From positions 181,647-245,646 of the IMG/VR virus record IMGVR_UViG_3300030098_004828: 64,000 bases of DNA; one strand, given 5' to 3'. Positions 1 to 64,000 of the stretch are shown one piece after another. Under the pieces are notes generated by a model that made no database searches, was not told the origin of the DNA, and saw only the letters and a program-made list of their open reading frames with translations. Positions within the stretch are counted from its first letter, which is position 1; each line of letters starts with the position of its first letter. The position numbers were made by a program, and so were the translations under genes.

Positions 1-2
1 GT

Positions 3-1883
3 TCTGTTTTTAATGATTACTTTATTAGGGAATTTGTAGATACATTAGATATGCAAATGGATGGTTCAATTAGTGGAAATATGACAAATGCAACTAATCA
101 AATACAAGTTGGTGTGGGTGCATGGACATCAATGTTACCAATGAATCTAGAACCTTTGTGTCCTTGGGGTGATTCTGATAGTGCTGGTATTATAAATCAA
201 AATGTAACAGGTTTAACTAATAATGCATTAGAAATATATAATACAGCAAATAGTATGATAAATAGTCAGCAGGCTATGTATGGTATAGCGGCTACTACTG
301 GACCTGGAGATACTTATCAAGCGGCTATGTCAGTAGCTTATAATGAATTTAATAATACTGTAGGTTCTTCACCTTTAGGTGATAGATCTGGTCAAAATGG
401 TTATCAAAAACATTTAATTATTGTTACAGATGTAACATCTATTTCTCCTTGTAATAATAATTGTACTTGTTGTGGTACTGGTAATCCTTATCCTGATCAA
501 TCTATGGATTATTATTTACAACTAGCACAAGCTGAAGGATTTACAGTTCATGTAGTTTGGTCAGGAGCTCCAGGGGGTCAAAGTCTCCAACAAATAATAG
601 ATAGAACTGAATGTTTACTTACTTATTCAAACGGACAACTTTATCAAATTGGTGTAAATAATATAAATGATACAGATGCTGTTGCTGCTAATACACAAGC
701 TGTTGCACAAAATATTGCACGAGATTTAGATTGCACTCTTCCTCCTGATCCTATAGAATGCTTATGCCCTGATGATACTTGGACAATGGTTTATTCAGCT
801 GATGGTGGTGATACTTTTACATTAGAAGAAAATCCTGATCCAACTGCAGATTGTGAACCAGGTAGAACAGCTGTATGTAGAAAAATAAATTGTTATTGTG
901 ATGATTCACAAGTAGAATCTGATTTAACTGATATAGATATTACTACAACGGGTGAATGTAGTGATATTTATGAAGTGGGAGAAGAAGACTATGTTAATCC
1001 AAATCCTCTTTTCTGTAGTTATGATTCTGAATATTGTACAACAGGAAGTAATATTAGAGGAGGATTATGGAGACATAATTATAGATGTAATTTATTTTCT
1101 AATTATTATGATGTTCAATATGGTTGGGAAATTGAAATGGTTGAATCAGTTGGTCAAACAGTTAATACTTTAAGAAGTATTGAATATGAAATGGAGGCTT
1201 ATTTATATAGAAGACCTTTAGACTGTGAAGGAAATGCTATATGTGGATGGACTACATGGGATGGTGGAACTCATCCAATATATACTCCTGGTCTTGACAT
1301 GGATCAAGAATGTACAATGAGAGCTCATCAATTAGATTATAATTTTAATTGGGCTTATATTTATAATACAGAACAAGTTTCAGGTGATTTACATTTAACT
1401 TTGAAACCTAAAAATAATGCTCCAGAAATCAATAATTATCCACAGACAACTATTGATGAAGAATGTAATGAAAATAGTTTCTATGATATATTGTATGATA
1501 AGGTAGAACAAAAATATAGATTTAATCAATTCTGGGATATTACAGCTAATAGAGGTGAAAATATACAACCCGCAGGAAACTTTGATAGTGGTAGTGGTCC
1601 AGATCCTGTTCAACATATTATAAATTTACATTTAAATGGTTATACAAGAGTTTTAAATTCTTTAAATTTAGATTATGATAAACCACCACTTCAAAGAAAA
1701 AAATTCAGACATTATTGGAATAAAGTAACTTTAATGAGAAAACCAATTCCTGTAACACCAACAAGTGATATGACGTATGGTGAAACTTATGTTTATGATA
1801 AAGATGGAAATCCAGTATTATTGGAAAGAACAAAAATGTTACTTAAATTAGATAACGCAAAAATTAATGTATCCTTTAGATAA
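3..1883 (+). CDS. Tail stabilization/muzzle-like protein of crAss-like type, 5'-truncated, with VWA-like and Cys-rich inserts
   Basis: The frame is open from base 3, so the track start at 51 is internal. The C-terminal block GGLWRHN..C..F.NYY..YGWEIE..NTLRSIEY..AYIYNTEQVSG..YRFNQFWD..RKKFRHY resembles the crAss-like stabilization protein. It lies directly upstream of the cargo/RNAP block. The N-part has VWA-like elements (GDTYQAAMSVAY, KHLIIVTD). Confidence 0.65.
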   Translation, partial: SVFNDYFIREFVDTLDMQMDGSISGNMTNATNQIQVGVGAWTSMLPMNLEPLCPWGDSDSAGIINQNVTGLTNNALEIYNTANSMINSQQAMYGIAATTGPGDTYQAAMSVAYNEFNNTVGSSPLGDRSGQNGYQKHLIIVTDVTSISPCNNNCTCCGTGNPYPDQSMDYYLQLAQAEGFTVHVVWSGAPGGQSLQQIIDRTECLLTYSNGQLYQIGVNNINDTDAVAANTQAVAQNIARDLDCTLPPDPIECLCPDDTWTMVYSADGGDTFTLEENPDPTADCEPGRTAVCRKINCYCDDSQVESDLTDIDITTTGECSDIYEVGEEDYVNPNPLFCSYDSEYCTTGSNIRGGLWRHNYRCNLFSNYYDVQYGWEIEMVESVGQTVNTLRSIEYEMEAYLYRRPLDCEGNAICGWTTWDGGTHPIYTPGLDMDQECTMRAHQLDYNFNWAYIYNTEQVSGDLHLTLKPKNNAPEINNYPQTTIDEECNENSFYDILYDKVEQKYRFNQFWDITANRGENIQPAGNFDSGSGPDPVQHIINLHLNGYTRVLNSLNLDYDKPPLQRKKFRHYWNKVTLMRKPIPVTPTSDMTYGETYVYDKDGNPVLLERTKMLLKLDNAKINVSFR

Positions 1884-4255
1884 TGAAAAATAAGAAAAAA
1901 GAATATGGCGGTTCGGGTGGAAGAACTACAGCTCTAAGAAACTTCATGTATGATAAGAAGAGAAATAAACCATTTGGTGAAGATATTGATGATTTATATG
2001 AAGCTAGATTTGGTAGCTGGTTAAAAGATAAATGGGATGCTAATAAAGATACAATTCAAAAATATGCAGACTATGCTTCTTATGTCCCTGTTATTGGAAA
2101 AGCTGCAGGTTTTGTTAGTGCAGGTATAGATACATATGATGCCTATCAAGCGTATCAAGCAGGTGATATGGATACCTATAGAAAGGAAAGAAATAAAGCT
2201 CTTACAACTGCTATGTTTAGTGGTACACCTGGACAATATGTTAAAGGTGCAATTAAAACTGGTATAAAAAAAGCTACTCCACAATTAGCAACAAAGACTA
2301 CTGCTCATGTAACTAAAACAGGAATTAAAGATGGGAGTAAAGAATTACAAGATACAACACAAGAAAATCCTATTATTGATAGTTCAATACCAACAGGAGC
2401 AAATGTTAAAGATCCAAGAGAAATGGCTAGTATAGGTATAGAAACAAGAGAAATTTTACATAATCAAATAACTAATCAACTTTTAAATCAAGTAGAAAAT
2501 GAATGGACTACTGATCTTCAAAAAGATAGAAATAATGTTACAGGTAAAAGTTCTACAGATTATACTGTAGATTTTATAGAAAATACACCAGAATATTCTT
2601 CATTAAATAATATAGAATTACCCTTTGGAAGTGTATCTGTAAACTCTCCCTTTACTCATAAATCATATATAACTGAAGGTGGAAAATCAAATAAAGATGT
2701 TAATGATAAATATATAGAAAATATTAGTATTAATAATGATATATCTAAAGTAAAAAGTTTTAAAGAAGAATCAGATTTAACAATGGATACTTTATATAGA
2801 GAAGATGATTGGAGTGATTATAATGTTGCACAACATAATGATGTTATAAGAATACAAAAAGAATTAGTAAATAATGGATATGATATTGGAGATTCTGATA
2901 ATGAAATTGTAAATAGAACTATAGAACCTAGATATAAAAATAAAGGTGTAGATGCAAAGTTTGGAAATAAAACTAAAAAAGCATGGTTTGAATATCAATT
3001 TAATAAATTAAATATTCAAAATAAAAATTTAATGACAGCATCTTATTATGATAAATTAGAAAATTCTGATGATGTAAATTGGAAATTTAATATATATAAT
3101 TCTAAAAATAAAAAGTTTAATTATGAAAATGCCAGATCTAAAGAGTATAATCAAGATGATAAATTAGCTTATATAGAAAGTATTGATGGTATAATGTCTC
3201 CTGATGAATATAAAAATACTGAAGAAATTTTAAACTTCTTAGATAATAGTATACCTGAATTAACTAAAGATATGTTGGTAGAGATAGATCATAATTGGGT
3301 AAGCAATACAGTTTTAGCAATGATTAAAGATAAAGTACCAGTAAATTTAGATAAAATTGATCCAGGTGTTTTAGAGTATTTTGATATAGATGAAATTAAT
3401 ATTAATACAGATCCTAAAAAATTAGCAGTATTAACTGCTTATAATCTTATAAATAATTATTCTAAAATAAAATCACATTTAGAAACTTCTCAATCTTTAT
3501 CAGAAAATATTGAAGAATATCAAATAAGAGATCTTGCTAGTTTTAAAATGGGTAATAGATATATAGACCAAAGACCTGATGAATATACAGATAAAGAAAT
3601 ATTAGAAAATCAATTAATGACTGCAGAAAATTTAAGAAGGTTATTAGAGAATGAAACTGTTGCTGATAGAAATAAAATATTATCTACTGATAACGCTCAA
3701 GAAATTATAGCTAATGCAAAAAATGCTTTAAGTATTAGTACAGGAAATATTGATAATATAGCTAATACTTCAAATATTAGAAATAAAATAAAAACTAAAG
3801 GTGGAGAAATAAAAGAACCAAAGTATACAGGAAAGTATGCAAAGTATGGATATCAACTTGATAAAGAATGGGCAGCAAAAAAAGAATATGAAAATGGTGG
3901 AGATATTGATTCAAAATTAGAAAAAACTTTATTAAGTAAAAAATGGATTAAACCTAGAGAACATAAGCATAAAAAATTTAATATGGCTTCGTTACCAACG
4001 CATATAATATTAAATTCTCTTGATTTAAAGTATATGAAAAGAGGAGGTGATTATCCTGATATGGGAGTAAAAATTAAAATATATAATGATTATTTAAATG
4101 GTGTTTTTGATAAAATGGATAATAAAGAACATAAAAAGAAAGCGCATAAAATAGTTAATAAATTAAATAGATTTTATATGTATGATGCAAGAGATAATAA
4201 TCAACATGTATTTGATTATATGAAATCACAGTTAAGTAAGCCTAAGAATAAATAG
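1883..4255 (+). CDS. Putative virion cargo protein with peptidoglycan-binding domain (790 aa)
   Basis: DVIRIQKELVNNGYDIG...GVDAKFGNKTKKAW (2840-2986) matches the PG_binding_1 pattern. It has several xxxGG motifs and sits in the late operon. Confidence 0.6.
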   Translation: MKNKKKEYGGSGGRTTALRNFMYDKKRNKPFGEDIDDLYEARFGSWLKDKWDANKDTIQKYADYASYVPVIGKAAGFVSAGIDTYDAYQAYQAGDMDTYRKERNKALTTAMFSGTPGQYVKGAIKTGIKKATPQLATKTTAHVTKTGIKDGSKELQDTTQENPIIDSSIPTGANVKDPREMASIGIETREILHNQITNQLLNQVENEWTTDLQKDRNNVTGKSSTDYTVDFIENTPEYSSLNNIELPFGSVSVNSPFTHKSYITEGGKSNKDVNDKYIENISINNDISKVKSFKEESDLTMDTLYREDDWSDYNVAQHNDVIRIQKELVNNGYDIGDSDNEIVNRTIEPRYKNKGVDAKFGNKTKKAWFEYQFNKLNIQNKNLMTASYYDKLENSDDVNWKFNIYNSKNKKFNYENARSKEYNQDDKLAYIESIDGIMSPDEYKNTEEILNFLDNSIPELTKDMLVEIDHNWVSNTVLAMIKDKVPVNLDKIDPGVLEYFDIDEININTDPKKLAVLTAYNLINNYSKIKSHLETSQSLSENIEEYQIRDLASFKMGNRYIDQRPDEYTDKEILENQLMTAENLRRLLENETVADRNKILSTDNAQEIIANAKNALSISTGNIDNIANTSNIRNKIKTKGGEIKEPKYTGKYAKYGYQLDKEWAAKKEYENGGDIDSKLEKTLLSKKWIKPREHKHKKFNMASLPTHIILNSLDLKYMKRGGDYPDMGVKIKIYNDYLNGVFDKMDNKEHKKKAHKIVNKLNRFYMYDARDNNQHVFDYMKSQLSKPKNK

Positions 4256-4279
4256 CTATGTTAGATTATGTGGTTAGAA

Positions 4280-4293
4280 TTTAGTATATTATA
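4280..4293 (+). promoter_or_regulatory. Putative late promoter TTTAGTATATTATA
   Basis: Intergenic. Near-identical to motifs at 37640, 38967 and 45707, each upstream of a + strand gene block. Confidence 0.55.
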
Positions 4294-4314
4294 ATATATA
4301 GTAGACTTTTTAAT

Positions 4315-6801
4315 ATGATGCAAAACCCAGAAAATATGATAAATCCCATGACTGCGGATATACAATCATGTCCTGTTGCTACACAGGATCCTGGTATACG
4401 AGCATCTAATACTGATCAAGCTGTTCAACTTGCTAATTATGGAGCAGCAAATATGGAAGCAAAATGTGGTAAGTGTATATATTTTGATATATCAAAAAGA
4501 ATGAAAAACTGTATAGATGAAGAAGATCCTGCAATAGGTTATTGTCATAGATGGCAATTTCAATGTCAAAAACAAAATACATGTGATGCTTGGGATGAGG
4601 GAGGTCCTATAAAATCTGAAAAACAATCATTACAAATGCAATCTGAATATCAAGAAGATGCTATAAGACAAGGACCACATGTTCCCAAAGAAGAAATAAT
4701 GAGTTCTATTACTCCTGTTCAAGAAGAACAATTACCTGCTGAAGATATGAGTGCTGAAGAATATGTTACTGCTGCTAGACGAGGTGGTCAAGTTAGTAGC
4801 ATTCTTAAAAAAAAAAGATTAGGTGGTATTAAAAAAGCACAAACAGGTTCGGGATTACCTACTTATAAAGAATCTTGGGATGCAAATACAGATAATGTAC
4901 AGAGTAAATATGATTCATATGAAGATTATGTAGCAGCTGCAGAACAATGGTGGGCAGATCAAGGAAGTAGTGATGATTCAGAAAATACAGAGAATACAGA
5001 AAACAATGAAGATACACCTTCAGATGAAAAAGGACCTTTAAAATGTGTTAAGTGTGTAGATGGTGCTATTGAACCAGTATTACCTCAAAAAGATAAAGAA
5101 TTTTCTATATGTCCACAAGGATCATTTGATGCAAGTGTTGTACCAGATCCTTGTAATATGGAAAAGGATAAAAAAGATGATAAAAAAACAGAACCAGAAG
5201 ATGTTGATATAAAAGCAACACAAAAAGGTAGACCTGGATCACCAAGTCCAGATCCTTATCATTTACCTTTTATGGATGATACTAATCTTGGTTTAGCTTT
5301 AGGAGCAGTTCATGGAACTCTTTATGATTTTGGTCTTATAGGGAATGAAAAAAAAGTAAAGGAAGAAGAAACAAAAAAAGAAGCAGATAAATTAGAAAAT
5401 AAAGCAGAAGATGACGGAAGAGTTTCTTGTCAAAAATGTGAAGGAGGTTATCCAATAAGCAATCTATTTAAAGACAAATGTCCAGAAGGTTGGGTTGAAT
5501 CAAGTGATTCAAATCCTTGTGAAGAAGGTACAGATCCTGAAACAGATAAAAAAGAATCTACTGAAGATAGCACAGAAGAATCAAGCTTTGATAAAGCCTT
5601 TGCTGATGCAAGAGCTCAAGGATTAGATGAGTTTACTTGGAATGGTAAAAGATATCATACTAAAACAAGAGAAGAAGTAGATGCTGAAAATGACCAAAAA
5701 ACATTAGATATATTAGAAGGTGGAATACAACCACCTCAATCTCAATCTGAAATAGATATCCAAAATGAAAGAAATAAAATTTTATCAGGAGATGATCAAT
5801 GGTGGAATCTAGATCCAAATCTTCAAAATCAATATAATGAAATAGATAGTAGATCAACTACGGGAGCAAGATTAGGTCATGAATATAGTGCTTTACATGA
5901 TTTTATAAAAAAAGCAACTCAAGGAACTGAAACAACAGATATAGAAAAATGGTATCAAGGATATCTTCATAATATAGGTCAAGAAGAGCCTATGTCTTTT
6001 GAACAATGGAAACAAGATAAATTACCTTTTATGGATACATCACAGGTAGCTACTCCTAATGTAACTCCTCAAGATAATTCACAAGTTAACTTAACTGTTC
6101 CTCAAACAAATACTGCTGCTGACTTTAGTGTTATGGGAGAAGATGCTGATGGAGATGGAATTCCTAATTCAATAGATTCAGATTTTGCAGGAACGACTCC
6201 AACTGTTGGACCAGAGAATCAACCGCCTCCAGCTCCAACAGAAATATTATCATGTCAATTTTGTGATAATGGATCTCCAAGAAGTGTACCACCTGTTGAT
6301 GGTAAATGTCCAGAAGGAACAAGCCCAGAAGATGGTACAGATCCTTGTGCTAAGGAACAAGATCCTAATGCACAAGTTGAAGATAAAAAAGAAGAAGGAG
6401 AAGATAAAAGTAAACGTGGTCCTTGCCCACCTACTTATGAATGGGATGAAGAAGCTAAAACTTGTAAGCCAGGTAGAAACTTTATGAGACCGTTTGCAAG
6501 AGTTCCTAAAATGTTAGCAAAAATTAAAAGAAATGTGCAAGGTAAAAAAGATGATATGAGACGTAAATCTGTTACAACAAAATCTGATGTTGTTTTTGCA
6601 GATACTATTGGAGAAGATTATCAAGGAGATACAAATATAAATACAGGAAAAAAACAAGGGCAAAATGTATATTCTAGGCAAGGTGCTTATGGAACAGAGG
6701 TTGATAAATTTATACCTACTAGAGGAGGAAAAGCAACAATTGATATGGAAACTTATAAAAAACTAATTAAAGCGGGAGCTAAACTAGATATAATAGATTA
6801 A
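4315..6801 (+). CDS. Mosaic virion/cargo protein (828 aa): N-terminal 7-Cys HiPIP-like domain, three CxxC..CP.G..PC repeats, F..AF..AR..G module
   Basis: Motifs read directly from the translation, plus acidic linkers, a DADGDGIPNSID Ca-binding-like loop and a GG-preceded C-terminal LIKAGAKLDII tail. Confidence 0.55.
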   Translation: MMQNPENMINPMTADIQSCPVATQDPGIRASNTDQAVQLANYGAANMEAKCGKCIYFDISKRMKNCIDEEDPAIGYCHRWQFQCQKQNTCDAWDEGGPIKSEKQSLQMQSEYQEDAIRQGPHVPKEEIMSSITPVQEEQLPAEDMSAEEYVTAARRGGQVSSILKKKRLGGIKKAQTGSGLPTYKESWDANTDNVQSKYDSYEDYVAAAEQWWADQGSSDDSENTENTENNEDTPSDEKGPLKCVKCVDGAIEPVLPQKDKEFSICPQGSFDASVVPDPCNMEKDKKDDKKTEPEDVDIKATQKGRPGSPSPDPYHLPFMDDTNLGLALGAVHGTLYDFGLIGNEKKVKEEETKKEADKLENKAEDDGRVSCQKCEGGYPISNLFKDKCPEGWVESSDSNPCEEGTDPETDKKESTEDSTEESSFDKAFADARAQGLDEFTWNGKRYHTKTREEVDAENDQKTLDILEGGIQPPQSQSEIDIQNERNKILSGDDQWWNLDPNLQNQYNEIDSRSTTGARLGHEYSALHDFIKKATQGTETTDIEKWYQGYLHNIGQEEPMSFEQWKQDKLPFMDTSQVATPNVTPQDNSQVNLTVPQTNTAADFSVMGEDADGDGIPNSIDSDFAGTTPTVGPENQPPPAPTEILSCQFCDNGSPRSVPPVDGKCPEGTSPEDGTDPCAKEQDPNAQVEDKKEEGEDKSKRGPCPPTYEWDEEAKTCKPGRNFMRPFARVPKMLAKIKRNVQGKKDDMRRKSVTTKSDVVFADTIGEDYQGDTNINTGKKQGQNVYSRQGAYGTEVDKFIPTRGGKATIDMETYKKLIKAGAKLDIID

Positions 6802-6803
6802 AT

Positions 6804-9347
6804 ATGAAAGTAAATATAAATAAATTACCACAAGGTTTTGATATAGTAGATGGCAAAGTTATTGAAAGCAAGTCTCATGGAGGGATGCATACAGGTGACC
6901 AATATAATTATCATTTAGTTACAAATACTGATACACATTGGCATAACGGTAATGGAGATATTGAAGGAGGTAGAAAAGTTAATACTAGTATTCAACCTGT
7001 ACCTAGAGAAGAAGCTAATATAGAAGCTGAAAAAGGAGAAACTGTTTTAACAGATATGAATGATGATGGTGTATTTGAACTATATAATATAGCTGGTAAA
7101 AGACATTCAAGAGGAGGTACACCTTTAGATCTTCCACCTCAATCTTTTATATATTCAGATACTAGAGAAATGAAGCTTAATAAAGCTGAATTAAATGAAC
7201 TAGGTATTGACTTTAAAAAGAAATTAACTCCTGCAACTGTATCAAAAAAATATCAATTAAATAAATATTTAGAAATTTTAGATAACCCGCATTCTGATAA
7301 TATTGCTATTGATACAGCAGAATATATGTTAGATAAAAATAAAAAGAAATTATCACATTTAGCTTTTGTTCAAGAAGCTAAAAAAGATTTTGTTGAAGGA
7401 GTACCTTTAGCTTCATATGCATATTTAAAAGAACAAGGTTTAGATCCAGAACAATATGCTGCAAAAATAGATACTTTAAATCAGCAAGAAATTCAATTAG
7501 AAGCAGACTTACAAATGCCTCCTAGTCTTCAGGAAGCTGCTTTAAATTTGAACTCAATGCTTTCTGATATCAATCAAGCTGAACAAGGACTACCGCCAGA
7601 AGCTATGCAACAACCTGCACAAACACCACCTGGCGAATTACCAATGGCACAACCTTTGTCACCAGAACAAATGGCTCAAGCAATGCCTATGCCACAAGAA
7701 GCTCCTATGGCTATGCAGCAACCAGGAATGCCTCAAGAACAAGTGCCAATTCCTGAATTTGATACAGGTGGTGATTTTGCAGGATTAAATGAAGATCAGC
7801 AAAATAAAATGAAACAAGCAGGATATACTTGGAATGGATCCAGATGGGTGCATCCAACAGGTACTGATGCTAACACTGATTTTATCATTAATCAATTAAA
7901 GAAAGGATACAATATAGATCTTGTAGAGGATTATGATCAACCAGGTATAGGAGTAGACGGTCAACAATCCGTTGACTATATGACTAATATACCTAAAGAT
8001 CTTTTTATGGAACAAAATAAAACTATTCTTTCAGGTGTTAAAGATGCAGATGGTAATCCTATGTTTACAGATGATAATCCTTATGATCCATCTAATAAAG
8101 ATCATGTTAAGGCTTATCAAACAGAACATAGAAAGTTTACAGATAATTATTATAAAACAAATCCAAAGGTTCAAGAGATGTATCCTAATATAGAGGATTA
8201 CTATAGAGCAACTGGAACATTTTGGGATAACCCGGATAATAATTGGAGTAGTATTGATGGACATCATGGTGAATATACAAACCGTTCAAGGGCTTGGACT
8301 TTACCAGAAGAAAAGAAAATAGATGTTGAAATAAAAAATACAGATACATGTCCTGATGCAGAAAAGAAAGCAGCTGAATGTAAAGAAAAAGGTTTAACTT
8401 GGGTTCAAGAAAATTGTGGATGTGGTGCTGCTCCACCAGCAACAAAGACTACAACAGAATGGGAAACTCCAGAATTTTGGTTACAAGATCAAATTAAATT
8501 AACAGATCTTTATCAAAAGAAACTTAATCAAAAGAAATATATGCCATGGGCTCAAACAGTTGCACCAGTTCAAGTTGATGCCACATATGTTGATCCTACA
8601 CAAGCTATACAAAGTATACAGGCTTCAGCTAAAGAAGCTGGTGATAATACTGTATTTGCAGGTAAAGCTGCTAATATGGCTGCTAAAATGAAAGCTCAAG
8701 GTATGGCTATGAAAGAAGCAGGTAATATATTTGCAAGAACACAAGAAGCAAACATGCAAGAAAATCAGCAAGTTAGAAAGATGAATTCATATATGAAGGC
8801 AGAAGCTGCTCAAAAAAATGCTGCAATAAAAACAAAACTATATGATGACGTACAAAGAGTTCATGCTGACTATGATAATACAAAGTCAAAATTAAATACT
8901 CAAATTGCAAATCAACTTGCTAATGCATATACTAATATGTCAAATACTGAGAATTTAAATACATTATATCCACAATTTGATATTGATCAAGGAAGTGGTG
9001 GATTTATTAGATTTGAAAATCCACAAGATTTATTTCCTAAACAAACTGATGATGAATCAGCTACAGATAAATTTATAAGAACAACACAAGATTTACAAAA
9101 AGTAGGCATTGATGTTAATAATATGGATGGAAGTACTTTAGAATTACTTGCTGGAATATCTGAAGCTGATAAAGAAAAAGAAGAAAAAAATAAAAATCCA
9201 TATGCAGAAGTAAGTCCTTTTGTGGAAGCAATGGCAAATTCAGGATACACAAGTAAATATGGAACAGAAAAAAGAAACAGAATAAAAATGAACGGTGCAG
9301 CATTGAGGCAATGGTTCTCTCCACTTCAAAAAGGATGGGCTGATTAA
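6804..9347 (+). CDS. crAss-like head cargo protein (847 aa)
   Basis: NIEAEKGETV...GKRHSRGG..L.LP..SFIYSD is a motif recurrent in crAss-like internal cargo proteins. It has a Q/P/M-rich linker and a coiled-coil C-half, and precedes the RNAP block. Confidence 0.6.
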   Translation: MKVNINKLPQGFDIVDGKVIESKSHGGMHTGDQYNYHLVTNTDTHWHNGNGDIEGGRKVNTSIQPVPREEANIEAEKGETVLTDMNDDGVFELYNIAGKRHSRGGTPLDLPPQSFIYSDTREMKLNKAELNELGIDFKKKLTPATVSKKYQLNKYLEILDNPHSDNIAIDTAEYMLDKNKKKLSHLAFVQEAKKDFVEGVPLASYAYLKEQGLDPEQYAAKIDTLNQQEIQLEADLQMPPSLQEAALNLNSMLSDINQAEQGLPPEAMQQPAQTPPGELPMAQPLSPEQMAQAMPMPQEAPMAMQQPGMPQEQVPIPEFDTGGDFAGLNEDQQNKMKQAGYTWNGSRWVHPTGTDANTDFIINQLKKGYNIDLVEDYDQPGIGVDGQQSVDYMTNIPKDLFMEQNKTILSGVKDADGNPMFTDDNPYDPSNKDHVKAYQTEHRKFTDNYYKTNPKVQEMYPNIEDYYRATGTFWDNPDNNWSSIDGHHGEYTNRSRAWTLPEEKKIDVEIKNTDTCPDAEKKAAECKEKGLTWVQENCGCGAAPPATKTTTEWETPEFWLQDQIKLTDLYQKKLNQKKYMPWAQTVAPVQVDATYVDPTQAIQSIQASAKEAGDNTVFAGKAANMAAKMKAQGMAMKEAGNIFARTQEANMQENQQVRKMNSYMKAEAAQKNAAIKTKLYDDVQRVHADYDNTKSKLNTQIANQLANAYTNMSNTENLNTLYPQFDIDQGSGGFIRFENPQDLFPKQTDDESATDKFIRTTQDLQKVGIDVNNMDGSTLELLAGISEADKEKEEKNKNPYAEVSPFVEAMANSGYTSKYGTEKRNRIKMNGAALRQWFSPLQKGWAD

Positions 9348-9389
9348 ACCTAAAAAGTGTATCATAGTAATTTTTAAAACTTAAAAAAT

Positions 9390-9405
9390 TTTAGTACTTT
9401 TAATA
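9390..9405 (+). promoter_or_regulatory. Putative promoter variant TTTAGTACTTTTAATA immediately before ATG 9407
   Basis: Intergenic variant of the TTT(A)GTATATTAT motif. Confidence 0.4.
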
Positions 9406-9406
9406 T

Positions 9407-12400
9407 ATGGCAACTTATATACCAGGCATTGAAACTTATGTTCCCCAAGTACAGGCTTTTACACCTGATTACAAGTTCTTGGAGAATATAATGAGCACAA
9501 GACAGGATAGATATACCAATAACTATAATCAATTGAATGAGTTATATGGTAAAGTTGTCTATGCGGATCTATCAAGAGAAGATAATCAAAACATAAGAGA
9601 TCAATATGCTAAAGAACTAACACCTAAGTTAGAGCAAATTAGTGGTTTAGATCTTTCACTTCAAGAAAATGTTAATTCAGCAGAAGCATTATTTAAACCT
9701 TTTTATGAAGATAAAGCTTTAGTAAGAGATATAATGTTTACTAAAGAGTTTAGAAAGCAAACAAATTATATGGATTCTTTACTTAATTCTCCAGATGAAA
9801 AAATACGTAAAAAGTATTGGGATTATGGAGCGAAGTGGATGAATTATCAAATGGAAGATTTTAAAAAAGCTGATAGAGATGCTACTTTAACTATGGGTAA
9901 TCCTGAATATGTAGAAAATGTTGACTTAGTAAGTAGAGGTATAGAAGCATTAAAAGAATATGGGATGAGTGTAGAAAGAACTACACCTCAAGGAGATTGG
10001 CTTATAACAAGAAAGAATGGTCAAGAATTAACAAGACAGCTCGTTGGATATCAAGAAGTTATAGGTGAGGATGGTAAAGTTAAAAAAGATAAAAAAGGAA
10101 AACCTATGATGGAACCTGTTTATGCTAATCCTGCTTATGATTTCTTAGAACAAACTCTTTTAGAAGATCCTGCTGTAGCAAAAGCTTATTATACAAAAGC
10201 TAGAGTTGATATGCGTGAATTTGCAACTGCTAATACAGATAAATATGGTAGTTATGAAGAAGCTCAAAAATATTGGGCTAATGATATTTTAGCAAAATTT
10301 AGAGGACAACAAGAAGAAAAATTAGTTGAAACAGAAACTCAACTAAAAGGAATGGATGCTAGTGTAAAAAGTTGGGAAGAATATAAAGAAAAAAATGGTA
10401 TAGTTCCAGGTACTGAAGAAGAAGAACAAATGTTAAAGAGAATTTTTGAGAGAGATATATTAAAACAATCTTTTGAAAAAAGACAAGATAATTTAAAAGA
10501 TAAAAGTGCTCCTGTAAGTACTACAGATCTTCTTTTAAATAAAGCTTTTGGTGCTCAAATGGCATATGAAATGGGTATGGATATGACACAAGCTGCTATT
10601 GCTTATAGTATGATTGACTATAAGGAAACAATGGAAGCTAATCCTTTTAAAGTTGATTGGTATCAGCATAAATATAGACAAGCTGAAATTGCTCATAGAC
10701 ATGCAAACAAAATGCGAGAAATAGAATTTAAAGCATTGGTTGATCCTGAAGGTGGTACTGGTGGAAATGGTGTTGATTTAGGATTTGGTGTTGATGGTTC
10801 TGGTGTTGAAGTTGTTACAAATATACAAGGAACTGAAGTAACTGATGAAAATTTTATTGATAGAAATAATACATCTATAAAAGAAGCTCAAAGTAAAATA
10901 ACCAGTCATGAATTAAACCATTTAGAATTTGCATATACTAATAGCACTCAATTAGAAGATGCAATGAGAGGAGATGGTCCTATTGGAACTGTATCTTATA
11001 AACGTGCTATATATGATACTAATGGAGATTTTACTGGAGAATATGAAAATGTAAATAAATCTTGGAATGAAGTAAGACATGATCTTTCATTGTATGAAAA
11101 TAGAGGTGAAAAAGAAAGACTTTCAAATTTGACAGAAACAATTATGTTAGGTACTATTCCAGCTGATGGAGAAGGAAATGCAGCTTTACCTAATGATTGG
11201 TCATTAATACAAGATCCAGATGCGCAAAAAGAATTTTTCTCTCAAAGACAACAACTTGAGTTAATGAAAAAACAATTTACATATGCTTATTCAGAAACTG
11301 TTGGAACATTAGCAGAAGCTTATTCATTAGTAAATTCTCAAAAACATAAGGATAAAGGAGGAATGCGAAATGCAAAAGGTTGGCAAGATGATTATGGTAT
11401 GCCTCCTATGGTTATGCCAGAAGATATGTATGATAGATTGCTTGACGGTGAACAATATAATAATATAAAGGGTGAGTATGATATGAATGCTATAGACCCA
11501 ACAGATCTTATTTATTTAAACAAAGAAGACTATATAGATTTAGGTGTTAGAATGTTATCTGGAGAAGAAATAACAAATCAAATTAATGCCATTGATATGT
11601 CAGGTATTAAAGAAGCTGATCTTCCACAATTTACTGCTAAAAAGAAACTAAATGTAAATCCTTTTGCTGTCTTATATAGATCTATTAAATATGGTGATGG
11701 TGGACATAAGCCTACATTACTAGGTAACTTCTGGGATTATTCTGGTGGTAGAGGAGTAGGACAATTCTTAAAGGGAGCAGGAATGACTGTTGCTGGTGGG
11801 TTATCTACTATTCCTACATTTGGAATGAGCACACCTTTATTAGCTTCAGGAGTAGAAAAAATGATTACTTCTGGTAAAGGAGACTGGTCATTTGATGAAG
11901 AAAAAGCAAGAAAATATTTTGATCAATATTATGATGTGCAAAAAGATATGATAAGTGAAGAGATAGGTAAACCAGGATCAAACTTAAGTGGGCCTACAGA
12001 TTTTAATTATTTATATAAAGGTGGAAATTATTTAGGTGGAGAAGGAGATGCTAAACAATGGAATAGTTATAGATTCCAATATGATCATTTAAATAACGGT
12101 AGTAAAGCAAGTAAAATTGCTATCAATGAAATGAAAAATATGATGCAAATTGTAAATGGTCATCCAGATACTTTTACAACTTTAATAGGTAATCAAGGAA
12201 ATCTACCACCTTGGTCTCAGTATGGAGATGGAATGAGTAAAGGAAAATATGATAGAAAAACAAGAAAAGGAAAACTTGATCAACAAGAAATGGATTTATC
12301 TATGCAGATATTAAGACAATATCTTAATGATGTACAACGTAGTGATAAAACTAAAACAGCACCAGCAGCTTCTATATTATATAGTCAATATATAAATGCT

Positions 12401-12913
12401 GATGGTGAAGATATAGGAAGTTATACAATTACTTTTGATGAAGACTATAGTGGTAAATTAGATAATATATTAGGTGATCCTAAAAAAGATGCTTTTGCAA
12501 AAGAGTTTAAAGAAACAAACTCAATAACACTTTACTTTGATAGATCAGTTGATAATAGTCCATATAAAGCATCTAACCAAACGTTCTCACCTATACAAGC
12601 AGATTTAGATACTACAGGAGAACCTTATACACAAAACTGGCCACAAGTGGGTAGCTATACTTTTTATAAAAATGGTAGTGGTGGATATAACGCTAGAGTA
12701 CAACCTGTTATATTTGATAGTAAAACAGGTAATAGAAAATTAGATGATCCATTTACTATAGCTGTAGATCCTAATGTAACTAGCTTTGAGAATTTAGCAA
12801 TGGAATTAGAAGCTTATTTATATGATTTAGCTAAACAAAATAATACTGATCAAAATGCTTTTAAATATAGTTTTGCTCAATGGCAAGCTTTAAATGAAAG
12901 AAATAGACAATAA
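9407..12913 (+). CDS. Large virion cargo/ejection protein (1168 aa)
   Basis: Long helical ORF. First of three consecutive giant genes, which is the crAss-like cargo/vRNAP arrangement. No catalytic motif recognised. Confidence 0.6.
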   Translation: MATYIPGIETYVPQVQAFTPDYKFLENIMSTRQDRYTNNYNQLNELYGKVVYADLSREDNQNIRDQYAKELTPKLEQISGLDLSLQENVNSAEALFKPFYEDKALVRDIMFTKEFRKQTNYMDSLLNSPDEKIRKKYWDYGAKWMNYQMEDFKKADRDATLTMGNPEYVENVDLVSRGIEALKEYGMSVERTTPQGDWLITRKNGQELTRQLVGYQEVIGEDGKVKKDKKGKPMMEPVYANPAYDFLEQTLLEDPAVAKAYYTKARVDMREFATANTDKYGSYEEAQKYWANDILAKFRGQQEEKLVETETQLKGMDASVKSWEEYKEKNGIVPGTEEEEQMLKRIFERDILKQSFEKRQDNLKDKSAPVSTTDLLLNKAFGAQMAYEMGMDMTQAAIAYSMIDYKETMEANPFKVDWYQHKYRQAEIAHRHANKMREIEFKALVDPEGGTGGNGVDLGFGVDGSGVEVVTNIQGTEVTDENFIDRNNTSIKEAQSKITSHELNHLEFAYTNSTQLEDAMRGDGPIGTVSYKRAIYDTNGDFTGEYENVNKSWNEVRHDLSLYENRGEKERLSNLTETIMLGTIPADGEGNAALPNDWSLIQDPDAQKEFFSQRQQLELMKKQFTYAYSETVGTLAEAYSLVNSQKHKDKGGMRNAKGWQDDYGMPPMVMPEDMYDRLLDGEQYNNIKGEYDMNAIDPTDLIYLNKEDYIDLGVRMLSGEEITNQINAIDMSGIKEADLPQFTAKKKLNVNPFAVLYRSIKYGDGGHKPTLLGNFWDYSGGRGVGQFLKGAGMTVAGGLSTIPTFGMSTPLLASGVEKMITSGKGDWSFDEEKARKYFDQYYDVQKDMISEEIGKPGSNLSGPTDFNYLYKGGNYLGGEGDAKQWNSYRFQYDHLNNGSKASKIAINEMKNMMQIVNGHPDTFTTLIGNQGNLPPWSQYGDGMSKGKYDRKTRKGKLDQQEMDLSMQILRQYLNDVQRSDKTKTAPAASILYSQYINADGEDIGSYTITFDEDYSGKLDNILGDPKKDAFAKEFKETNSITLYFDRSVDNSPYKASNQTFSPIQADLDTTGEPYTQNWPQVGSYTFYKNGSGGYNARVQPVIFDSKTGNRKLDDPFTIAVDPNVTSFENLAMELEAYLYDLAKQNNTDQNAFKYSFAQWQALNERNRQ

Positions 12914-12919
12914 AACAAC

Positions 12920-15900
12920 ATGGCAGAAAATCTTAACAATATTCCTACTGTAGAAGATTCAGGTAATTTAGGATCTGTTCCAACAGAAACAGCAAACATA
13001 GGACCTGGTCAAACTCCTATGTTTAATTTACCTAGTGCTTCTATTAACCCTGCAAATTTTGCACCTGATTATAAAACAGCTCTTGATCAAATAGACTTTT
13101 CTCCTTTAACAGAAAGAGCTTATGGTCCATCACCTGTTAATCCAGAAACTGCTAAATTAATTGAAATGGCAGCTATTCCTATAAATAGAATAGCATCACC
13201 TGCTTATAATAATATAAATTCCACTGCTCCTGGTAGAGCAACTGGAGGTTATAATCCTTATTCTCAACAAGGACAACTAGACTTAACAACTAAACAAGGC
13301 AGAAATGAACGTTTAGCTCAAGCATTTATGAATGCTTCTGATAGTACAGGAGCAGATACGACTCCTGGATATCAAGATCCTTTAGTATTTGGATCTAAGA
13401 AATTTAACTATGATAGAATGATGGCCCATCCTAATTCTGGTGAACTAGGTTTCCATCCTTTATATGATAATGAATCTTATTATAATAAAAATTCTACATG
13501 GTATGATGACAGTAGAAGAATGGGTAAACAGTGGCGTAGAATGTTTAGCAATGCTTTTATGAGCTCATATAGAAATATAGGAGATATGTTAAGTGGAAAT
13601 TGGAGTTGGAGTGACGATGAAGGTGCTGCTATAATGGAAGATGCAATGAGAATAGGTTCATCTACTAGAGGTGGCTTCACAGAATGGTTACATAATACCA
13701 CATTAAGCAGTGCTTATACTGCGGGTATTATGACTAATATAGGAGTAGAAATGGGTGTGTTAGCATTAGCTACAGCTGCAACTGGAGGTACAGCTGCACC
13801 TGCTACTGTTACTAAAGCTGCTCAATCATTATATTCAGGAGTAAGAGGTATATTTAATTCTGTTAAAAGTGTAAGTGCTATAAGTAATACTTTAAAAGCA
13901 TTTAGACTTCCTACAGTATCAAAAGATTTTTGGAATGCATTTAACGCAACAAAAGTTGCACAAGGTATAAGTACAGCTGGACAATACACTGCAAAGTTTT
14001 TAACACCTTCAACATTAAAAGCTTTTAAAGATCTTAGAACATCTGCAGCAGCATTAGATGATATGTCTCAACTTGCAAAAACTAGTAAAGTATTTGGTGC
14101 TTTTTATAATGATATGAGATACATAAATCTAGCTGTAGCAGAATCTAGATTAGAAGCAGGTTTAGTTGAGAATGAAACCTTTAGTAAATTATATCAAGAG
14201 TTTACTCATGCAAATGGAAGACCTCCCAATAAAGAAGAATTAGCATTAATGAGACAGCAGTCTATAAGAGCTGCAAAAACAACCTTTATGTTTAATGCTC
14301 CTATAATATATCTTACAAATAAAGTTACTATAGAAAAATGGATGGGTAAAATTAAGAGTTTATCTGGAATGGTAAACATGAAAGGTATGGCAGCTAGATT
14401 TGTTAAAAGTCCAGGGAAATTTGGTAAAGATGTTTACAAAGGATTTGGCAGCATGAGAGAAATGATTATGGCTGGAGGATTAAGACATAATGCTAAATAT
14501 ATTGGTGGTGCTGCACTTAGATATGCAGCAGATGGTGTTAACGAAGGTTTACAAGAAGTCTATCAAGAAACTGTTTCAGCAGCTGCAACACATTACTATG
14601 CAGGTTTGTATCAACAACCTATAGCAGCAGGATATGATATTTTTGAGGTGGCAATGACAAAAGATTCTTCAGATAAAGCTATGCAAGCAGTTAGACATGG
14701 TTTAGCACACGGTCCATCTTGGGGAGTTTTTGCTTCTGGTTTCTTTACAGGTATGCTTGTAGCACCATATAGTAAAGTGATGTTCCAAGGAATTCCTAAT
14801 CTATTCCAAATGGCAACTAATAATGAACAATACCAGAAAGATAAAAAAACAAGAGAAGATTGGATAAAGCAGACAGAAAAAGAATTAAATAAAATGGCTG
14901 AGGATCCAAAGTTTTTCTTTGATCCAAAAAAATTAAATGTAATTGCACAAAAGCAACTTGATGATGAATATTGGAACTTTGGTATTCAAGGTGATATATT
15001 AAATTTTATAGATACTAAGGAACACAGTATGTTCCAACATATATATACAGCACTTCAATTAGGTAATCTTAATGAATTTAGAGATTATATAAATGATATA
15101 TTACAATTAGATGATCAAGCTTTAGAAGAAGCTTTCATGGATAAAAATACAGGTAAGGTTAAAGATGGTTATACAGCAGAACAATTAAGAAAACATTTTG
15201 ATGGTTTAAATGAAAAGTTAGATGTTATTGAAGATAACTATAATAATTTTGATATTGACAATCCTTTTGATAGAAATAAATATGAAGAAGGAACTAGAGA
15301 TTATTATGAAGAGCAAATAAGAGAGTATGCTTTTAATCATGCAAAAATGCAAATGATTTTTAATAGTAATGCAATGAATGATGCTGCTTCAAGAAAAGAA
15401 TCTATAGAAGCTGCTATTACGGCAATTACTGGAATGAGTGATCTTATCATAGATGACTTAATGATTCTTACTAGTAGAAGAGATATATTTCAAGAAATAA
15501 ATAATCTTAATAGAGATATAGAATCTTTAAAATATTCTAAAACTCCAGACGATAAAAAAGAATTAGCAAAGTTAAAGAAAAAGAAAAAATTACTTGAAGA
15601 TTTTTATGAAGTATTAGGAGATCCAGAGAATCAACATAAAAGTTCAAAAGAATATAGAAATGATAAAAGAATAAAGCAACAAGGAACACCTTATAAAAAG
15701 AGACATCATAAAATAAAAGAAAGACTTAAAGAAATGGTTGAAGAAAAAAGTCTTCCTGATTCAATTGATGATCCTAAATATGGAGAAAAAGATACTAAAG
15801 ATTCTATTGCAAAAATTACATCACAAGATAGAGATATAACATATATTTATAATCTACATAAAGATGGTTCTATTTCTTATACTGCAAAAGTAAAAAATGA

Positions 15901-18900
15901 TATACTTGATAAAGAATTTAAATCAGAAAAACAACTTGAAAGTTATATAAAGAAAAAAGAAAAAACTGTATATGAAACTGTTATAGATAAGAAAACAGGT
16001 AAACCTAAAAAGGTAGGAACATATAAAACTTATGTTCAGGAGGTGATGCTTAAATATAAAAGAGATGCAAAGTCAATGAAAAAATTGATGAAAGTATTCA
16101 CTCCTTATGTAGAGTTCCTTGTTAAAGAATCTGGTGGAAAACCTATTAATGCAGATCAAATGAAAAATGTTTTAAGTATGATTGTAGATTATGGTCATCT
16201 TAATTTTAGAATATCTGATATGTATAAAGCCAATCAAATTCTTAGTGATCCAGCTTCTCTTAAAAGATATTCAGAAAGAATTTCTATACCAATGATAAGA
16301 CTTTGGAAGAGACACAAAAGAAATCAAGGTAGAAGAGTTAGAAAGTTTGTTGATAAAGAAATACGTAAACAGTATTTAAAAACATTAGCTAAGGCTGGTA
16401 TATTTGTAGATCCAAAACAAGTTAAACATTTCTTATCAGTTGAAAACTTAACACAAGCAGATATACCAACTACATTTTTAACAGATACTGGTGAAATGCT
16501 TTATGATCCTGTATTTGGACATACAAACCAAAAGCAATATGAAATAATGGTGCAAGCTAGACAAGTTCTTATTGATGAATTAATTGCACCTAAAGAAGAA
16601 AAAAAGGATGATGGAGATGGTGTAGATACTAAAACAATAGATGATGGATCTACTGCTGAAGATGCATTAAATGAAGATCTAACAGATGATCCCCAAGAGA
16701 AAGAAGAAATAAAAAGAATAAAGGATGAGCTTAATGAGTTTAAATCTGAAGATGAAGATACTATAGCAATACTTACAAGAGAATATGAAAAATATAGAAA
16801 AGCAGCAATAGCATTAAATATGCCTATATTATCTCAAGCTCAATGGTTACAACAAAAGGGTGGAGGTAGAGCAATATTACAAGCAAGATATCAAGCGTAT
16901 AGTGTATATAACGAAGATGAAGATAAAGACCAGTATGAAACTTTTAATGACTGGTTAAGAGCAAATGTTAGATCAGATAAAATTCAAAATATAGTAGAGA
17001 AATTTGGTCTTGCACCTTATGCAATAATGATAGAAGATGTAACTTCTAGTAAAAAATTAAAAGATGGGGTTTTATTACAAGGTGAGGTAGATGCAAGTCA
17101 AGGTAAATATGCAGATTATGACATGTTTATTATTAAAACACCAGGTGCATTTGTAGATGGCAAACAACAATTTATATATAGAATAGTAAATAGTAAAGGT
17201 AAGAATGTATATGATGAAGGTACATATAATAATTTAAACTTACCTCAAGAAATATTTGATAATGGATATCTTACATTAGGAGAAGCAAACAATGCCATTA
17301 AAGAAATATTAAAAGCAATTCCAGAAAATACTACTTTTAATTTTGAAGGTCAAACTTTTAAAAAGGGAGATAGAGTATCTTATAAAGGTAAGAACTATGT
17401 TGTGTTAAATGATGCTGCAGACTTTACATCCAGAGGAAAGCTTATGGTTAGAGATGAATTATTTCCTGAAGCAGAGCCTATTACAATAGCTCCTGGTGAA
17501 TTTACAGGTTGGAAAAAAGAAGAAACGTCTAATCAATATTTTAAAGAGGCAATAGTTGTAGGTGAAAATGTTCAACGTTTATCTCATGGTAAAGGTATGA
17601 CTTTTGGTAAACCTATGAATCATGAATTAAATAAAAATTCAGAAATAAAAAATGAGAAAGATCTTCAAACCGTATTAAAAAATATGGATCCTGAACGAAG
17701 AAAGAAATTAAGAATTCAAATTACAAGAGCTAAACAACCTAATAAAAAACATGGTGAATCAGTTAATATGAACCATGGAGAAATAAATCCTGTAATTAAA
17801 AAAGGTAGTAAAAGATTTAATGTTTTATTAATTGATCCAGATTCAGGAGATGTTATAGGAAGATTAGATGGTCTAGATAATTTTATATTTATAGATAAAA
17901 AAACTGGCAAGTCTATTACACCATTAGAAATGACATTAGATAATGTCTTTGATTATTTTAGAAACTTTAAAAGTAAAACTGCTAAACAACAGTTAAAAGA
18001 AATAAAAGAAAACTATGCACAGTTAACTTTAATAGAAGAATTGTTTGATGAGCTTTTAGATGAAACCGGAACAGATAAAGTAACAATAGGATTAGACTCT
18101 CTTAAAAAAGGTAAGATAAATAAAAGTCTAAATATAAGTGCTACAGATAAAGGTAAAGAACTAACAGAAAAACTTAAAGATGTATTTGTACATGTAACTC
18201 CTGGTAGTAAAATATTCACTGAAAGAGGTAAAAAGGATCATGAAACTCCAATAAAAGAACTTAAATATAAATATATAAACCAAAATGGTAATATGTTTAT
18301 ATTAGATACATCTAATTTAGGATCTGATATTTCAGATTTAGAGTATAGTAATCAATTAGCTATACGTGAAGCAATAGATAGACAGGGTCTTGGTGGACTT
18401 ACTGGTAGATATATTCTTGCAGTAAGAACTCCAAACAATATGTATAAAGGTGGTTATTTTCATTTAGTTGAATTAAGAACCACATCAATGTCACAAGAAG
18501 ACACACAATTATTATTTAATGATATAATGTCTCAACAAAAGTTGACAGTATCTACAAATATAAATAAAAGAGGAAAAGTATTACAAGATAAAAAGAAAGG
18601 TTTAGGATTTAAATTTAATGAAGCTTTTAATATTGATGTTCAAAATAAAATGTATATAGCAATGCCTCATGGGCATAATGTTAATATTATATTACAACCA
18701 TCAGGAGATATAACATTTAAATTTTCACAAACACGAGATGCTGGTGGTCAGACTTTTAAAGTAAACTTAAATAGAAAAACAATTACAGACGCTAAGTTAG
18801 AATCTATGCAAGATCTTCTTGACTTGGCAAGTAGTGGTTTAAGAGAAATATTTCAAAATGAATTAAATAATAATCCTCAATTTATTATTCCATTAGGTTT

Positions 18901-21900
18901 TGGTGTTGAATTACAAGCTTCTAAATTAGGTGGAACACCTAGAAATTTAAATGTAAGTCAAATAAGAAATACAATAAAAGCAGATCCTACTTTAACAGAA
19001 TTAGAAGCTGATGGTATAGTTGCTATAGCACCTAAAGATGTTACAGGAAATGTCTTTGCACAATTAAGATATAATAATACTGAAGAAGTTAATAATTTAA
19101 TAGCTAGTAAAAATAATAAAACTCAAATTGAAAAAGATAGAGCTAACCCTAGTGAAATTAAAAATGATTTATTCACTTTTGAAAGATATCAAAAAGCAGG
19201 TTGGCATCATTATCCAGAAGCAGCTTTAAAAGCATTAGCAATTAAAATGCTTACTGATGAAAATCTTTTAACTGAAGATGAAAAAAAGATTATTGCTGCT
19301 ACAAAATTAGAAGAAAAATTAAAGACAGGTGAAATAGAAGTTAATGTTGAAACTAATACAGAAGGAGGAGTAGGTATTGTAGGAGATGAGACTCAAGAAG
19401 AGTTAATGCAAAAGAAAGAGAGAATAGAAGAAAAAATAAAAGAAGCTGAACAACAAGCAGAAGATAAAATATGGGATGAAATTGAAGGAGCTAATCCAAA
19501 CTTATCACAAGAAGATAAAAATGATTTGTTTGATAAGGCAATGGAAGAATGGGAAAAGAGTCCTGATGAAGGTTATGTAAGTTTACAAAATCAGAAAAAA
19601 GAAATAGATTCAAAAATAAAAGCTGGTAAAATTATTAGACATGATAATTATGATGGCAATGATATAGTTGATCTTGATGAATTTATAGCTTGGTTAAAAG
19701 AAAATTTACCTGGGTTTATTTCAGTGGAAGCTATAGAGCAATTAGGTATAAACTTAGCAACAAACGGTGTAACAGTTGGTACCTTTGCTATGACTTTAAA
19801 GAATATAGCTGGTAAAATAAATGTTGAAGGTAAAATTTATACTGGTGCAAATTCTCCATTTAAATATCATGAAGCATTTCATGCTGTATATAGAATGCTA
19901 TTAACTCAAGAAGAGCAAAAAAGATTACAGGGTTTAGCAGAAAAAGAAGTTAATAAAAAATTAAATTCTAAAAGCGGTTATAGGTATCAAGGAAAAACAT
20001 ATAAATCATTAGATACATTATTAAAAGATTTTAGAAAAGAAAGCATATTATATACACAATTGTCAAAATCAGAATTAAAGAAAAGACTTTATGAAGAATA
20101 TATGGCAGATGAGTTTGATAAATTTAAAGTTAATCCTAGAAATTCAAAAACAAATTCTGAAATTAAAAATTTCTTTACTAGGTTAATAGAATTTATTAAA
20201 TCTATATTTAGAAACTTTTCTGGAAATGATCTAAGATCATTCTATGAAAAAATTGATTCTGGTAAATTTAAAAATACAACATTACAAGATAATGAATTTA
20301 CTAGACCAGGTCAAGAAGTTAATCCTGCTCAAGAGATTACACAATATGCAACTAAGATAGTTATAGGACAACAAACAATTAAGAAATCAGTTTTAAATAG
20401 AGAGACTAACAAAAATGAAATAAAGCCTGTTAATGAAAATATTTACATGCCTGCTGATGAAGAAATTCAGTTAAGAAATAATATAGCAGCATTATTTCTT
20501 AAAAGAATGGCAAATAATGCTGAATTAAATAAAGCAGCTTTATTACAGAAAACTGTTCAAGATTATATAAACATATACAATCCTAAGTTATCAAGACATA
20601 AAAAAAGTGCTGACTATAGAAATTTAAGAAGAACATTAAAAGCAAAATTAGATGGTTTAAAAAATGCTGAATCTGATATAATATTATCAGTTAAAAACTA
20701 TTTAAATTTATTTGATGTAAATATAGATCTTGCAAATGTTAGTGATAAAGATATTCAAGATCTTGAAGGATTTACACCAGGTGGTGCTAAAGCATGGGAA
20801 GCATCAGCTAATAAACAAGGTGGTTTAAGAAAACTTTCTAGAGATATAAGAATATTTATTGGTTCAACATCAATGCCAGCAAGTGAAGCATTGCTTGAAG
20901 ATCAACTATATGGTATTACAGGTGTACCAACTATAGATAAAGAAACAGGAAAATTAGTTGAAAGTGATATAGAAGAATTAGTTGTTAGTGTAGATGCAGC
21001 AACAGTATATAACGGTATGTTAAAATCTGCAGGTAACTCTTCAACTCAATTAGAAGTGTTACAAAAAATGATAATGTTTGGTAAAAATAATCCACAAACT
21101 GGAGCTGTAGTAGACAACTTAATGAATAAGGCTGGTATTCAAGTTAGAGATTATGATAGAATATTAATGTTAGATAGCAGTGAACCAGTTGGTGCAATTG
21201 GTCCAGTTTCAGATCCTGTATTTTTAAATGCTGTTATAAAACAAATGACACAATTTACTTCTGATTATTTAAGAATAGAAGAAAACACTAATCCAGAAAC
21301 AGGCGCAGGTGTTGTTAGTATTTATGCTGCTAATCATGCAGATGATATTTCTGCTCAATTAGATAGATGGAGAAAAAGATTTTTTACAATAAAGACATAC
21401 CGTTGGGAACATCAAAAGAAAGCAAAAAGAAGTAGAGAAGCAGCAGCAGGATTTGCAAATTTTATAAGTATTATTAATGCTGGAAAAGCTCTTAATGAAC
21501 AACAGTTAGAAGATAAAGCAAGTGAGATATCTAAAAACCTTAGAAATCTTACAGGTATTGATTTGAGTGTAGGGTTTATTAAATATTCTATATTGCATGA
21601 ATTAAATAATAAAGGTGTTCAATTAGAACCTTTACAAGAAAATTTCTTAAATAGAAATTCAGATTCTTATGCAATGACATTAAATGATGCAAATAAACTT
21701 GCAGGATTACTTCAAAATAATATTGATATATTAAGTAGATCTAAAGAAAAGTTTAGTAAAGAAACAGATGATAGAGTTAAAAAAGAAAAAGTTGATCATA
21801 GAAAAGATGGAGCAGAAGGTTCTCTTAGAGATATGGCTAGAGGAAATGCTGTATTTGATGAAAATGTAGGTAACACTGTGTTTACAGATGAAAAAGGTGA

Positions 21901-24900
21901 TCTTATATATTCTCATCAATTACCTACTTATCATTTAACTAAGGTTGCAGAAATTAATAAAAAAGATATTGAAGGTTTAGATGAATTAAGATTAGGAGAT
22001 GGATATTTAAATGCTAACTATCTACTAAACCATCCTGCGTTTCAACAACTTGTTAAAGAAAATAAATTTAGAATTGGTAGAGTAAGTGGAAAAACAAAAG
22101 CTTGGAATGTAATAGATCCAGATACAAAAACTAAAATTGCTACATCACAATCTGAAGGTATACCTTATTCAGAATTTGGAGATGCTGATTTTTTAACATC
22201 ATTAATAAATTTAAAATTAGCTGGGTTTGATTCACGTAATAATAAACTATTTAAAAAAGATGTAATAAAAGAAGATGGAACACCATATGTTTTAGCTCCT
22301 GTATTTATTCGTGTAATAGCAGATGCTTCTACAGGAGACTTTACTTATCTTCCAGTTTTACAAAGTGTTAAATTTAATGAAAGAGGGTCAATAGAATTTA
22401 CTGATGAGTTTTTAGATTCTATGGAAGATCTTATTGAAAATGAATATAATAGAATCTTACAGAATGCTGAAAAACTTTTAGGTAGTAATGAAAATGTAGA
22501 TACGTTCCTTAGAAAAACAATAGGTACAGGTGAGATTGTAGGATTTAATGAAGCTGTTTCAAAAGATGATATAAGTGATAATCCTGAACAAGATAGAGCA
22601 TTTAAAATAACAAACAATGCTCAATTGATTACAGCAATGATAGCTGAAGGAATGACTTTAAAAGAATCTATAGCTACACTTGCATTAAGAAAAGCAGAAC
22701 AAACTATGAATCTTCCTGAGTTTGTTATGGATACAACATTAGAAAATCCAGATGGTAGTAAAAGACTTGGTGAAACAGAAATTAAAACTACTCCGGTAAT
22801 AGATAAGAAAACAAAAAAGAAAACACAAAAGGTAGAACAAACAATAAAGTTAAATGAGTTTACATTAGATGAATTCTATGATCAATTCTTTGATACTAAA
22901 AATCTTGCTGCTAAAGCAACTGTTCAAAGATTAAAAGAAAACATTGAAAAGAGAGATGGAAAAAAAGTAAAAAAAGAATATGTAATTGATAGAATAAAAA
23001 AACTTATACCAGACCTACAAAGTGCTCAAGCTTTTGTTTTATTACATGAACAATTTCATATAGATGAAAATCATTATAAAGATATAGAAGGTAAAGAAAC
23101 ACTTACTGAAGAAATGGAGGTTTCTGCAAACATGTATGCTCTTGAAGAGTTACAAAATAGATCTAAAGCTAAAAAGCAAACAACTGAATCACCTAATATA
23201 TTACCAAAGGGAATATATAAACCTAATACAGAAGTTAAAAAGATATTAGAGGATAATGCTTTAGATAATAAATCTTTTGATGAAGTAAGAAAAATTCTTG
23301 AAGATGCTGGTATCCCTTTAAGAGATGTTATAGCAAGTAGATTAAATTTTGAATTTGATAGATTTATAACAAGGTTAATAGATCTAAACATAATTGAAAT
23401 AAAAAAGAATGGTGACTATGTATTAAATGGTCTTGATCCAGCATTTTTAAATGGGTTTACAAATGATAAAGGTCAAAACTTAAATGAAATAAATGAAGAA
23501 TTTCACTTTCAACCTGGAGAATTACTATTTAATTTAAGACAAATATTCTTTGATGATTATAGGAATACAAAATCAATTAATGAAATATTTTTTGGTGATC
23601 AAGCTCAAGTGTATAAGAATGTAATTGAGGCTATTAAAAGAGCAAAAGGTTCTAATGCTTCAGGTATGAATGTTGAGTTTGGTTTCAAATGGGAAGTAAG
23701 TGATACATTAACTATTAGACCTTCATATCAAATAGCAGCATTTACACATAAAGATGTTGAATTATCTAAACAATATTCAGAGGGTCAACAAGAGGTGCAA
23801 GATGCATTAGTAACAATGTCAATACAAGGATTTGCACATTGGAGAGCTGGTCTTGGTTATTTAAAACCAGCTCAAGCTAAATTAATAGACGATTTAATGC
23901 AAGGTAAGCATGTTACTGTTGAAAGACTTTTAGGAAATGGAATAGATACTACAGGTTTAATGCATGAAGGACTTGGTATTAATTCTAAAAAAATGGTATA
24001 TGATGATGGAAAGTCATATATAAAAATGTCTGTAAGAGTGTTAACACCAGACTTTACAACAGATCTAGATACAAAAGAACCATTACCAGGAATGGAAAAA
24101 CTTCATCATTTAAGAGAAAAGATAGAAGCTAAAGAAGAAGAATTATTAGATAAAAATAAAGCATTAGGATTTGATCATTTTGTACCAGTAATAGCTGTAC
24201 CAGAATCTGCTTCTAAAAAGTTTAAACAAAATTTAGCTGAAGCAGAAAGTGCATATGATGAAACTACTATTCTTGATAGAAATATAGTAATGCTGGATAG
24301 CAAGTTTATGAAAGAACAACAAGTAGTTCCTAGTAATAAGATTGAAATTGTAGATCCAAGACAAATTATAAATCTATTAATGAATGAACAATATGATGAT
24401 AGTGTAACAGTAACAATACGTGGAGAAAAATATTCAGTTGCTGATCTTAAAAGATTGTTTAATACAAATGTAGGTCTTAGACGTGAACTTGATTTTACAA
24501 ATAAAAGAAATACAATATTAACATTCAATGATGTTAATGTAGATAATCATGTATATAATAGATTGTTTACAGATCATTTGGATAAAATAAAAAGAGGTGA
24601 AGTTACAATAGATCTAGCTGCGTTTAGAAAGTTTGCATTAAATAGTTTAATGGCTGGTAAAAGTAAAGCTCAGTTGTTAGAATTTTTTGAATCAGATAAT
24701 TATAATCTAAACAATCCTTTTACTAACCCAAAGTTTGAGGAATTATATTTTTCATTTTGGAAAGATGGATTTACAACTAAACAACCAGGTTATTCATTAA
24801 CACTTGTATCAGATGTAGGTTATAAAGTTGTAAAGAAAGTTATTGAAGTTGATAAAGAAACAGGAGAACCTACAAGATGGGAGGTTATACCAAAACAAAC

Positions 24901-27900
24901 CTGGATGGCTATGACAAAGAATCCTAAAAAGTTTGGTTTAGATAAAGCTCCTACATTAGCAATGAAAGATTTTACTGATCAAGAAGCTGCAACGTTTGGT
25001 AAAGATAATTTGAAGGAAGGTGATTATTATTTAGATAATCTAAGACATAATGTTATGGAGTATGATTCTAAAGGTAGACCTACAGGACAAAGATATACTG
25101 AGTTTGCAATGCCTCCTCACCATGCAAGTATACTAAAATACTGGAAACCAGGTATGCCAATAGGAGATGTATTAGGTAAAGGATTTGGTATACGTATTCC
25201 TACGCAAGATAAACACTCTGCAGCTAATATGAAAGTTGTAGATTTTATGCCAGCTTACTTTGGGTCTTCTGTTATAGTGCCTAGAGAAATAACTGAGATA
25301 TCAGGATCTGACTTTGATATAGATACTCAATATACTCATTTCAAAGAGTTTTATGTAGAAAGAAAATTAGTTAGAACTGCTGATGAAATAGAAGCAGATT
25401 GGAATAAATATGTAACAACTCCTTATTCAACAAGAAGAGGGGGGCCTTTAACTACAAGAAGAAGTGATCCAGAATTTGAAGTTGAAAAATCTAAACGTTT
25501 ATATGCAGCAAAGATGCGTAGAGAAACAGGTTTAAATTATACTTGGAATAACAGAACAGAAAAGTTTGAAGATGTATATGAAGGAAAGTTTATTGAATAT
25601 GGAACTGCTGATACAATAGAAAAAGAATATCAAGAGTATATTAGATATATGATTAAGCAAGCTAGAAAGCCTGGATCAGCTGTAAGTATTGCTATAGATA
25701 AATATCAATCTAAACAAGGGGTATTAGTTATTGAACAATTTAAAGCAAAAGATTTAGAGATATATGAAAATTCTACATGGGAAGAAATTCAAGAATACTT
25801 TAATGAAAAAGATGATAAACAAAGATATACAAATAGACTACTACTTAATGTATTAAAAACTGAAATGCATCTTCCTGATTCATTAGATACTTATAAAGAA
25901 TATAAGAAATTTAATAATGGATCAGAAATGGTGGGTGGGGTAGTACCTTATAAAGCTGCATATAATAATAGAATCTTAGATCTTAAATTTGGATTACTTG
26001 GAAATGATAATATAACAAAACCAAGAAGAGATGCAGCAATAGCTAAAGGTAATCCTTTGGCTGTACAGAATCAACCTGCTGATTTAGATCCTTTAAATGA
26101 TAAAGATTTACAAAAGAAAATAAATGAAGCATTAAAAGAAGATAAAGATATAGCAGAACTTATAAAAGAAACAACACCTGCAGTATGGCAACTTATACAA
26201 GTTAAAGCTCCTTTACTAGCACAACAATTAGAAGAAGGTAATCTTGATATTGATAACTTATATGGAAAGTCTATAATGAAATCAGCTAATGCAATGGGTA
26301 CATCTATTGTAGGAGCTGCAGTTCAACCAAATGTTGTTACGGCAATACTTAATTCTTTTGGTATTAAAATTCAAACAGCATATAGATATGATACTGAGAT
26401 AGCACCTCTATATTTAAATGGTATAACTTATGATGATTATTCTACAAACTTTTTAATAGATCCTAAAACAGGAAAACAAGATCCGGGTAGAAGAAAAGCT
26501 TATGTAATATCTGCAATTATTACAGCTTTAACAGATAATGCTAAAGAACAATTAACTGGTAAAACAGGATTACAAGTAGGAGTATTAGGTATAGTTGTAA
26601 ATATGTTAGCTCTTGGTGTAGATACACAAACAGCATTTGGAATGATTAATCATCCTGCTGTTAAACAAATTTTATTAGAATCAGGAGGTATAAATGTAAT
26701 TGGTGTTGCTCAAGGATATATAAAATCAATAAAGCAAGCAATTAAAGATAAGAAGTATACTCCAGAACAACTTAAAAATAAAAGAACTCAGGTTAATGAA
26801 AAAGATCTTTGGGATGATATTAATAAGAATTCATATGAATTACAAACTAATATTATAGAAAATGGATTAGAATATTTACCTGTTCTAGAACAACTTGTTT
26901 CAATACAATATACTAAAGAATATACAAGTAAAATAATTAAACTTATAGAGTTACTTAAAGCACCTCCTAGAAACTTATGGGGAATGCAAACTGTTATGGC
27001 AGCTGCAAACGATCTTGGTTTAGATCAAACTGATTATCAAATAGAAGTGAAAGATAAAACTCCTCCGTTTGATGTTAGACCTATATTTGAAAATATAAAT
27101 AATCATATGGGAGAATTATGGCAACAAGTTAAAGAATTAAATGCTATAAGTCCTAATGTATTTATTGCATCAAGTACAATGTTTGGTAGAATTGAAAATA
27201 TTATACATAATAGTTCTAGTTTATTTGGTGAACAAGGTCAAAGAGATAGAGAAAAAATTAAGAATAATATTATTAGTTATTTGATGATTGGTGCTTACAA
27301 AGCAGCTGGTACTAAATTTAATGAAACTTTTAATAATGGTTTAATATATCCACAATTAGAAGGTGTTAAGATTACTGATATTATAGGACAGATAAAAAAG
27401 ATATTAGAAAATAAAGAAATTGATGGAAAACCAAGAACAAATTATTTTATTAATTTTTATATAGATACAATAAAATCAAAAGATGGTTCAGAGATTGATA
27501 AGGTTTTAACTAATACATTCACTAAAATTTCTGATGCAGAAATAATGAGAATTCAAGTTAGTCTTTTAGAACTCATGGATCCTAGAGATAAAAATTTATC
27601 TAAGTTAGCACAATCTCTAATTAATTATCTTATAGTTAAAGATGGAATGCAATACAGATCAGGTTCATTTGTTAATGCTGTTCCAGCACATTTATTTGAA
27701 AACTTTATTGCTCATTTAGATAGAATACAAGATGTATTTAAAAAGCTTGAAGGAATAAATGAAATGACATCTGCAGAACGTATGGCATTAAAAGATGAAT
27801 TATCTGATATATTTGGAGAAGATTTTAATAACTTTAGTTTAGATATGATAGACAATATGTTAACTCATATATCATCTAATGGTCATATAAAAAATAATTA

Positions 27901-29299
27901 TCATAAGGATAGTTCAGATAAACCTGGTTCTCCTATTGTATTTACTAAACCTCAAGGTAAAAATCCTGCAAGATTGGTTATAGATTTAACTATGGGTACA
28001 GGTCTAGCAATACAACAAGATGAAAGTGATGTTTCAAATGTACCTGTAAAACTTATAACAGATAACGAATTAGTTAATGGTAATAGAGAAGAAATACGAA
28101 AATCTAACTTAGCTGAATCAGTTAAAGTTGAAGTTGTTAAAAATGGTGTGTCTCAATATAATAATATGTCTAAGTTTCCTTATATATTAAAGTATACTTA
28201 TACAGTTGGTTACGGACGTCAAAAACAACAAATTACTAAGCTGTTTAAACTAAATAAAATATATAGCCCGTTAAATGATAAAGATACAGGTTCAAGAAAT
28301 AACTTATTTAATGTTCTTGATTCAAATCAATTGGTGGGATATAGGGCTGAATATATAGATATAACAAATCAGCAAACAGGTTCTTCAGATCAATTTGCAG
28401 GAGGAGCTATAGCTGGAGCTTTACCATTTAACAATGTAGTAAAAGAAGATGCTAGTGAAGAAGTAAGTACAGATAAAGATAAAGGCAAGAAAAGTAAAGG
28501 AACTAAACCTAAAGGTAATTATGAAAATACAATGTCTTCTGTTAAAGCTACTGAAAATGGTGTTGAAGTTACAACTGTCAATGGAAATACACATAACAGT
28601 AATGAAGTAGATCTTAATAATGCTATGAACCAAGAAGGTGAAGTAGGAAGAGGGGGATCAGTTCTTGATCTAGAAGGAATGGTTGGTAAAGAAGAAGAAT
28701 TACCTTCTTTTGAAGAAGCAATAAATATAGTTTCAGAGATGGAAGATACTATTAATGAAATTGCAATGCAACCTGATAATGTAGCTAAAGTACTTTCAGG
28801 AGAAAAAACTACTACATTAAGAACAAAAAATTTACCAAGTGGAGTGTATAATATTGGTGGACAATTATTTAATTTAACTAATAGAGGAAACTTAACAGTA
28901 GAAGAAGCAGGTGGTGTAGAAGCTATAACTAAATCAGAAGCATTTGCAAAAACAGGTCCTAAATTTTCATCAACAAAAAAATGGCTTGAAGGAGAAGGAA
29001 AACTATATGTATATGATATTACACCTGTTAGTGAAACTATTAATGAGGCTGAAGCAGCTTTTGCTGAAACATATGATAGTGAATCTGGTCAATTAGAAAT
29101 AAACTTTGGTGATGAGGTTGGAGCATCAAGTAATAAGCTGGAAAAGTTTATGGAATTATGGGAAGAATTAGATGTAGAAGAACAAAAAAAAATAATCCAA
29201 CATTATGAATTAACAGCAATTGATAATGATATAGTAATTAATATGTTAATGGATAAATCACCAAAAGAAGTAATAGAACGTTTGAAAAAATGTAGTTAA
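12920..29299 (+). CDS. Giant virion-packaged RNA polymerase polyprotein (5459 aa) with zincin and ASCH domains
   Basis: EISGSDFDID at 25310-25324 (about D4131-D4135) is the crAss-like RNAP catalytic loop, preceded by GIRIPTQ (RxP). HEAFH zincin motif at 19868-19882 with downstream EEYMADEF. ASCH signature VLSGEKTTTLR near 28790-28822. Confidence 0.9.
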   Translation: MAENLNNIPTVEDSGNLGSVPTETANIGPGQTPMFNLPSASINPANFAPDYKTALDQIDFSPLTERAYGPSPVNPETAKLIEMAAIPINRIASPAYNNINSTAPGRATGGYNPYSQQGQLDLTTKQGRNERLAQAFMNASDSTGADTTPGYQDPLVFGSKKFNYDRMMAHPNSGELGFHPLYDNESYYNKNSTWYDDSRRMGKQWRRMFSNAFMSSYRNIGDMLSGNWSWSDDEGAAIMEDAMRIGSSTRGGFTEWLHNTTLSSAYTAGIMTNIGVEMGVLALATAATGGTAAPATVTKAAQSLYSGVRGIFNSVKSVSAISNTLKAFRLPTVSKDFWNAFNATKVAQGISTAGQYTAKFLTPSTLKAFKDLRTSAAALDDMSQLAKTSKVFGAFYNDMRYINLAVAESRLEAGLVENETFSKLYQEFTHANGRPPNKEELALMRQQSIRAAKTTFMFNAPIIYLTNKVTIEKWMGKIKSLSGMVNMKGMAARFVKSPGKFGKDVYKGFGSMREMIMAGGLRHNAKYIGGAALRYAADGVNEGLQEVYQETVSAAATHYYAGLYQQPIAAGYDIFEVAMTKDSSDKAMQAVRHGLAHGPSWGVFASGFFTGMLVAPYSKVMFQGIPNLFQMATNNEQYQKDKKTREDWIKQTEKELNKMAEDPKFFFDPKKLNVIAQKQLDDEYWNFGIQGDILNFIDTKEHSMFQHIYTALQLGNLNEFRDYINDILQLDDQALEEAFMDKNTGKVKDGYTAEQLRKHFDGLNEKLDVIEDNYNNFDIDNPFDRNKYEEGTRDYYEEQIREYAFNHAKMQMIFNSNAMNDAASRKESIEAAITAITGMSDLIIDDLMILTSRRDIFQEINNLNRDIESLKYSKTPDDKKELAKLKKKKKLLEDFYEVLGDPENQHKSSKEYRNDKRIKQQGTPYKKRHHKIKERLKEMVEEKSLPDSIDDPKYGEKDTKDSIAKITSQDRDITYIYNLHKDGSISYTAKVKNDILDKEFKSEKQLESYIKKKEKTVYETVIDKKTGKPKKVGTYKTYVQEVMLKYKRDAKSMKKLMKVFTPYVEFLVKESGGKPINADQMKNVLSMIVDYGHLNFRISDMYKANQILSDPASLKRYSERISIPMIRLWKRHKRNQGRRVRKFVDKEIRKQYLKTLAKAGIFVDPKQVKHFLSVENLTQADIPTTFLTDTGEMLYDPVFGHTNQKQYEIMVQARQVLIDELIAPKEEKKDDGDGVDTKTIDDGSTAEDALNEDLTDDPQEKEEIKRIKDELNEFKSEDEDTIAILTREYEKYRKAAIALNMPILSQAQWLQQKGGGRAILQARYQAYSVYNEDEDKDQYETFNDWLRANVRSDKIQNIVEKFGLAPYAIMIEDVTSSKKLKDGVLLQGEVDASQGKYADYDMFIIKTPGAFVDGKQQFIYRIVNSKGKNVYDEGTYNNLNLPQEIFDNGYLTLGEANNAIKEILKAIPENTTFNFEGQTFKKGDRVSYKGKNYVVLNDAADFTSRGKLMVRDELFPEAEPITIAPGEFTGWKKEETSNQYFKEAIVVGENVQRLSHGKGMTFGKPMNHELNKNSEIKNEKDLQTVLKNMDPERRKKLRIQITRAKQPNKKHGESVNMNHGEINPVIKKGSKRFNVLLIDPDSGDVIGRLDGLDNFIFIDKKTGKSITPLEMTLDNVFDYFRNFKSKTAKQQLKEIKENYAQLTLIEELFDELLDETGTDKVTIGLDSLKKGKINKSLNISATDKGKELTEKLKDVFVHVTPGSKIFTERGKKDHETPIKELKYKYINQNGNMFILDTSNLGSDISDLEYSNQLAIREAIDRQGLGGLTGRYILAVRTPNNMYKGGYFHLVELRTTSMSQEDTQLLFNDIMSQQKLTVSTNINKRGKVLQDKKKGLGFKFNEAFNIDVQNKMYIAMPHGHNVNIILQPSGDITFKFSQTRDAGGQTFKVNLNRKTITDAKLESMQDLLDLASSGLREIFQNELNNNPQFIIPLGFGVELQASKLGGTPRNLNVSQIRNTIKADPTLTELEADGIVAIAPKDVTGNVFAQLRYNNTEEVNNLIASKNNKTQIEKDRANPSEIKNDLFTFERYQKAGWHHYPEAALKALAIKMLTDENLLTEDEKKIIAATKLEEKLKTGEIEVNVETNTEGGVGIVGDETQEELMQKKERIEEKIKEAEQQAEDKIWDEIEGANPNLSQEDKNDLFDKAMEEWEKSPDEGYVSLQNQKKEIDSKIKAGKIIRHDNYDGNDIVDLDEFIAWLKENLPGFISVEAIEQLGINLATNGVTVGTFAMTLKNIAGKINVEGKIYTGANSPFKYHEAFHAVYRMLLTQEEQKRLQGLAEKEVNKKLNSKSGYRYQGKTYKSLDTLLKDFRKESILYTQLSKSELKKRLYEEYMADEFDKFKVNPRNSKTNSEIKNFFTRLIEFIKSIFRNFSGNDLRSFYEKIDSGKFKNTTLQDNEFTRPGQEVNPAQEITQYATKIVIGQQTIKKSVLNRETNKNEIKPVNENIYMPADEEIQLRNNIAALFLKRMANNAELNKAALLQKTVQDYINIYNPKLSRHKKSADYRNLRRTLKAKLDGLKNAESDIILSVKNYLNLFDVNIDLANVSDKDIQDLEGFTPGGAKAWEASANKQGGLRKLSRDIRIFIGSTSMPASEALLEDQLYGITGVPTIDKETGKLVESDIEELVVSVDAATVYNGMLKSAGNSSTQLEVLQKMIMFGKNNPQTGAVVDNLMNKAGIQVRDYDRILMLDSSEPVGAIGPVSDPVFLNAVIKQMTQFTSDYLRIEENTNPETGAGVVSIYAANHADDISAQLDRWRKRFFTIKTYRWEHQKKAKRSREAAAGFANFISIINAGKALNEQQLEDKASEISKNLRNLTGIDLSVGFIKYSILHELNNKGVQLEPLQENFLNRNSDSYAMTLNDANKLAGLLQNNIDILSRSKEKFSKETDDRVKKEKVDHRKDGAEGSLRDMARGNAVFDENVGNTVFTDEKGDLIYSHQLPTYHLTKVAEINKKDIEGLDELRLGDGYLNANYLLNHPAFQQLVKENKFRIGRVSGKTKAWNVIDPDTKTKIATSQSEGIPYSEFGDADFLTSLINLKLAGFDSRNNKLFKKDVIKEDGTPYVLAPVFIRVIADASTGDFTYLPVLQSVKFNERGSIEFTDEFLDSMEDLIENEYNRILQNAEKLLGSNENVDTFLRKTIGTGEIVGFNEAVSKDDISDNPEQDRAFKITNNAQLITAMIAEGMTLKESIATLALRKAEQTMNLPEFVMDTTLENPDGSKRLGETEIKTTPVIDKKTKKKTQKVEQTIKLNEFTLDEFYDQFFDTKNLAAKATVQRLKENIEKRDGKKVKKEYVIDRIKKLIPDLQSAQAFVLLHEQFHIDENHYKDIEGKETLTEEMEVSANMYALEELQNRSKAKKQTTESPNILPKGIYKPNTEVKKILEDNALDNKSFDEVRKILEDAGIPLRDVIASRLNFEFDRFITRLIDLNIIEIKKNGDYVLNGLDPAFLNGFTNDKGQNLNEINEEFHFQPGELLFNLRQIFFDDYRNTKSINEIFFGDQAQVYKNVIEAIKRAKGSNASGMNVEFGFKWEVSDTLTIRPSYQIAAFTHKDVELSKQYSEGQQEVQDALVTMSIQGFAHWRAGLGYLKPAQAKLIDDLMQGKHVTVERLLGNGIDTTGLMHEGLGINSKKMVYDDGKSYIKMSVRVLTPDFTTDLDTKEPLPGMEKLHHLREKIEAKEEELLDKNKALGFDHFVPVIAVPESASKKFKQNLAEAESAYDETTILDRNIVMLDSKFMKEQQVVPSNKIEIVDPRQIINLLMNEQYDDSVTVTIRGEKYSVADLKRLFNTNVGLRRELDFTNKRNTILTFNDVNVDNHVYNRLFTDHLDKIKRGEVTIDLAAFRKFALNSLMAGKSKAQLLEFFESDNYNLNNPFTNPKFEELYFSFWKDGFTTKQPGYSLTLVSDVGYKVVKKVIEVDKETGEPTRWEVIPKQTWMAMTKNPKKFGLDKAPTLAMKDFTDQEAATFGKDNLKEGDYYLDNLRHNVMEYDSKGRPTGQRYTEFAMPPHHASILKYWKPGMPIGDVLGKGFGIRIPTQDKHSAANMKVVDFMPAYFGSSVIVPREITEISGSDFDIDTQYTHFKEFYVERKLVRTADEIEADWNKYVTTPYSTRRGGPLTTRRSDPEFEVEKSKRLYAAKMRRETGLNYTWNNRTEKFEDVYEGKFIEYGTADTIEKEYQEYIRYMIKQARKPGSAVSIAIDKYQSKQGVLVIEQFKAKDLEIYENSTWEEIQEYFNEKDDKQRYTNRLLLNVLKTEMHLPDSLDTYKEYKKFNNGSEMVGGVVPYKAAYNNRILDLKFGLLGNDNITKPRRDAAIAKGNPLAVQNQPADLDPLNDKDLQKKINEALKEDKDIAELIKETTPAVWQLIQVKAPLLAQQLEEGNLDIDNLYGKSIMKSANAMGTSIVGAAVQPNVVTAILNSFGIKIQTAYRYDTEIAPLYLNGITYDDYSTNFLIDPKTGKQDPGRRKAYVISAIITALTDNAKEQLTGKTGLQVGVLGIVVNMLALGVDTQTAFGMINHPAVKQILLESGGINVIGVAQGYIKSIKQAIKDKKYTPEQLKNKRTQVNEKDLWDDINKNSYELQTNIIENGLEYLPVLEQLVSIQYTKEYTSKIIKLIELLKAPPRNLWGMQTVMAAANDLGLDQTDYQIEVKDKTPPFDVRPIFENINNHMGELWQQVKELNAISPNVFIASSTMFGRIENIIHNSSSLFGEQGQRDREKIKNNIISYLMIGAYKAAGTKFNETFNNGLIYPQLEGVKITDIIGQIKKILENKEIDGKPRTNYFINFYIDTIKSKDGSEIDKVLTNTFTKISDAEIMRIQVSLLELMDPRDKNLSKLAQSLINYLIVKDGMQYRSGSFVNAVPAHLFENFIAHLDRIQDVFKKLEGINEMTSAERMALKDELSDIFGEDFNNFSLDMIDNMLTHISSNGHIKNNYHKDSSDKPGSPIVFTKPQGKNPARLVIDLTMGTGLAIQQDESDVSNVPVKLITDNELVNGNREEIRKSNLAESVKVEVVKNGVSQYNNMSKFPYILKYTYTVGYGRQKQQITKLFKLNKIYSPLNDKDTGSRNNLFNVLDSNQLVGYRAEYIDITNQQTGSSDQFAGGAIAGALPFNNVVKEDASEEVSTDKDKGKKSKGTKPKGNYENTMSSVKATENGVEVTTVNGNTHNSNEVDLNNAMNQEGEVGRGGSVLDLEGMVGKEEELPSFEEAINIVSEMEDTINEIAMQPDNVAKVLSGEKTTTLRTKNLPSGVYNIGGQLFNLTNRGNLTVEEAGGVEAITKSEAFAKTGPKFSSTKKWLEGEGKLYVYDITPVSETINEAEAAFAETYDSESGQLEINFGDEVGASSNKLEKFMELWEELDVEEQKKIIQHYELTAIDNDIVINMLMDKSPKEVIERLKKCS

Positions 29300-29304
29300 A
29301 AGAA

Positions 29305-29312
29305 TATATTTG
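29305..29312 (+). promoter_or_regulatory. Bacteroidota -7 promoter element TATATTTG, 3 nt before ATG 29316
   Basis: Exact TAnnTTTG match in a 16-bp intergenic gap. Confidence 0.5.
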
Positions 29313-29315
29313 CAT

Positions 29316-32300
29316 ATGAAATGTTATAATAGAAATTCAGGAGAGTATCAAGAACTATACAAAAAGTATGGATCATATCTTAAGACAGACATGCTTATTG
29401 ATGAATATCAAGCTGTTCATAAAACAGATATAATTCCTACTATACAAGACGTTGCACAATTACAAAAAACTAAAAGGACTCAATTCAGTTTAAAGAAAAA
29501 AGAACTTTCTAAAGCAATTATAGCAAATCTTAGAAACAAAGGGTATATACGTAAACGTAATGGTCAATGGTGGATAGTATCCAATAAACAATATGGATAC
29601 AATGATTATGATTTTGATCCCGCTACATTTAGACGTAATGCAGAAGCTATCAAAGCTTATTTACGTTTATGGAATATTCCAAAAGAGTTTTTAATTCTTG
29701 AATTTGGTACAAGAAAAAAGTACCGTGGTTATGATAACAATCATCCATCATTAAGAGCTGCTGAAATTATTCAATGGGGAAGAATAGAATTTGATAAAGA
29801 TGCTTTAACCCTAGAAGATACACTTCCAGAAATGAGAAGTAAAAATACAACACATATTAACATGCTTTTAGAACATTTGAAAAAAGTGTTTCCTCAAATT
29901 GGTATGGATATTGTAAGTGTTGCAGAAGCAAAAGAATATTATGAATCTTTACCTGCATCACAACAAATGGTTCCATTTTCTCAAATTAAAAGTTATATAT
30001 ATGATGGACGTGCTAAAATTATAAAAGGAAGAGTAACAGCTGAAACAGCTGTAGAAGAAGTATTACACCCTTTTGTAAATGCATTGATGATAGAAAATCC
30101 TGCTTTAACTAAAGCTTTATTAAAAGAAGCTGAAGAAAACTTTCCTGTTTTAGCTCAAGAAATAATAGAAGCATATAGTGATAAAAGAGGATTTACTAAT
30201 AGAGACAGACAAAATGAATTACTTACACAAGCATTGTCTAGACATTTTAATGAAGAGTTTGAAGGGAAACCAACAAGAGGTTGGAGAGAAAAAATATTAG
30301 AACTATTACAATGGTTAGCAAAACATGTATCAGATATATGGAAATATGTATCAGGTAATGAGTTAGTACTTACTGCAGGAATGATAAATGAAAAAACATC
30401 AATGAGTGATCTTGCTAGATTATTAAATACAAAAGACTTACAATTTAAATTGGATGAAAGAGCTATTAAAAATGATGGTAAGATTCAATTTAAATTAAGT
30501 AAAAGATTACAAGATATCTTAGATAGAAGATTTGCAAATGCAACTGATGCACAAAACAAAACAAAAGAGAAACTTTTTCATCAAGGAAAGGTAAGTAAAG
30601 AAGAGATTGATATACTTTCTGCTACTGGTGTAAATCCTGTAGATGGAACTAAAACACCACTTACCATTCTAGATAAAGGAAAAGATAATAAACAACATGT
30701 ATATAGAAATATAGCTACAGGAGATATAGGTACCTCTGTAACAAGTCTTATTAATGGGGAGTTTGTACAAGAATATCCTGTTGGACCTAATGAAACTTTA
30801 GATGATGTTTTAAATACATATGGTCTTAAGATGGAAGAGTTAATGCTTGCAAATAGAATGACAGAGCAAGAATTAAAACAAGCATTTAAAAAAGGAAAAA
30901 ATAAAATTGGACGTATTCAAATTCCTAGAGGAAATGAATTTGCAATAAATAGAGAAATAGGTGAAGACTTTGATAACATTATGAACGGTTTAGCTGAAGG
31001 ATTACCTTGGAATGAGATTAAAGAAGATATGACTTTTGAAAGAGTACCAGAAGCTTTAGCTGAAAAATTTTATAATCAAGTTTTAGATTTATTATACAAT
31101 GAAGTAACAAGTACACCAAACTGGTTTTCAAGAGGTGCAATTGTAGTTCCACAAGTTGTAGTTTCAAATATAATTAATACAGGAGAACTTAATTCAAAAG
31201 GACAACCTATACATAGATTTGTAGCAGGAACTATAGATCTTTTGGTAATAAATGAAGACGGAAGTGTATTTCCTGTAGATCTTAAAACAAGTTGGACAAG
31301 TATATCTGATCCTGCATATAATAAAGGATATCCCGTAGGTCCTGGTAGTATACTTTATGATCCCAGTAAATCACAATCAGAACAAAGAAAACTTTCTAAA
31401 AAACAAAGACATGGTGCACAGGTAAATGTATATGGAAGACTATTAGAAAATTCTGGATATGATGTAAGGGGTAAACAAACAAATGCTGATCTTAGAGCTA
31501 TTACATTTCATTTTCAAGTTAAATTAGATAAAAACAATGAAAAGTTAGTTGATTATAATTATGATGGAAGTAAGAATCATGTTCCTGGTCATTTTGATGA
31601 TATAGCAGAAAAAATTGCACCATATCAAGTAGATAAAAAAAGACAAAAGCAAGTTCAATCAGAAAGTGTAGATCAGTATCTTGAAGAAGAAGACAATAGT
31701 AAACAACTAGCAGAAGAAGAAATAATTGCTTCAGATACATATCAAGCTATATTTGAAGTAATGGATCAGTTTCAGCAACACTTAATATCAAGAAGAAAAG
31801 CTGTTGATAGATTAAGAGAGTCTGTTAAACTAATGGGAACTAAAGCTCAAGAAATAGAGAAGATAGATTTTGCAATATCTGCTATAACTTTAGCAATGAG
31901 AGATGCAAAAGTTGATGTATTATATACTGAACTTCTTAGAGATGCTATAAAACAATTAGATAGCTTTTTAGAATATATAGATCCTGCAAGAGGAAATGCA
32001 ACTCATCCAGAATTTATTTCTAAAGTTGTAAACTTTCAAAGAACATTAGAAGGATTTCAAGGTTTAACAAAACTTACAAAGAATGAAGGTTTAACTAATG
32101 AACAACTTAAATTAAAAGACACACTTCAAACAAAATTAACTGAGATAGCAGATGGAGGAGATTCTAAAATAAATTTAGCTATAGATGATTATGTTAGAAC
32201 TCTTGTTAGAAATGAATCATCTAGAGATTTTGATGATCAAGATTTAGATCTATTGATGCGAAGAGGACAAGATATAGGAATGGCAATTTATTATACTGGT

Positions 32301-35270
32301 GATATGGCCACGCAAAGAGATACACTTCTTGCATTAATGGATAAAATATATAAAAGACAAAGACAAAAAGTAATTGATGCTGTAATCTTAAGAAACTCAG
32401 AAATAAAAAAAGCTGCATCTAAATTAGAAAAATTAAGCGGGGGAAAAGTTGATTATAGTTTTATGTTAAGTTATGATCCTGAAGGTAACTTTACAGGTAG
32501 ATATGTTAAAGAAGTAGGACGTACATATTATGATAAACTAACCAAACTTAGAGAACAATTAACTGATATAGATGGTGTTTGGAAAGAGTATGTATATAAT
32601 GCAGATACATCTTGGTATGGTACAAAAGAAGGTCAAGAAGCTTTAAAACGTAATAAAGAGATACATGCTGCTAGGCAAAAGTTGCGTGAGTTTATGCAAC
32701 CTGAAAGAGTTATAGATGGTGTTCCACAAGATGGTTTAAATCATAAATATACTGCAGAGTTTAAAGAAGCTAGAGCAAAGTATCAAATTTTCAAACCTTA
32801 TAAAGGAGGTAAAGGTGGAAGATGGGTTAAAGCAGATGGTATATCTAAAGAAGAATACCAACAGTTTTTATTAAAGTATTATGATACTGTAGATTATAGT
32901 AGAGCTATATATGATCAGCAAGGAAATTTTACAGGAATGGTTCAACCAGATAGTGATTATTTTCCAAAAAGAGAGTTTACAGAAATAAGAACTGATTCTA
33001 CAATAGATGGTAAAAGTATAAAGGATGAAAAGTATGTAAAGCTTATGGAAACTGATCCTGCTGCTATGACAGAATTAGAAAAAGCACAAAAAGAATTTTA
33101 TGAAATGTATATAAAACATTTTGAAAATGACTTATTACAGAAACTTCCTCCATCAGTTATGGATCAAATGATTGGAAGAGTGCCTACAATTAAAGATAAT
33201 TTATATAATGATCTTAAAAAGAAAGGACCATTTTTTGTTAGGTTATGGGCAAAAATGACAAGAAGTATTAAGAACTTTTGGCAAACAACCTCAATTGCTA
33301 GAAAAGTTACTACAGATGAAAATGGTAATATAATAAATACTCTTCCTATTTATTATGTTGGTAAACCAAGAACAGAAAAAGAATTAGCTGATATTGAAGA
33401 TGCAATAAATAAACTTGATGCTGAATATAAAGCGCTTGATGATCCTAAACCAAAAGATGAAGATGCCTATAGAACTAAAAGAGGTGAGCTTATAGAAAAA
33501 AGAATGTCTTTACAAACAAGACCTACTGTAAATGAACTTCAAATGGATATAGCAGACAGCCTTATGAGATTTAGTATGATGGCTGAAAACTATGAGATCA
33601 TGGGTCAGATTGAAGATACTTTACATGCAATGCTTAAAGTTATTAAGCAAAGACAATATACTCCAGCTAGTGGTGAAAAATTAAGATCTATGGTTGGTGG
33701 TGTTATGAAAACTGTTGGTAGAAGAGCAACTGATGATTTAGAAGATCCTTTAATTGTTCAAAGAGCTAAGAAGTTTATGAAAATGGTTTATTATGATAAT
33801 GATAAAACAACCAAAGATATGTTTGATAAATTATCAGATGCATTAATAAGTTATACATCTTTAACTTATGTAGGTTTTAATCCATTTGGTAACTTTAATA
33901 ACTATATGGTTGGTAGAATGTCTAATTTTATAGAGACTGCTGGTGGTATGTATTATGATAGAAGAGCTGCTGGAAGAGCTATTATGGAGTTTAATAAAAG
34001 AGCAATACCAGATTTTATAAGATCTGTAGGTCATAGAACTTATTTAACTGAAAAATTAGGTATGGCTGCTGGACAATATGAAGACTATATACCTCAAAGT
34101 AAATATGAAGCAATGGTTGATTTCTTTAGAATGATGGATGCTAAAGCTGATATACGTGAAACAATAGGAAACAAAGGTAAAGATGGTGGTTGGGAAAGAT
34201 TTAAAGGATGGGGTTATATGATACAGGATGCTGCAGAATATAATGTACAAACTAAAGTAGGTATGTCAATCCTTATGACAATAAGAGCTGTAAAGCTTGA
34301 TGAAAATGGTGACATTGCAGAAGATATGTCTTTATATGATGCTCTTGATAATGATCCTCAAACTGGAGAAGTAAAATTAAAAGATGGTTTTACTCATATT
34401 CAAGAGTATAGAAATGGTAAATTAAGAACTAGAAAAAATAAAGAAGGAAAAGAAGTTGCTAGATTAAAGGAGTGGAATAATGATACTAGATATGATATTA
34501 GAAATAATATACGTGAAGTAAATAAACAAATACACGGTAACTATGCATATGAAGATAGAACTATAATGCAAACTATGGCTTTAGGTAGATTGGCAATGCA
34601 GTTTCATAAATGGGTTGCTCCAACTATTAAAGCTAGGTTTAGACCAGAATATTATGATGAAAACTTAGGATGGGTTGAAGGTAGATATTTAACAGGATGG
34701 AGTTTTATGAAATATGCTGTTACTAATTTAAGAGAAGGACGTAATGTGCTTAGAAATTGGAAAGCACAACAAGGTGCAAAAGGTGAATATAAAGTAAGAA
34801 ATTTAAAAAGAAATATAGGAGATATAACTGTAGTATTAGCTTCAATATTCTTAAAGATAATTTTAACAGCTATGCTTAAAGGCGGAGATGCAGATGATGA
34901 TGAGTCAGCATTACAAAGAAAATTAGAAAATGTTTTACTCTATCAATTAGATAGACAGAAACAAGAATTCATGATGTTCTGGCCTATATTAGGAGCTGAA
35001 GAATTATTTAAATTAAGTAAGTCCCCTTTCTCTTCATTAAGAACATTAGAAGAATTAGCTGAAGCTGGAGGTGTTACATTTAGTACTATAACTTTAGGTT
35101 TAACAAAATCTAAAGAAGATTTTTTAGCAGATAAAAGAGTTGTATATCAAAGAGGAAGTAGAACAGGACAATGGAAAATAAACAAAAATTGGATGGATGC
35201 TGTTCCACTATTATATGCTTTTGAAAAATGGAAAAAGTATATGGATCAACAAGATTTTCATGTTAAATAA
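29316..35270 (+). CDS. Large ejection/polyvalent protein (about 1984 aa): degenerate zincin, PD-(D/E)XK nuclease with LysM insert, helical C-terminus
   Basis: EEVLH at 30054-30068; SVT..AGTIDLL..VDLKT..QVNVY at 30735-31433; LysM-like YPVGPNETLDDVLNTYGLKMEELMLAN..IQIP at 30774-30926. ATG 29316 is preferred over the track's TTG 29310. Confidence 0.7.
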   Translation: MKCYNRNSGEYQELYKKYGSYLKTDMLIDEYQAVHKTDIIPTIQDVAQLQKTKRTQFSLKKKELSKAIIANLRNKGYIRKRNGQWWIVSNKQYGYNDYDFDPATFRRNAEAIKAYLRLWNIPKEFLILEFGTRKKYRGYDNNHPSLRAAEIIQWGRIEFDKDALTLEDTLPEMRSKNTTHINMLLEHLKKVFPQIGMDIVSVAEAKEYYESLPASQQMVPFSQIKSYIYDGRAKIIKGRVTAETAVEEVLHPFVNALMIENPALTKALLKEAEENFPVLAQEIIEAYSDKRGFTNRDRQNELLTQALSRHFNEEFEGKPTRGWREKILELLQWLAKHVSDIWKYVSGNELVLTAGMINEKTSMSDLARLLNTKDLQFKLDERAIKNDGKIQFKLSKRLQDILDRRFANATDAQNKTKEKLFHQGKVSKEEIDILSATGVNPVDGTKTPLTILDKGKDNKQHVYRNIATGDIGTSVTSLINGEFVQEYPVGPNETLDDVLNTYGLKMEELMLANRMTEQELKQAFKKGKNKIGRIQIPRGNEFAINREIGEDFDNIMNGLAEGLPWNEIKEDMTFERVPEALAEKFYNQVLDLLYNEVTSTPNWFSRGAIVVPQVVVSNIINTGELNSKGQPIHRFVAGTIDLLVINEDGSVFPVDLKTSWTSISDPAYNKGYPVGPGSILYDPSKSQSEQRKLSKKQRHGAQVNVYGRLLENSGYDVRGKQTNADLRAITFHFQVKLDKNNEKLVDYNYDGSKNHVPGHFDDIAEKIAPYQVDKKRQKQVQSESVDQYLEEEDNSKQLAEEEIIASDTYQAIFEVMDQFQQHLISRRKAVDRLRESVKLMGTKAQEIEKIDFAISAITLAMRDAKVDVLYTELLRDAIKQLDSFLEYIDPARGNATHPEFISKVVNFQRTLEGFQGLTKLTKNEGLTNEQLKLKDTLQTKLTEIADGGDSKINLAIDDYVRTLVRNESSRDFDDQDLDLLMRRGQDIGMAIYYTGDMATQRDTLLALMDKIYKRQRQKVIDAVILRNSEIKKAASKLEKLSGGKVDYSFMLSYDPEGNFTGRYVKEVGRTYYDKLTKLREQLTDIDGVWKEYVYNADTSWYGTKEGQEALKRNKEIHAARQKLREFMQPERVIDGVPQDGLNHKYTAEFKEARAKYQIFKPYKGGKGGRWVKADGISKEEYQQFLLKYYDTVDYSRAIYDQQGNFTGMVQPDSDYFPKREFTEIRTDSTIDGKSIKDEKYVKLMETDPAAMTELEKAQKEFYEMYIKHFENDLLQKLPPSVMDQMIGRVPTIKDNLYNDLKKKGPFFVRLWAKMTRSIKNFWQTTSIARKVTTDENGNIINTLPIYYVGKPRTEKELADIEDAINKLDAEYKALDDPKPKDEDAYRTKRGELIEKRMSLQTRPTVNELQMDIADSLMRFSMMAENYEIMGQIEDTLHAMLKVIKQRQYTPASGEKLRSMVGGVMKTVGRRATDDLEDPLIVQRAKKFMKMVYYDNDKTTKDMFDKLSDALISYTSLTYVGFNPFGNFNNYMVGRMSNFIETAGGMYYDRRAAGRAIMEFNKRAIPDFIRSVGHRTYLTEKLGMAAGQYEDYIPQSKYEAMVDFFRMMDAKADIRETIGNKGKDGGWERFKGWGYMIQDAAEYNVQTKVGMSILMTIRAVKLDENGDIAEDMSLYDALDNDPQTGEVKLKDGFTHIQEYRNGKLRTRKNKEGKEVARLKEWNNDTRYDIRNNIREVNKQIHGNYAYEDRTIMQTMALGRLAMQFHKWVAPTIKARFRPEYYDENLGWVEGRYLTGWSFMKYAVTNLREGRNVLRNWKAQQGAKGEYKVRNLKRNIGDITVVLASIFLKIILTAMLKGGDADDDESALQRKLENVLLYQLDRQKQEFMMFWPILGAEELFKLSKSPFSSLRTLEELAEAGGVTFSTITLGLTKSKEDFLADKRVVYQRGSRTGQWKINKNWMDAVPLLYAFEKWKKYMDQQDFHVK

Positions 35271-35396
35271 TTTAACATAAGCTTAACATAAAACTTACAG
35301 ATAATTAACAAGAGTTTACTATCTTATTTATATGAAGATAGATGTAACTCCTATAATATATATACTGATGATGATATCAGTTTTTACATTAGGGAT

Positions 35397-35567
35397 ATGC
35401 CTGTAAACAAAAAAATTCTTAAAATAACTAAAGAAGAGTATGATAGACTTAGTAAAGAATATTCATACATTTTAGATTTATATATGTCAGATAATACATA
35501 TTATGTTATTGGAACTTTTGAGGATCTTAAGAGTGTGGGTCTTGATCCTGGCGTTCCTTTTGTTTAA
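35397..35567 (+). CDS. Small hypothetical protein (56 aa, MPVNKKILKITKEEYDRL...PGVPFV), not in the track
   Basis: Translated by hand. It fills otherwise empty space and converges on the DUF5522-like ORF with a 41-bp overlap. Confidence 0.45.
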   Translation: MPVNKKILKITKEEYDRLSKEYSYILDLYMSDNTYYVIGTFEDLKSVGLDPGVPFV

Positions 35568-35676
35568 AAGGGCAATGCCTGCAGCCACTACCGCAACAAT
35601 ACCCCCTTTTACGGTGGTATGATGCGGTAAAGACTACCTTTCCTTTTTCATAATAGAATAGTTTATTTGACTTCAC
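35527..35676 (-). CDS. DUF5522-like Cys-rich small protein (49 aa), not in the track
   Basis: Hand translation from GTG: MKSNKLFYYEKGKVVFTASYHRKRGYCCGSGCRHCPFKQKERQDQDPHS. RGYCCGSGCRHCP is the DUF5522 signature. The start overlaps the nrdJ 3' end. Confidence 0.8.
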   Translation of the reverse strand: MKSNKLFYYEKGKVVFTASYHRKRGYCCGSGCRHCPFKQKERQDQDPHS

Positions 35677-37522
35677 AAGCACCCCCAGCACACGCTAGCT
35701 CCCCAGTTAGATTAGTTTCATCATCTTGTTCAATAACCTTAGACAGATCAATGTCCATTAATGATTTAACCATTTGATCATATTGTCCTACATATATATC
35801 TTCAAACGGAGCTTGGGTATATGTACCACCATCATATGGAAGTACAGCTAGACCATTATAATGATCTCTGTTTTCCCACATCCAGTCACCAGCTAAATCC
35901 CAGTCTTCATCTTTTAAACTAATTGTAGCAGAAACATTATGAGTATTAGATCCAGATCTATGTCCAGTTTTCACCCATTCAGTTGCTACTTTCTTTACTC
36001 TTTCTAATAGTTGGAAAGCAGATTCAGTTCTTAAGATAGAGCCTTCCGGGGCCTTTTGGGGTATACTTATAACTGCTGTATCATGACCACGGAAGACACA
36101 ATCTTCTACTAAATCAGGATGATTCTTAGCAAGATATCCATATATAGCTTCATTCTTTCCTACACGTATTCTTCTAATGTAGTAATCATTATGCCATGCA
36201 TGAATACCGGAACTAGTCCCTAATGTTAATGATGTTGTACCAGCAGGTTTTACTGTTGTTGTTCTAGCAGCTCTTCTGATACCAATTAATTTAGCAACAC
36301 GTGCATTTTCTTTCTTTACTACTTTAGCAGCAGCTTCCATATCATAACCAAGTATTCTACCAGATCCTATACCAGTCATAGATACACCAATTAATGCATC
36401 TTTTTCTGTAGTCTCTTGCCATACTGGTCTGAGATAGTGGAAGTTAGTATATCCTGCTTGAAGTGTTCCTATAAATGCAGCAGCCTTAACTCTTAACTCT
36501 AAGTCTTCTTGAGATTCAATGTTACTTACATTAACTTCACAAAGATTACAAAATTGAAAAGGACGTAAAGCAATCTCACAACAAGGATTGGTTCCCCAAT
36601 CTTTATCATTGTTAAAGTAAATACCAGGTTCACCAGCTTTACTTAACTCAACTCTCTTCCATAGATCCATAAAGAAAGACTTAGTTATCTTATGTCTCAT
36701 AAGCACTGCAGAGTTATTAGCTCTACCACGTTGTGGATTTAGTTCCCACCAAGCACCAGCTTTACAAGCAATCATTTCATTATCATCAGCACTAAATAAA
36801 CTAATAAGAGCAGCACGCCTAATACCTCCAGCTAATACAGCATCAGCTATATGACAAACTATATCATGTACTTCTAAAGTACTAAGTTGATCACCATCTT
36901 CTTTACTATCTAATATACCAGTAACTTTTAATATACATTCTTTTAATGGCTGTGGACCAGGGGCTTTACCACCAGAAGTTACTAGTCTAGCGCCTTTTGG
37001 TCTAATGTCTGAATAGTCAAATACTATACGTGAACTCTTACCGTTTAAATAAGACTTCATTAGAATCTTAATAGCATCTGCCCAACCTTCAATAGAGTCA
37101 CCAATTAAATAACGTCTTGTTCTTTTTGGATATGGTTTATTTATTAATGAAAGTTTATCAACGTGATGTCTTTGTACAGAGTAACCAACACCTGTTCCTC
37201 CAAGTAATAAGAACATAGTCTCAGCAAAAGCATCTATATGATCTATAGGAAGGTATGCACAGTTATATATTCTGTTAGGACTAATCTCAATTGGTTTACC
37301 ACCAAACTGCATAGACCTCATAGAGGGCAAAACCTTTTTATCAAATACATATTCATATACACCTTTTATATCATCCTTAAGTTTAGGATATGATTTAATA
37401 TGCATATTCATATTTCTAGTGACCAGTTCTTTCCAGGTCTCTCTTCTTTTTAATTCTGGATTATACCGTGCATATTTCATATGGACAGTAATATCACTTA
37501 GGATCTTGTTATTCAATTCCAT
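35663..37522 (-). CDS. nrdJ: Class II (adenosylcobalamin-dependent) ribonucleotide reductase, monomeric RTPR type
   Basis: KYAR..RRETW, VLPSMRSMQF, NCAY, GTNPCCEI, TTVKPAGTTS and C-terminal CAGGACE. 619 aa. No nrdB in the window. Confidence 0.92.
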   Translation of the reverse strand: MELNNKILSDITVHMKYARYNPELKRRETWKELVTRNMNMHIKSYPKLKDDIKGVYEYVFDKKVLPSMRSMQFGGKPIEISPNRIYNCAYLPIDHIDAFAETMFLLLGGTGVGYSVQRHHVDKLSLINKPYPKRTRRYLIGDSIEGWADAIKILMKSYLNGKSSRIVFDYSDIRPKGARLVTSGGKAPGPQPLKECILKVTGILDSKEDGDQLSTLEVHDIVCHIADAVLAGGIRRAALISLFSADDNEMIACKAGAWWELNPQRGRANNSAVLMRHKITKSFFMDLWKRVELSKAGEPGIYFNNDKDWGTNPCCEIALRPFQFCNLCEVNVSNIESQEDLELRVKAAAFIGTLQAGYTNFHYLRPVWQETTEKDALIGVSMTGIGSGRILGYDMEAAAKVVKKENARVAKLIGIRRAARTTTVKPAGTTSLTLGTSSGIHAWHNDYYIRRIRVGKNEAIYGYLAKNHPDLVEDCVFRGHDTAVISIPQKAPEGSILRTESAFQLLERVKKVATEWVKTGHRSGSNTHNVSATISLKDEDWDLAGDWMWENRDHYNGLAVLPYDGGTYTQAPFEDIYVGQYDQMVKSLMDIDLSKVIEQDDETNLTGELACAGGACEVK

Positions 37523-37577
37523 GCTTTTGTTATTTAATAGTTAATAAAATGATAATACCTATGAGAAGTAGGTAATA

Positions 37578-37585
37578 ATAATATA
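37578..37585 (-). promoter_or_regulatory. Putative promoter core TATATTAT upstream of nrdJ (divergent promoter region 37523-37692)
   Basis: Same octamer core as the + strand motifs, in the opposite orientation. Confidence 0.35.
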
Positions 37586-37639
37586 GTTAATTTTCCAGAA
37601 ATAATCTGTGTGTTTTCCATTTTTAGTTGTTAAAGTTTT

Positions 37640-37652
37640 TTTGTATATTATA
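37640..37652 (+). promoter_or_regulatory. Putative late promoter TTTGTATATTATA
   Basis: Intergenic copy of the repeated motif. A second variant, TTTAGTATGCTAATA, is at 37661. Confidence 0.55.
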
Positions 37653-37692
37653 GTATATACTTTAGTATGCTAATATAATAAAAAATTTTAAT

Positions 37693-38040
37693 ATGGGAAT
37701 AAATAAAACAAATGTACCTGGATCTTTTGAGAAACAGGTTATTGCTACTGACAAAACTACTAAAGCAGTTAGAAGAGGTCTGGGTGATTATGGTGCCAAG
37801 TTTGTTGGTGATGATGCTGTACATGTAGGTAAATGGTATGCTATTCAAGGTCTTCAATCAGCCGTTCTGGATGTTTCAGATTGTGAATTTAATGGTGTGG
37901 CTGGAAATTTAACTTCTGGTGATCAAGTAGATGTTAGTGCAGGAGATATAAAAATACCTGATGGTTGTACTATATTTCTTAATGCTAATAAACTATCATT
38001 AGTAACCGGAGGACACGCAATCTTTTATAGAAGACCTTAA
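37693..38040 (+). CDS. Small beta-rich putative virion protein (115 aa)
   Basis: GKWYAIQGLQSAV and IPDGCTIF patterns like small phage structural proteins. Late operon. Confidence 0.45.
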   Translation: MGINKTNVPGSFEKQVIATDKTTKAVRRGLGDYGAKFVGDDAVHVGKWYAIQGLQSAVLDVSDCEFNGVAGNLTSGDQVDVSAGDIKIPDGCTIFLNANKLSLVTGGHAIFYRRP

Positions 38041-38041
38041 T

Positions 38042-38962
38042 ATGCTTAATTTAGTTAATAGTCTTGGTATACAATCTGATGGTAGAATACAATATGATCC
38101 TGCCCAAATTGCTACACATGATAAAGATGCTAGTTTGACACTTACAGGATGGTTTGATTTTAATGATGGATCTACAATTTTTGAAGACACAGGAGGAACA
38201 GATGCTGCAGAAGATGGTGATAATATAGCACGAATAAATAATAAAGCTTATGATGGATTAGGAGCAAGTTCAGCATCAATAAATGAATTTGCATCTCAAG
38301 GAACTGCTGGTGCAAGACCTGTATGGACTGCCCCTAGTGGTCTTAATGCTGGTTATGCAACATTTGCTGATGATGTTTTAGAATCTAGTGTACTACAAGG
38401 AAATGCATCTACTGGCAGAATGGGTGGTGTTAATTTTAATCCTCAAGGGTTTACATTTATGGCAGTTGTAAAAGGTAATCCAACAGGTATAACCGGACCT
38501 GCTGAACCTATATTCACATTTACTGACCGAACTAGATCTGATTCAGGACTTGAGTATGGAGCATCTGCACTTGGAAATGATATTGTATTTAATTTTAATA
38601 CTAAAATGAATACACCTTTTTCAACTAGTACCGTTAGACCTAATACTGATGTAACATGTATTACATTAACAGGTGGTACATCAACTAGTCCAACTAATAG
38701 TTTAAAGTGGTATATAGATGGTGATCTAGAAAACACTGATACAACAAATTACTCTGCATTTGGACGTGATTTAACTCAGAATGATCCTTCTGTTGGCTTT
38801 AATATAGGATGGTGTTTTAGTCTTAATAGGTCTGTTACTAAAGGTTGGAATGGAAGAATTTATGAAATTGTTATGTATGATAAGTGTTTAAGTGATTATC
38901 AACGGCATCAATTACATAGATATGTAGGAACAAAGTATGATATTAGTATGACAATATCTTAA
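38042..38962 (+). CDS. LamG/concanavalin-A-like jelly-roll protein (putative tail/adsorption protein)
   Basis: LTGWFDFND..DGDNIARINNK..QGTAGARPVW..WNGRIYEIVMYDKCLSD..LHRYVGTKY. Confidence 0.8.
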   Translation: MLNLVNSLGIQSDGRIQYDPAQIATHDKDASLTLTGWFDFNDGSTIFEDTGGTDAAEDGDNIARINNKAYDGLGASSASINEFASQGTAGARPVWTAPSGLNAGYATFADDVLESSVLQGNASTGRMGGVNFNPQGFTFMAVVKGNPTGITGPAEPIFTFTDRTRSDSGLEYGASALGNDIVFNFNTKMNTPFSTSTVRPNTDVTCITLTGGTSTSPTNSLKWYIDGDLENTDTTNYSAFGRDLTQNDPSVGFNIGWCFSLNRSVTKGWNGRIYEIVMYDKCLSDYQRHQLHRYVGTKYDISMTIS

Positions 38963-38966
38963 AATA

Positions 38967-38979
38967 TTTGTATATTATA
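38967..38979 (+). promoter_or_regulatory. Putative promoter TTTGTATATTATA immediately before ATG 38982
   Basis: Copy of the repeated motif in a 19-bp intergenic gap. Confidence 0.5.
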
Positions 38980-38981
38980 TT

Positions 38982-39290
38982 ATGGAGTACTACATCTTTA
39001 CAGTTATAATTACAGCACTAACAGTATTGTTTAGTACAGAGGCATGGAGGTATTATAAATCTAAATTAGATATTAACTACAATAAAGAATCTATGGCAGC
39101 TAAAAAAGAAAGAGAGTATACAAATAGTCTTGTAGAAAGAGTATGTAAGCTTGAAGATCTTTTGGGAGAAAGCTCTGCAGAAAAAGATTTTTTAAGAGAG
39201 AAAGTATTAGCATTAACAGAAGAGGTAGCAGGTTTAAGAGAAAGAGTTAAGTTTCTTGAAGCTGAAAATGAACGTTTAAAATTATTATAG
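38982..39290 (+). CDS. Single-TM coiled-coil membrane protein (holin/spanin-like candidate)
   Basis: Hydrophobic N-terminus (YYIFTVIITALTVLF) followed by a heptad-like C-terminus. Confidence 0.45.
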   Translation: MEYYIFTVIITALTVLFSTEAWRYYKSKLDINYNKESMAAKKEREYTNSLVERVCKLEDLLGESSAEKDFLREKVLALTEEVAGLRERVKFLEAENERLKLL

Positions 39291-39294
39291 TAAT

Positions 39295-39534
39295 ATGAAT
39301 AACGAAATAGAAAAATACAATCAGAAAGAAAGAGCTGTTGCTAAAGCAACAAAAAATAATATGTTATTAAAAGCTGCTTTAATATTACAAAGCGAAAACA
39401 GTGAGTTAAAAGTTCAAAATGAATTACTTCAAACTAAAGTTAATAGAGGAAATTTAATTGCCGATGCTAGAAAAGTTAGCAATGTTAAAGCAAATCAAAG
39501 GAAAACACCCACACGTTATGGTGGATCAAGATAA
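39295..39534 (+). CDS. Small coiled-coil basic protein ending RYGGSR
   Basis: ORF track; tightly packed in the operon. Confidence 0.55.
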   Translation: MNNEIEKYNQKERAVAKATKNNMLLKAALILQSENSELKVQNELLQTKVNRGNLIADARKVSNVKANQRKTPTRYGGSR

Positions 39535-39539
39535 TTATT

Positions 39540-39824
39540 ATGGCAAAAGAATTAAATGAAGACACAGGTTTTAAGGTAAGTATAAAAACACTTATAGGAA
39601 TAGGGGTTGCAATGGCTACAGTTATTGGTATGTGGTTTGCACTTCAAGCAGACATTGAAGAAGCTAAAATGCTTCCAGAACCACCAGCACCAGATGTAAC
39701 AAGAATGGAGTTTGATATGAAGGATAAAAATATACGTCTCACTATTGAGAATACTCAAGATGATGTGACAGAAATTAAAGAAGATTTAAGACGTATAGAA
39801 GACAAAATTGATGATTTAAAATGA
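39540..39824 (+). CDS. Single-TM coiled-coil membrane protein
   Basis: TM segment IKTLIGIGVAMATVIGMWFALQ, then a Pro linker and coiled coil. Confidence 0.55.
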   Translation: MAKELNEDTGFKVSIKTLIGIGVAMATVIGMWFALQADIEEAKMLPEPPAPDVTRMEFDMKDKNIRLTIENTQDDVTEIKEDLRRIEDKIDDLK

Positions 39825-40144
39825 AAAACCTAACATATATATTTTTACTATTTGCAGCTACAGTTAGTGCTCAAATAGAAGTTGTTCAATATAATGCGGG
39901 ATGGAATTCTAGCAATGATGTTGAATGGGTAGAAGAACTTACAGATTGTGAAATAAATTATATTGATATAGCTGCTAAGCCAAAACAGCAAGCAAAAAAT
40001 AAAATAGAAGTAGTTCCTACTATCATAATATTTGATGAAGGTGAGGAAATAGAAAGATTTCAAGCAGATATATCTTTTAGCATAAAAGCAACAAGAGAAG
40101 AAATACAAGAAATAATAGATGAATTAATTGTAAATAAATTTTAA
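39821..40144 (+). CDS. Exported thioredoxin-fold protein lacking CxxC
   Basis: Sec signal (..AATVSA|Q), then VVQYNAGWN (replacing the WCxxC position) and IEVVPTIIIFDEGEEIERF (cis-Pro strand). Confidence 0.65.
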   Translation: MKNLTYIFLLFAATVSAQIEVVQYNAGWNSSNDVEWVEELTDCEINYIDIAAKPKQQAKNKIEVVPTIIIFDEGEEIERFQADISFSIKATREEIQEIIDELIVNKF

Positions 40145-40145
40145 A

Positions 40146-40241
40146 ATGAGAAAATTTTTATGTAAATTATTGTATATAGTTAGTTTTAAAACTGTATGTT
40201 GGCACATCTGTAAAGAAGATAAGTGCTGTAAAGAAAAATAA
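40146..40241 (+). CDS. 31-aa Cys-rich micro-ORF MRKFLCKLLYIVSFKTVCWHICKEDKCCKEK
   Basis: Hand translation; starts 1 nt after the previous stop. Confidence 0.45.
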   Translation: MRKFLCKLLYIVSFKTVCWHICKEDKCCKEK

Positions 40242-40283
40242 CCACAAGTTATAACTAGTTAATAAATTTAAAAAAAGAATAAT

Positions 40284-40754
40284 ATGGCTTCAATAAAGAC
40301 AACTTTTTCTATTATTGGTACAGGTGCCTCTTCAACAAATCCAATTAGCATTACACCACAAGCTGCTACAATTACTGTAACAGATCCTGAAGAAACAGGA
40401 ACATTAGATGTTAGTGCAACTGGAGTTTCTGGAGATGAACAGATTATAATTAATCCTACTGCTTCAGATAGTACAGCAATGGGTGCAACTGCTGCTGGTT
40501 CTTGGGTTTACTTAAGAAACGGTGCTACAACTGGTTCATCTTTACTAAAGGTTCAAGCTTACTTAAAAGCAGCTGAGCAAGCAGGTGGAGCAGCAGCTAT
40601 GTGGGTTACAATATGTTCACTTAAACCAGGTGAATTTATGTGGTATAGCCCAGTTAATGTTACTGATGGTGGAACAGATATAAAAAGAGGTTGTAAGGTA
40701 GTTAATTCAACTGCTACTGCGACAACTTGTGAATTCGCAAGGTTTAATAGATAA
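40284..40754 (+). CDS. Small beta-rich putative virion protein, paralog 1
   Basis: WVYLRN..SLKPGEFMWY motif shared with 40773 and 45968. Confidence 0.55.
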   Translation: MASIKTTFSIIGTGASSTNPISITPQAATITVTDPEETGTLDVSATGVSGDEQIIINPTASDSTAMGATAAGSWVYLRNGATTGSSLLKVQAYLKAAEQAGGAAAMWVTICSLKPGEFMWYSPVNVTDGGTDIKRGCKVVNSTATATTCEFARFNR

Positions 40755-40772
40755 TTTTAAAAAATAATAATA

Positions 40773-41153
40773 ATGGCAAATTTAATATGTACATTTACCG
40801 CTCAAGAAACAAGTCTGGGACCTGATAAAGTAACTATTAGTGAGTTAAATAAAAGTTTTGTTGTAGAAACTCCTACTATTTCAGCTGGTGCTACCGTTGC
40901 TGCAGGTGTAACTAAAACAATTTTTACTGCTCCAACTAAGGATGCTTATATGTTCCTTAAAATGACAGGTGATAGTGGAGACACCGGTTGTGTTGTTGAT
41001 GTTAATGCTCAGCCCGCTGCTACATTAAGACATAATGATTTTTGTTTTTTCAGAGTTCCTGGTGGTTTAGCAGTAACTGTTGAAAATAAAGCAGGATCTA
41101 CTTCTACTATTGAGTGGTCAACTTGGGAATGTGAGACTCAAGTAGCACGATAA
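40773..41153 (+). CDS. Small beta-rich putative virion protein, paralog 2
   Basis: AYMFLKMTG..TLRHNDFCFFRVP. Confidence 0.55.
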   Translation: MANLICTFTAQETSLGPDKVTISELNKSFVVETPTISAGATVAAGVTKTIFTAPTKDAYMFLKMTGDSGDTGCVVDVNAQPAATLRHNDFCFFRVPGGLAVTVENKAGSTSTIEWSTWECETQVAR

Positions 41154-41165
41154 TACTAATCTACA

Positions 41166-44100
41166 ATGAAGTCCTTTATAAGACATAGTCTAATATGGAT
41201 TGTGTTATTCCTGTGTTCTACAGTGAATGCTCAATCCATAGACTCTTGGATAGAGATAGAATTTCAATTTGATAATTATGCAGAAGAAGTATCATGGAGT
41301 TTATATAATTCCACTGATACTATTTCTATTGATACAGGTTTTTACACAGCAGGTCAACCTAATGCATATGAATTTATAGAATTAGATTCAGGAGATTATA
41401 CATTTCAATTAATGGATTCATGGGGTGATGGTTTATCATGGCCTCAAGATGGTTATTGTTTAATATCCAACGAGTGTCAAGATACTCTATTTTATGCATC
41501 AGGTAATTATGGTTTAGGTTTAATTGAATCTCTTACAATTGCTCCATGTGCTCCTCCAGAGCCTGCAGTAATTGATTGTATGGATGAAAACGCAACAAAT
41601 TATAATTCAGATGCTGATGTAAATGATCAGTCTTTATGTGAATATCCACCATGTGAAGGTTGGGGTGAACCTTTTGTAGATCAGATATGTGATGGTGGTC
41701 AAGCACTTCTTTATTGGAATTGGGAAGCTTCAGATAATCCTAATTGCAATGTAATTCAAATAACTTATAGCGGTGAAAATACTAACTCTTATAACTTTGA
41801 TGTTAATATAGACAATGGTATATGGGGTGTTTATACTGGCAATGGTCAGATGCCTCCTAATTGGGAAGAAGAATATTCATTCCAAGCAATGTTTGCTGAT
41901 AGTACTATGTCAGATACTTTAACGTATACACCATATCCGTGTACACAAGGATGTACAAATGATGATGCTCCTAATTATAATCCATGGGCTACAGTAGACG
42001 ATGGGTCATGTGGAGGTCAAGCATGTGATGTAGGATATACTTCTATAACAATAGATATAACTTTAGATAATTGGCCAAGTGAAACAGGTTGGTCATTAAT
42101 TAGTGGTGGTGTAATAGATGAACACATTGATGGAGATTATAATTATCAAGATATAGGTCAAACATTTTCATATTCTTACTGTGTAATGGAAGCCGGATTT
42201 GAATTTATTATATCAGATACATATGGTGATGGTTTAGCTGGTTCAACTACAGGCGGAGATCTGGATGGAGATGTTCTTATTAGAGGTTGTAATGGAGATA
42301 CAATAACTCAATTATCTAACGGTAATTGGTTAAACGCAGCTCAAGAAAATGTAGGTGTTGGTTTTGGTAGTGTAGCATATTCAGGATGGCAACAAGCTAT
42401 TATATGTGAAACAAATGATGTTGCAGGATGTACTAATCCAATATATCAAGAATTTAATCCAGAAGCTGTTATAGATGACGGCTCATGTGTTACAGAACAT
42501 ATATATGGTTGTATAAATGAAAATGCATTTAACTATGATGAAAATGCAACAGCAATGGATATATATCCTAACTGTAATTATGAACTGTGGATAGGAGATG
42601 CAGCTGCTGATGGTTGGGGTAATTCATTCTTAGGAGTTGTACAAGGTGACAATCAATGGACATTTACAATGGGTCCAGGAGAATATGAACAAACTTTTCC
42701 TATTTGGTTAGAGACAGATAAACCTGTAAAAATATTTTACTTTGAGGTAGGTGGAGCACAAACTCCTCCAGAAGAAGTGGCTTTTCAAACACTACATAAT
42801 TCGTTTAAATTAACTAATGCTGATGATGTTATATTAATGTATGAAGGATGGAATCCTTTTGCAAACAATGGTCAAGGTGCACTTCAAGCTTTTGAACCTC
42901 CATTCTTTCAAACATATCAAGCAATGCCTTTCTGTGGTACACTTTGTATCCCTACAGTGGAAGGTTGTTTAGATGCTACAGCACTAAACTATAATGAAGA
43001 AGCTAATACAGATGACGGTAGTTGTATAGAGATTATAGAAGGTTGTACTAATGAATTAGCTTTTAACTATGATGAAGAAGCTAACTATGATGACGGGTCA
43101 TGTGAAGCTGTAGTTGTTGGATGCATGGATGAGATAGCATGGAACTACAATGAGGATGCTAATACAGATGGTGGTGATTGTATATACTTAGGTTGTACTG
43201 ATTCTTCAGCATGTAATTTTAATCCAAATGCAAATGCAGATAGTGGAGGGTGTACTTATGCTGATCAGTATTATAACTGCAGTGATGTATGTATAAATGA
43301 TGCTGACTCAGATGGAATTTGTGATGAACTTGAAATACTAGGATGTACTAGTGTAGCTGCTATTAACTATATGCCGGAAGCAACTGATGATGATGGTAGT
43401 TGTGTTGGTATAGTATATGGCTGTACAGACCCTACTGCTTTTAATTATGACGCTACAGCTAATACAGACAATGGTTCATGTGTGCCTGTAATATACGGGT
43501 GTATAGATAGTACAGCATTTAACTATGATCCAGCTGCTAATACAGATAATGGAACTTGTGTAGAATTTGTATACGGTTGTACTGATACTACAGCTCTTAA
43601 CTTTGATCCATTAGCAAATACATTAGATAACTCTTGTTGTTATCTTGGAGGATGTATGGATTCTACTGCATTAAACTATGATGAAGATGCTTGTTTTGAT
43701 GATGGTAGTTGTATAGTTATAATAGAAGGATGTGCAGATCCTAATGCATACAACTATAATCCGCTAGTTAATTTACCAGACAATAGTACGTGTCTTTATG
43801 ATGCAGGTTGTTATAGTGGACCTGGTGAACCTTATTGGTTAAATGATCCTTGCTATGCTTGGGTTATAGATATAGATAGTTATTGTTGTACAGAAATTTG
43901 GGATGAGACTTGTCAGTCTATGTATAACTATTGTGAAGATGGCTGGCCTGTTGATTTAGATGAATTATCAGGTAGTGATATAATTGTATACCCTAATCCT
44001 ACAGCAAATACATTTACTATAGAAACAAGATTAGATATTGATGTAGAACTATATAATATAGTAGGAGAACTTATAGAAACAGATAATATTAAAAGAATAG

Positions 44101-44186
44101 ATATATCAGATTATCCTGATGGAATATATAATTTGATTATTACATATGATAAAATAAGAATAACAAAAAAAATAATTAAACTATGA
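41166..44186 (+). CDS. T9SS (Por) type-A cargo protein with about 14 GCxDxxAxNY..DGSC repeats
   Basis: Signal peptide (..STVNA|Q). C-terminal IIVYPNP..VELYNIVGELI..IDISDYPDGIYNLII..TKKIIKL (43980-44186) is a canonical T9SS type A CTD. Confidence 0.88.
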   Translation: MKSFIRHSLIWIVLFLCSTVNAQSIDSWIEIEFQFDNYAEEVSWSLYNSTDTISIDTGFYTAGQPNAYEFIELDSGDYTFQLMDSWGDGLSWPQDGYCLISNECQDTLFYASGNYGLGLIESLTIAPCAPPEPAVIDCMDENATNYNSDADVNDQSLCEYPPCEGWGEPFVDQICDGGQALLYWNWEASDNPNCNVIQITYSGENTNSYNFDVNIDNGIWGVYTGNGQMPPNWEEEYSFQAMFADSTMSDTLTYTPYPCTQGCTNDDAPNYNPWATVDDGSCGGQACDVGYTSITIDITLDNWPSETGWSLISGGVIDEHIDGDYNYQDIGQTFSYSYCVMEAGFEFIISDTYGDGLAGSTTGGDLDGDVLIRGCNGDTITQLSNGNWLNAAQENVGVGFGSVAYSGWQQAIICETNDVAGCTNPIYQEFNPEAVIDDGSCVTEHIYGCINENAFNYDENATAMDIYPNCNYELWIGDAAADGWGNSFLGVVQGDNQWTFTMGPGEYEQTFPIWLETDKPVKIFYFEVGGAQTPPEEVAFQTLHNSFKLTNADDVILMYEGWNPFANNGQGALQAFEPPFFQTYQAMPFCGTLCIPTVEGCLDATALNYNEEANTDDGSCIEIIEGCTNELAFNYDEEANYDDGSCEAVVVGCMDEIAWNYNEDANTDGGDCIYLGCTDSSACNFNPNANADSGGCTYADQYYNCSDVCINDADSDGICDELEILGCTSVAAINYMPEATDDDGSCVGIVYGCTDPTAFNYDATANTDNGSCVPVIYGCIDSTAFNYDPAANTDNGTCVEFVYGCTDTTALNFDPLANTLDNSCCYLGGCMDSTALNYDEDACFDDGSCIVIIEGCADPNAYNYNPLVNLPDNSTCLYDAGCYSGPGEPYWLNDPCYAWVIDIDSYCCTEIWDETCQSMYNYCEDGWPVDLDELSGSDIIVYPNPTANTFTIETRLDIDVELYNIVGELIETDNIKRIDISDYPDGIYNLIITYDKIRITKKIIKL
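42960..43800 (+). repeat. Coding tandem array of about 27-aa Cys/Asp/Asn repeats (GC[TM]D..A.NY...A..DDGSC)
   Basis: Ten copies in this interval, four more upstream in the same ORF. Divergent at DNA level. Confidence 0.85.
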
Positions 44187-44374
44187 AATATTTAGCAGCA
44201 TTGTGGGTTTTAGTAATTGTAGGTTGCGGATTATTTAATCCTGCAAAATATAATCCTAATCCAAGACCAGTAGTAGAAGAGTGTTGTGCTAAAGATTCAA
44301 TAAGAATTGATACAATAAGATTAACAAATGGTGTTGATCATATTATTATGTTAGATACAGTAAAAATTAAATAA
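44183..44374 (+). CDS. Small lipoprotein (63 aa)
   Basis: MK, hydrophobic core, lipobox IVG|C at residue 15. Overlaps the T9SS gene stop (ATGA). Confidence 0.65.
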   Translation: MKYLAALWVLVIVGCGLFNPAKYNPNPRPVVEECCAKDSIRIDTIRLTNGVDHIIMLDTVKIK

Positions 44375-44385
44375 AATTTAAAATT

Positions 44386-44637
44386 ATGCCACAAGGAAAA
44401 GGAACTTATGGGTCTCAAGTAGGTAGACCAAGAAAAACACAAAAAGGAGGTGCTTCTTGTTCATTAAAAGTTAAAGGTGTAAACATTTGTTCATTAACCA
44501 AAAGACAACAAACTTCATTGCAAAAACATGCAGAACATCATACTAAAAAACATATTCAAGCTATGGTAAACGCAATGAACAATGGTGCTAGTTTTACTCA
44601 ATCACATAAAGATGCAATGCAAAAAGTAGGAAAATGA
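44386..44637 (+). CDS. Small basic protein: MPQGKGTYGSQVGRP module fused via QKGG to a LTKRQ..KHAEHH..KH module
   Basis: Both halves resemble recurrent small basic proteins of aquatic phages. Confidence 0.6.
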   Translation: MPQGKGTYGSQVGRPRKTQKGGASCSLKVKGVNICSLTKRQQTSLQKHAEHHTKKHIQAMVNAMNNGASFTQSHKDAMQKVGK

Positions 44638-45692
44638 GAATAATTTTATACATATTATTACTTTTATCATTTACGATAAATGCACAAGAAGAAAGTAAAT
44701 TTAAAAAAGAACTTAAAAAAACTTTTAAATTTTCTACATTCTATGCTGCAGTAAATGGTGGTACTTCTATTTCAGATCAAAATGTATATTCTGTATTAGA
44801 TCAACTTCAAACCGATGTAATAGAAACTCCATTTGATTACGCACTAACTCTAGGTGTAAGAAAGATACAAAGATTTGGATACGAAAACAAGGCTAACACA
44901 TTCAAAGACGGTACAGAAACTTCATACTCTGATGCCGCTACAATAGGACGAACTAAAGGATTTGAGTTTTTATTTGAGATGGATTACCAAAGAAGATTTG
45001 GTGATACATATATAGATCAGAATCACTTTCTACGATACTTAGCAGATAAATGGGTTGTTAAGGTGGAGTATTTACAAGATGGCTTTGCTGATGTAGAATA
45101 CATGGAAGCATCACAACGATATAGACAAAAGATAGGTAAGAGATTTTCACTTACTGCAGGGACAGCACAAAGGATCTCCGAACCTTATGGATTTGATCCG
45201 TTAGCTCAGTGGTTGTTATCCAACGGGAACTTACACTACACAAACCTTGCTTTAGAGGAAGGCTACTCAATTGGTTTTGCACCAACAGGAATAGAATACT
45301 TAGACCCTAGTGGAGCGGTCGTGGCTACAAGCAGTGAAGTTTGGGAAGAGGTGGTAATACCGCAAATGCTTGATGACTATGTTAAAGCAAGTAAAGATGC
45401 ATTACCAGTACAATGGTGTCACTCTTTAGTAATTGGCTTTGACTATTATTACTATACAAAAAAGATCTGGTTACACTCATGGGGTAATGTGCTTCCTGTT
45501 CATCTTAACACAGGAGGAGAATACTCATATCACAATTTTAATAATGGTAATTGGATAGATTATTCTGGTGGTTTAATATTTGGATATAAGATCAATAAGA
45601 ACTTAGGTATCTTTGTTGAGGGTAAATATAACAAATATTGGAATAGAAACTGGCATGATTTCAAGTTTGGAATAAATTATATTATTCTTTAG
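44634..45692 (+). CDS. Outer-membrane beta-barrel protein, Bacteroidota type (352 aa)
   Basis: Sec signal (..FTINA|Q), alternating aromatic strands and a terminal strand WHDFKFGINYIIL. Confidence 0.7.
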   Translation: MRIILYILLLLSFTINAQEESKFKKELKKTFKFSTFYAAVNGGTSISDQNVYSVLDQLQTDVIETPFDYALTLGVRKIQRFGYENKANTFKDGTETSYSDAATIGRTKGFEFLFEMDYQRRFGDTYIDQNHFLRYLADKWVVKVEYLQDGFADVEYMEASQRYRQKIGKRFSLTAGTAQRISEPYGFDPLAQWLLSNGNLHYTNLALEEGYSIGFAPTGIEYLDPSGAVVATSSEVWEEVVIPQMLDDYVKASKDALPVQWCHSLVIGFDYYYYTKKIWLHSWGNVLPVHLNTGGEYSYHNFNNGNWIDYSGGLIFGYKINKNLGIFVEGKYNKYWNRNWHDFKFGINYIIL

Positions 45693-45706
45693 ATTTTCCT
45701 ATTTTT

Positions 45707-45718
45707 TTTGTATATTAT
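45707..45718 (+). promoter_or_regulatory. Putative late promoter TTTGTATATTAT
   Basis: Intergenic copy of the repeated motif. Confidence 0.55.
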
Positions 45719-45741
45719 TATATAACCAAAACCGTAAACAT

Positions 45742-45891
45742 ATGAACTGGATAAACAGTTGGCGTGAAGGTAACAAAAAGAATATTGTTGATTTCACAGT
45801 AAGATTTGGGGTATTTACCCTATTTGAATTAAAATGGAACCCTGGTGTAAACTTTAGGTTCTTAATATTAAACTTTGGATTTGAAATATAA
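45742..45891 (+). CDS. 49-aa protein MNWINSWREGNKKNIVDFTVRFGVFTLFELKWNPGVNFRFLILNFGFEI
   Basis: Hand translation; downstream of the promoter motif; amphipathic beta pattern. Confidence 0.6.
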   Translation: MNWINSWREGNKKNIVDFTVRFGVFTLFELKWNPGVNFRFLILNFGFEI

Positions 45892-45962
45892 TGTGTCCTT
45901 GTCCAATATGTATAATAGCAGCAGTTTTTGCTGTTGTTACAGTAAAATTAATTAAAAAGTAA
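45891..45962 (+). CDS. 23-aa membrane micro-protein MCPCPICIIAAVFAVVTVKLIKK
   Basis: TAATG-coupled to the previous ORF; CxCxxC, a TM helix and a basic tail. Confidence 0.45.
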   Translation: MCPCPICIIAAVFAVVTVKLIKK

Positions 45963-45967
45963 TATAA

Positions 45968-46330
45968 ATGGCAACATTAAACACAACAGTTAAATTAGAG
46001 ACATCTTCTTCAGTAGCAGGTGTGTTAAAATTAGATTTTACTAATACACAACCTTTTACAATTGGAGATGTTGCTGGTGATGATCTTACTGTTAATGCAT
46101 TAACTTCTCTTGTAGCAACTGGATATGGTGCTACAGCTTATGTTTATGTAGTGAATACAGCAAGTGATGCTGCACATACAATAGCATTAATGACTGATGC
46201 TGGTGTACAATGGGGTACTTTAGAAGCCGGTGAATGGGGATTTTTTGCAATTCCTAATGGAACAGGATTTAAAGTACAAGCTGATGCTGGAGTACCTGTG
46301 CTTAATTATGTTATAATGAAAAAAGCATAA
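45968..46330 (+). CDS. Small beta-rich putative virion protein, paralog 3
   Basis: AYVYVVNT..GTLEAGEWGFFAIP. Confidence 0.55.
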   Translation: MATLNTTVKLETSSSVAGVLKLDFTNTQPFTIGDVAGDDLTVNALTSLVATGYGATAYVYVVNTASDAAHTIALMTDAGVQWGTLEAGEWGFFAIPNGTGFKVQADAGVPVLNYVIMKKA

Positions 46331-46334
46331 ACCA

Positions 46335-46595
46335 ATGTTTAAAGGATTAAAAAATATAAAAGTCACTGATACGAGAACTCAGATGACTTTTTGTGCAAGT
46401 TGTAAAACTTGTCCAGCTATAGATATCTCAACTGAATCTGACAAAGTAATTGTTGGAGGTGATGATGAAGGATATACTGAATTTACAAAAGATCAATTTG
46501 CTCTTTTTGTAAAGACAGTTAAAGCTGGAACTTATGATAAATATTTACCAGAAGAAGGAGCAGATCTTAATGAGGACGTTCCTTTTGGAGACTAA
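46335..46595 (+). CDS. Small protein with DUF397-like pattern
   Basis: CASCKTCPAIDI..VIVG..EFTKDQFALFVKTVKAGTYD resembles the C..V..VRD..F..W..F..VK.G pattern. Confidence 0.35.
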   Translation: MFKGLKNIKVTDTRTQMTFCASCKTCPAIDISTESDKVIVGGDDEGYTEFTKDQFALFVKTVKAGTYDKYLPEEGADLNEDVPFGD

Positions 46596-46612
46596 TTTAA
46601 AAATAAAAAGTT

Positions 46613-47257
46613 ATGCCACAATTAGGAAATAAAAAATATTCATATGACGCAGATGGAATGCGTGAATATATAAAAGATAAAAATGCTATATCTAAAGCTA
46701 TGTATGGTAGATCTCATTTTCCAATAGATGAAGCTAAAAATGGTGGTGATGATAAGAAATATAAAAAAGGTGATGATATTTTAGAGCACCTTAATATACA
46801 TAGTTCAGATAGAACAGATAAAGGTGGTAAACCTGGTGATATAGATGGGGACGGTATTCCTGAAAACTATGTAGATAGTGATAAAAGAAAAGGTAATTTA
46901 AAACAAACTGGTTGGAGAAGATATCTAGATAAAAATGCTGGTGTTGATTTAGAATTACTTGCAGATGATTTAAAAACAGGAAACTATAAAGGTAAAAGAG
47001 AGGGTCATAAATCTGCTCTTGATAAATATTTTGGATTTTTTAATAAGCAGACAGCAAAGGTGTTTAATGCAATAGATAAAATGCAAAATAAACCTCCAAA
47101 ATATTCTAATGAAGAAATAGAAAACATGACTGGTGGTCTTTCAGGAGAAGGTTTAGGAAGACAGTTTTTAAGTAATGGTGGCCGAGTCAAAGGAATAAAT
47201 GGTGCAAAAAATATGAACGTTCCTGGAATGATAAAGGGAACGTTTAACGGTAAATAG
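46613..47257 (+). CDS. Basic protein with C-terminal PGMIKG tag
   Basis: Ends LSNGG-RVKG..VPGMIKGTFNGK; internal DIDGDGIPE loop. Confidence 0.7.
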   Translation: MPQLGNKKYSYDADGMREYIKDKNAISKAMYGRSHFPIDEAKNGGDDKKYKKGDDILEHLNIHSSDRTDKGGKPGDIDGDGIPENYVDSDKRKGNLKQTGWRRYLDKNAGVDLELLADDLKTGNYKGKREGHKSALDKYFGFFNKQTAKVFNAIDKMQNKPPKYSNEEIENMTGGLSGEGLGRQFLSNGGRVKGINGAKNMNVPGMIKGTFNGK

Positions 47258-47286
47258 TAATTAATTAATTTTAAAAATAAATAGTC

Positions 47287-48513
47287 ATGGCAAATGGTGT
47301 AACAAAAATGAGTAAAACAGACGATAAATCTAAAAAAAAGAAAACTAGATTTACAGGTCAAGGTAATAAAGGTGGAAAAGGTAAATTTAAAACTACTAAA
47401 GAATCTGGACAACAAGGTATAAATAAAGCAGGGTTTTTAGGACCTTTAAATCCTTTTAGAAAGAAAATTAAAAATGAAGACGGTTCAACAACTACTTATA
47501 ACAGAATTACCGGTAAGAAAATAAAAACAAAAGGTAAAGATGCAGATGGTAATACTTATAAAATAAAGTATAAAGGTAAAGATGGTAATATATCTAAGAT
47601 CAAACAAAAAGATTCTAAAGTAAAGTATGACAAGAAAACAGGTAATATTAGAAAAACAAAAGTTACTGTTAGAGATGAAGATGGTAAAAGAACTGGTACT
47701 GAAAAAAATAAATTTGATAAAGACGGAAATCTTAAAAAATACAAAAAAACAAGAGGAATTTTTAAAAGATCTGAAAAAATTAAGTTTAAAAAAGATGATG
47801 AAACTGGTGCTAATATAATCAGAAAACAAAAAAATGTTAAAGCTAAAACAGGTCCAGGAGGTCAAATGACTGGTGATTTAGAAAGCTCTCCGGGTTACAA
47901 GTATAAAGTTAAAAAGAAAGGTGACGGTATACAAGTAAAAGAAAAAGGTGTTGATGTAGAAACTGGATGGGGTACTACTAAAAAAGGTACTAAGAAAACA
48001 CGATATGATGCTGATGGCAATCAAATAAGTGTTAAGACTAGACCAGGTGGTCTTCATACATCTACAACAAAAAAAGGTGATGGAAGTAAGTTTGAACCTA
48101 AAGGAAACTTTAGTGATGTACAATCACCTGAGACTCAAACTGAAACTCAAACTGAGACTCAGAATCAAACTGATACAAACACTGATACAAATACAAATAC
48201 TGATACAAATACAGATACTAAAAAAGACTCTACTTATGGAAGTAAGCGAGCTGAATATGCTGGTCAAAATATATCAGATGCACAGTTTGTTGAAAAAGAT
48301 GGTAAGAAAAATCTTAGATCTTATAAAGAAGTTTGGAAGACTGATAAAGCTACTAGAGATAAGTATGGTAACAAGTATGATGACTATGTTAAAGATGCTG
48401 AATCTTACTGGAAGAAAAAAGGACTTAGTAGAGGTGGTGAAAGACGTTTAGGCGGGGCTATAACAGGTCAAGCTAGATATGGTGGATCTATGGGACCACA
48501 AGGTATATTATAA
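47287..48513 (+). CDS. Very Lys-rich beta-hairpin repeat protein with C-terminal GPQGIL tag (408 aa)
   Basis: Repeated K.K.D.DG hairpins, a Thr-x spacer and a YKE.W..DYV..AE module; ends ARYGG-SMGPQGIL. Confidence 0.7.
   Translation: MANGVTKMSKTDDKSKKKKTRFTGQGNKGGKGKFKTTKESGQQGINKAGFLGPLNPFRKKIKNEDGSTTTYNRITGKKIKTKGKDADGNTYKIKYKGKDGNISKIKQKDSKVKYDKKTGNIRKTKVTVRDEDGKRTGTEKNKFDKDGNLKKYKKTRGIFKRSEKIKFKKDDETGANIIRKQKNVKAKTGPGGQMTGDLESSPGYKYKVKKKGDGIQVKEKGVDVETGWGTTKKGTKKTRYDADGNQISVKTRPGGLHTSTTKKGDGSKFEPKGNFSDVQSPETQTETQTETQNQTDTNTDTNTNTDTNTDTKKDSTYGSKRAEYAGQNISDAQFVEKDGKKNLRSYKEVWKTDKATRDKYGNKYDDYVKDAESYWKKKGLSRGGERRLGGAITGQARYGGSMGPQGIL
48130..48219 (+). repeat. Coding low-complexity repeat ETQTETQTETQNQTDTNTDTNTNTDTNTDT
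   Basis: Imperfect 6/12-nt tandem units (actgaaactcaa / actgatacaaat). Confidence 0.85.
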
Positions 48514-48698
48514 TGGTTGGTGTTTTACTAGCACGTTTATTGGGGAAGCCTTACATAAAAAGTCAGGTTCCCCCTCCTACAAAATATCAAGCTCCTGTGG
48601 GGCGAGATAATTACCTAGGAATAGGTACTATGAAAATAAAAAAGGGTGGTAGTATATGTAGATCTGGTTGTGCTGTAGGACCTAATAATGTTTTATAA
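48513..48698 (+). CDS. 61-aa protein with C-terminal GPNNVL tag
   Basis: Ends IKKGG-SICRSGCAVGPNNVL; TAATG-coupled to the previous gene. Confidence 0.65.
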   Translation: MVGVLLARLLGKPYIKSQVPPPTKYQAPVGRDNYLGIGTMKIKKGGSICRSGCAVGPNNVL

Positions 48699-48699
48699 T

Positions 48700-49080
48700 A
48701 TGGATGAGAAAAAATTACAAATGTATATGAAGATGATCCTGCAAGGGAACATTCCTTTTGCTCCACCTAAAAGTCCTGAATGGGAGATGGCTGAAAAGAC
48801 AATCTTTAAACAACAGGAAGGTGAAAAGAAAAATTTAGATCTAAAACTTGATACAGAACAGCTTACTAATAAAGCAGATTCTTTATTTAAAGTAGTGACA
48901 AATGAATTAAAAAAGATTAATATTGATAATGGCGGGTGTTTTCCTGGTAAAATAGATATTAAAGATGGTACAAGGTTTCCTGGAGGATGTTTTCCAAGTA
49001 CTAAAAGTACAAAACCTTTAGGCGGCATAATTATAGCCAAAAAAAGAGGAGGCGCAGTAGGGCGCAATGGGGTTTTATAA
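48700..49080 (+). CDS. 126-aa protein with C-terminal GRNGVL tag
   Basis: Ends KPLGG-IIIAKKRGG-AVGRNGVL; two GGCFP repeats. ATG 48700 is preferred over the track's 48688. Confidence 0.65.
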   Translation: MDEKKLQMYMKMILQGNIPFAPPKSPEWEMAEKTIFKQQEGEKKNLDLKLDTEQLTNKADSLFKVVTNELKKINIDNGGCFPGKIDIKDGTRFPGGCFPSTKSTKPLGGIIIAKKRGGAVGRNGVL

Positions 49081-49095
49081 ACTAAAAATTAAAAT

Positions 49096-49497
49096 ATGGG
49101 AGTATTAAATAAATTATTCTCTGGAGGAGCTAGTAAACTAGTTGAATCAGTAGGTGGTGTTATAGATAATTTAGTGACGACAGATGAGGAAAAGCTTGAT
49201 GCAAAGAGAAAGCTAAAAGAACTAATCATGAACCATGAGGTTCAGATGGAAAAAAATATAACTGACCGTTGGACTGCAGATATGAATTCTGACAGTTGGT
49301 TAAGTAAAAATGTAAGACCTATGGTCCTCATTTTTTTAATTGTTTGTACTATGATATTAATCTTTATTGATGCTGGTACAATTAAATTTGAAGTAGAAGA
49401 AAAATGGACAGATTTATTACAGTTAGTACTGATCACTGTAATAGGTGCTTATTTTGGAGGAAGATCAGTAGAAAAGTTTAATAAAAAAAAGAAATAG
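49096..49497 (+). CDS. Holin, 3TM (GTA-holin/DUF3154-like)
   Basis: IDNLVTTDEEK..DSWLSKNVRP..TM..GAYFGGRS.EK is the family signature. Confidence 0.85.
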   Translation: MGVLNKLFSGGASKLVESVGGVIDNLVTTDEEKLDAKRKLKELIMNHEVQMEKNITDRWTADMNSDSWLSKNVRPMVLIFLIVCTMILIFIDAGTIKFEVEEKWTDLLQLVLITVIGAYFGGRSVEKFNKKKK

Positions 49498-49499
49498 TT

Positions 49500-49970
49500 A
49501 TGCCTAATAATTTAAAAAAAGCTGGTATTAAATATAAAAAAGGTAAAGAAGTTTATAATAATGGCGGTGGTAATCCAAATATTCAACCTACAGCTACAGA
49601 TACATTACAAGCTTATATGCATCAAGTAGTACCAGGCTCTGTTTCAGGACAAGTAGATAATCTTAAGTCAGGTTTAATGGATGATGCTAAAAAATCACAT
49701 GATTTAACAGGTGATATGACTTATCAAGATTTTAAGGATGCTGCAGACCGTTTGGGTCTTAACACTAGAACAGATGTAATGAAGCATTTAACAGGTAAAA
49801 CTCCAGATGATTTACATTGGACTAAAAGGGGTTTACTCAAAAGTATAGTTGACATGGATAAAAGTTTAAGAACAGGTGGTGCTACACCAGGTAGTCCTGT
49901 ATATGCAGCTAAAAATAGTACTTATAAAGGTGGACCAGCACCTGGAATGATTAATGGAACTTTTAAATAA
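49500..49970 (+). CDS. Basic protein with C-terminal PGMING tag
   Basis: Ends STYKGG-PAPGMINGTFK. Confidence 0.7.
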   Translation: MPNNLKKAGIKYKKGKEVYNNGGGNPNIQPTATDTLQAYMHQVVPGSVSGQVDNLKSGLMDDAKKSHDLTGDMTYQDFKDAADRLGLNTRTDVMKHLTGKTPDDLHWTKRGLLKSIVDMDKSLRTGGATPGSPVYAAKNSTYKGGPAPGMINGTFK

Positions 49971-49978
49971 TATATACC

Positions 49979-50338
49979 ATGGATGAAGAACAAATAAAAA
50001 TGCTCCAAGAGCTACATAATAAAAAAACAGAAGATAAGTTTAAGGATCCAGATGGTAACATGGGAAATTCTGGAACTTTACGAGAAAGATTAGATTCAAT
50101 TTCTAACAGTGCAGATGTAAACAAAGCAGATGAATGGTGGAAAAAAATACAGCATGGAAATGACGATCCTAAAGGTCCAGGAAATTTAAAAGATGATCAT
50201 GGTGATATGTATGACAAATCAAAAATTAAAACTAATCCTGCTTTAGATTATCTTTTAAAAAATAAAGAGTCTGTTGAAGGAGTTGGTGGATGGAAAGGTA
50301 AATCAGTTCCTGGTATGATAAAAGGAAGACATAAATAA
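49979..50338 (+). CDS. Protein with C-terminal PGMIKG tag
   Basis: Ends EGVGG-WKGKSVPGMIKGRHK. Confidence 0.7.
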   Translation: MDEEQIKMLQELHNKKTEDKFKDPDGNMGNSGTLRERLDSISNSADVNKADEWWKKIQHGNDDPKGPGNLKDDHGDMYDKSKIKTNPALDYLLKNKESVEGVGGWKGKSVPGMIKGRHK

Positions 50339-50463
50339 TGGCAAAAGGAAATACATTTACTTTTAGAGGTAGTCACAGTAAAAAAAGACGTGGTGTTCAT
50401 TCTAAGAATGCTAGCAGGTCTCAAAATGCATATAAAAAAGTATATAGAGGACAAGGAAGATAA
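50338..50463 (+). CDS. 41-aa basic protein MAKGNTFTFRGSHSKKRRGVHSKNASRSQNAYKKVYRGQGR
   Basis: Hand translation; TAATG-coupled. The ..G.HSK..KK.YRGQGR ending is recurrent in aquatic phages. Confidence 0.7.
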   Translation: MAKGNTFTFRGSHSKKRRGVHSKNASRSQNAYKKVYRGQGR

Positions 50464-50497
50464 AAAAAGAGGAGACTATTGATCTCCTCTTTCTTTT
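50464..50497. terminator. Bidirectional intrinsic terminator at the convergence of the late and replication arms
   Basis: Stem AAAGAGGAGA (50466-50475) / TCTCCTCTTT (50483-50492), 7-nt loop, A-run to the left and T-rich to the right. Confidence 0.8.
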
Positions 50498-50796
50498 ATA
50501 AGTCCCTCAAGAATTATAAGATAGTTTATGGCATCTCCTATTTTTTCTTCTAACAGCTCATCTGTTGGGACCTCACCCGGGAGTTTACTTATAATGGTTT
50601 TAATACATTCTAAATGTTTACAAGCATATTCCCATGCTACACCTTCTGGTGTATCGTGAAAAGAAAAACCCACTCCTTCTCTAAATGATTTGAATACATC
50701 CATAATGTTGGCATATTCTGTCATTTTTGTAGAATAAGTTTCTCTAGTTTTATCAAACCTATATTCCAGTAGTTTCTTGAATTCTTGGATCTTCAT
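50476..50796 (-). CDS. DUF1599-like / all-alpha NTP-pyrophosphatase-fold protein
   Basis: K..EYA..DVFKSF..K..IGDAINYLIIL pattern. Confidence 0.55.
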   Translation of the reverse strand: MKIQEFKKLLEYRFDKTRETYSTKMTEYANIMDVFKSFREGVGFSFHDTPEGVAWEYACKHLECIKTIISKLPGEVPTDELLEEKIGDAINYLIILEGLIKERGDQ

Positions 50797-50902
50797 GATT
50801 AAAATCTGGTTCTTGATGAATATCTACAATATTCTCTGGTATAATAATGTTAACATTAGGATTTTCTCCTATGTTGTTTAAATTAAATTTTGGTTTTAAC
50901 AT
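50759..50902 (-). CDS. 47-aa hypothetical protein MLKPKFNLNNIGENPNVNIIIPENIVDIHQEPDF..
   Basis: Hand translation; fills the gap between the terminator and the DUF1599-like gene. Confidence 0.4.
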   Translation of the reverse strand: MLKPKFNLNNIGENPNVNIIIPENIVDIHQEPDFNHEDPRIQETTGI

Positions 50903-50933
50903 GTTTAAAAAATTAATGATTAATAAATATGTT

Positions 50934-50982
50934 AAAAGAAATAACTATACCAGGAAAATGGAAGTAAACACTGGTATAGTTA
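50934..50982 (-). terminator. Intrinsic terminator after dut (12-bp perfect stem plus U-tract), overlapped by a competing helix
   Basis: TAACTATACCAG (50942-50953) / CTGGTATAGTTA (50971-50982), followed on the - strand by TTTCTTTT. Confidence 0.65.
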
Positions 50983-50988
50983 CTTCCT

Positions 50989-51450
50989 TTAACTAATTCC
51001 TGTGCTTCCAAATCCACCACTTCCTCTTTCAGTTTCATCAAGAGAATCAACATCTTCAAAATATGCTTGCTCATATTCAGCAATCACCATTTGAGCTATT
51101 CTGTCTCCTTTTTTAACTTCAAAGTCTTTTGTAGATAAGTTAGCTAATATTATTTTTATTTCTCCTATATAATCAGAATCTATTGTTCCAGGAGCATTAA
51201 GAACAATGATTTGGTTTTTAGCAGTTAAACCACTACGTGATCTAATTTGTGCTTCATAACCATTAGGTAACTTAATGTGTATTCCAGTACCTATAATTTC
51301 AGAAGCTCCACTTTTAACAGTGATCTTCTCATTTGATCTAATATCCATTCCAGCTGAACCACTTGTTTCATAACTAGGATTAGGATTTTTAGATTTGTTT
51401 ATAATTTGTATTTTTGGTCTAAACCAAGTCCATAATTCAAAGTTTCCCAT
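50989..51450 (-). CDS. dut: Trimeric dUTPase
   Basis: All five motifs: [38 protein letters not shown]. Confidence 0.97.
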
Positions 51451-51616
51451 AACACTTATACATTAGTTTTGATACTTTTTCTTCTAAATATTCAACAATA
51501 CTTATTGCAGTTGTAAACCATAGAAGAAGTGCCCATATAACGATCATAATTAATAGTAGAATTACTCCTAATATTGATTTGATGCAATTTAATAAAAATT
51601 TTCCTATTTTATTCAT
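51437..51616 (-). CDS. 59-aa membrane protein [34 protein letters not shown]..
   Basis: Hand translation; long TM stretch; fills the gap between splB-like and dut. Confidence 0.55.
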
Positions 51617-51619
51617 AAT

Positions 51620-52486
51620 TTAAAATATATATCTAATTTTATTCCAAGGTATTACATTATCATGTACTTTTGTAAATGATTCTATAAATCCTTGCTTTAA
51701 TACTCTTTTATATCTAATATTTTTTCCTCCATATTGTGAGGTTTTTTCTTCTTGTATATCTGGTTGCCATAGATCTTTTTCTGTATGTGGATGATTTAAT
51801 AAATTTCTATAATGTTTGCTTTCATTGTGTGTTAAAAATATACATTCTGCTAATACATTTTCTTCATCTCTAACATTATTATTAATTAAAGCAAATAGCT
51901 CTTCATAATCATCTAACCAACCATCATATACGATAATAGGACTAAAATTAAGATGCACTTCATAACCTGCTTTTTTAAATTCATCTATTGCTTGTATTCT
52001 TTCTAATATAGTAGAGGTATTTGGTTCATGTATTTGTCTTTTGTGTTCAGGCATTAGACTAAATCTAATCCTTACTTTTTGTTGAGGGTCATATTTAAGT
52101 AATTCTGGATTAACATATTTAGTTGCAAAACTTGCCATTGCTTTATCATGATGTTTAAAGAAATTAAATATTCTTTTCCATTCATGATATTTAGCATGAA
52201 GAGCAAAGTCTTCATTACAACTTATGTCATAAGTAATATATTTTGGATGTGTTTGATTTGGTTTTTCTACTTCTAATTGTGCAAATATAGCATGGTTATT
52301 TATTTCTGTTAAAATTTGATTTGTGTTTTTAGCTATAGATAATCCTTCAGATTTATGCCTTTTCATATAGCAATATGAGCACTCATATAAACACCCCCAG
52401 CCAAAACTAGGAGATATAAAGTCTGTAGATCTACCCGAAGGTCTAATCTTCAGACTTTTTCTAATATCTCTTGTAATTACTGTCAT
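51620..52486 (-). CDS. splB: Spore photoproduct lyase family radical SAM protein
   Basis: GCLYECSYCY (CxxxCxxC), YDISCNED (aligns with the SplB catalytic Cys segment), FATKY, RIRFS, AGY..SPII. Confidence 0.8.
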   Translation of the reverse strand: MTVITRDIRKSLKIRPSGRSTDFISPSFGWGCLYECSYCYMKRHKSEGLSIAKNTNQILTEINNHAIFAQLEVEKPNQTHPKYITYDISCNEDFALHAKYHEWKRIFNFFKHHDKAMASFATKYVNPELLKYDPQQKVRIRFSLMPEHKRQIHEPNTSTILERIQAIDEFKKAGYEVHLNFSPIIVYDGWLDDYEELFALINNNVRDEENVLAECIFLTHNESKHYRNLLNHPHTEKDLWQPDIQEEKTSQYGGKNIRYKRVLKQGFIESFTKVHDNVIPWNKIRYIF

Positions 52487-53367
52487 ATTTTGAACTCTTC
52501 AAAAGTATCATATTCTTGTGCTTCTATATCAGCATCAAAATCTGATCCTTTAATAGCACGACTAAATACTCCAGCAGCATCTACAGAACTAGGTAATGTA
52601 TAAGTACCATCTGCATTCCAAGTTTTGTCTCTTTTATGTAAACCGGATTGACTTAATAATTCTGCAGTCATAAACTCATGAAACTTAACTTGATCACTCA
52701 TCCATGTTCTTGGGTGAGATTTCTTAAAAGCATGTGTAACATGATTGTAAAATGTCCACGCATTATTAAGATCAGCTTTATAATCATAAGATGGTTCTTT
52801 CATTTCTGCTTTAATAATAGAAACTTGTGATGCATCAATAATTTCTTCATCTAAAAATAATCTGCCCACTAATTCAGCTTGACTTTTTTTAGGTAAGAAT
52901 AGTTTTCTCATTTCATTCTTATCTTGAATTAACTTAGTATAATACTTATTAGCTGATTTAATTTGTGAGCTTATCTGAGTATGAATATCATGATCTGCCT
53001 TACCTGTATGCTTTCTAGCATAGTTTGCCATGTCTCCACATAACATACCATTGCTGCATACATTTACAAAAGCTCCTACAGCACATTGAAATCTTGTACT
53101 TTTATCATAAGAGTTTGTCCAAGCAAACATCATTCCCATTTCTTCATCTATATTAGAAGCAAGGTGATATACTCCTTGTGCTACTTTAGCATTCATATTT
53201 GCTCTGTAAAGTTCTTTTGTGATTATAAAACCACTTTTGTCTAATAGAGTTTTAGTAACATCTATAACATCTTTATGAGGAATAACTGTGTAAGTTTTTC
53301 CATGATTAGGTAGTGGTGCTCCCACTAAAAAATCTTTTGTAGTAGTTGTTGGTCTTGTGTATCCCAT
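52483..53367 (-). CDS. DUF932-family protein
   Basis: YTVIPH..NSYDKS..GAFVNVCSNGM..WTFYNHVT. The likely start is MGYTRP at 53367; the track start at 53403 lies inside a hairpin. Confidence 0.8.
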   Translation of the reverse strand: MGYTRPTTTTKDFLVGAPLPNHGKTYTVIPHKDVIDVTKTLLDKSGFIITKELYRANMNAKVAQGVYHLASNIDEEMGMMFAWTNSYDKSTRFQCAVGAFVNVCSNGMLCGDMANYARKHTGKADHDIHTQISSQIKSANKYYTKLIQDKNEMRKLFLPKKSQAELVGRLFLDEEIIDASQVSIIKAEMKEPSYDYKADLNNAWTFYNHVTHAFKKSHPRTWMSDQVKFHEFMTAELLSQSGLHKRDKTWNADGTYTLPSSVDAAGVFSRAIKGSDFDADIEAQEYDTFEEFKI

Positions 53368-53390
53368 TTTATTTAGTTTTAGTTGCCAAT

Positions 53391-53444
53391 GGGAGCCGTG
53401 CACGAATGAAGTGTAAAATCTTTATTACACGACCTTTGGCTCCC
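53391..53444 (-). ncRNA. Candidate structured 5' leader or small RNA upstream of the DUF932 gene
   Basis: GC-rich island: outer stem GGGAGCC/GGCTCCC (53391-53397, 53438-53444) and inner stem GTGTAA/TTACAC (53411-53416, 53425-53430), about 13 nt downstream of a TATATTTG promoter. Confidence 0.45.
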
Positions 53445-53457
53445 CCTGGACTTATTG

Positions 53458-53465
53458 CAAATATA
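53458..53465 (-). promoter_or_regulatory. Bacteroidota -7 element TATATTTG
   Basis: Exact TAnnTTTG in intergenic DNA, with context TTATTATATTTG. Confidence 0.65.
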
Positions 53466-53475
53466 ATAATAAATT

Positions 53476-55380
53476 CTATTCAAACAATAATAATTGGTTA
53501 CTTTTTACACCAATTATGTTATTTATTTCTTTCTCAATTGCATTAAGATAATATTTCTCATTAATGTCATAGTCTGACCATTTTTTATTTTCTATTTTAT
53601 TCATTACAGTTTGAACCCATTGCCCAGACTCTAATTGAATTTCTCTTTGATCATTTTTATTTATTTTTACAATCTTACAACCTTTATTTGAAATATAATA
53701 TCTATTTATTTTTTGTAATTCATCTTGTTTTGCAACTTGATTTTCAACATATATAGCATGTTGTCTCCATGCTCCTTTAGATTTAGCTCCTATACAATAA
53801 TCAAGAATGTTTCTATTATGTTTTAATGTATGTTCTGGTAAAGTTCCATCAACAAAGTATGCATACAATGCTTTTGGAATGATCAGTTTAGATTTGTTTT
53901 TATGAAGAGCTAACCCTTCAAATTCAAATCTACCTTTACATTTAGCTTTACCATTACTATCTACTGCTATATAATTATTAACATCAGCTAATACTAGTTT
54001 ACTATATTGATCATGTTCAAGATTAAGACCAGTTATTTCTTCCCATTCTTTACATACTTCCATATATTGAGGTATGTATTCCCTAGGTATTATAGTCTCA
54101 ACACCATCAGTATTTTGCATTAAAGCAACAGCATCTGGTATCTTTGTCATAATCATTTCATATAACATCATCAATGTAAGTTGACCATTAACGGTAATAA
54201 ACATAGTAAATTGTGGATCATATAGAAAAGAGTTTTTATCATTACTCAACCCATAAGTTGAATTCAAGATAATTTTATATACATAGTTCATTGGATCACT
54301 CTTTGGTATCTTCTTTCTTTCATCAAAGAACCATTTGTATAATTCACAAAACTTTTCTTTAGGTATATGAGCCGGTGCATATTTGTTAACAATAGCTAAA
54401 TTAGGATAGAAACTAGTAACATCTGACGACATTATAACTCTCTCATTATCAGACTCATATATTCCAGCTTTAGTAGCACCATGAGCACCACCCAATCCAA
54501 AGTCAGTTTTTACACCTTTATATTTTACAGAAGATTTAAACCCTCCTTTAGTATAATTAGGATTTACTTCTACTGTTCTAAACTTTTCTAATAAAGTTTT
54601 AAATTCAGGTGTCTCAAATTTAACATAGTCTAGTATAAGATCATTTACCTTAATTACATTTCTAAAAGTTCTTAACTTTTTAACTTCATATTTTGGCATG
54701 TCCAACTCTCTGCTAAGATAATAAGCAAAAATTTCTTTACTTATTCTTGGTTCAGATGCACTAAACAAGTTAATATTATATTTTTCAGTTAAGTTCTTTC
54801 TTAATGCAATTAAAGGTTTACATCTATTAAAGATCTCTTTAGTTGCTTCCACATCATTAATACAATATTCAATAACTAGATCTAACTGATCTTGTGTATT
54901 TATTTCTGTTTCATGATGTATAGGCATATCTAAGATATTATCCCAGTCCATAGTATATTCTATCCACTTAAGACTAGATCTTTTAGCCATGTTATCCCAA
55001 TGGTTTAATTTAAACACATCTATTTGTTTAATAGACATATGCCATTCAGGAAATTCTTGAAATTCATGAGCATTACTTTTTTCTATACATTTTTGTGCAT
55101 AGTGATAAATTTCTTCAGCTATTTCTTCACCAGACATAAGTTTTAAATTGCCATAATCTTTTATTATATAGTGAGTGATTTGTGCATCAAATGCTAATCC
55201 ATTATAGGATATATGCCACTCTTTATTTTCAATATTTTCTTTTAGAAACTCAATAAATGATGTAAAATCATTGCGTTGTTTACACATTGCAAAAATTTTA
55301 GTCTCTTCAGTTTTATAGTGTTTAAATACACCAACAAAACAATTCACTAGAGTTTCATAATCCATTACCCAGTGATTCAT
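53476..55380 (-). CDS. polB: Family B DNA polymerase, crAss-like type
   Basis: ExoI MDYET, YNGLAFD, DVTSFYPN, KIILNSTYG, NTDG, KCKGRF. Confidence 0.93.
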   Translation of the reverse strand: MNHWVMDYETLVNCFVGVFKHYKTEETKIFAMCKQRNDFTSFIEFLKENIENKEWHISYNGLAFDAQITHYIIKDYGNLKLMSGEEIAEEIYHYAQKCIEKSNAHEFQEFPEWHMSIKQIDVFKLNHWDNMAKRSSLKWIEYTMDWDNILDMPIHHETEINTQDQLDLVIEYCINDVEATKEIFNRCKPLIALRKNLTEKYNINLFSASEPRISKEIFAYYLSRELDMPKYEVKKLRTFRNVIKVNDLILDYVKFETPEFKTLLEKFRTVEVNPNYTKGGFKSSVKYKGVKTDFGLGGAHGATKAGIYESDNERVIMSSDVTSFYPNLAIVNKYAPAHIPKEKFCELYKWFFDERKKIPKSDPMNYVYKIILNSTYGLSNDKNSFLYDPQFTMFITVNGQLTLMMLYEMIMTKIPDAVALMQNTDGVETIIPREYIPQYMEVCKEWEEITGLNLEHDQYSKLVLADVNNYIAVDSNGKAKCKGRFEFEGLALHKNKSKLIIPKALYAYFVDGTLPEHTLKHNRNILDYCIGAKSKGAWRQHAIYVENQVAKQDELQKINRYYISNKGCKIVKINKNDQREIQLESGQWVQTVMNKIENKKWSDYDINEKYYLNAIEKEINNIIGVKSNQLLLFE

Positions 55381-55392
55381 AATAATTTAATT

Positions 55393-55429
55393 TAAAAAAA
55401 AGGGAGCTGTCACACAAACCAGCTCCCTT
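55393..55429 (-). terminator. Intrinsic terminator just upstream of polB
   Basis: AAGGGAGCTG (55400-55409) / CAGCTCCCTT (55420-55429), followed by a T-run on the - strand. Confidence 0.8.
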
Positions 55430-55470
55430 ACAAATGAAAACATTTAATCAAATTTGAGGCTTGATCAGAC

Positions 55471-55923
55471 CTAAGCTTTTGGCATTTCTTTAACAATACC
55501 TGGTTTTTCTGGAACAAAAAGTTTTTTATCATCTTCTTCTTCCATTGCTCCATCAATTATAGAGTCATAATCAAATTCTTTTGCATTAACTGCAAATGAT
55601 TCAATAAAACCTTTAATTTCTTCAGGAGTTATAATATAGAATTCAGAAAACGTATCAACTAATCTTCTTTCTTCTTTTATTTGTTTACCATTTTTTCTTG
55701 CACTAACATTTTTTACATAAACAGCATCTCCATTATCATCTAGTTTAGGAACCATATGATAACTTTGCTTCATTATTTTAGTGATAACAGCAAGAATTTT
55801 GTCATTTACTGAGAATATACATTCTACATATGGACAATCTTGTGTAATAGGAATCATTTTAAATGATTTTGCTACACCTTGAAAGTCAACTGAGTTTATT
55901 AAGATCATGTTTTTACCCGCCAT
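55471..55923 (-). CDS. Conserved hypothetical protein (150 aa)
   Basis: SFKMIPITQDCPYVECIF..HMVPKLDDNGD; has its own promoter and terminator. Confidence 0.7.
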   Translation of the reverse strand: MAGKNMILINSVDFQGVAKSFKMIPITQDCPYVECIFSVNDKILAVITKIMKQSYHMVPKLDDNGDAVYVKNVSARKNGKQIKEERRLVDTFSEFYIITPEEIKGFIESFAVNAKEFDYDSIIDGAMEEEDDKKLFVPEKPGIVKEMPKA

Positions 55924-55946
55924 AGTTTTGTGTTTTAAAATTTAGT

Positions 55947-55954
55947 CAAATATA
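55947..55954 (-). promoter_or_regulatory. Bacteroidota -7 element TATATTTG
   Basis: Exact match 24 nt upstream of ATG 55923. Confidence 0.6.
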
Positions 55955-55960
55955 TAATAA

Positions 55961-56524
55961 TTATTTAAATAATTCAACTTCAATCATTTTTTTTGTAAAA
56001 TTCTCTTCTTTTAAGTCTGGTTTATCACACAGTTCTCCTACTTCTACAAGTATTTCTATTGGTATATTTAATATTTCTGAATATGTTTCATAAAAATGTT
56101 CAGGATATAAATAACTTTCAACATAATCTGTTATAGTTCCGATCTTACCAAAGAAATTTAATATTTTTATTTTTGTTCCTTCAGTAAATTTAGAATATTT
56201 TCCTTCTTTAAATTTTATTAAATCTTTTTTTAAGTGGGAAAAGTTAAATACAAAAAGATGCATTTCATTATTTATTTTATGATATTGTTCATATTTTGAA
56301 TGACATGTTATATGAAGTTCTTTAAAAACTTCAAATTGTTTTAATGTTTGTTCACATTGGGTATCTATTGAATATAGACATAAGAATTTGTTCTCATTCA
56401 AATTCATATTATCCCAAGATATATATGTTTGAATAGGAACAAATCTTATACCCTTTCTAATCCCTAATAAGGGATATAAGAAAACTTTACTTTTTTGAAA
56501 ATATTCTTTATAAATTTGTTTCAT
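55961..56524 (-). CDS. Hypothetical protein (187 aa)
   Basis: ORF track; operon-coupled (YFQKSKVFLYPLLGI). Confidence 0.7.
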   Translation of the reverse strand: MKQIYKEYFQKSKVFLYPLLGIRKGIRFVPIQTYISWDNMNLNENKFLCLYSIDTQCEQTLKQFEVFKELHITCHSKYEQYHKINNEMHLFVFNFSHLKKDLIKFKEGKYSKFTEGTKIKILNFFGKIGTITDYVESYLYPEHFYETYSEILNIPIEILVEVGELCDKPDLKEENFTKKMIEVELFK

Positions 56525-57540
56525 AAGATTACATTACCATTAGCAAATACATATGGCAGATCATATTTTCTTTCACTGTAATGATAGTTGGCTTCTGTTA
56601 ATGCTTCTCTTAGACTATTTATCCATTTTATTTGTGTTTCTTCCGATACAGGAAAGACATAGACCTGGTCATACTTGTCTATCACAACAAATTTAAAAAT
56701 AATTTTGTAATTCTGTTGGTTTTCATCAACATTTTTTATTACAAGTAGTGAATATATGGCTGCTTGGAGCCAATAATTATAAAAATCCACTGTTTCAGCA
56801 AAGTTTTCTAATGATTTTGCTGTTGTTTTTAAATCTACTATAGTTATTGTCTTTGCTTCATCATCTATTATATATTTATCTATTATACCTTTTAATCCAA
56901 ATTTAAAATCATTTAACTTACATTCTAATTTTTTCTCATTGTATACTTGAATAGTATCCATTTCAAAATCAGTGGCTTCTTGCATCAGTAACTTAGTTAC
57001 ATCATCATTAGCCCGGATTATAACAACACGATCCATACAACGTGCAAATGTATCTGCATCAATTATAGTTTTACCTGTTGTTTGTAAAAATTTAAAATAC
57101 TCTTCACTCTCTTCTGTTATTATCTTATCTAATCTTTTTTGGTCTTCCTTAAACGATTGATACAAGTTCTCTTCTTTCAGAGCTTCTAGTATCTGATCAT
57201 CTAAATCTTTTAACTTCATATAATTATTTGGGTCAACAATTCTACTGCTGACAATTCTTAATATTTTTTTGACTGAATCTGTAGGCATCTTTAACGGTGA
57301 CATAACAAATTCTTCATCAAACCGATCTGGTTCTAATAGTAACAGGTGTATTAACTTACCTTCTATCAGATGTTTTTCCATCTTGGTTTCCCTTTCTTTA
57401 AGGATATAATCTTTATAAAAAAGTTTGGGTGAAAATAACAACCTGTTCAAGGAAGAGTAACTGAAGTTAAACTCTCCCTTGTAAAACAGATCTTCTTTAA
57501 TTTTATCTTGCATAATCATGTGATTCAATATATTCATCAA
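56521..57540 (-). CDS. PD-(D/E)XK exonuclease (RecB/Cas4-like recombination nuclease)
   Basis: FSYSSLN..GKLIHLLLLEP..KGIIDK..IVDLKTT..LQAAIY. Confidence 0.85.
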   Translation of the reverse strand: MMNILNHMIMQDKIKEDLFYKGEFNFSYSSLNRLLFSPKLFYKDYILKERETKMEKHLIEGKLIHLLLLEPDRFDEEFVMSPLKMPTDSVKKILRIVSSRIVDPNNYMKLKDLDDQILEALKEENLYQSFKEDQKRLDKIITEESEEYFKFLQTTGKTIIDADTFARCMDRVVIIRANDDVTKLLMQEATDFEMDTIQVYNEKKLECKLNDFKFGLKGIIDKYIIDDEAKTITIVDLKTTAKSLENFAETVDFYNYWLQAAIYSLLVIKNVDENQQNYKIIFKFVVIDKYDQVYVFPVSEETQIKWINSLREALTEANYHYSERKYDLPYVFANGNVIL

Positions 57541-58783
57541 CTAAAGCTTCTAAATCTTCAATTCTATCAGGTAATTCATCTTTCATTTTTGCTTTAAGTT
57601 CCGGTTTTAATTGGATACTCTCAGGACTGATGCTAAAATTATTTTTACCATCAATACCATATTGAGAAGATAATACATCATCATACATTCTTCTAGAAAT
57701 TTCTTTCCAAGCGTATTCAGTTAATGCATCATCTTTAATTAATGCTTCAATCATGTAATTATAACTATGACACCAATTCCAACCATTCATATCAATATAG
57801 TTTTGAAACTTTTTCCTCACGGATTTAAAGTTAACACTATTCCATATACCAGCATCTTTCATAGAGTCACTCATAAATGCAAATAATAAAGCTAAGTATG
57901 TATGAGATTCTTTAATATTACAATTAGCAATCATTGCTAATGCTAAATTCATATTCTCTTTATCTCTATTACCTTCCCAACCACAACCACTTTCAGTTTT
58001 ATGCCAACCAAGCATAGTTTTAAGTTGTACATACATTTCTTTAGTTAATATTTCAGAATCTTCTGTAGCAAGATCATTAATATTAGTATCCCAAACAAGT
58101 TTAGAAAGATTAGTTTGTATATTATTCCACTGATCTAATGATTCAATGTAATAATGATAACAACTACTATCTCCCATATTTCTTGCTTTTTCTGTCATTT
58201 TAGAATATCTATCAATATTGCTAACATTATCATAAGAATATGAACTAAACCATTCTGATTCAAGTACAACATAAGCATCTTCAGGTATCTTATTTAACAT
58301 TTCTACAATTTCTTCATAAAGATCTTCTTCCATACAATCATTGTAAATTTGTGCCCAAGAACCTACATCTACAGGATCTACTGATGACAACCATTTAGTA
58401 GTAAATAATCCATCAAAATACTTTTCAGATACAATACCATAATCTGCTTGATCAAAATCTCTTTTCAATTTAAGATCAAACTTTTCTTGTAGTATTTTTA
58501 CTTTATCTCTTGATAAACTAAGTCTAGGAAATCTATACAATGAATTAGCATTTTTAAGATCATCAGATGTAATACTTCCAATATTTTTCATAATATTTTT
58601 AATAACTTCTCTATCATTTGATGCCATATGAGAACGTCCATAACCACTATTACTAGCTGATTCTATAAAATGACCCAATTGTTTTACTTTAACGCTGCCA
58701 TTTTGCATCATTAAAGTATTATTTACTTTTTCTAATTTATTTGGGTCAATATCAATTAACCATAATTGTTTTAAATCTTTCAT
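57503..58783 (-). CDS. Hypothetical protein, paralog of 58780, with a BRCT-like N-part
   Basis: YRFPRLSLSRDKVK..LKRDFDQADYGIV aligns with 58780. Confidence 0.55.
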   Translation of the reverse strand: MKDLKQLWLIDIDPNKLEKVNNTLMMQNGSVKVKQLGHFIESASNSGYGRSHMASNDREVIKNIMKNIGSITSDDLKNANSLYRFPRLSLSRDKVKILQEKFDLKLKRDFDQADYGIVSEKYFDGLFTTKWLSSVDPVDVGSWAQIYNDCMEEDLYEEIVEMLNKIPEDAYVVLESEWFSSYSYDNVSNIDRYSKMTEKARNMGDSSCYHYYIESLDQWNNIQTNLSKLVWDTNINDLATEDSEILTKEMYVQLKTMLGWHKTESGCGWEGNRDKENMNLALAMIANCNIKESHTYLALLFAFMSDSMKDAGIWNSVNFKSVRKKFQNYIDMNGWNWCHSYNYMIEALIKDDALTEYAWKEISRRMYDDVLSSQYGIDGKNNFSISPESIQLKPELKAKMKDELPDRIEDLEALVDEYIESHDYAR

Positions 58784-59838
58784 TTTTTAACTTTTAAATA
58801 TTTTCTATATTCCTCTTTAACTTGTACTTTAAAGGTGTATAGTTCTCTATTATTAATACTAATTTCTTTACGAACAATAGGTTCAAGATACCTAAATGAT
58901 TCTGAATCAAGACAATCTTCTTCTTCAAGATACTTAATCATTTCTTCAGCAGTCTTATGGTTAAATGAATTAAAGTCAGATTTTTGCATCCAATAATTTA
59001 AATCTTTATCTCTATTAAATCTATACATATAACCACTAACTTCATGTGCTAATTGCCATATAAGATGCTTTTTCTTTCTATAGTCAATAGCAGGCATCAT
59101 CTTTTTAACCATTTCATTTTCTTCAGCACCACCACTCTTAATCATTCTAACAAGATCATCCATTAGTTGTTCATCAATAACCGTTTTATTTGCTGACTCA
59201 TTCAAACATGTTTCAGCATATATAACAGGTATTTGTTCATGTCTAATACGATATGCAATCTGAATAGCTAATGGTGTAAATACATATTTTTCATATAAAT
59301 CAGCATCATAATCCAAACTATTTCTACTATATGTCTCAGCCATTTTACTATCAAATACAATTTGAATATTAGGATCAACATTTGGTTCATCTTGTTTATC
59401 TGCTAAATTCAAACTTGCACTAATATCCATAGCTTCATAGTTATGTACTTTAAATAACATACTATTAGTTCTAATTGACTCACCATCAGTATGATATTGA
59501 CCATAATTATCATGAGTTACAAAGAAATCAGCTGCATTCCAATCATTTGTTACAGTAATCTTATGCTCTCTTAATGCTTCCTTTAGTCTAGGTAATGATA
59601 CTGGGCATCCAGGAAACACAAAAGCTTTTTTATATTGAGTTAGATCTACTATATCTATCTCATCATTAAAATATCTTTGAAATACTTTGTAAGTGTTATT
59701 TAAGTCACAAAATACGGCTTGACCCATATCAAAACTTTGTCTAGATAAAGCAACCTGATATACAGGCTGCCCATCTAAACCAAAGTCTTCTAATTGTTCC
59801 TTAATAGCACCCAAAGTACAATTATAAACTTTTGCCAT
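58780..59838 (-). CDS. Hypothetical protein, paralog of 57503, with a BRCT-like N-part
   Basis: FVFPGCPVSLPRLK..VTNDWNAADFFV. Confidence 0.55.
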   Translation of the reverse strand: MAKVYNCTLGAIKEQLEDFGLDGQPVYQVALSRQSFDMGQAVFCDLNNTYKVFQRYFNDEIDIVDLTQYKKAFVFPGCPVSLPRLKEALREHKITVTNDWNAADFFVTHDNYGQYHTDGESIRTNSMLFKVHNYEAMDISASLNLADKQDEPNVDPNIQIVFDSKMAETYSRNSLDYDADLYEKYVFTPLAIQIAYRIRHEQIPVIYAETCLNESANKTVIDEQLMDDLVRMIKSGGAEENEMVKKMMPAIDYRKKKHLIWQLAHEVSGYMYRFNRDKDLNYWMQKSDFNSFNHKTAEEMIKYLEEEDCLDSESFRYLEPIVRKEISINNRELYTFKVQVKEEYRKYLKVKK

Positions 59839-59839
59839 C

Positions 59840-60998
59840 TTATTTCATTGTCATTTTGATGATTTCTGGATTCATCATCATCTTGTTAAACTTAGTTTTA
59901 TTACCGTTGAAAATAGTTCTAACAATAAGATATTTCAGATCATTAGCAAATACATCTTTAGTACATAATGCTATCAATCTTTCATTTATCTTTGGTGTTA
60001 CAGTATTTTCATTAGCATAAACAACTGAATAGTTAGCTAACCTTGTTGCAAGAGTAGATGCAATATCTGCTCTATATGTGTCACCTTTTCCTAGAACACT
60101 ATTTAATNNNNNNNNNNGAACCTTCACCAATCATTTGGATCATACTCAAGTCATCTTCAAACTTTTCAAAACTTGAAATAGAATTGAAGAATGCTGTGAT
60201 GGATCTTGCATTTGTTTCTTTATTTACTAACTCAGGATGCAGTAATAAGAAGTTAATACAACGAGTGTCAATATGCTGTTCTTCAGCCCATCTTGCCCAT
60301 ACGTTTGCATCAAACTTTAGGTTAGCAGTAATATATCTAGTCTTTTGTGCTGAGTCAATACTATTAACCATATAGTCACCATTATCTGGATTACTGGTTA
60401 GTATAATATGCCAATCAGCCGGTAAAGACCAAGATATATATTGTTGTCTGTCAACCAATTCCATTACAGCTTGAATAAATCTAACATCTGCTCTGTTCCA
60501 GTCGTCAAGAAGAAGTATACCTCCTTTCTTTTTATCAGCAATCCATTCTGGTGCACAATAAGACATTCTATTCTTACCGGTCATCTTCCATCCTTTTCTT
60601 AAATACTCTTCAACTGCAAGTTCATCAACCCATTGACCAATCTTCTTAGTCATAGTAGAGTCTGCAACTTGTGCAGATGCTGCAGCTTTCTGAGCTACTG
60701 TATATTGAAGGTCATCAATCTTCTTAGGGACTTGTTTTTCTCTAAACATTTGAAATTGTCTAACAGGAAAACCTACTAAATCACCTAATTCTTCTATCTG
60801 AGCTAAATTAAGCTTAACAAAATCTAATTCATTTTCTTTAGCTAGATCTAGTACAGCAGATGTTTTACCAATACCTGATTCACCAACTACTTCTACAGCA
60901 ACTGGATTTTTCCCTTGCTCTTGTAAGAATCTATTATTCTTTATTATATGGTTTACAAAACCGTTTAATTCATCTATATTTAAATTTACTTGTGCCAT
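59840..60998 (-). CDS. MoxR-like AAA+ ATPase, interrupted by a scaffold gap
   Basis: Walker A GESGIGKT, Walker B LLLDDWNR, ILTSNP, DSAQKTR. The two track ORFs (60099-60998 and 59840-60130) flank the N run. Confidence 0.85.
60108..60117. other. Assembly gap (10 N)
   Basis: Seen directly; true length unknown. Confidence 0.99.
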
Positions 60999-60999
60999 T

Positions 61000-62169
61000 T
61001 TATTGTGCGTTTAATTGTATTGTTTTTCCTGGTAAATGATCAGTCCATTGAGAATCTGCACTAAGAACCCATAATGTGTTCTTTGGACAGTCTTCTGGAG
61101 CTGGTGCTTCACCATCTGTTAAATATATAAGGGCAGTATATCTACCTTTTCTTTCATTGAAATGGTCAATAACCGGTTGGAAGCATGTGCCTCCTCTACC
61201 TTTTATTTGCCAATCCTTTCTACTATTAAAAGGGGATATATCACTAATACCTGTGTCACATTGTGCTACAGTTATTTGATGTCCCGTTTTCTGAACATGA
61301 ACCATCTCACTCATGAAATGTTCTAGTTCCTTCGTGTTAACAGATCCTGAAGTATCAACACCAATCAATATATGATTCTTGTGTTTTATCTTAAGACCTG
61401 GATTATCTGTATATCTTTTGTTGAATTTTCTTCTCAACTTCTTTGTGAAAGTAAACACGGAATTACCCACAAATCTTTTTAAATAACCTTTCCAATCAAA
61501 TGATGGAGGTAGCACTGTTCTTAACCTTTTAATTAGTTCGGCTAATTCACCTGGAATAGTTCCTCTTCTTTTTTCAGTTTGTTCTGCAGTTTCTTTAAGC
61601 TGATGCTCAATTTGTCTTTGAACTAGCTTCTTTTCTGCTTCTGCAAGTTCTTCAAACTCTTCCCATGTCTTATGATCATACTGACTGTCACCATCCATCT
61701 GATCTAATATAGATTGCAGTGACTGACAAGGATTATCCTTGCATTCTTGTTCCAATAAGTCATAATATTTTTTAGTACCGGCTTTTCTTGGTAGTTTTAG
61801 TTCAGCAAAACTATCTAAAGTTAAACCACCTTCAGGAAGCATGTTTTTATCTATATACTGATTGATCTCAAGATCTGCAGCAATATTAAACAACTTCTTG
61901 TTAGGATAAGAGTCTCTCATCATAAGATGCCCAAATGAAACATGTAATAGTTCATGTTTAAGTAAACCTATCTGGTGTTCATCTGATAATCCCATAAAGA
62001 AATCCGGGTTAATAGATAATTGTATACCTATACCATTTTTACTGACACCCGCTGTTGGGACGTCTTTTCTTATTTTCTTGTTAAGTCCAATTAAAAAGAG
62101 CCCATAAAAGGGCTCTCTTAATATTAGTGACTTACAAGCTCTTGCTAGTTTATCCTGTATGTCCATCAT
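61000..62169 (-). CDS. DUF2201-type metallopeptidase-like domain plus VWA domain protein
   Basis: LLKHELLH (HExxH), NIAADLEINQ, MIDAS GVDTSGS, GRGGT.F.P, IYLTDG. Confidence 0.88.
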   Translation of the reverse strand: MMDIQDKLARACKSLILREPFYGLFLIGLNKKIRKDVPTAGVSKNGIGIQLSINPDFFMGLSDEHQIGLLKHELLHVSFGHLMMRDSYPNKKLFNIAADLEINQYIDKNMLPEGGLTLDSFAELKLPRKAGTKKYYDLLEQECKDNPCQSLQSILDQMDGDSQYDHKTWEEFEELAEAEKKLVQRQIEHQLKETAEQTEKRRGTIPGELAELIKRLRTVLPPSFDWKGYLKRFVGNSVFTFTKKLRRKFNKRYTDNPGLKIKHKNHILIGVDTSGSVNTKELEHFMSEMVHVQKTGHQITVAQCDTGISDISPFNSRKDWQIKGRGGTCFQPVIDHFNERKGRYTALIYLTDGEAPAPEDCPKNTLWVLSADSQWTDHLPGKTIQLNAQ

Positions 62170-62335
62170 TTATTATTCCATCATTAATTAATTGTTGTGC
62201 TGTTCTTCCGAACCAACCTTGTAATTTATATGCTAATCCAGTATCATGAAGATACTGCCAAGCTTCTATTATTTGTTCTTCTGATTCAGCTTCAATAAAA
62301 CCTTCAGCTAAACCTGTTGCTGTAAAACTATCCAT
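62150..62335 (-). CDS. Small conserved phage protein (WQ.L.DTG..LQG.FGRTA)
   Basis: Motif recurrent in phage small proteins. Confidence 0.7.
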   Translation of the reverse strand: MDSFTATGLAEGFIEAESEEQIIEAWQYLHDTGLAYKLQGWFGRTAQQLINDGIINDGHTG

Positions 62336-62738
62336 CTATATTATTTTCTAGTATTCTATTAACTGCATTATCAACTGGTTTCTTATGATCCCAATCAAGT
62401 TCAATCTTAACATCTTTAATAAATGACCAAGTATTTTTAAAAACAGGAAGCATTTGTTGATGCACTTCAAATTCTACAATTTCTTGTTCAGTTATTATAC
62501 CTAAAGTATTGTCAAGATCTTTAAACATTTCTTTCCATTCTTTAATAGCATAGTAATTTATTTCAAACTTTTCACAAAAAGCCTGTCTTTTACCAAACAT
62601 TAAAGATTTAGCAAATAACATTTTTGTAATAGATGTTATTTCTTTCATATTTTTTATATTCTCACAAGCCACTTCATAATCTTCATCAGATCCGTGGAGG
62701 AGTTCTCTTAATTTTTTATATTCTTCTAAACTAATCAT
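62328..62738 (-). CDS. Hypothetical protein (136 aa)
   Basis: ORF track; overlapping start and stop with its neighbours. Confidence 0.65.
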   Translation of the reverse strand: MISLEEYKKLRELLHGSDEDYEVACENIKNMKEITSITKMLFAKSLMFGKRQAFCEKFEINYYAIKEWKEMFKDLDNTLGIITEQEIVEFEVHQQMLPVFKNTWSFIKDVKIELDWDHKKPVDNAVNRILENNIDG

Positions 62739-63078
62739 TAATTTTCATTGTTTTAATCATCCACAAGGGTAGTTTTTTCTTGTGCATGTTGTCCAACCAT
62801 TCTTTGGCAGAAGGAATGTAGTTATTACAATCTTCTCTTACATGCTGCTCTGCAACATATCTTGTATAAACAGGTTTACCATCTGAATTTGTAAATACTG
62901 GCCCGAATTTTCTTTCACATTCAAATATACCTTCACTGTGATGACGAAACATTCTGTGTAGGTGATTGCCCACCCAACTTTTTGTTGCATCTAACCAATT
63001 ATGTATATGTATGTAGTCATCAGGACATCCACCAAACTTCTTTACAGAAGACTTGGCATGAATATTTGGATGTGCCAT
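62731..63078 (-). CDS. DUF6915-family protein
   Basis: MAHP..HAKSSVKKFGG..DY..IH.W.D..HR..RHHSEG..AEQHV.ED. Confidence 0.75.
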   Translation of the reverse strand: MAHPNIHAKSSVKKFGGCPDDYIHIHNWLDATKSWVGNHLHRMFRHHSEGIFECERKFGPVFTNSDGKPVYTRYVAEQHVREDCNNYIPSAKEWLDNMHKKKLPLWMIKTMKIND

Positions 63079-63455
63079 TAAAAGAAATGTTGTTTATTAT
63101 CAGTACTGAATTCTATATCATCATAATAATGATCTTCTGAAATACGTTGTGTGTGATTAATACTAACTTTCCATGGATTTTTTGTACAATCAATTATCAT
63201 TTGACCATATCCTCCATCATTGTTAATCCAATCCCACTCTATGTGGTGACTTAATGTATCATAGAGTAAGTCATCCCACTCTGCTTCTACTTCACCATCT
63301 AATTTAACATAAATTTTTTTTTCATTAATATCTTCAAATCTGACTTCATCTATACATCCGTCATCACCACCACCACTATAATCTACTTCTATTTTTGCTA
63401 TATTGTGATCTTTAATCACTTGAACTGCTAGGTTTCTTTTTAGTTTTGTTTCCAT
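63078..63455 (-). CDS. DUF6878-family protein
   Basis: IEVDYSGGGDDG..DWINNDGGYG; adjacent to DUF6915. Confidence 0.7.
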   Translation of the reverse strand: METKLKRNLAVQVIKDHNIAKIEVDYSGGGDDGCIDEVRFEDINEKKIYVKLDGEVEAEWDDLLYDTLSHHIEWDWINNDGGYGQMIIDCTKNPWKVSINHTQRISEDHYYDDIEFSTDNKQHFF

Positions 63456-63819
63456 TTTTAATTAACTTAATTTCTACGCCTGGATTTTCCTTATCATATT
63501 CATAAGGTTCAAATACGGGTAGAATGTTTTCACAATTATCATCATCAATCCAATGATGTTTAACCATATCATCTTGCACTGTCTGTGCAGGATTTATATA
63601 ATCAAACTTATGTTTAGTACCTCTGATGAACTTAAATGATATCTTAACAGGTAACTCAAGTTTAGCTAATTGCTTTCTAAACCCTTTTCTATACATGTCA
63701 TAGTATTTGGCTGTTGCTTTTCTATATTTAGTTGTTGCTTTGCTGGACACGAAATATCTGCCTGTCCATCTACGTCCATTTTTACTACTTGGTACGTTAC
63801 CTGGTATAAACCATTTCAT
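63412..63819 (-). CDS. rusA: RusA-like Holliday junction resolvase
   Basis: IPGNVPSSKN..DYINPAQTVQDDM..IDDDN..PGVEI. Confidence 0.7.
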   Translation of the reverse strand: MKWFIPGNVPSSKNGRRWTGRYFVSSKATTKYRKATAKYYDMYRKGFRKQLAKLELPVKISFKFIRGTKHKFDYINPAQTVQDDMVKHHWIDDDNCENILPVFEPYEYDKENPGVEIKLIKNGNKTKKKPSSSSD

Positions 63820-64000
63820 AAAACACTTTTAAGTTTAACTTTTATTTCTTTATGAGCATCAGCAAAGCCTTTCTCTTTTACAAGATCAGCAATGTCTTTG
63901 CTACTATCTAACCATGTGCCCTTTATGTCATATAACTGTTCATATTTATTAACAGCATTATGTCCAGCAACATCATTATCAAATAAAGTTACAACTTTTT
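63816..64000 (-). CDS. DNA primase, Toprim C-terminal end (5'-truncated)
   Basis: Hand translation KVVTLFDNDVAGHNA..SKDIADLV; the TGA overlaps the rusA-like ATG (ATGA). Confidence 0.8.
   Translation of the reverse strand, partial: KVVTLFDNDVAGHNAVNKYEQLYDIKGTWLDSSKDIADLVKEKGFADAHKEIKVKLKSVL

Follow-up and report, generated by a model that had tools for sequence, protein, structure and literature searches.

A fast-changing cluster of small, basic, probably unfolded late proteins is carried by an uncultured group of marine crAss-like phages, and over 120 of these proteins end in the same ten-residue tail, which looks like a shared docking or address tag for a partner that remains inferred. The tail was first seen in a 64,000-nt stretch of IMG/VR record IMGVR_UViG_3300030098_004828 (positions 181,647 to 245,646; hereafter the window), where a preliminary description made from sequence alone had proposed that six unrelated small late proteins share a GG followed by one of two conserved C-terminal tails, termed class A and class B. 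We found that this observation holds and is much larger than could be seen from the window. The accompanying interpretation, in which variable payloads carry a cleavable C-terminal address tag for loading into the head or binding a shared partner, is only partly supported.

Six open reading frames share two C-terminal motifs

All six ORFs and their tails were recovered (Table 1), with GG lying 8–24 residues from the C-terminus in each. A six-frame scan of the whole window detected G[PR][QN][GN][IV]L and PGMI[KN]G only in these six ORFs and always at the C-terminal end. The three synonymous codon versions of PGMI cited in the preliminary description are present in the sequence. To evaluate whether the ORFs are simply recent paralogs, a possibility that had been set beforehand as a test, we removed the last 14 residues and compared the six bodies by BLASTP, which returned no significant pairwise similarity (best E = 0.56 in a six-sequence database).

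Table 1. Features of the tagged-protein island and its borders in the window
Coordinates	Strand	Feature	Tail or motif (coordinates)	Observations
46335..46595	+	86-aa Cys-containing protein, acidic C-terminal end		Conserved; directly upstream of the island in every tail-bearing relative with enough flank; left border
46613..47257	+	214-aa basic protein	Class B at C-terminal end, ...PGMIKGTFNGK (tail from GG: 47177-47254)	Body also holds an EF-hand/dockerin-like loop
47287..48513	+	408-aa lysine-rich, low-complexity protein	Class A, GGSMGPQGIL (48481-48510)	Orthologues in relatives L007 (365 aa) and L063 (306 aa) keep the tail
48513..48698	+	61-aa protein	Class A, ...AVGPNNVL, preceded by a Cys pair (GGSICRSGCAVGPNNVL, 48645-48695)	Start overlaps the previous stop (TAATG)
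48688..49080	+	130-aa protein (126 aa if it starts at 48700)	Class A, GGAVGRNGVL (49048-49077)	
49096..49497	+	Holin-like membrane protein, not tagged		Embedded in the island; conserved anchor used to collect relatives; phrog_3427, E=1e-32; PF11351, just under the curated cut-off; 433 relatives at 75-100% identity
49500..49970	+	156-aa protein of the MPANMKKAGI N-terminal family	Class B at end, ...PGMINGTFK (49929-49967)	Relatives with the same N-terminus carry class A tails or other tails; ESM Atlas model pLDDT 0.41
49979..50338	+	119-aa protein	Class B at end, ...PGMIKGRHK (50285-50335)	
50338..50463	+	41-aa very basic protein		Conserved; closes the island in most relatives
50462..50496	.	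Strong bidirectional terminator-like hairpin		Ends the late operon, between convergent genes

Class A is strictly C-terminal, whereas class B is position-independent

To characterize the motifs beyond the window, we collected related contigs via the holin-like gene. Within these contigs, the class A core ([K][K/R/P][Y/F/H]-GG-[A/S]-V-G-P-N-G-[I/V]-L-stop) is followed directly by a stop in 77 of 78 distinct contexts. Across 82 unique tails, G-P-N-G-[IV]-L is near-invariant, GG occupies positions -10/-9 in about 75%, and K/R is found at -13/-12. Third codon positions use all synonymous codons while the amino acids are invariant, and all three stop codons are used, so selection acts on the peptide rather than on a DNA repeat, as the preliminary description had claimed. 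In total, 91 distinct proteins were found in viral contigs (31–408 aa) and 72 distinct class A ORFs, some shared with the first set, in marine metagenomes; pooling yielded 121 distinct proteins of at least 50 aa. The bodies fall into at least 26 BLAST clusters, counted on 87 tagged proteins that include a few class B ones. The tail is confined to one low-GC marine phage lineage: it is absent from GenBank phages, and the same DNA pattern gives only about chance-level, scattered hits in 596 Gb of bacterial genomes.

The proposal that class B is likewise a C-terminal address tag is not supported, because in relatives about half the copies of its motif (GG-x-V...VPGM-x-x-G) are N-terminal, internal or repeated within a protein. 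Modularity of the tails, however, is real. Homologous bodies carry different tails (L007:6402-6893 has tail B and L026:3799-4623, from a further relative, has tail A, and the two share the segment just before the tail), and one N-terminal domain family carries three tail versions.

Tagged proteins are basic, predicted disordered and encoded in a hypervariable late island

The phage is crAss-like, as judged by its muzzle protein, ring proteins and RNA-polymerase subunit. The tagged genes are co-oriented and tightly packed around the holin-like gene at the end of the late operon, downstream of the muzzle and RNA-polymerase genes, and the island turns over completely between phages whose holins are 99% identical. 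Of the 121 pooled proteins, 117 lie on the disordered side of the charge-hydropathy plot, with a median pI of 10.1 compared to 5.2 for 33 control ORFs, and the tail region is unstructured in an AF2 model (pLDDT about 40). None of the 91 proteins from viral contigs contains a Pfam domain, and no PHROG or Pfam hit was obtained for any tagged protein. GG is itself enriched throughout the bodies (125 observed against 85 ± 8 expected, z = 5.1), with a recurring context [Y/W/M]-[Q/R]-[E/K]-GG-[S/A]-[V/I].

A docking peptide is the tentatively favored explanation

Collectively, we interpret the six ORFs as members of a lineage-specific, hypervariable island of small, lysine-rich, predicted disordered late proteins of a marine crAss-like phage of Bacteroidota. 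In this view the proteins are mosaics of short linear motifs: a cationic, often amphipathic N-terminus; internal [Y/W/M]-x-x-GG-[S/A]-[V/I] units; EF-hand-like loops; the roughly 20-residue class B unit; and, at the very end, the class A decapeptide preceded by basic residues. The class A tail would be a docking peptide that must be C-terminal and is read by one conserved phage-encoded partner. Most plausibly, it would bring an exchangeable set of DNA-associated small proteins into the assembling virion so that they travel with the genome. GG and its neighbors are more likely part of the recognized or flexible element than a proven cleavage site.

The strict terminal position, the conservation and codon variation of the tail, its exchange between homologous bodies, its restriction to one lineage, the composition of the bodies and the genomic context are established by our analysis, whereas partner binding, virion location, packaging and any cleavage at GG are inferred, the packaging role largely by analogy to published systems. 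We therefore hold this reading only tentatively. The crAss-like context makes cargo plausible, given that crAss001 stores about 5.5 MDa of cargo proteins (PMC10172136), but there is no direct evidence that any tagged protein is in a virion and no partner was identified. The giant presumed cargo and RNA-polymerase ORFs of the window lack the tails, indicating that the tail is not a general cargo code, and the island surrounds a holin-like gene rather than the head genes. Furthermore, the cultured marine crassvirus phi14:2 has no comparable island or shared C-termini, co-occurrence with conserved neighbors is lineage-wide and points to no particular partner, and no prohead or GG-specific protease was found in the parts of the genome examined.

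A bolder form of this reading, which we consider possible but less likely than not on present evidence, is that a tailed phage uses a C-terminal cargo-loading peptide, a counterpart of encapsulin targeting peptides and a C-terminal mirror of the T4 capsid targeting sequence. The decapeptide would bind a conserved pocket of the capsid, portal or an adaptor, and any small protein acquiring it would be packaged and injected with the DNA, giving these phages a plug-and-play, rapidly shuffled arsenal of injected proteins.

Comparison with known targeting systems

The preliminary description knew of no account of such a code, a statement that is not supported given related systems in the literature. 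The closest is the capsid targeting sequence (CTS) of the T4 internal proteins (IPI, IPII, IPIII, Alt), which travel with the DNA, are diverse, share only this sequence and contact DNA through lysines (PMC3012670); the P1 DarB N-terminal packaging signal is a second case (PMC9024508), and foreign proteins can be packaged by adding the tag (PMC3012670, PMC9024508). As in these systems, a short terminal peptide is the only conserved part of a diverse, polymorphic set of small basic proteins encoded by late genes in a variable locus. However, the T4 and P1 signals are N-terminal while the class A tail is strictly C-terminal, there is no sequence similarity, the T4 CTS, a peptide of about 10 residues, directs the protein into the scaffolding core and is removed by the prohead protease after Glu while cleavage and virion location here remain hypothetical, and the phage is a crAss-like podovirus-type virus rather than a T4-like one.

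Encapsulin cargo carries C-terminal targeting peptides of about 10 residues that are Gly-rich, have spaced small hydrophobic anchors, follow a flexible linker and bind the inner face of an HK97-fold shell (native example NTGGDLGIRK, consensus DGSLGIGSLKG; PMC7925596). The class A tail resembles these in being a short, Gly-rich, predicted unstructured C-terminal peptide with hydrophobic anchors, but its consensus (GG[AS]VGPNG[IV]L) contains no GSL or LGI unit, its neighbors are a holin-like gene and small conserved ORFs instead of a shell gene, and encapsulin cargos are enzymes rather than dozens of disordered basic proteins; capsid binding by the tail would be by analogy only, the capsid gene of this lineage not having been identified.

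The crassvirus cargo proteins (crAss001 gp45, gp46, gp47, gp49 and gp50) are likewise encoded downstream of the muzzle gene in the late operon of the same type of phage. They are large, folded helical proteins for which no shared tag is described, whereas the tagged proteins are small, predicted disordered, unrelated in sequence, encoded after the RNA-polymerase genes, and without detectable homology to gp45, gp46 or the RNA-polymerase cargo proteins. C-terminal short linear motifs that recruit many partners to one hub, such as the acidic SSB tail, offer a general analogy, relying on an unstructured, conserved extreme C-terminus whose free end is needed while the rest varies; in those cases one protein binds many partners through its tail, whereas here many proteins carry one tail, which would imply a single receptor.

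Two GG-containing signals do not fit. Double-glycine leaders (C39 peptidase substrates) are N-terminal and end in GG, whereas here GG lies near the C-terminus, and the GlyGly-CTERM/rhombosortase signal requires a transmembrane helix and a basic cluster after GG, whereas only 8 mostly small residues follow GG in the canonical tail. Adenain-type (M/I/L)-x-G-G sites have a hydrophobic residue at P4 and GG at P2-P1, and are cut by a virus-encoded clan CE protease; some sites here match (M-Y-G-G, M-C-G-G), most have K/R or aromatic residues before GG, and no such protease was found in the parts of the genome examined.

Alternative explanations

The strongest alternative, although unlikely, is docking inside the infected cell, in which the tail recruits a changing set of small host-takeover or counter-defense proteins to one conserved hub (a phage protein or a host machine), in the manner of SSB-tail or clamp-binding motifs. 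Hypervariable islands of small orphan genes are typical of accessory and counter-defense genes, the tail is terminal and predicted unstructured, and the giant cargo proteins lack it. Conversely, the tail occurs only at about chance level in bacterial genomes, so it does not copy a host motif, the genes sit in the late operon with structural and lysis genes, and the uniformly basic, disordered make-up fits nucleic-acid association better than a set of varied inhibitors.

Somewhat less likely, the proteins may be lysis-associated, membrane-active cationic amphipathic proteins released with the holin to disrupt the envelope (disruptin-like, replacing spanins), with the tail as an envelope or partner docking element. 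The genes directly flank, and are translationally coupled to, the holin-like gene; the first 20 residues carry a median net charge of +5 (compared to +1 in controls); 23% have strongly amphipathic cationic N-termini (compared to 0% of controls); and no spanin or endolysin was recognized near the holin. However, up to six or more different members per genome, lengths up to 408 aa and complete turnover between close relatives are not expected for a lysis function, closely related holins occur in phages without any tagged proteins, and there are no signal peptides.

Two further possibilities appear improbable to a similar degree. First, the tail or the preceding GG may be a protease recognition site, either for a maturation cut at GG (adenain or double-glycine style) or as a C-terminal degron read by a tail-specific protease, controlling maturation or lifetime rather than location. 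GG enrichment in the bodies, basic residues before the terminal GG, the non-polar tail end and metallopeptidase-like domains in the genome (a reprolysin-like domain in the muzzle protein and DUF2201) favor this, but no protease with known GG specificity was found in the parts of the genome examined, the distance of GG from the end varies, about 25% of class A tails lack GG at -10/-9, and the most conserved residues are G-P-N-G-[IV]-L, not the GG. Second, all members may descend by duplication from one small gene, with the disordered bodies diverged beyond recognition and the tail simply the most constrained structural remnant, without address function. Some subsets are clearly homologous families, N-terminal motifs recur (MPGK..., MPANMKK...) and disordered proteins diverge quickly, but lengths range from 31 to 408 aa, the same N-terminal family carries tails A, B or others while the same tail sits on different N-terminal families, and a ten-residue unstructured end conserved at nearly 100% still needs a binding partner to explain it. 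Finally, a DNA- or RNA-level element (recombination site, terminator or coupling signal) is effectively refuted by the codon and stop-codon variation, and the GC3 of the tails (0.19) is close to that of the bodies (0.16), despite its position at gene junctions and a differing Gly codon choice (GGG 18% in tails against 4% in bodies).

Implications

If the tail is an address tag, it would be the first C-terminal packaging code described for a tailed phage and the first handle on how crAss-like phages choose part of their protein cargo, and would suggest a simple way to load foreign proteins into phages of Bacteroidota. If it does not serve packaging, it still defines a large family that our searches did not find described (the motif strings occurred in no relevant paper in the literature searched, and there is no Pfam or PHROG match), with more than 120 members in ocean metagenomes. 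These members are motif-built, predicted disordered phage proteins that all point to one unknown receptor, which makes that receptor, and the function of a hypervariable island in an abundant uncultured marine phage group, directly testable.

Confirmation of the tagged ORFs

An ORF listing of the window confirmed the six ORFs, their lengths and their C-terminal tails exactly as given in the preliminary description. A six-frame scan of the whole 64 kb recovered the class A core G[PR][QN][GN][IV]L three times and the class B core PGMI[KN]G three times, in every case within these ORFs, with class A always immediately before the stop and class B 3-5 residues before it. Upon removal of the last 14 residues, the six bodies showed no significant pairwise similarity (best E = 0.56), and the synonymous codon variants claimed earlier between copies of the motif are present in the sequence. 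The genes are tightly packed, with overlapping stop and start codons, lie on the same strand as the upstream giant genes, and are closed by a strong bidirectional terminator.

Phage context

The window is the last 64 kb of a 245.6-kb IMG/VR contig with a GC content of about 30%. Several lines of evidence place it among crAss-like phages: its first ORF is the end of a larger protein with a crAss muzzle match, its relatives carry CrAss_Ring_2, CrAss_Ring_1 and crAss_MUZ in the crAss001 order, and a 1,986-aa ORF resembles crAss 'RNA-polymerase subunit' proteins. A type IX secretion sorting domain on a 1,006-aa ORF points to a Bacteroidota host. Related contigs are 110-125 kb and come from marine samples, and no cultured relative exists in the GenBank phage collection. 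Sequence searches of the PDB returned no hits for head-module ORFs, and a Pfam search of the head module gave only fn3. Features of the window and of related loci are collected in the table below.

Coordinates and properties of features in the window and in the loci compared (L-prefixed names are loci used in this analysis)
Location	Strand	Feature
Window 1-1883 and L127:2-11833		First window ORF, the C-terminal part of a protein of at least 3,943 aa with a crAss muzzle match plus a reprolysin-like zinc-metallopeptidase domain; in relatives the muzzle-like protein is about 2,600 aa and carries a VWA domain instead
Window 12920-29299 and 29310-35270		5,459-aa ORF with no Pfam match at all, followed by the 1,986-aa ORF, whose resemblance to crAss 'RNA-polymerase subunit' proteins is weak (22-24% identity over about 500 aa); presumably giant virion cargo
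Window 41166-44186 and 44634-45692		Two phage-encoded envelope-directed proteins: the 1,006-aa protein, whose type IX secretion sorting domain is C-terminal, and a 352-aa protein with a signal peptide and an outer-membrane-barrel-like C-terminal end, conserved across the lineage
Window 45968-46330		120-aa protein predicted with high confidence (pLDDT 93) as a small jellyroll; one to three copies around the holin in relatives
Window 46335-46595		Highly conserved 86-aa protein with invariant C-x-x-C-x-x-C-P and an acidic end ...DLNEDVPFGD that recalls SSB-type acidic tails; some relatives add a Cys-rich insert
Window 46820-46870; L026:3799-4623; L014:16-195		Single EF-hand/dockerin-like calcium-loop motifs (D-x-[DN]-x-DG-x-[IV]-x-x-x-D) recurring inside the tagged proteins
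L007:6402-6893		Tail B protein sharing an EF-hand-like segment just before the tail with L026:3799-4623 (tail A)
Window 49096-49140 and the N-termini of several tagged proteins in relatives		N-terminus of the holin-like protein (M-[SG]-[IV]-L-x-K-[IL]-F-S-G), resembling the N-termini of several tagged proteins (MSIFNKIFRK, MKIFNKLRKK)
Window 50462-50496		Bidirectional terminator closing the gene cluster
Window 60099-62169 and 51620-52486	- and -	Early/replication strand encoding a DUF2201 metallopeptidase-VWA protein next to a weak, sub-threshold AAA-ATPase-like match (PF13191, E = 0.0044), and a spore-photoproduct-lyase-like radical SAM protein
IMGVR_UViG_3300030098_004828 (L002 and L047)		The 245.6-kb source contig; two holin-like genes, 86% identical, about 120 kb apart, each with its own different set of tagged proteins; probably two related genomes of about 120 kb joined in assembly
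L008:1584-2437; L062:3235-4740; L078:5033-5776		Further arrays in relatives of very small basic proteins matching DUF5872 and DUF6321 (function unknown); in L008 and L033 one class A protein sits next to them, outside the main island

Class A tails across relatives

To assess whether the tails recur on other bodies, a check that had been proposed beforehand, we used the holin-like gene inside the cluster (phrog_3427, PF11351) as an anchor; it has 433 relatives at 75-100% identity, of which 80 loci were fetched. In these loci, class A tails end many different ORFs on the holin strand, mostly just upstream of the holin. Some relatives that share the holin are tail-less (for example the contigs of L052, L058, L061, L062 and L078). 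Pooling these with pattern scans of IMG/VR and metagenomes gave 91 distinct class A proteins from viral contigs and 72 distinct class A ORFs from metagenomes, with some overlap between the two sets, for a total of 121 distinct proteins of at least 50 aa. Bodies fall into at least 26 BLAST clusters, counted on 87 tagged proteins that include a few class B ones. The core is followed by a stop in 77 of 78 contexts. The resulting logo is [K][K/R/P][Y/F/H/S]-G-G-[A/S]-V-G-P-N-G-[I/V]-L, in which G(-6) and L(-1) are invariant, P and N occur in 74 of 82 tails, and GG is at -10/-9 in about 75%. Third codon positions use all synonymous codons and all three stops; selection therefore acts on the peptide. 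Glycine codon choice in the class A tails of all loci differs from that in the bodies (GGG 18% against 4%, GGT 27% against 59%); overall GC3 is similar.

The tail is confined to this lineage. The pattern was found in 31 stretches in 2.9 million viral contigs, nearly all from these contigs, and in 19 scattered hits in 596 Gb of bacterial genomes, which is about the chance number and includes none in marine Flavobacteriia. About 38 of 58 metagenome stretches are low-GC marine contigs with real tagged ORFs, whereas the rest are high-GC chance hits that do not lie at ORF ends. The sample sets that hold the tail-bearing contigs are TARA Oceans and JGI marine sets. A short tail query found no match among GenBank phages, and the cultured marine crassvirus phi14:2 has no comparable island or shared C-termini. 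A word-index protein search restricted to the tail region found only the query's own cluster, and a tail profile run against 1.84 billion representative proteins found five true small tailed proteins and three repeat-protein false positives, the motif being too short for this search. A full-text literature search for the motif strings matched only two unrelated rhabdovirus-peptide papers.

Class B as a recurring module

In relatives, the class B motif is a roughly 20-residue unit, GG-x-V-[Y/K]-x-x-x-G-x-x-[V/A]PGM-x-x-G, and about half of its copies are at N-termini, internal, or repeated within one protein. It is a recurring module, not the C-terminal tag that was first proposed. Because it begins like the class A tail (GG-x-V), the two may be related.

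Nature of the tagged proteins and their island

The proteins are basic (median pI 10.1, 96% above 9), and 117 of 121 fall on the disordered side of the charge-hydropathy plot, compared to a median pI of 5.2 and 7 of 33 on the disordered side for the 33 control ORFs of the window. The one window protein with an ESM Atlas model has a pLDDT of 0.41, and Atlas look-alikes were only unnamed viral clusters. An AF2 model of the best-sampled family gives a moderately confident helical N-domain and an unstructured tail region (pLDDT about 40). None of the 91 class A proteins has a credible Pfam domain, and no known family was found in PHROGs or Pfam for any tagged protein. N-termini are cationic and often amphipathic, and GG is enriched in the bodies (z = 5.1) with a recurring context. 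Furthermore, the proteins are mosaics: the MPANMKKAGI N-terminus occurs with tail A, tail B, other tails or none, a tail B protein of locus L007 and a tail A protein of locus L026 share the segment just before the tail, and one N-domain family carries three versions of the tail region.

The island turns over completely between phages whose holins are 99% identical, while the flanking genes stay 77-88% identical. Its left border is always the 86-aa ORF, which sits directly upstream and for which a PDB sequence search found no relative. The 120-aa ORF lies further left, separated from the island by the 86-aa ORF; it is multi-copy in uncultured marine viruses, its best structural matches are several paralogues in 'Virus NIOZ-UU157' (TM up to 0.91), and its PDB matches (Ena fibre subunits, carbohydrate-binding modules) are weak. 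We also sought a partner by co-occurrence, but the five conserved neighbours that track the tails (352-aa, 49-aa, 86-aa, 41-aa and the convergent 106-aa ORF) track the lineage as a whole, so the comparison is not informative.

Interpretation

The observation in the preliminary description holds and extends well beyond the six window ORFs; its interpretation, variable payloads bearing a cleavable C-terminal address tag, is supported only in part. Of the simpler accounts considered, recent paralogy is rejected for the six window proteins by the absence of similarity between their bodies, although some subfamilies are homologous and the proteins are mosaics. A copy of a host motif, or a prophage origin, finds no support in the bacterial genomes searched. 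A DNA repeat or RNA element is rejected by free synonymous variation, and chance by the uniqueness of the motifs to the six ORFs in the window, the terminal position of the core, the merely scattered, chance-level hits in bacterial genomes, and the high-GC metagenome hits not being at ORF ends. Cleavage at GG is possible but unsupported, given that the most conserved residues lie after the GG, the GG spacing varies, and GG units occur throughout the bodies.

The sequence data establish the tail, its position and its conservation; the identity of the receptor, and where it takes the proteins, are inferred. Loading into the virion is the favoured reading, for reasons that include the late-operon position, the crAss-like context, with megadaltons of cargo in crAss001 (PMC10172136), the basic, DNA-friendly make-up, as in T4, where lysines of internal proteins contact DNA (PMC3012670), and the formal likeness to encapsulin C-terminal targeting peptides (PMC7925596). 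Against this reading, the giant presumed cargo proteins lack the tail, the island surrounds a holin-like gene, phi14:2 has no such island, no partner was found, and no prohead or GG-specific protease was found in the parts of the genome examined. A terminal address peptide on diverse phage proteins is in itself a known kind of system, but this C-terminal form, its sequence and its host phage group were not found described in the searches run here. A ten-residue, unstructured, strictly terminal peptide kept nearly invariant on more than a hundred otherwise unrelated proteins implies a single conserved receptor that needs the free C-terminus.
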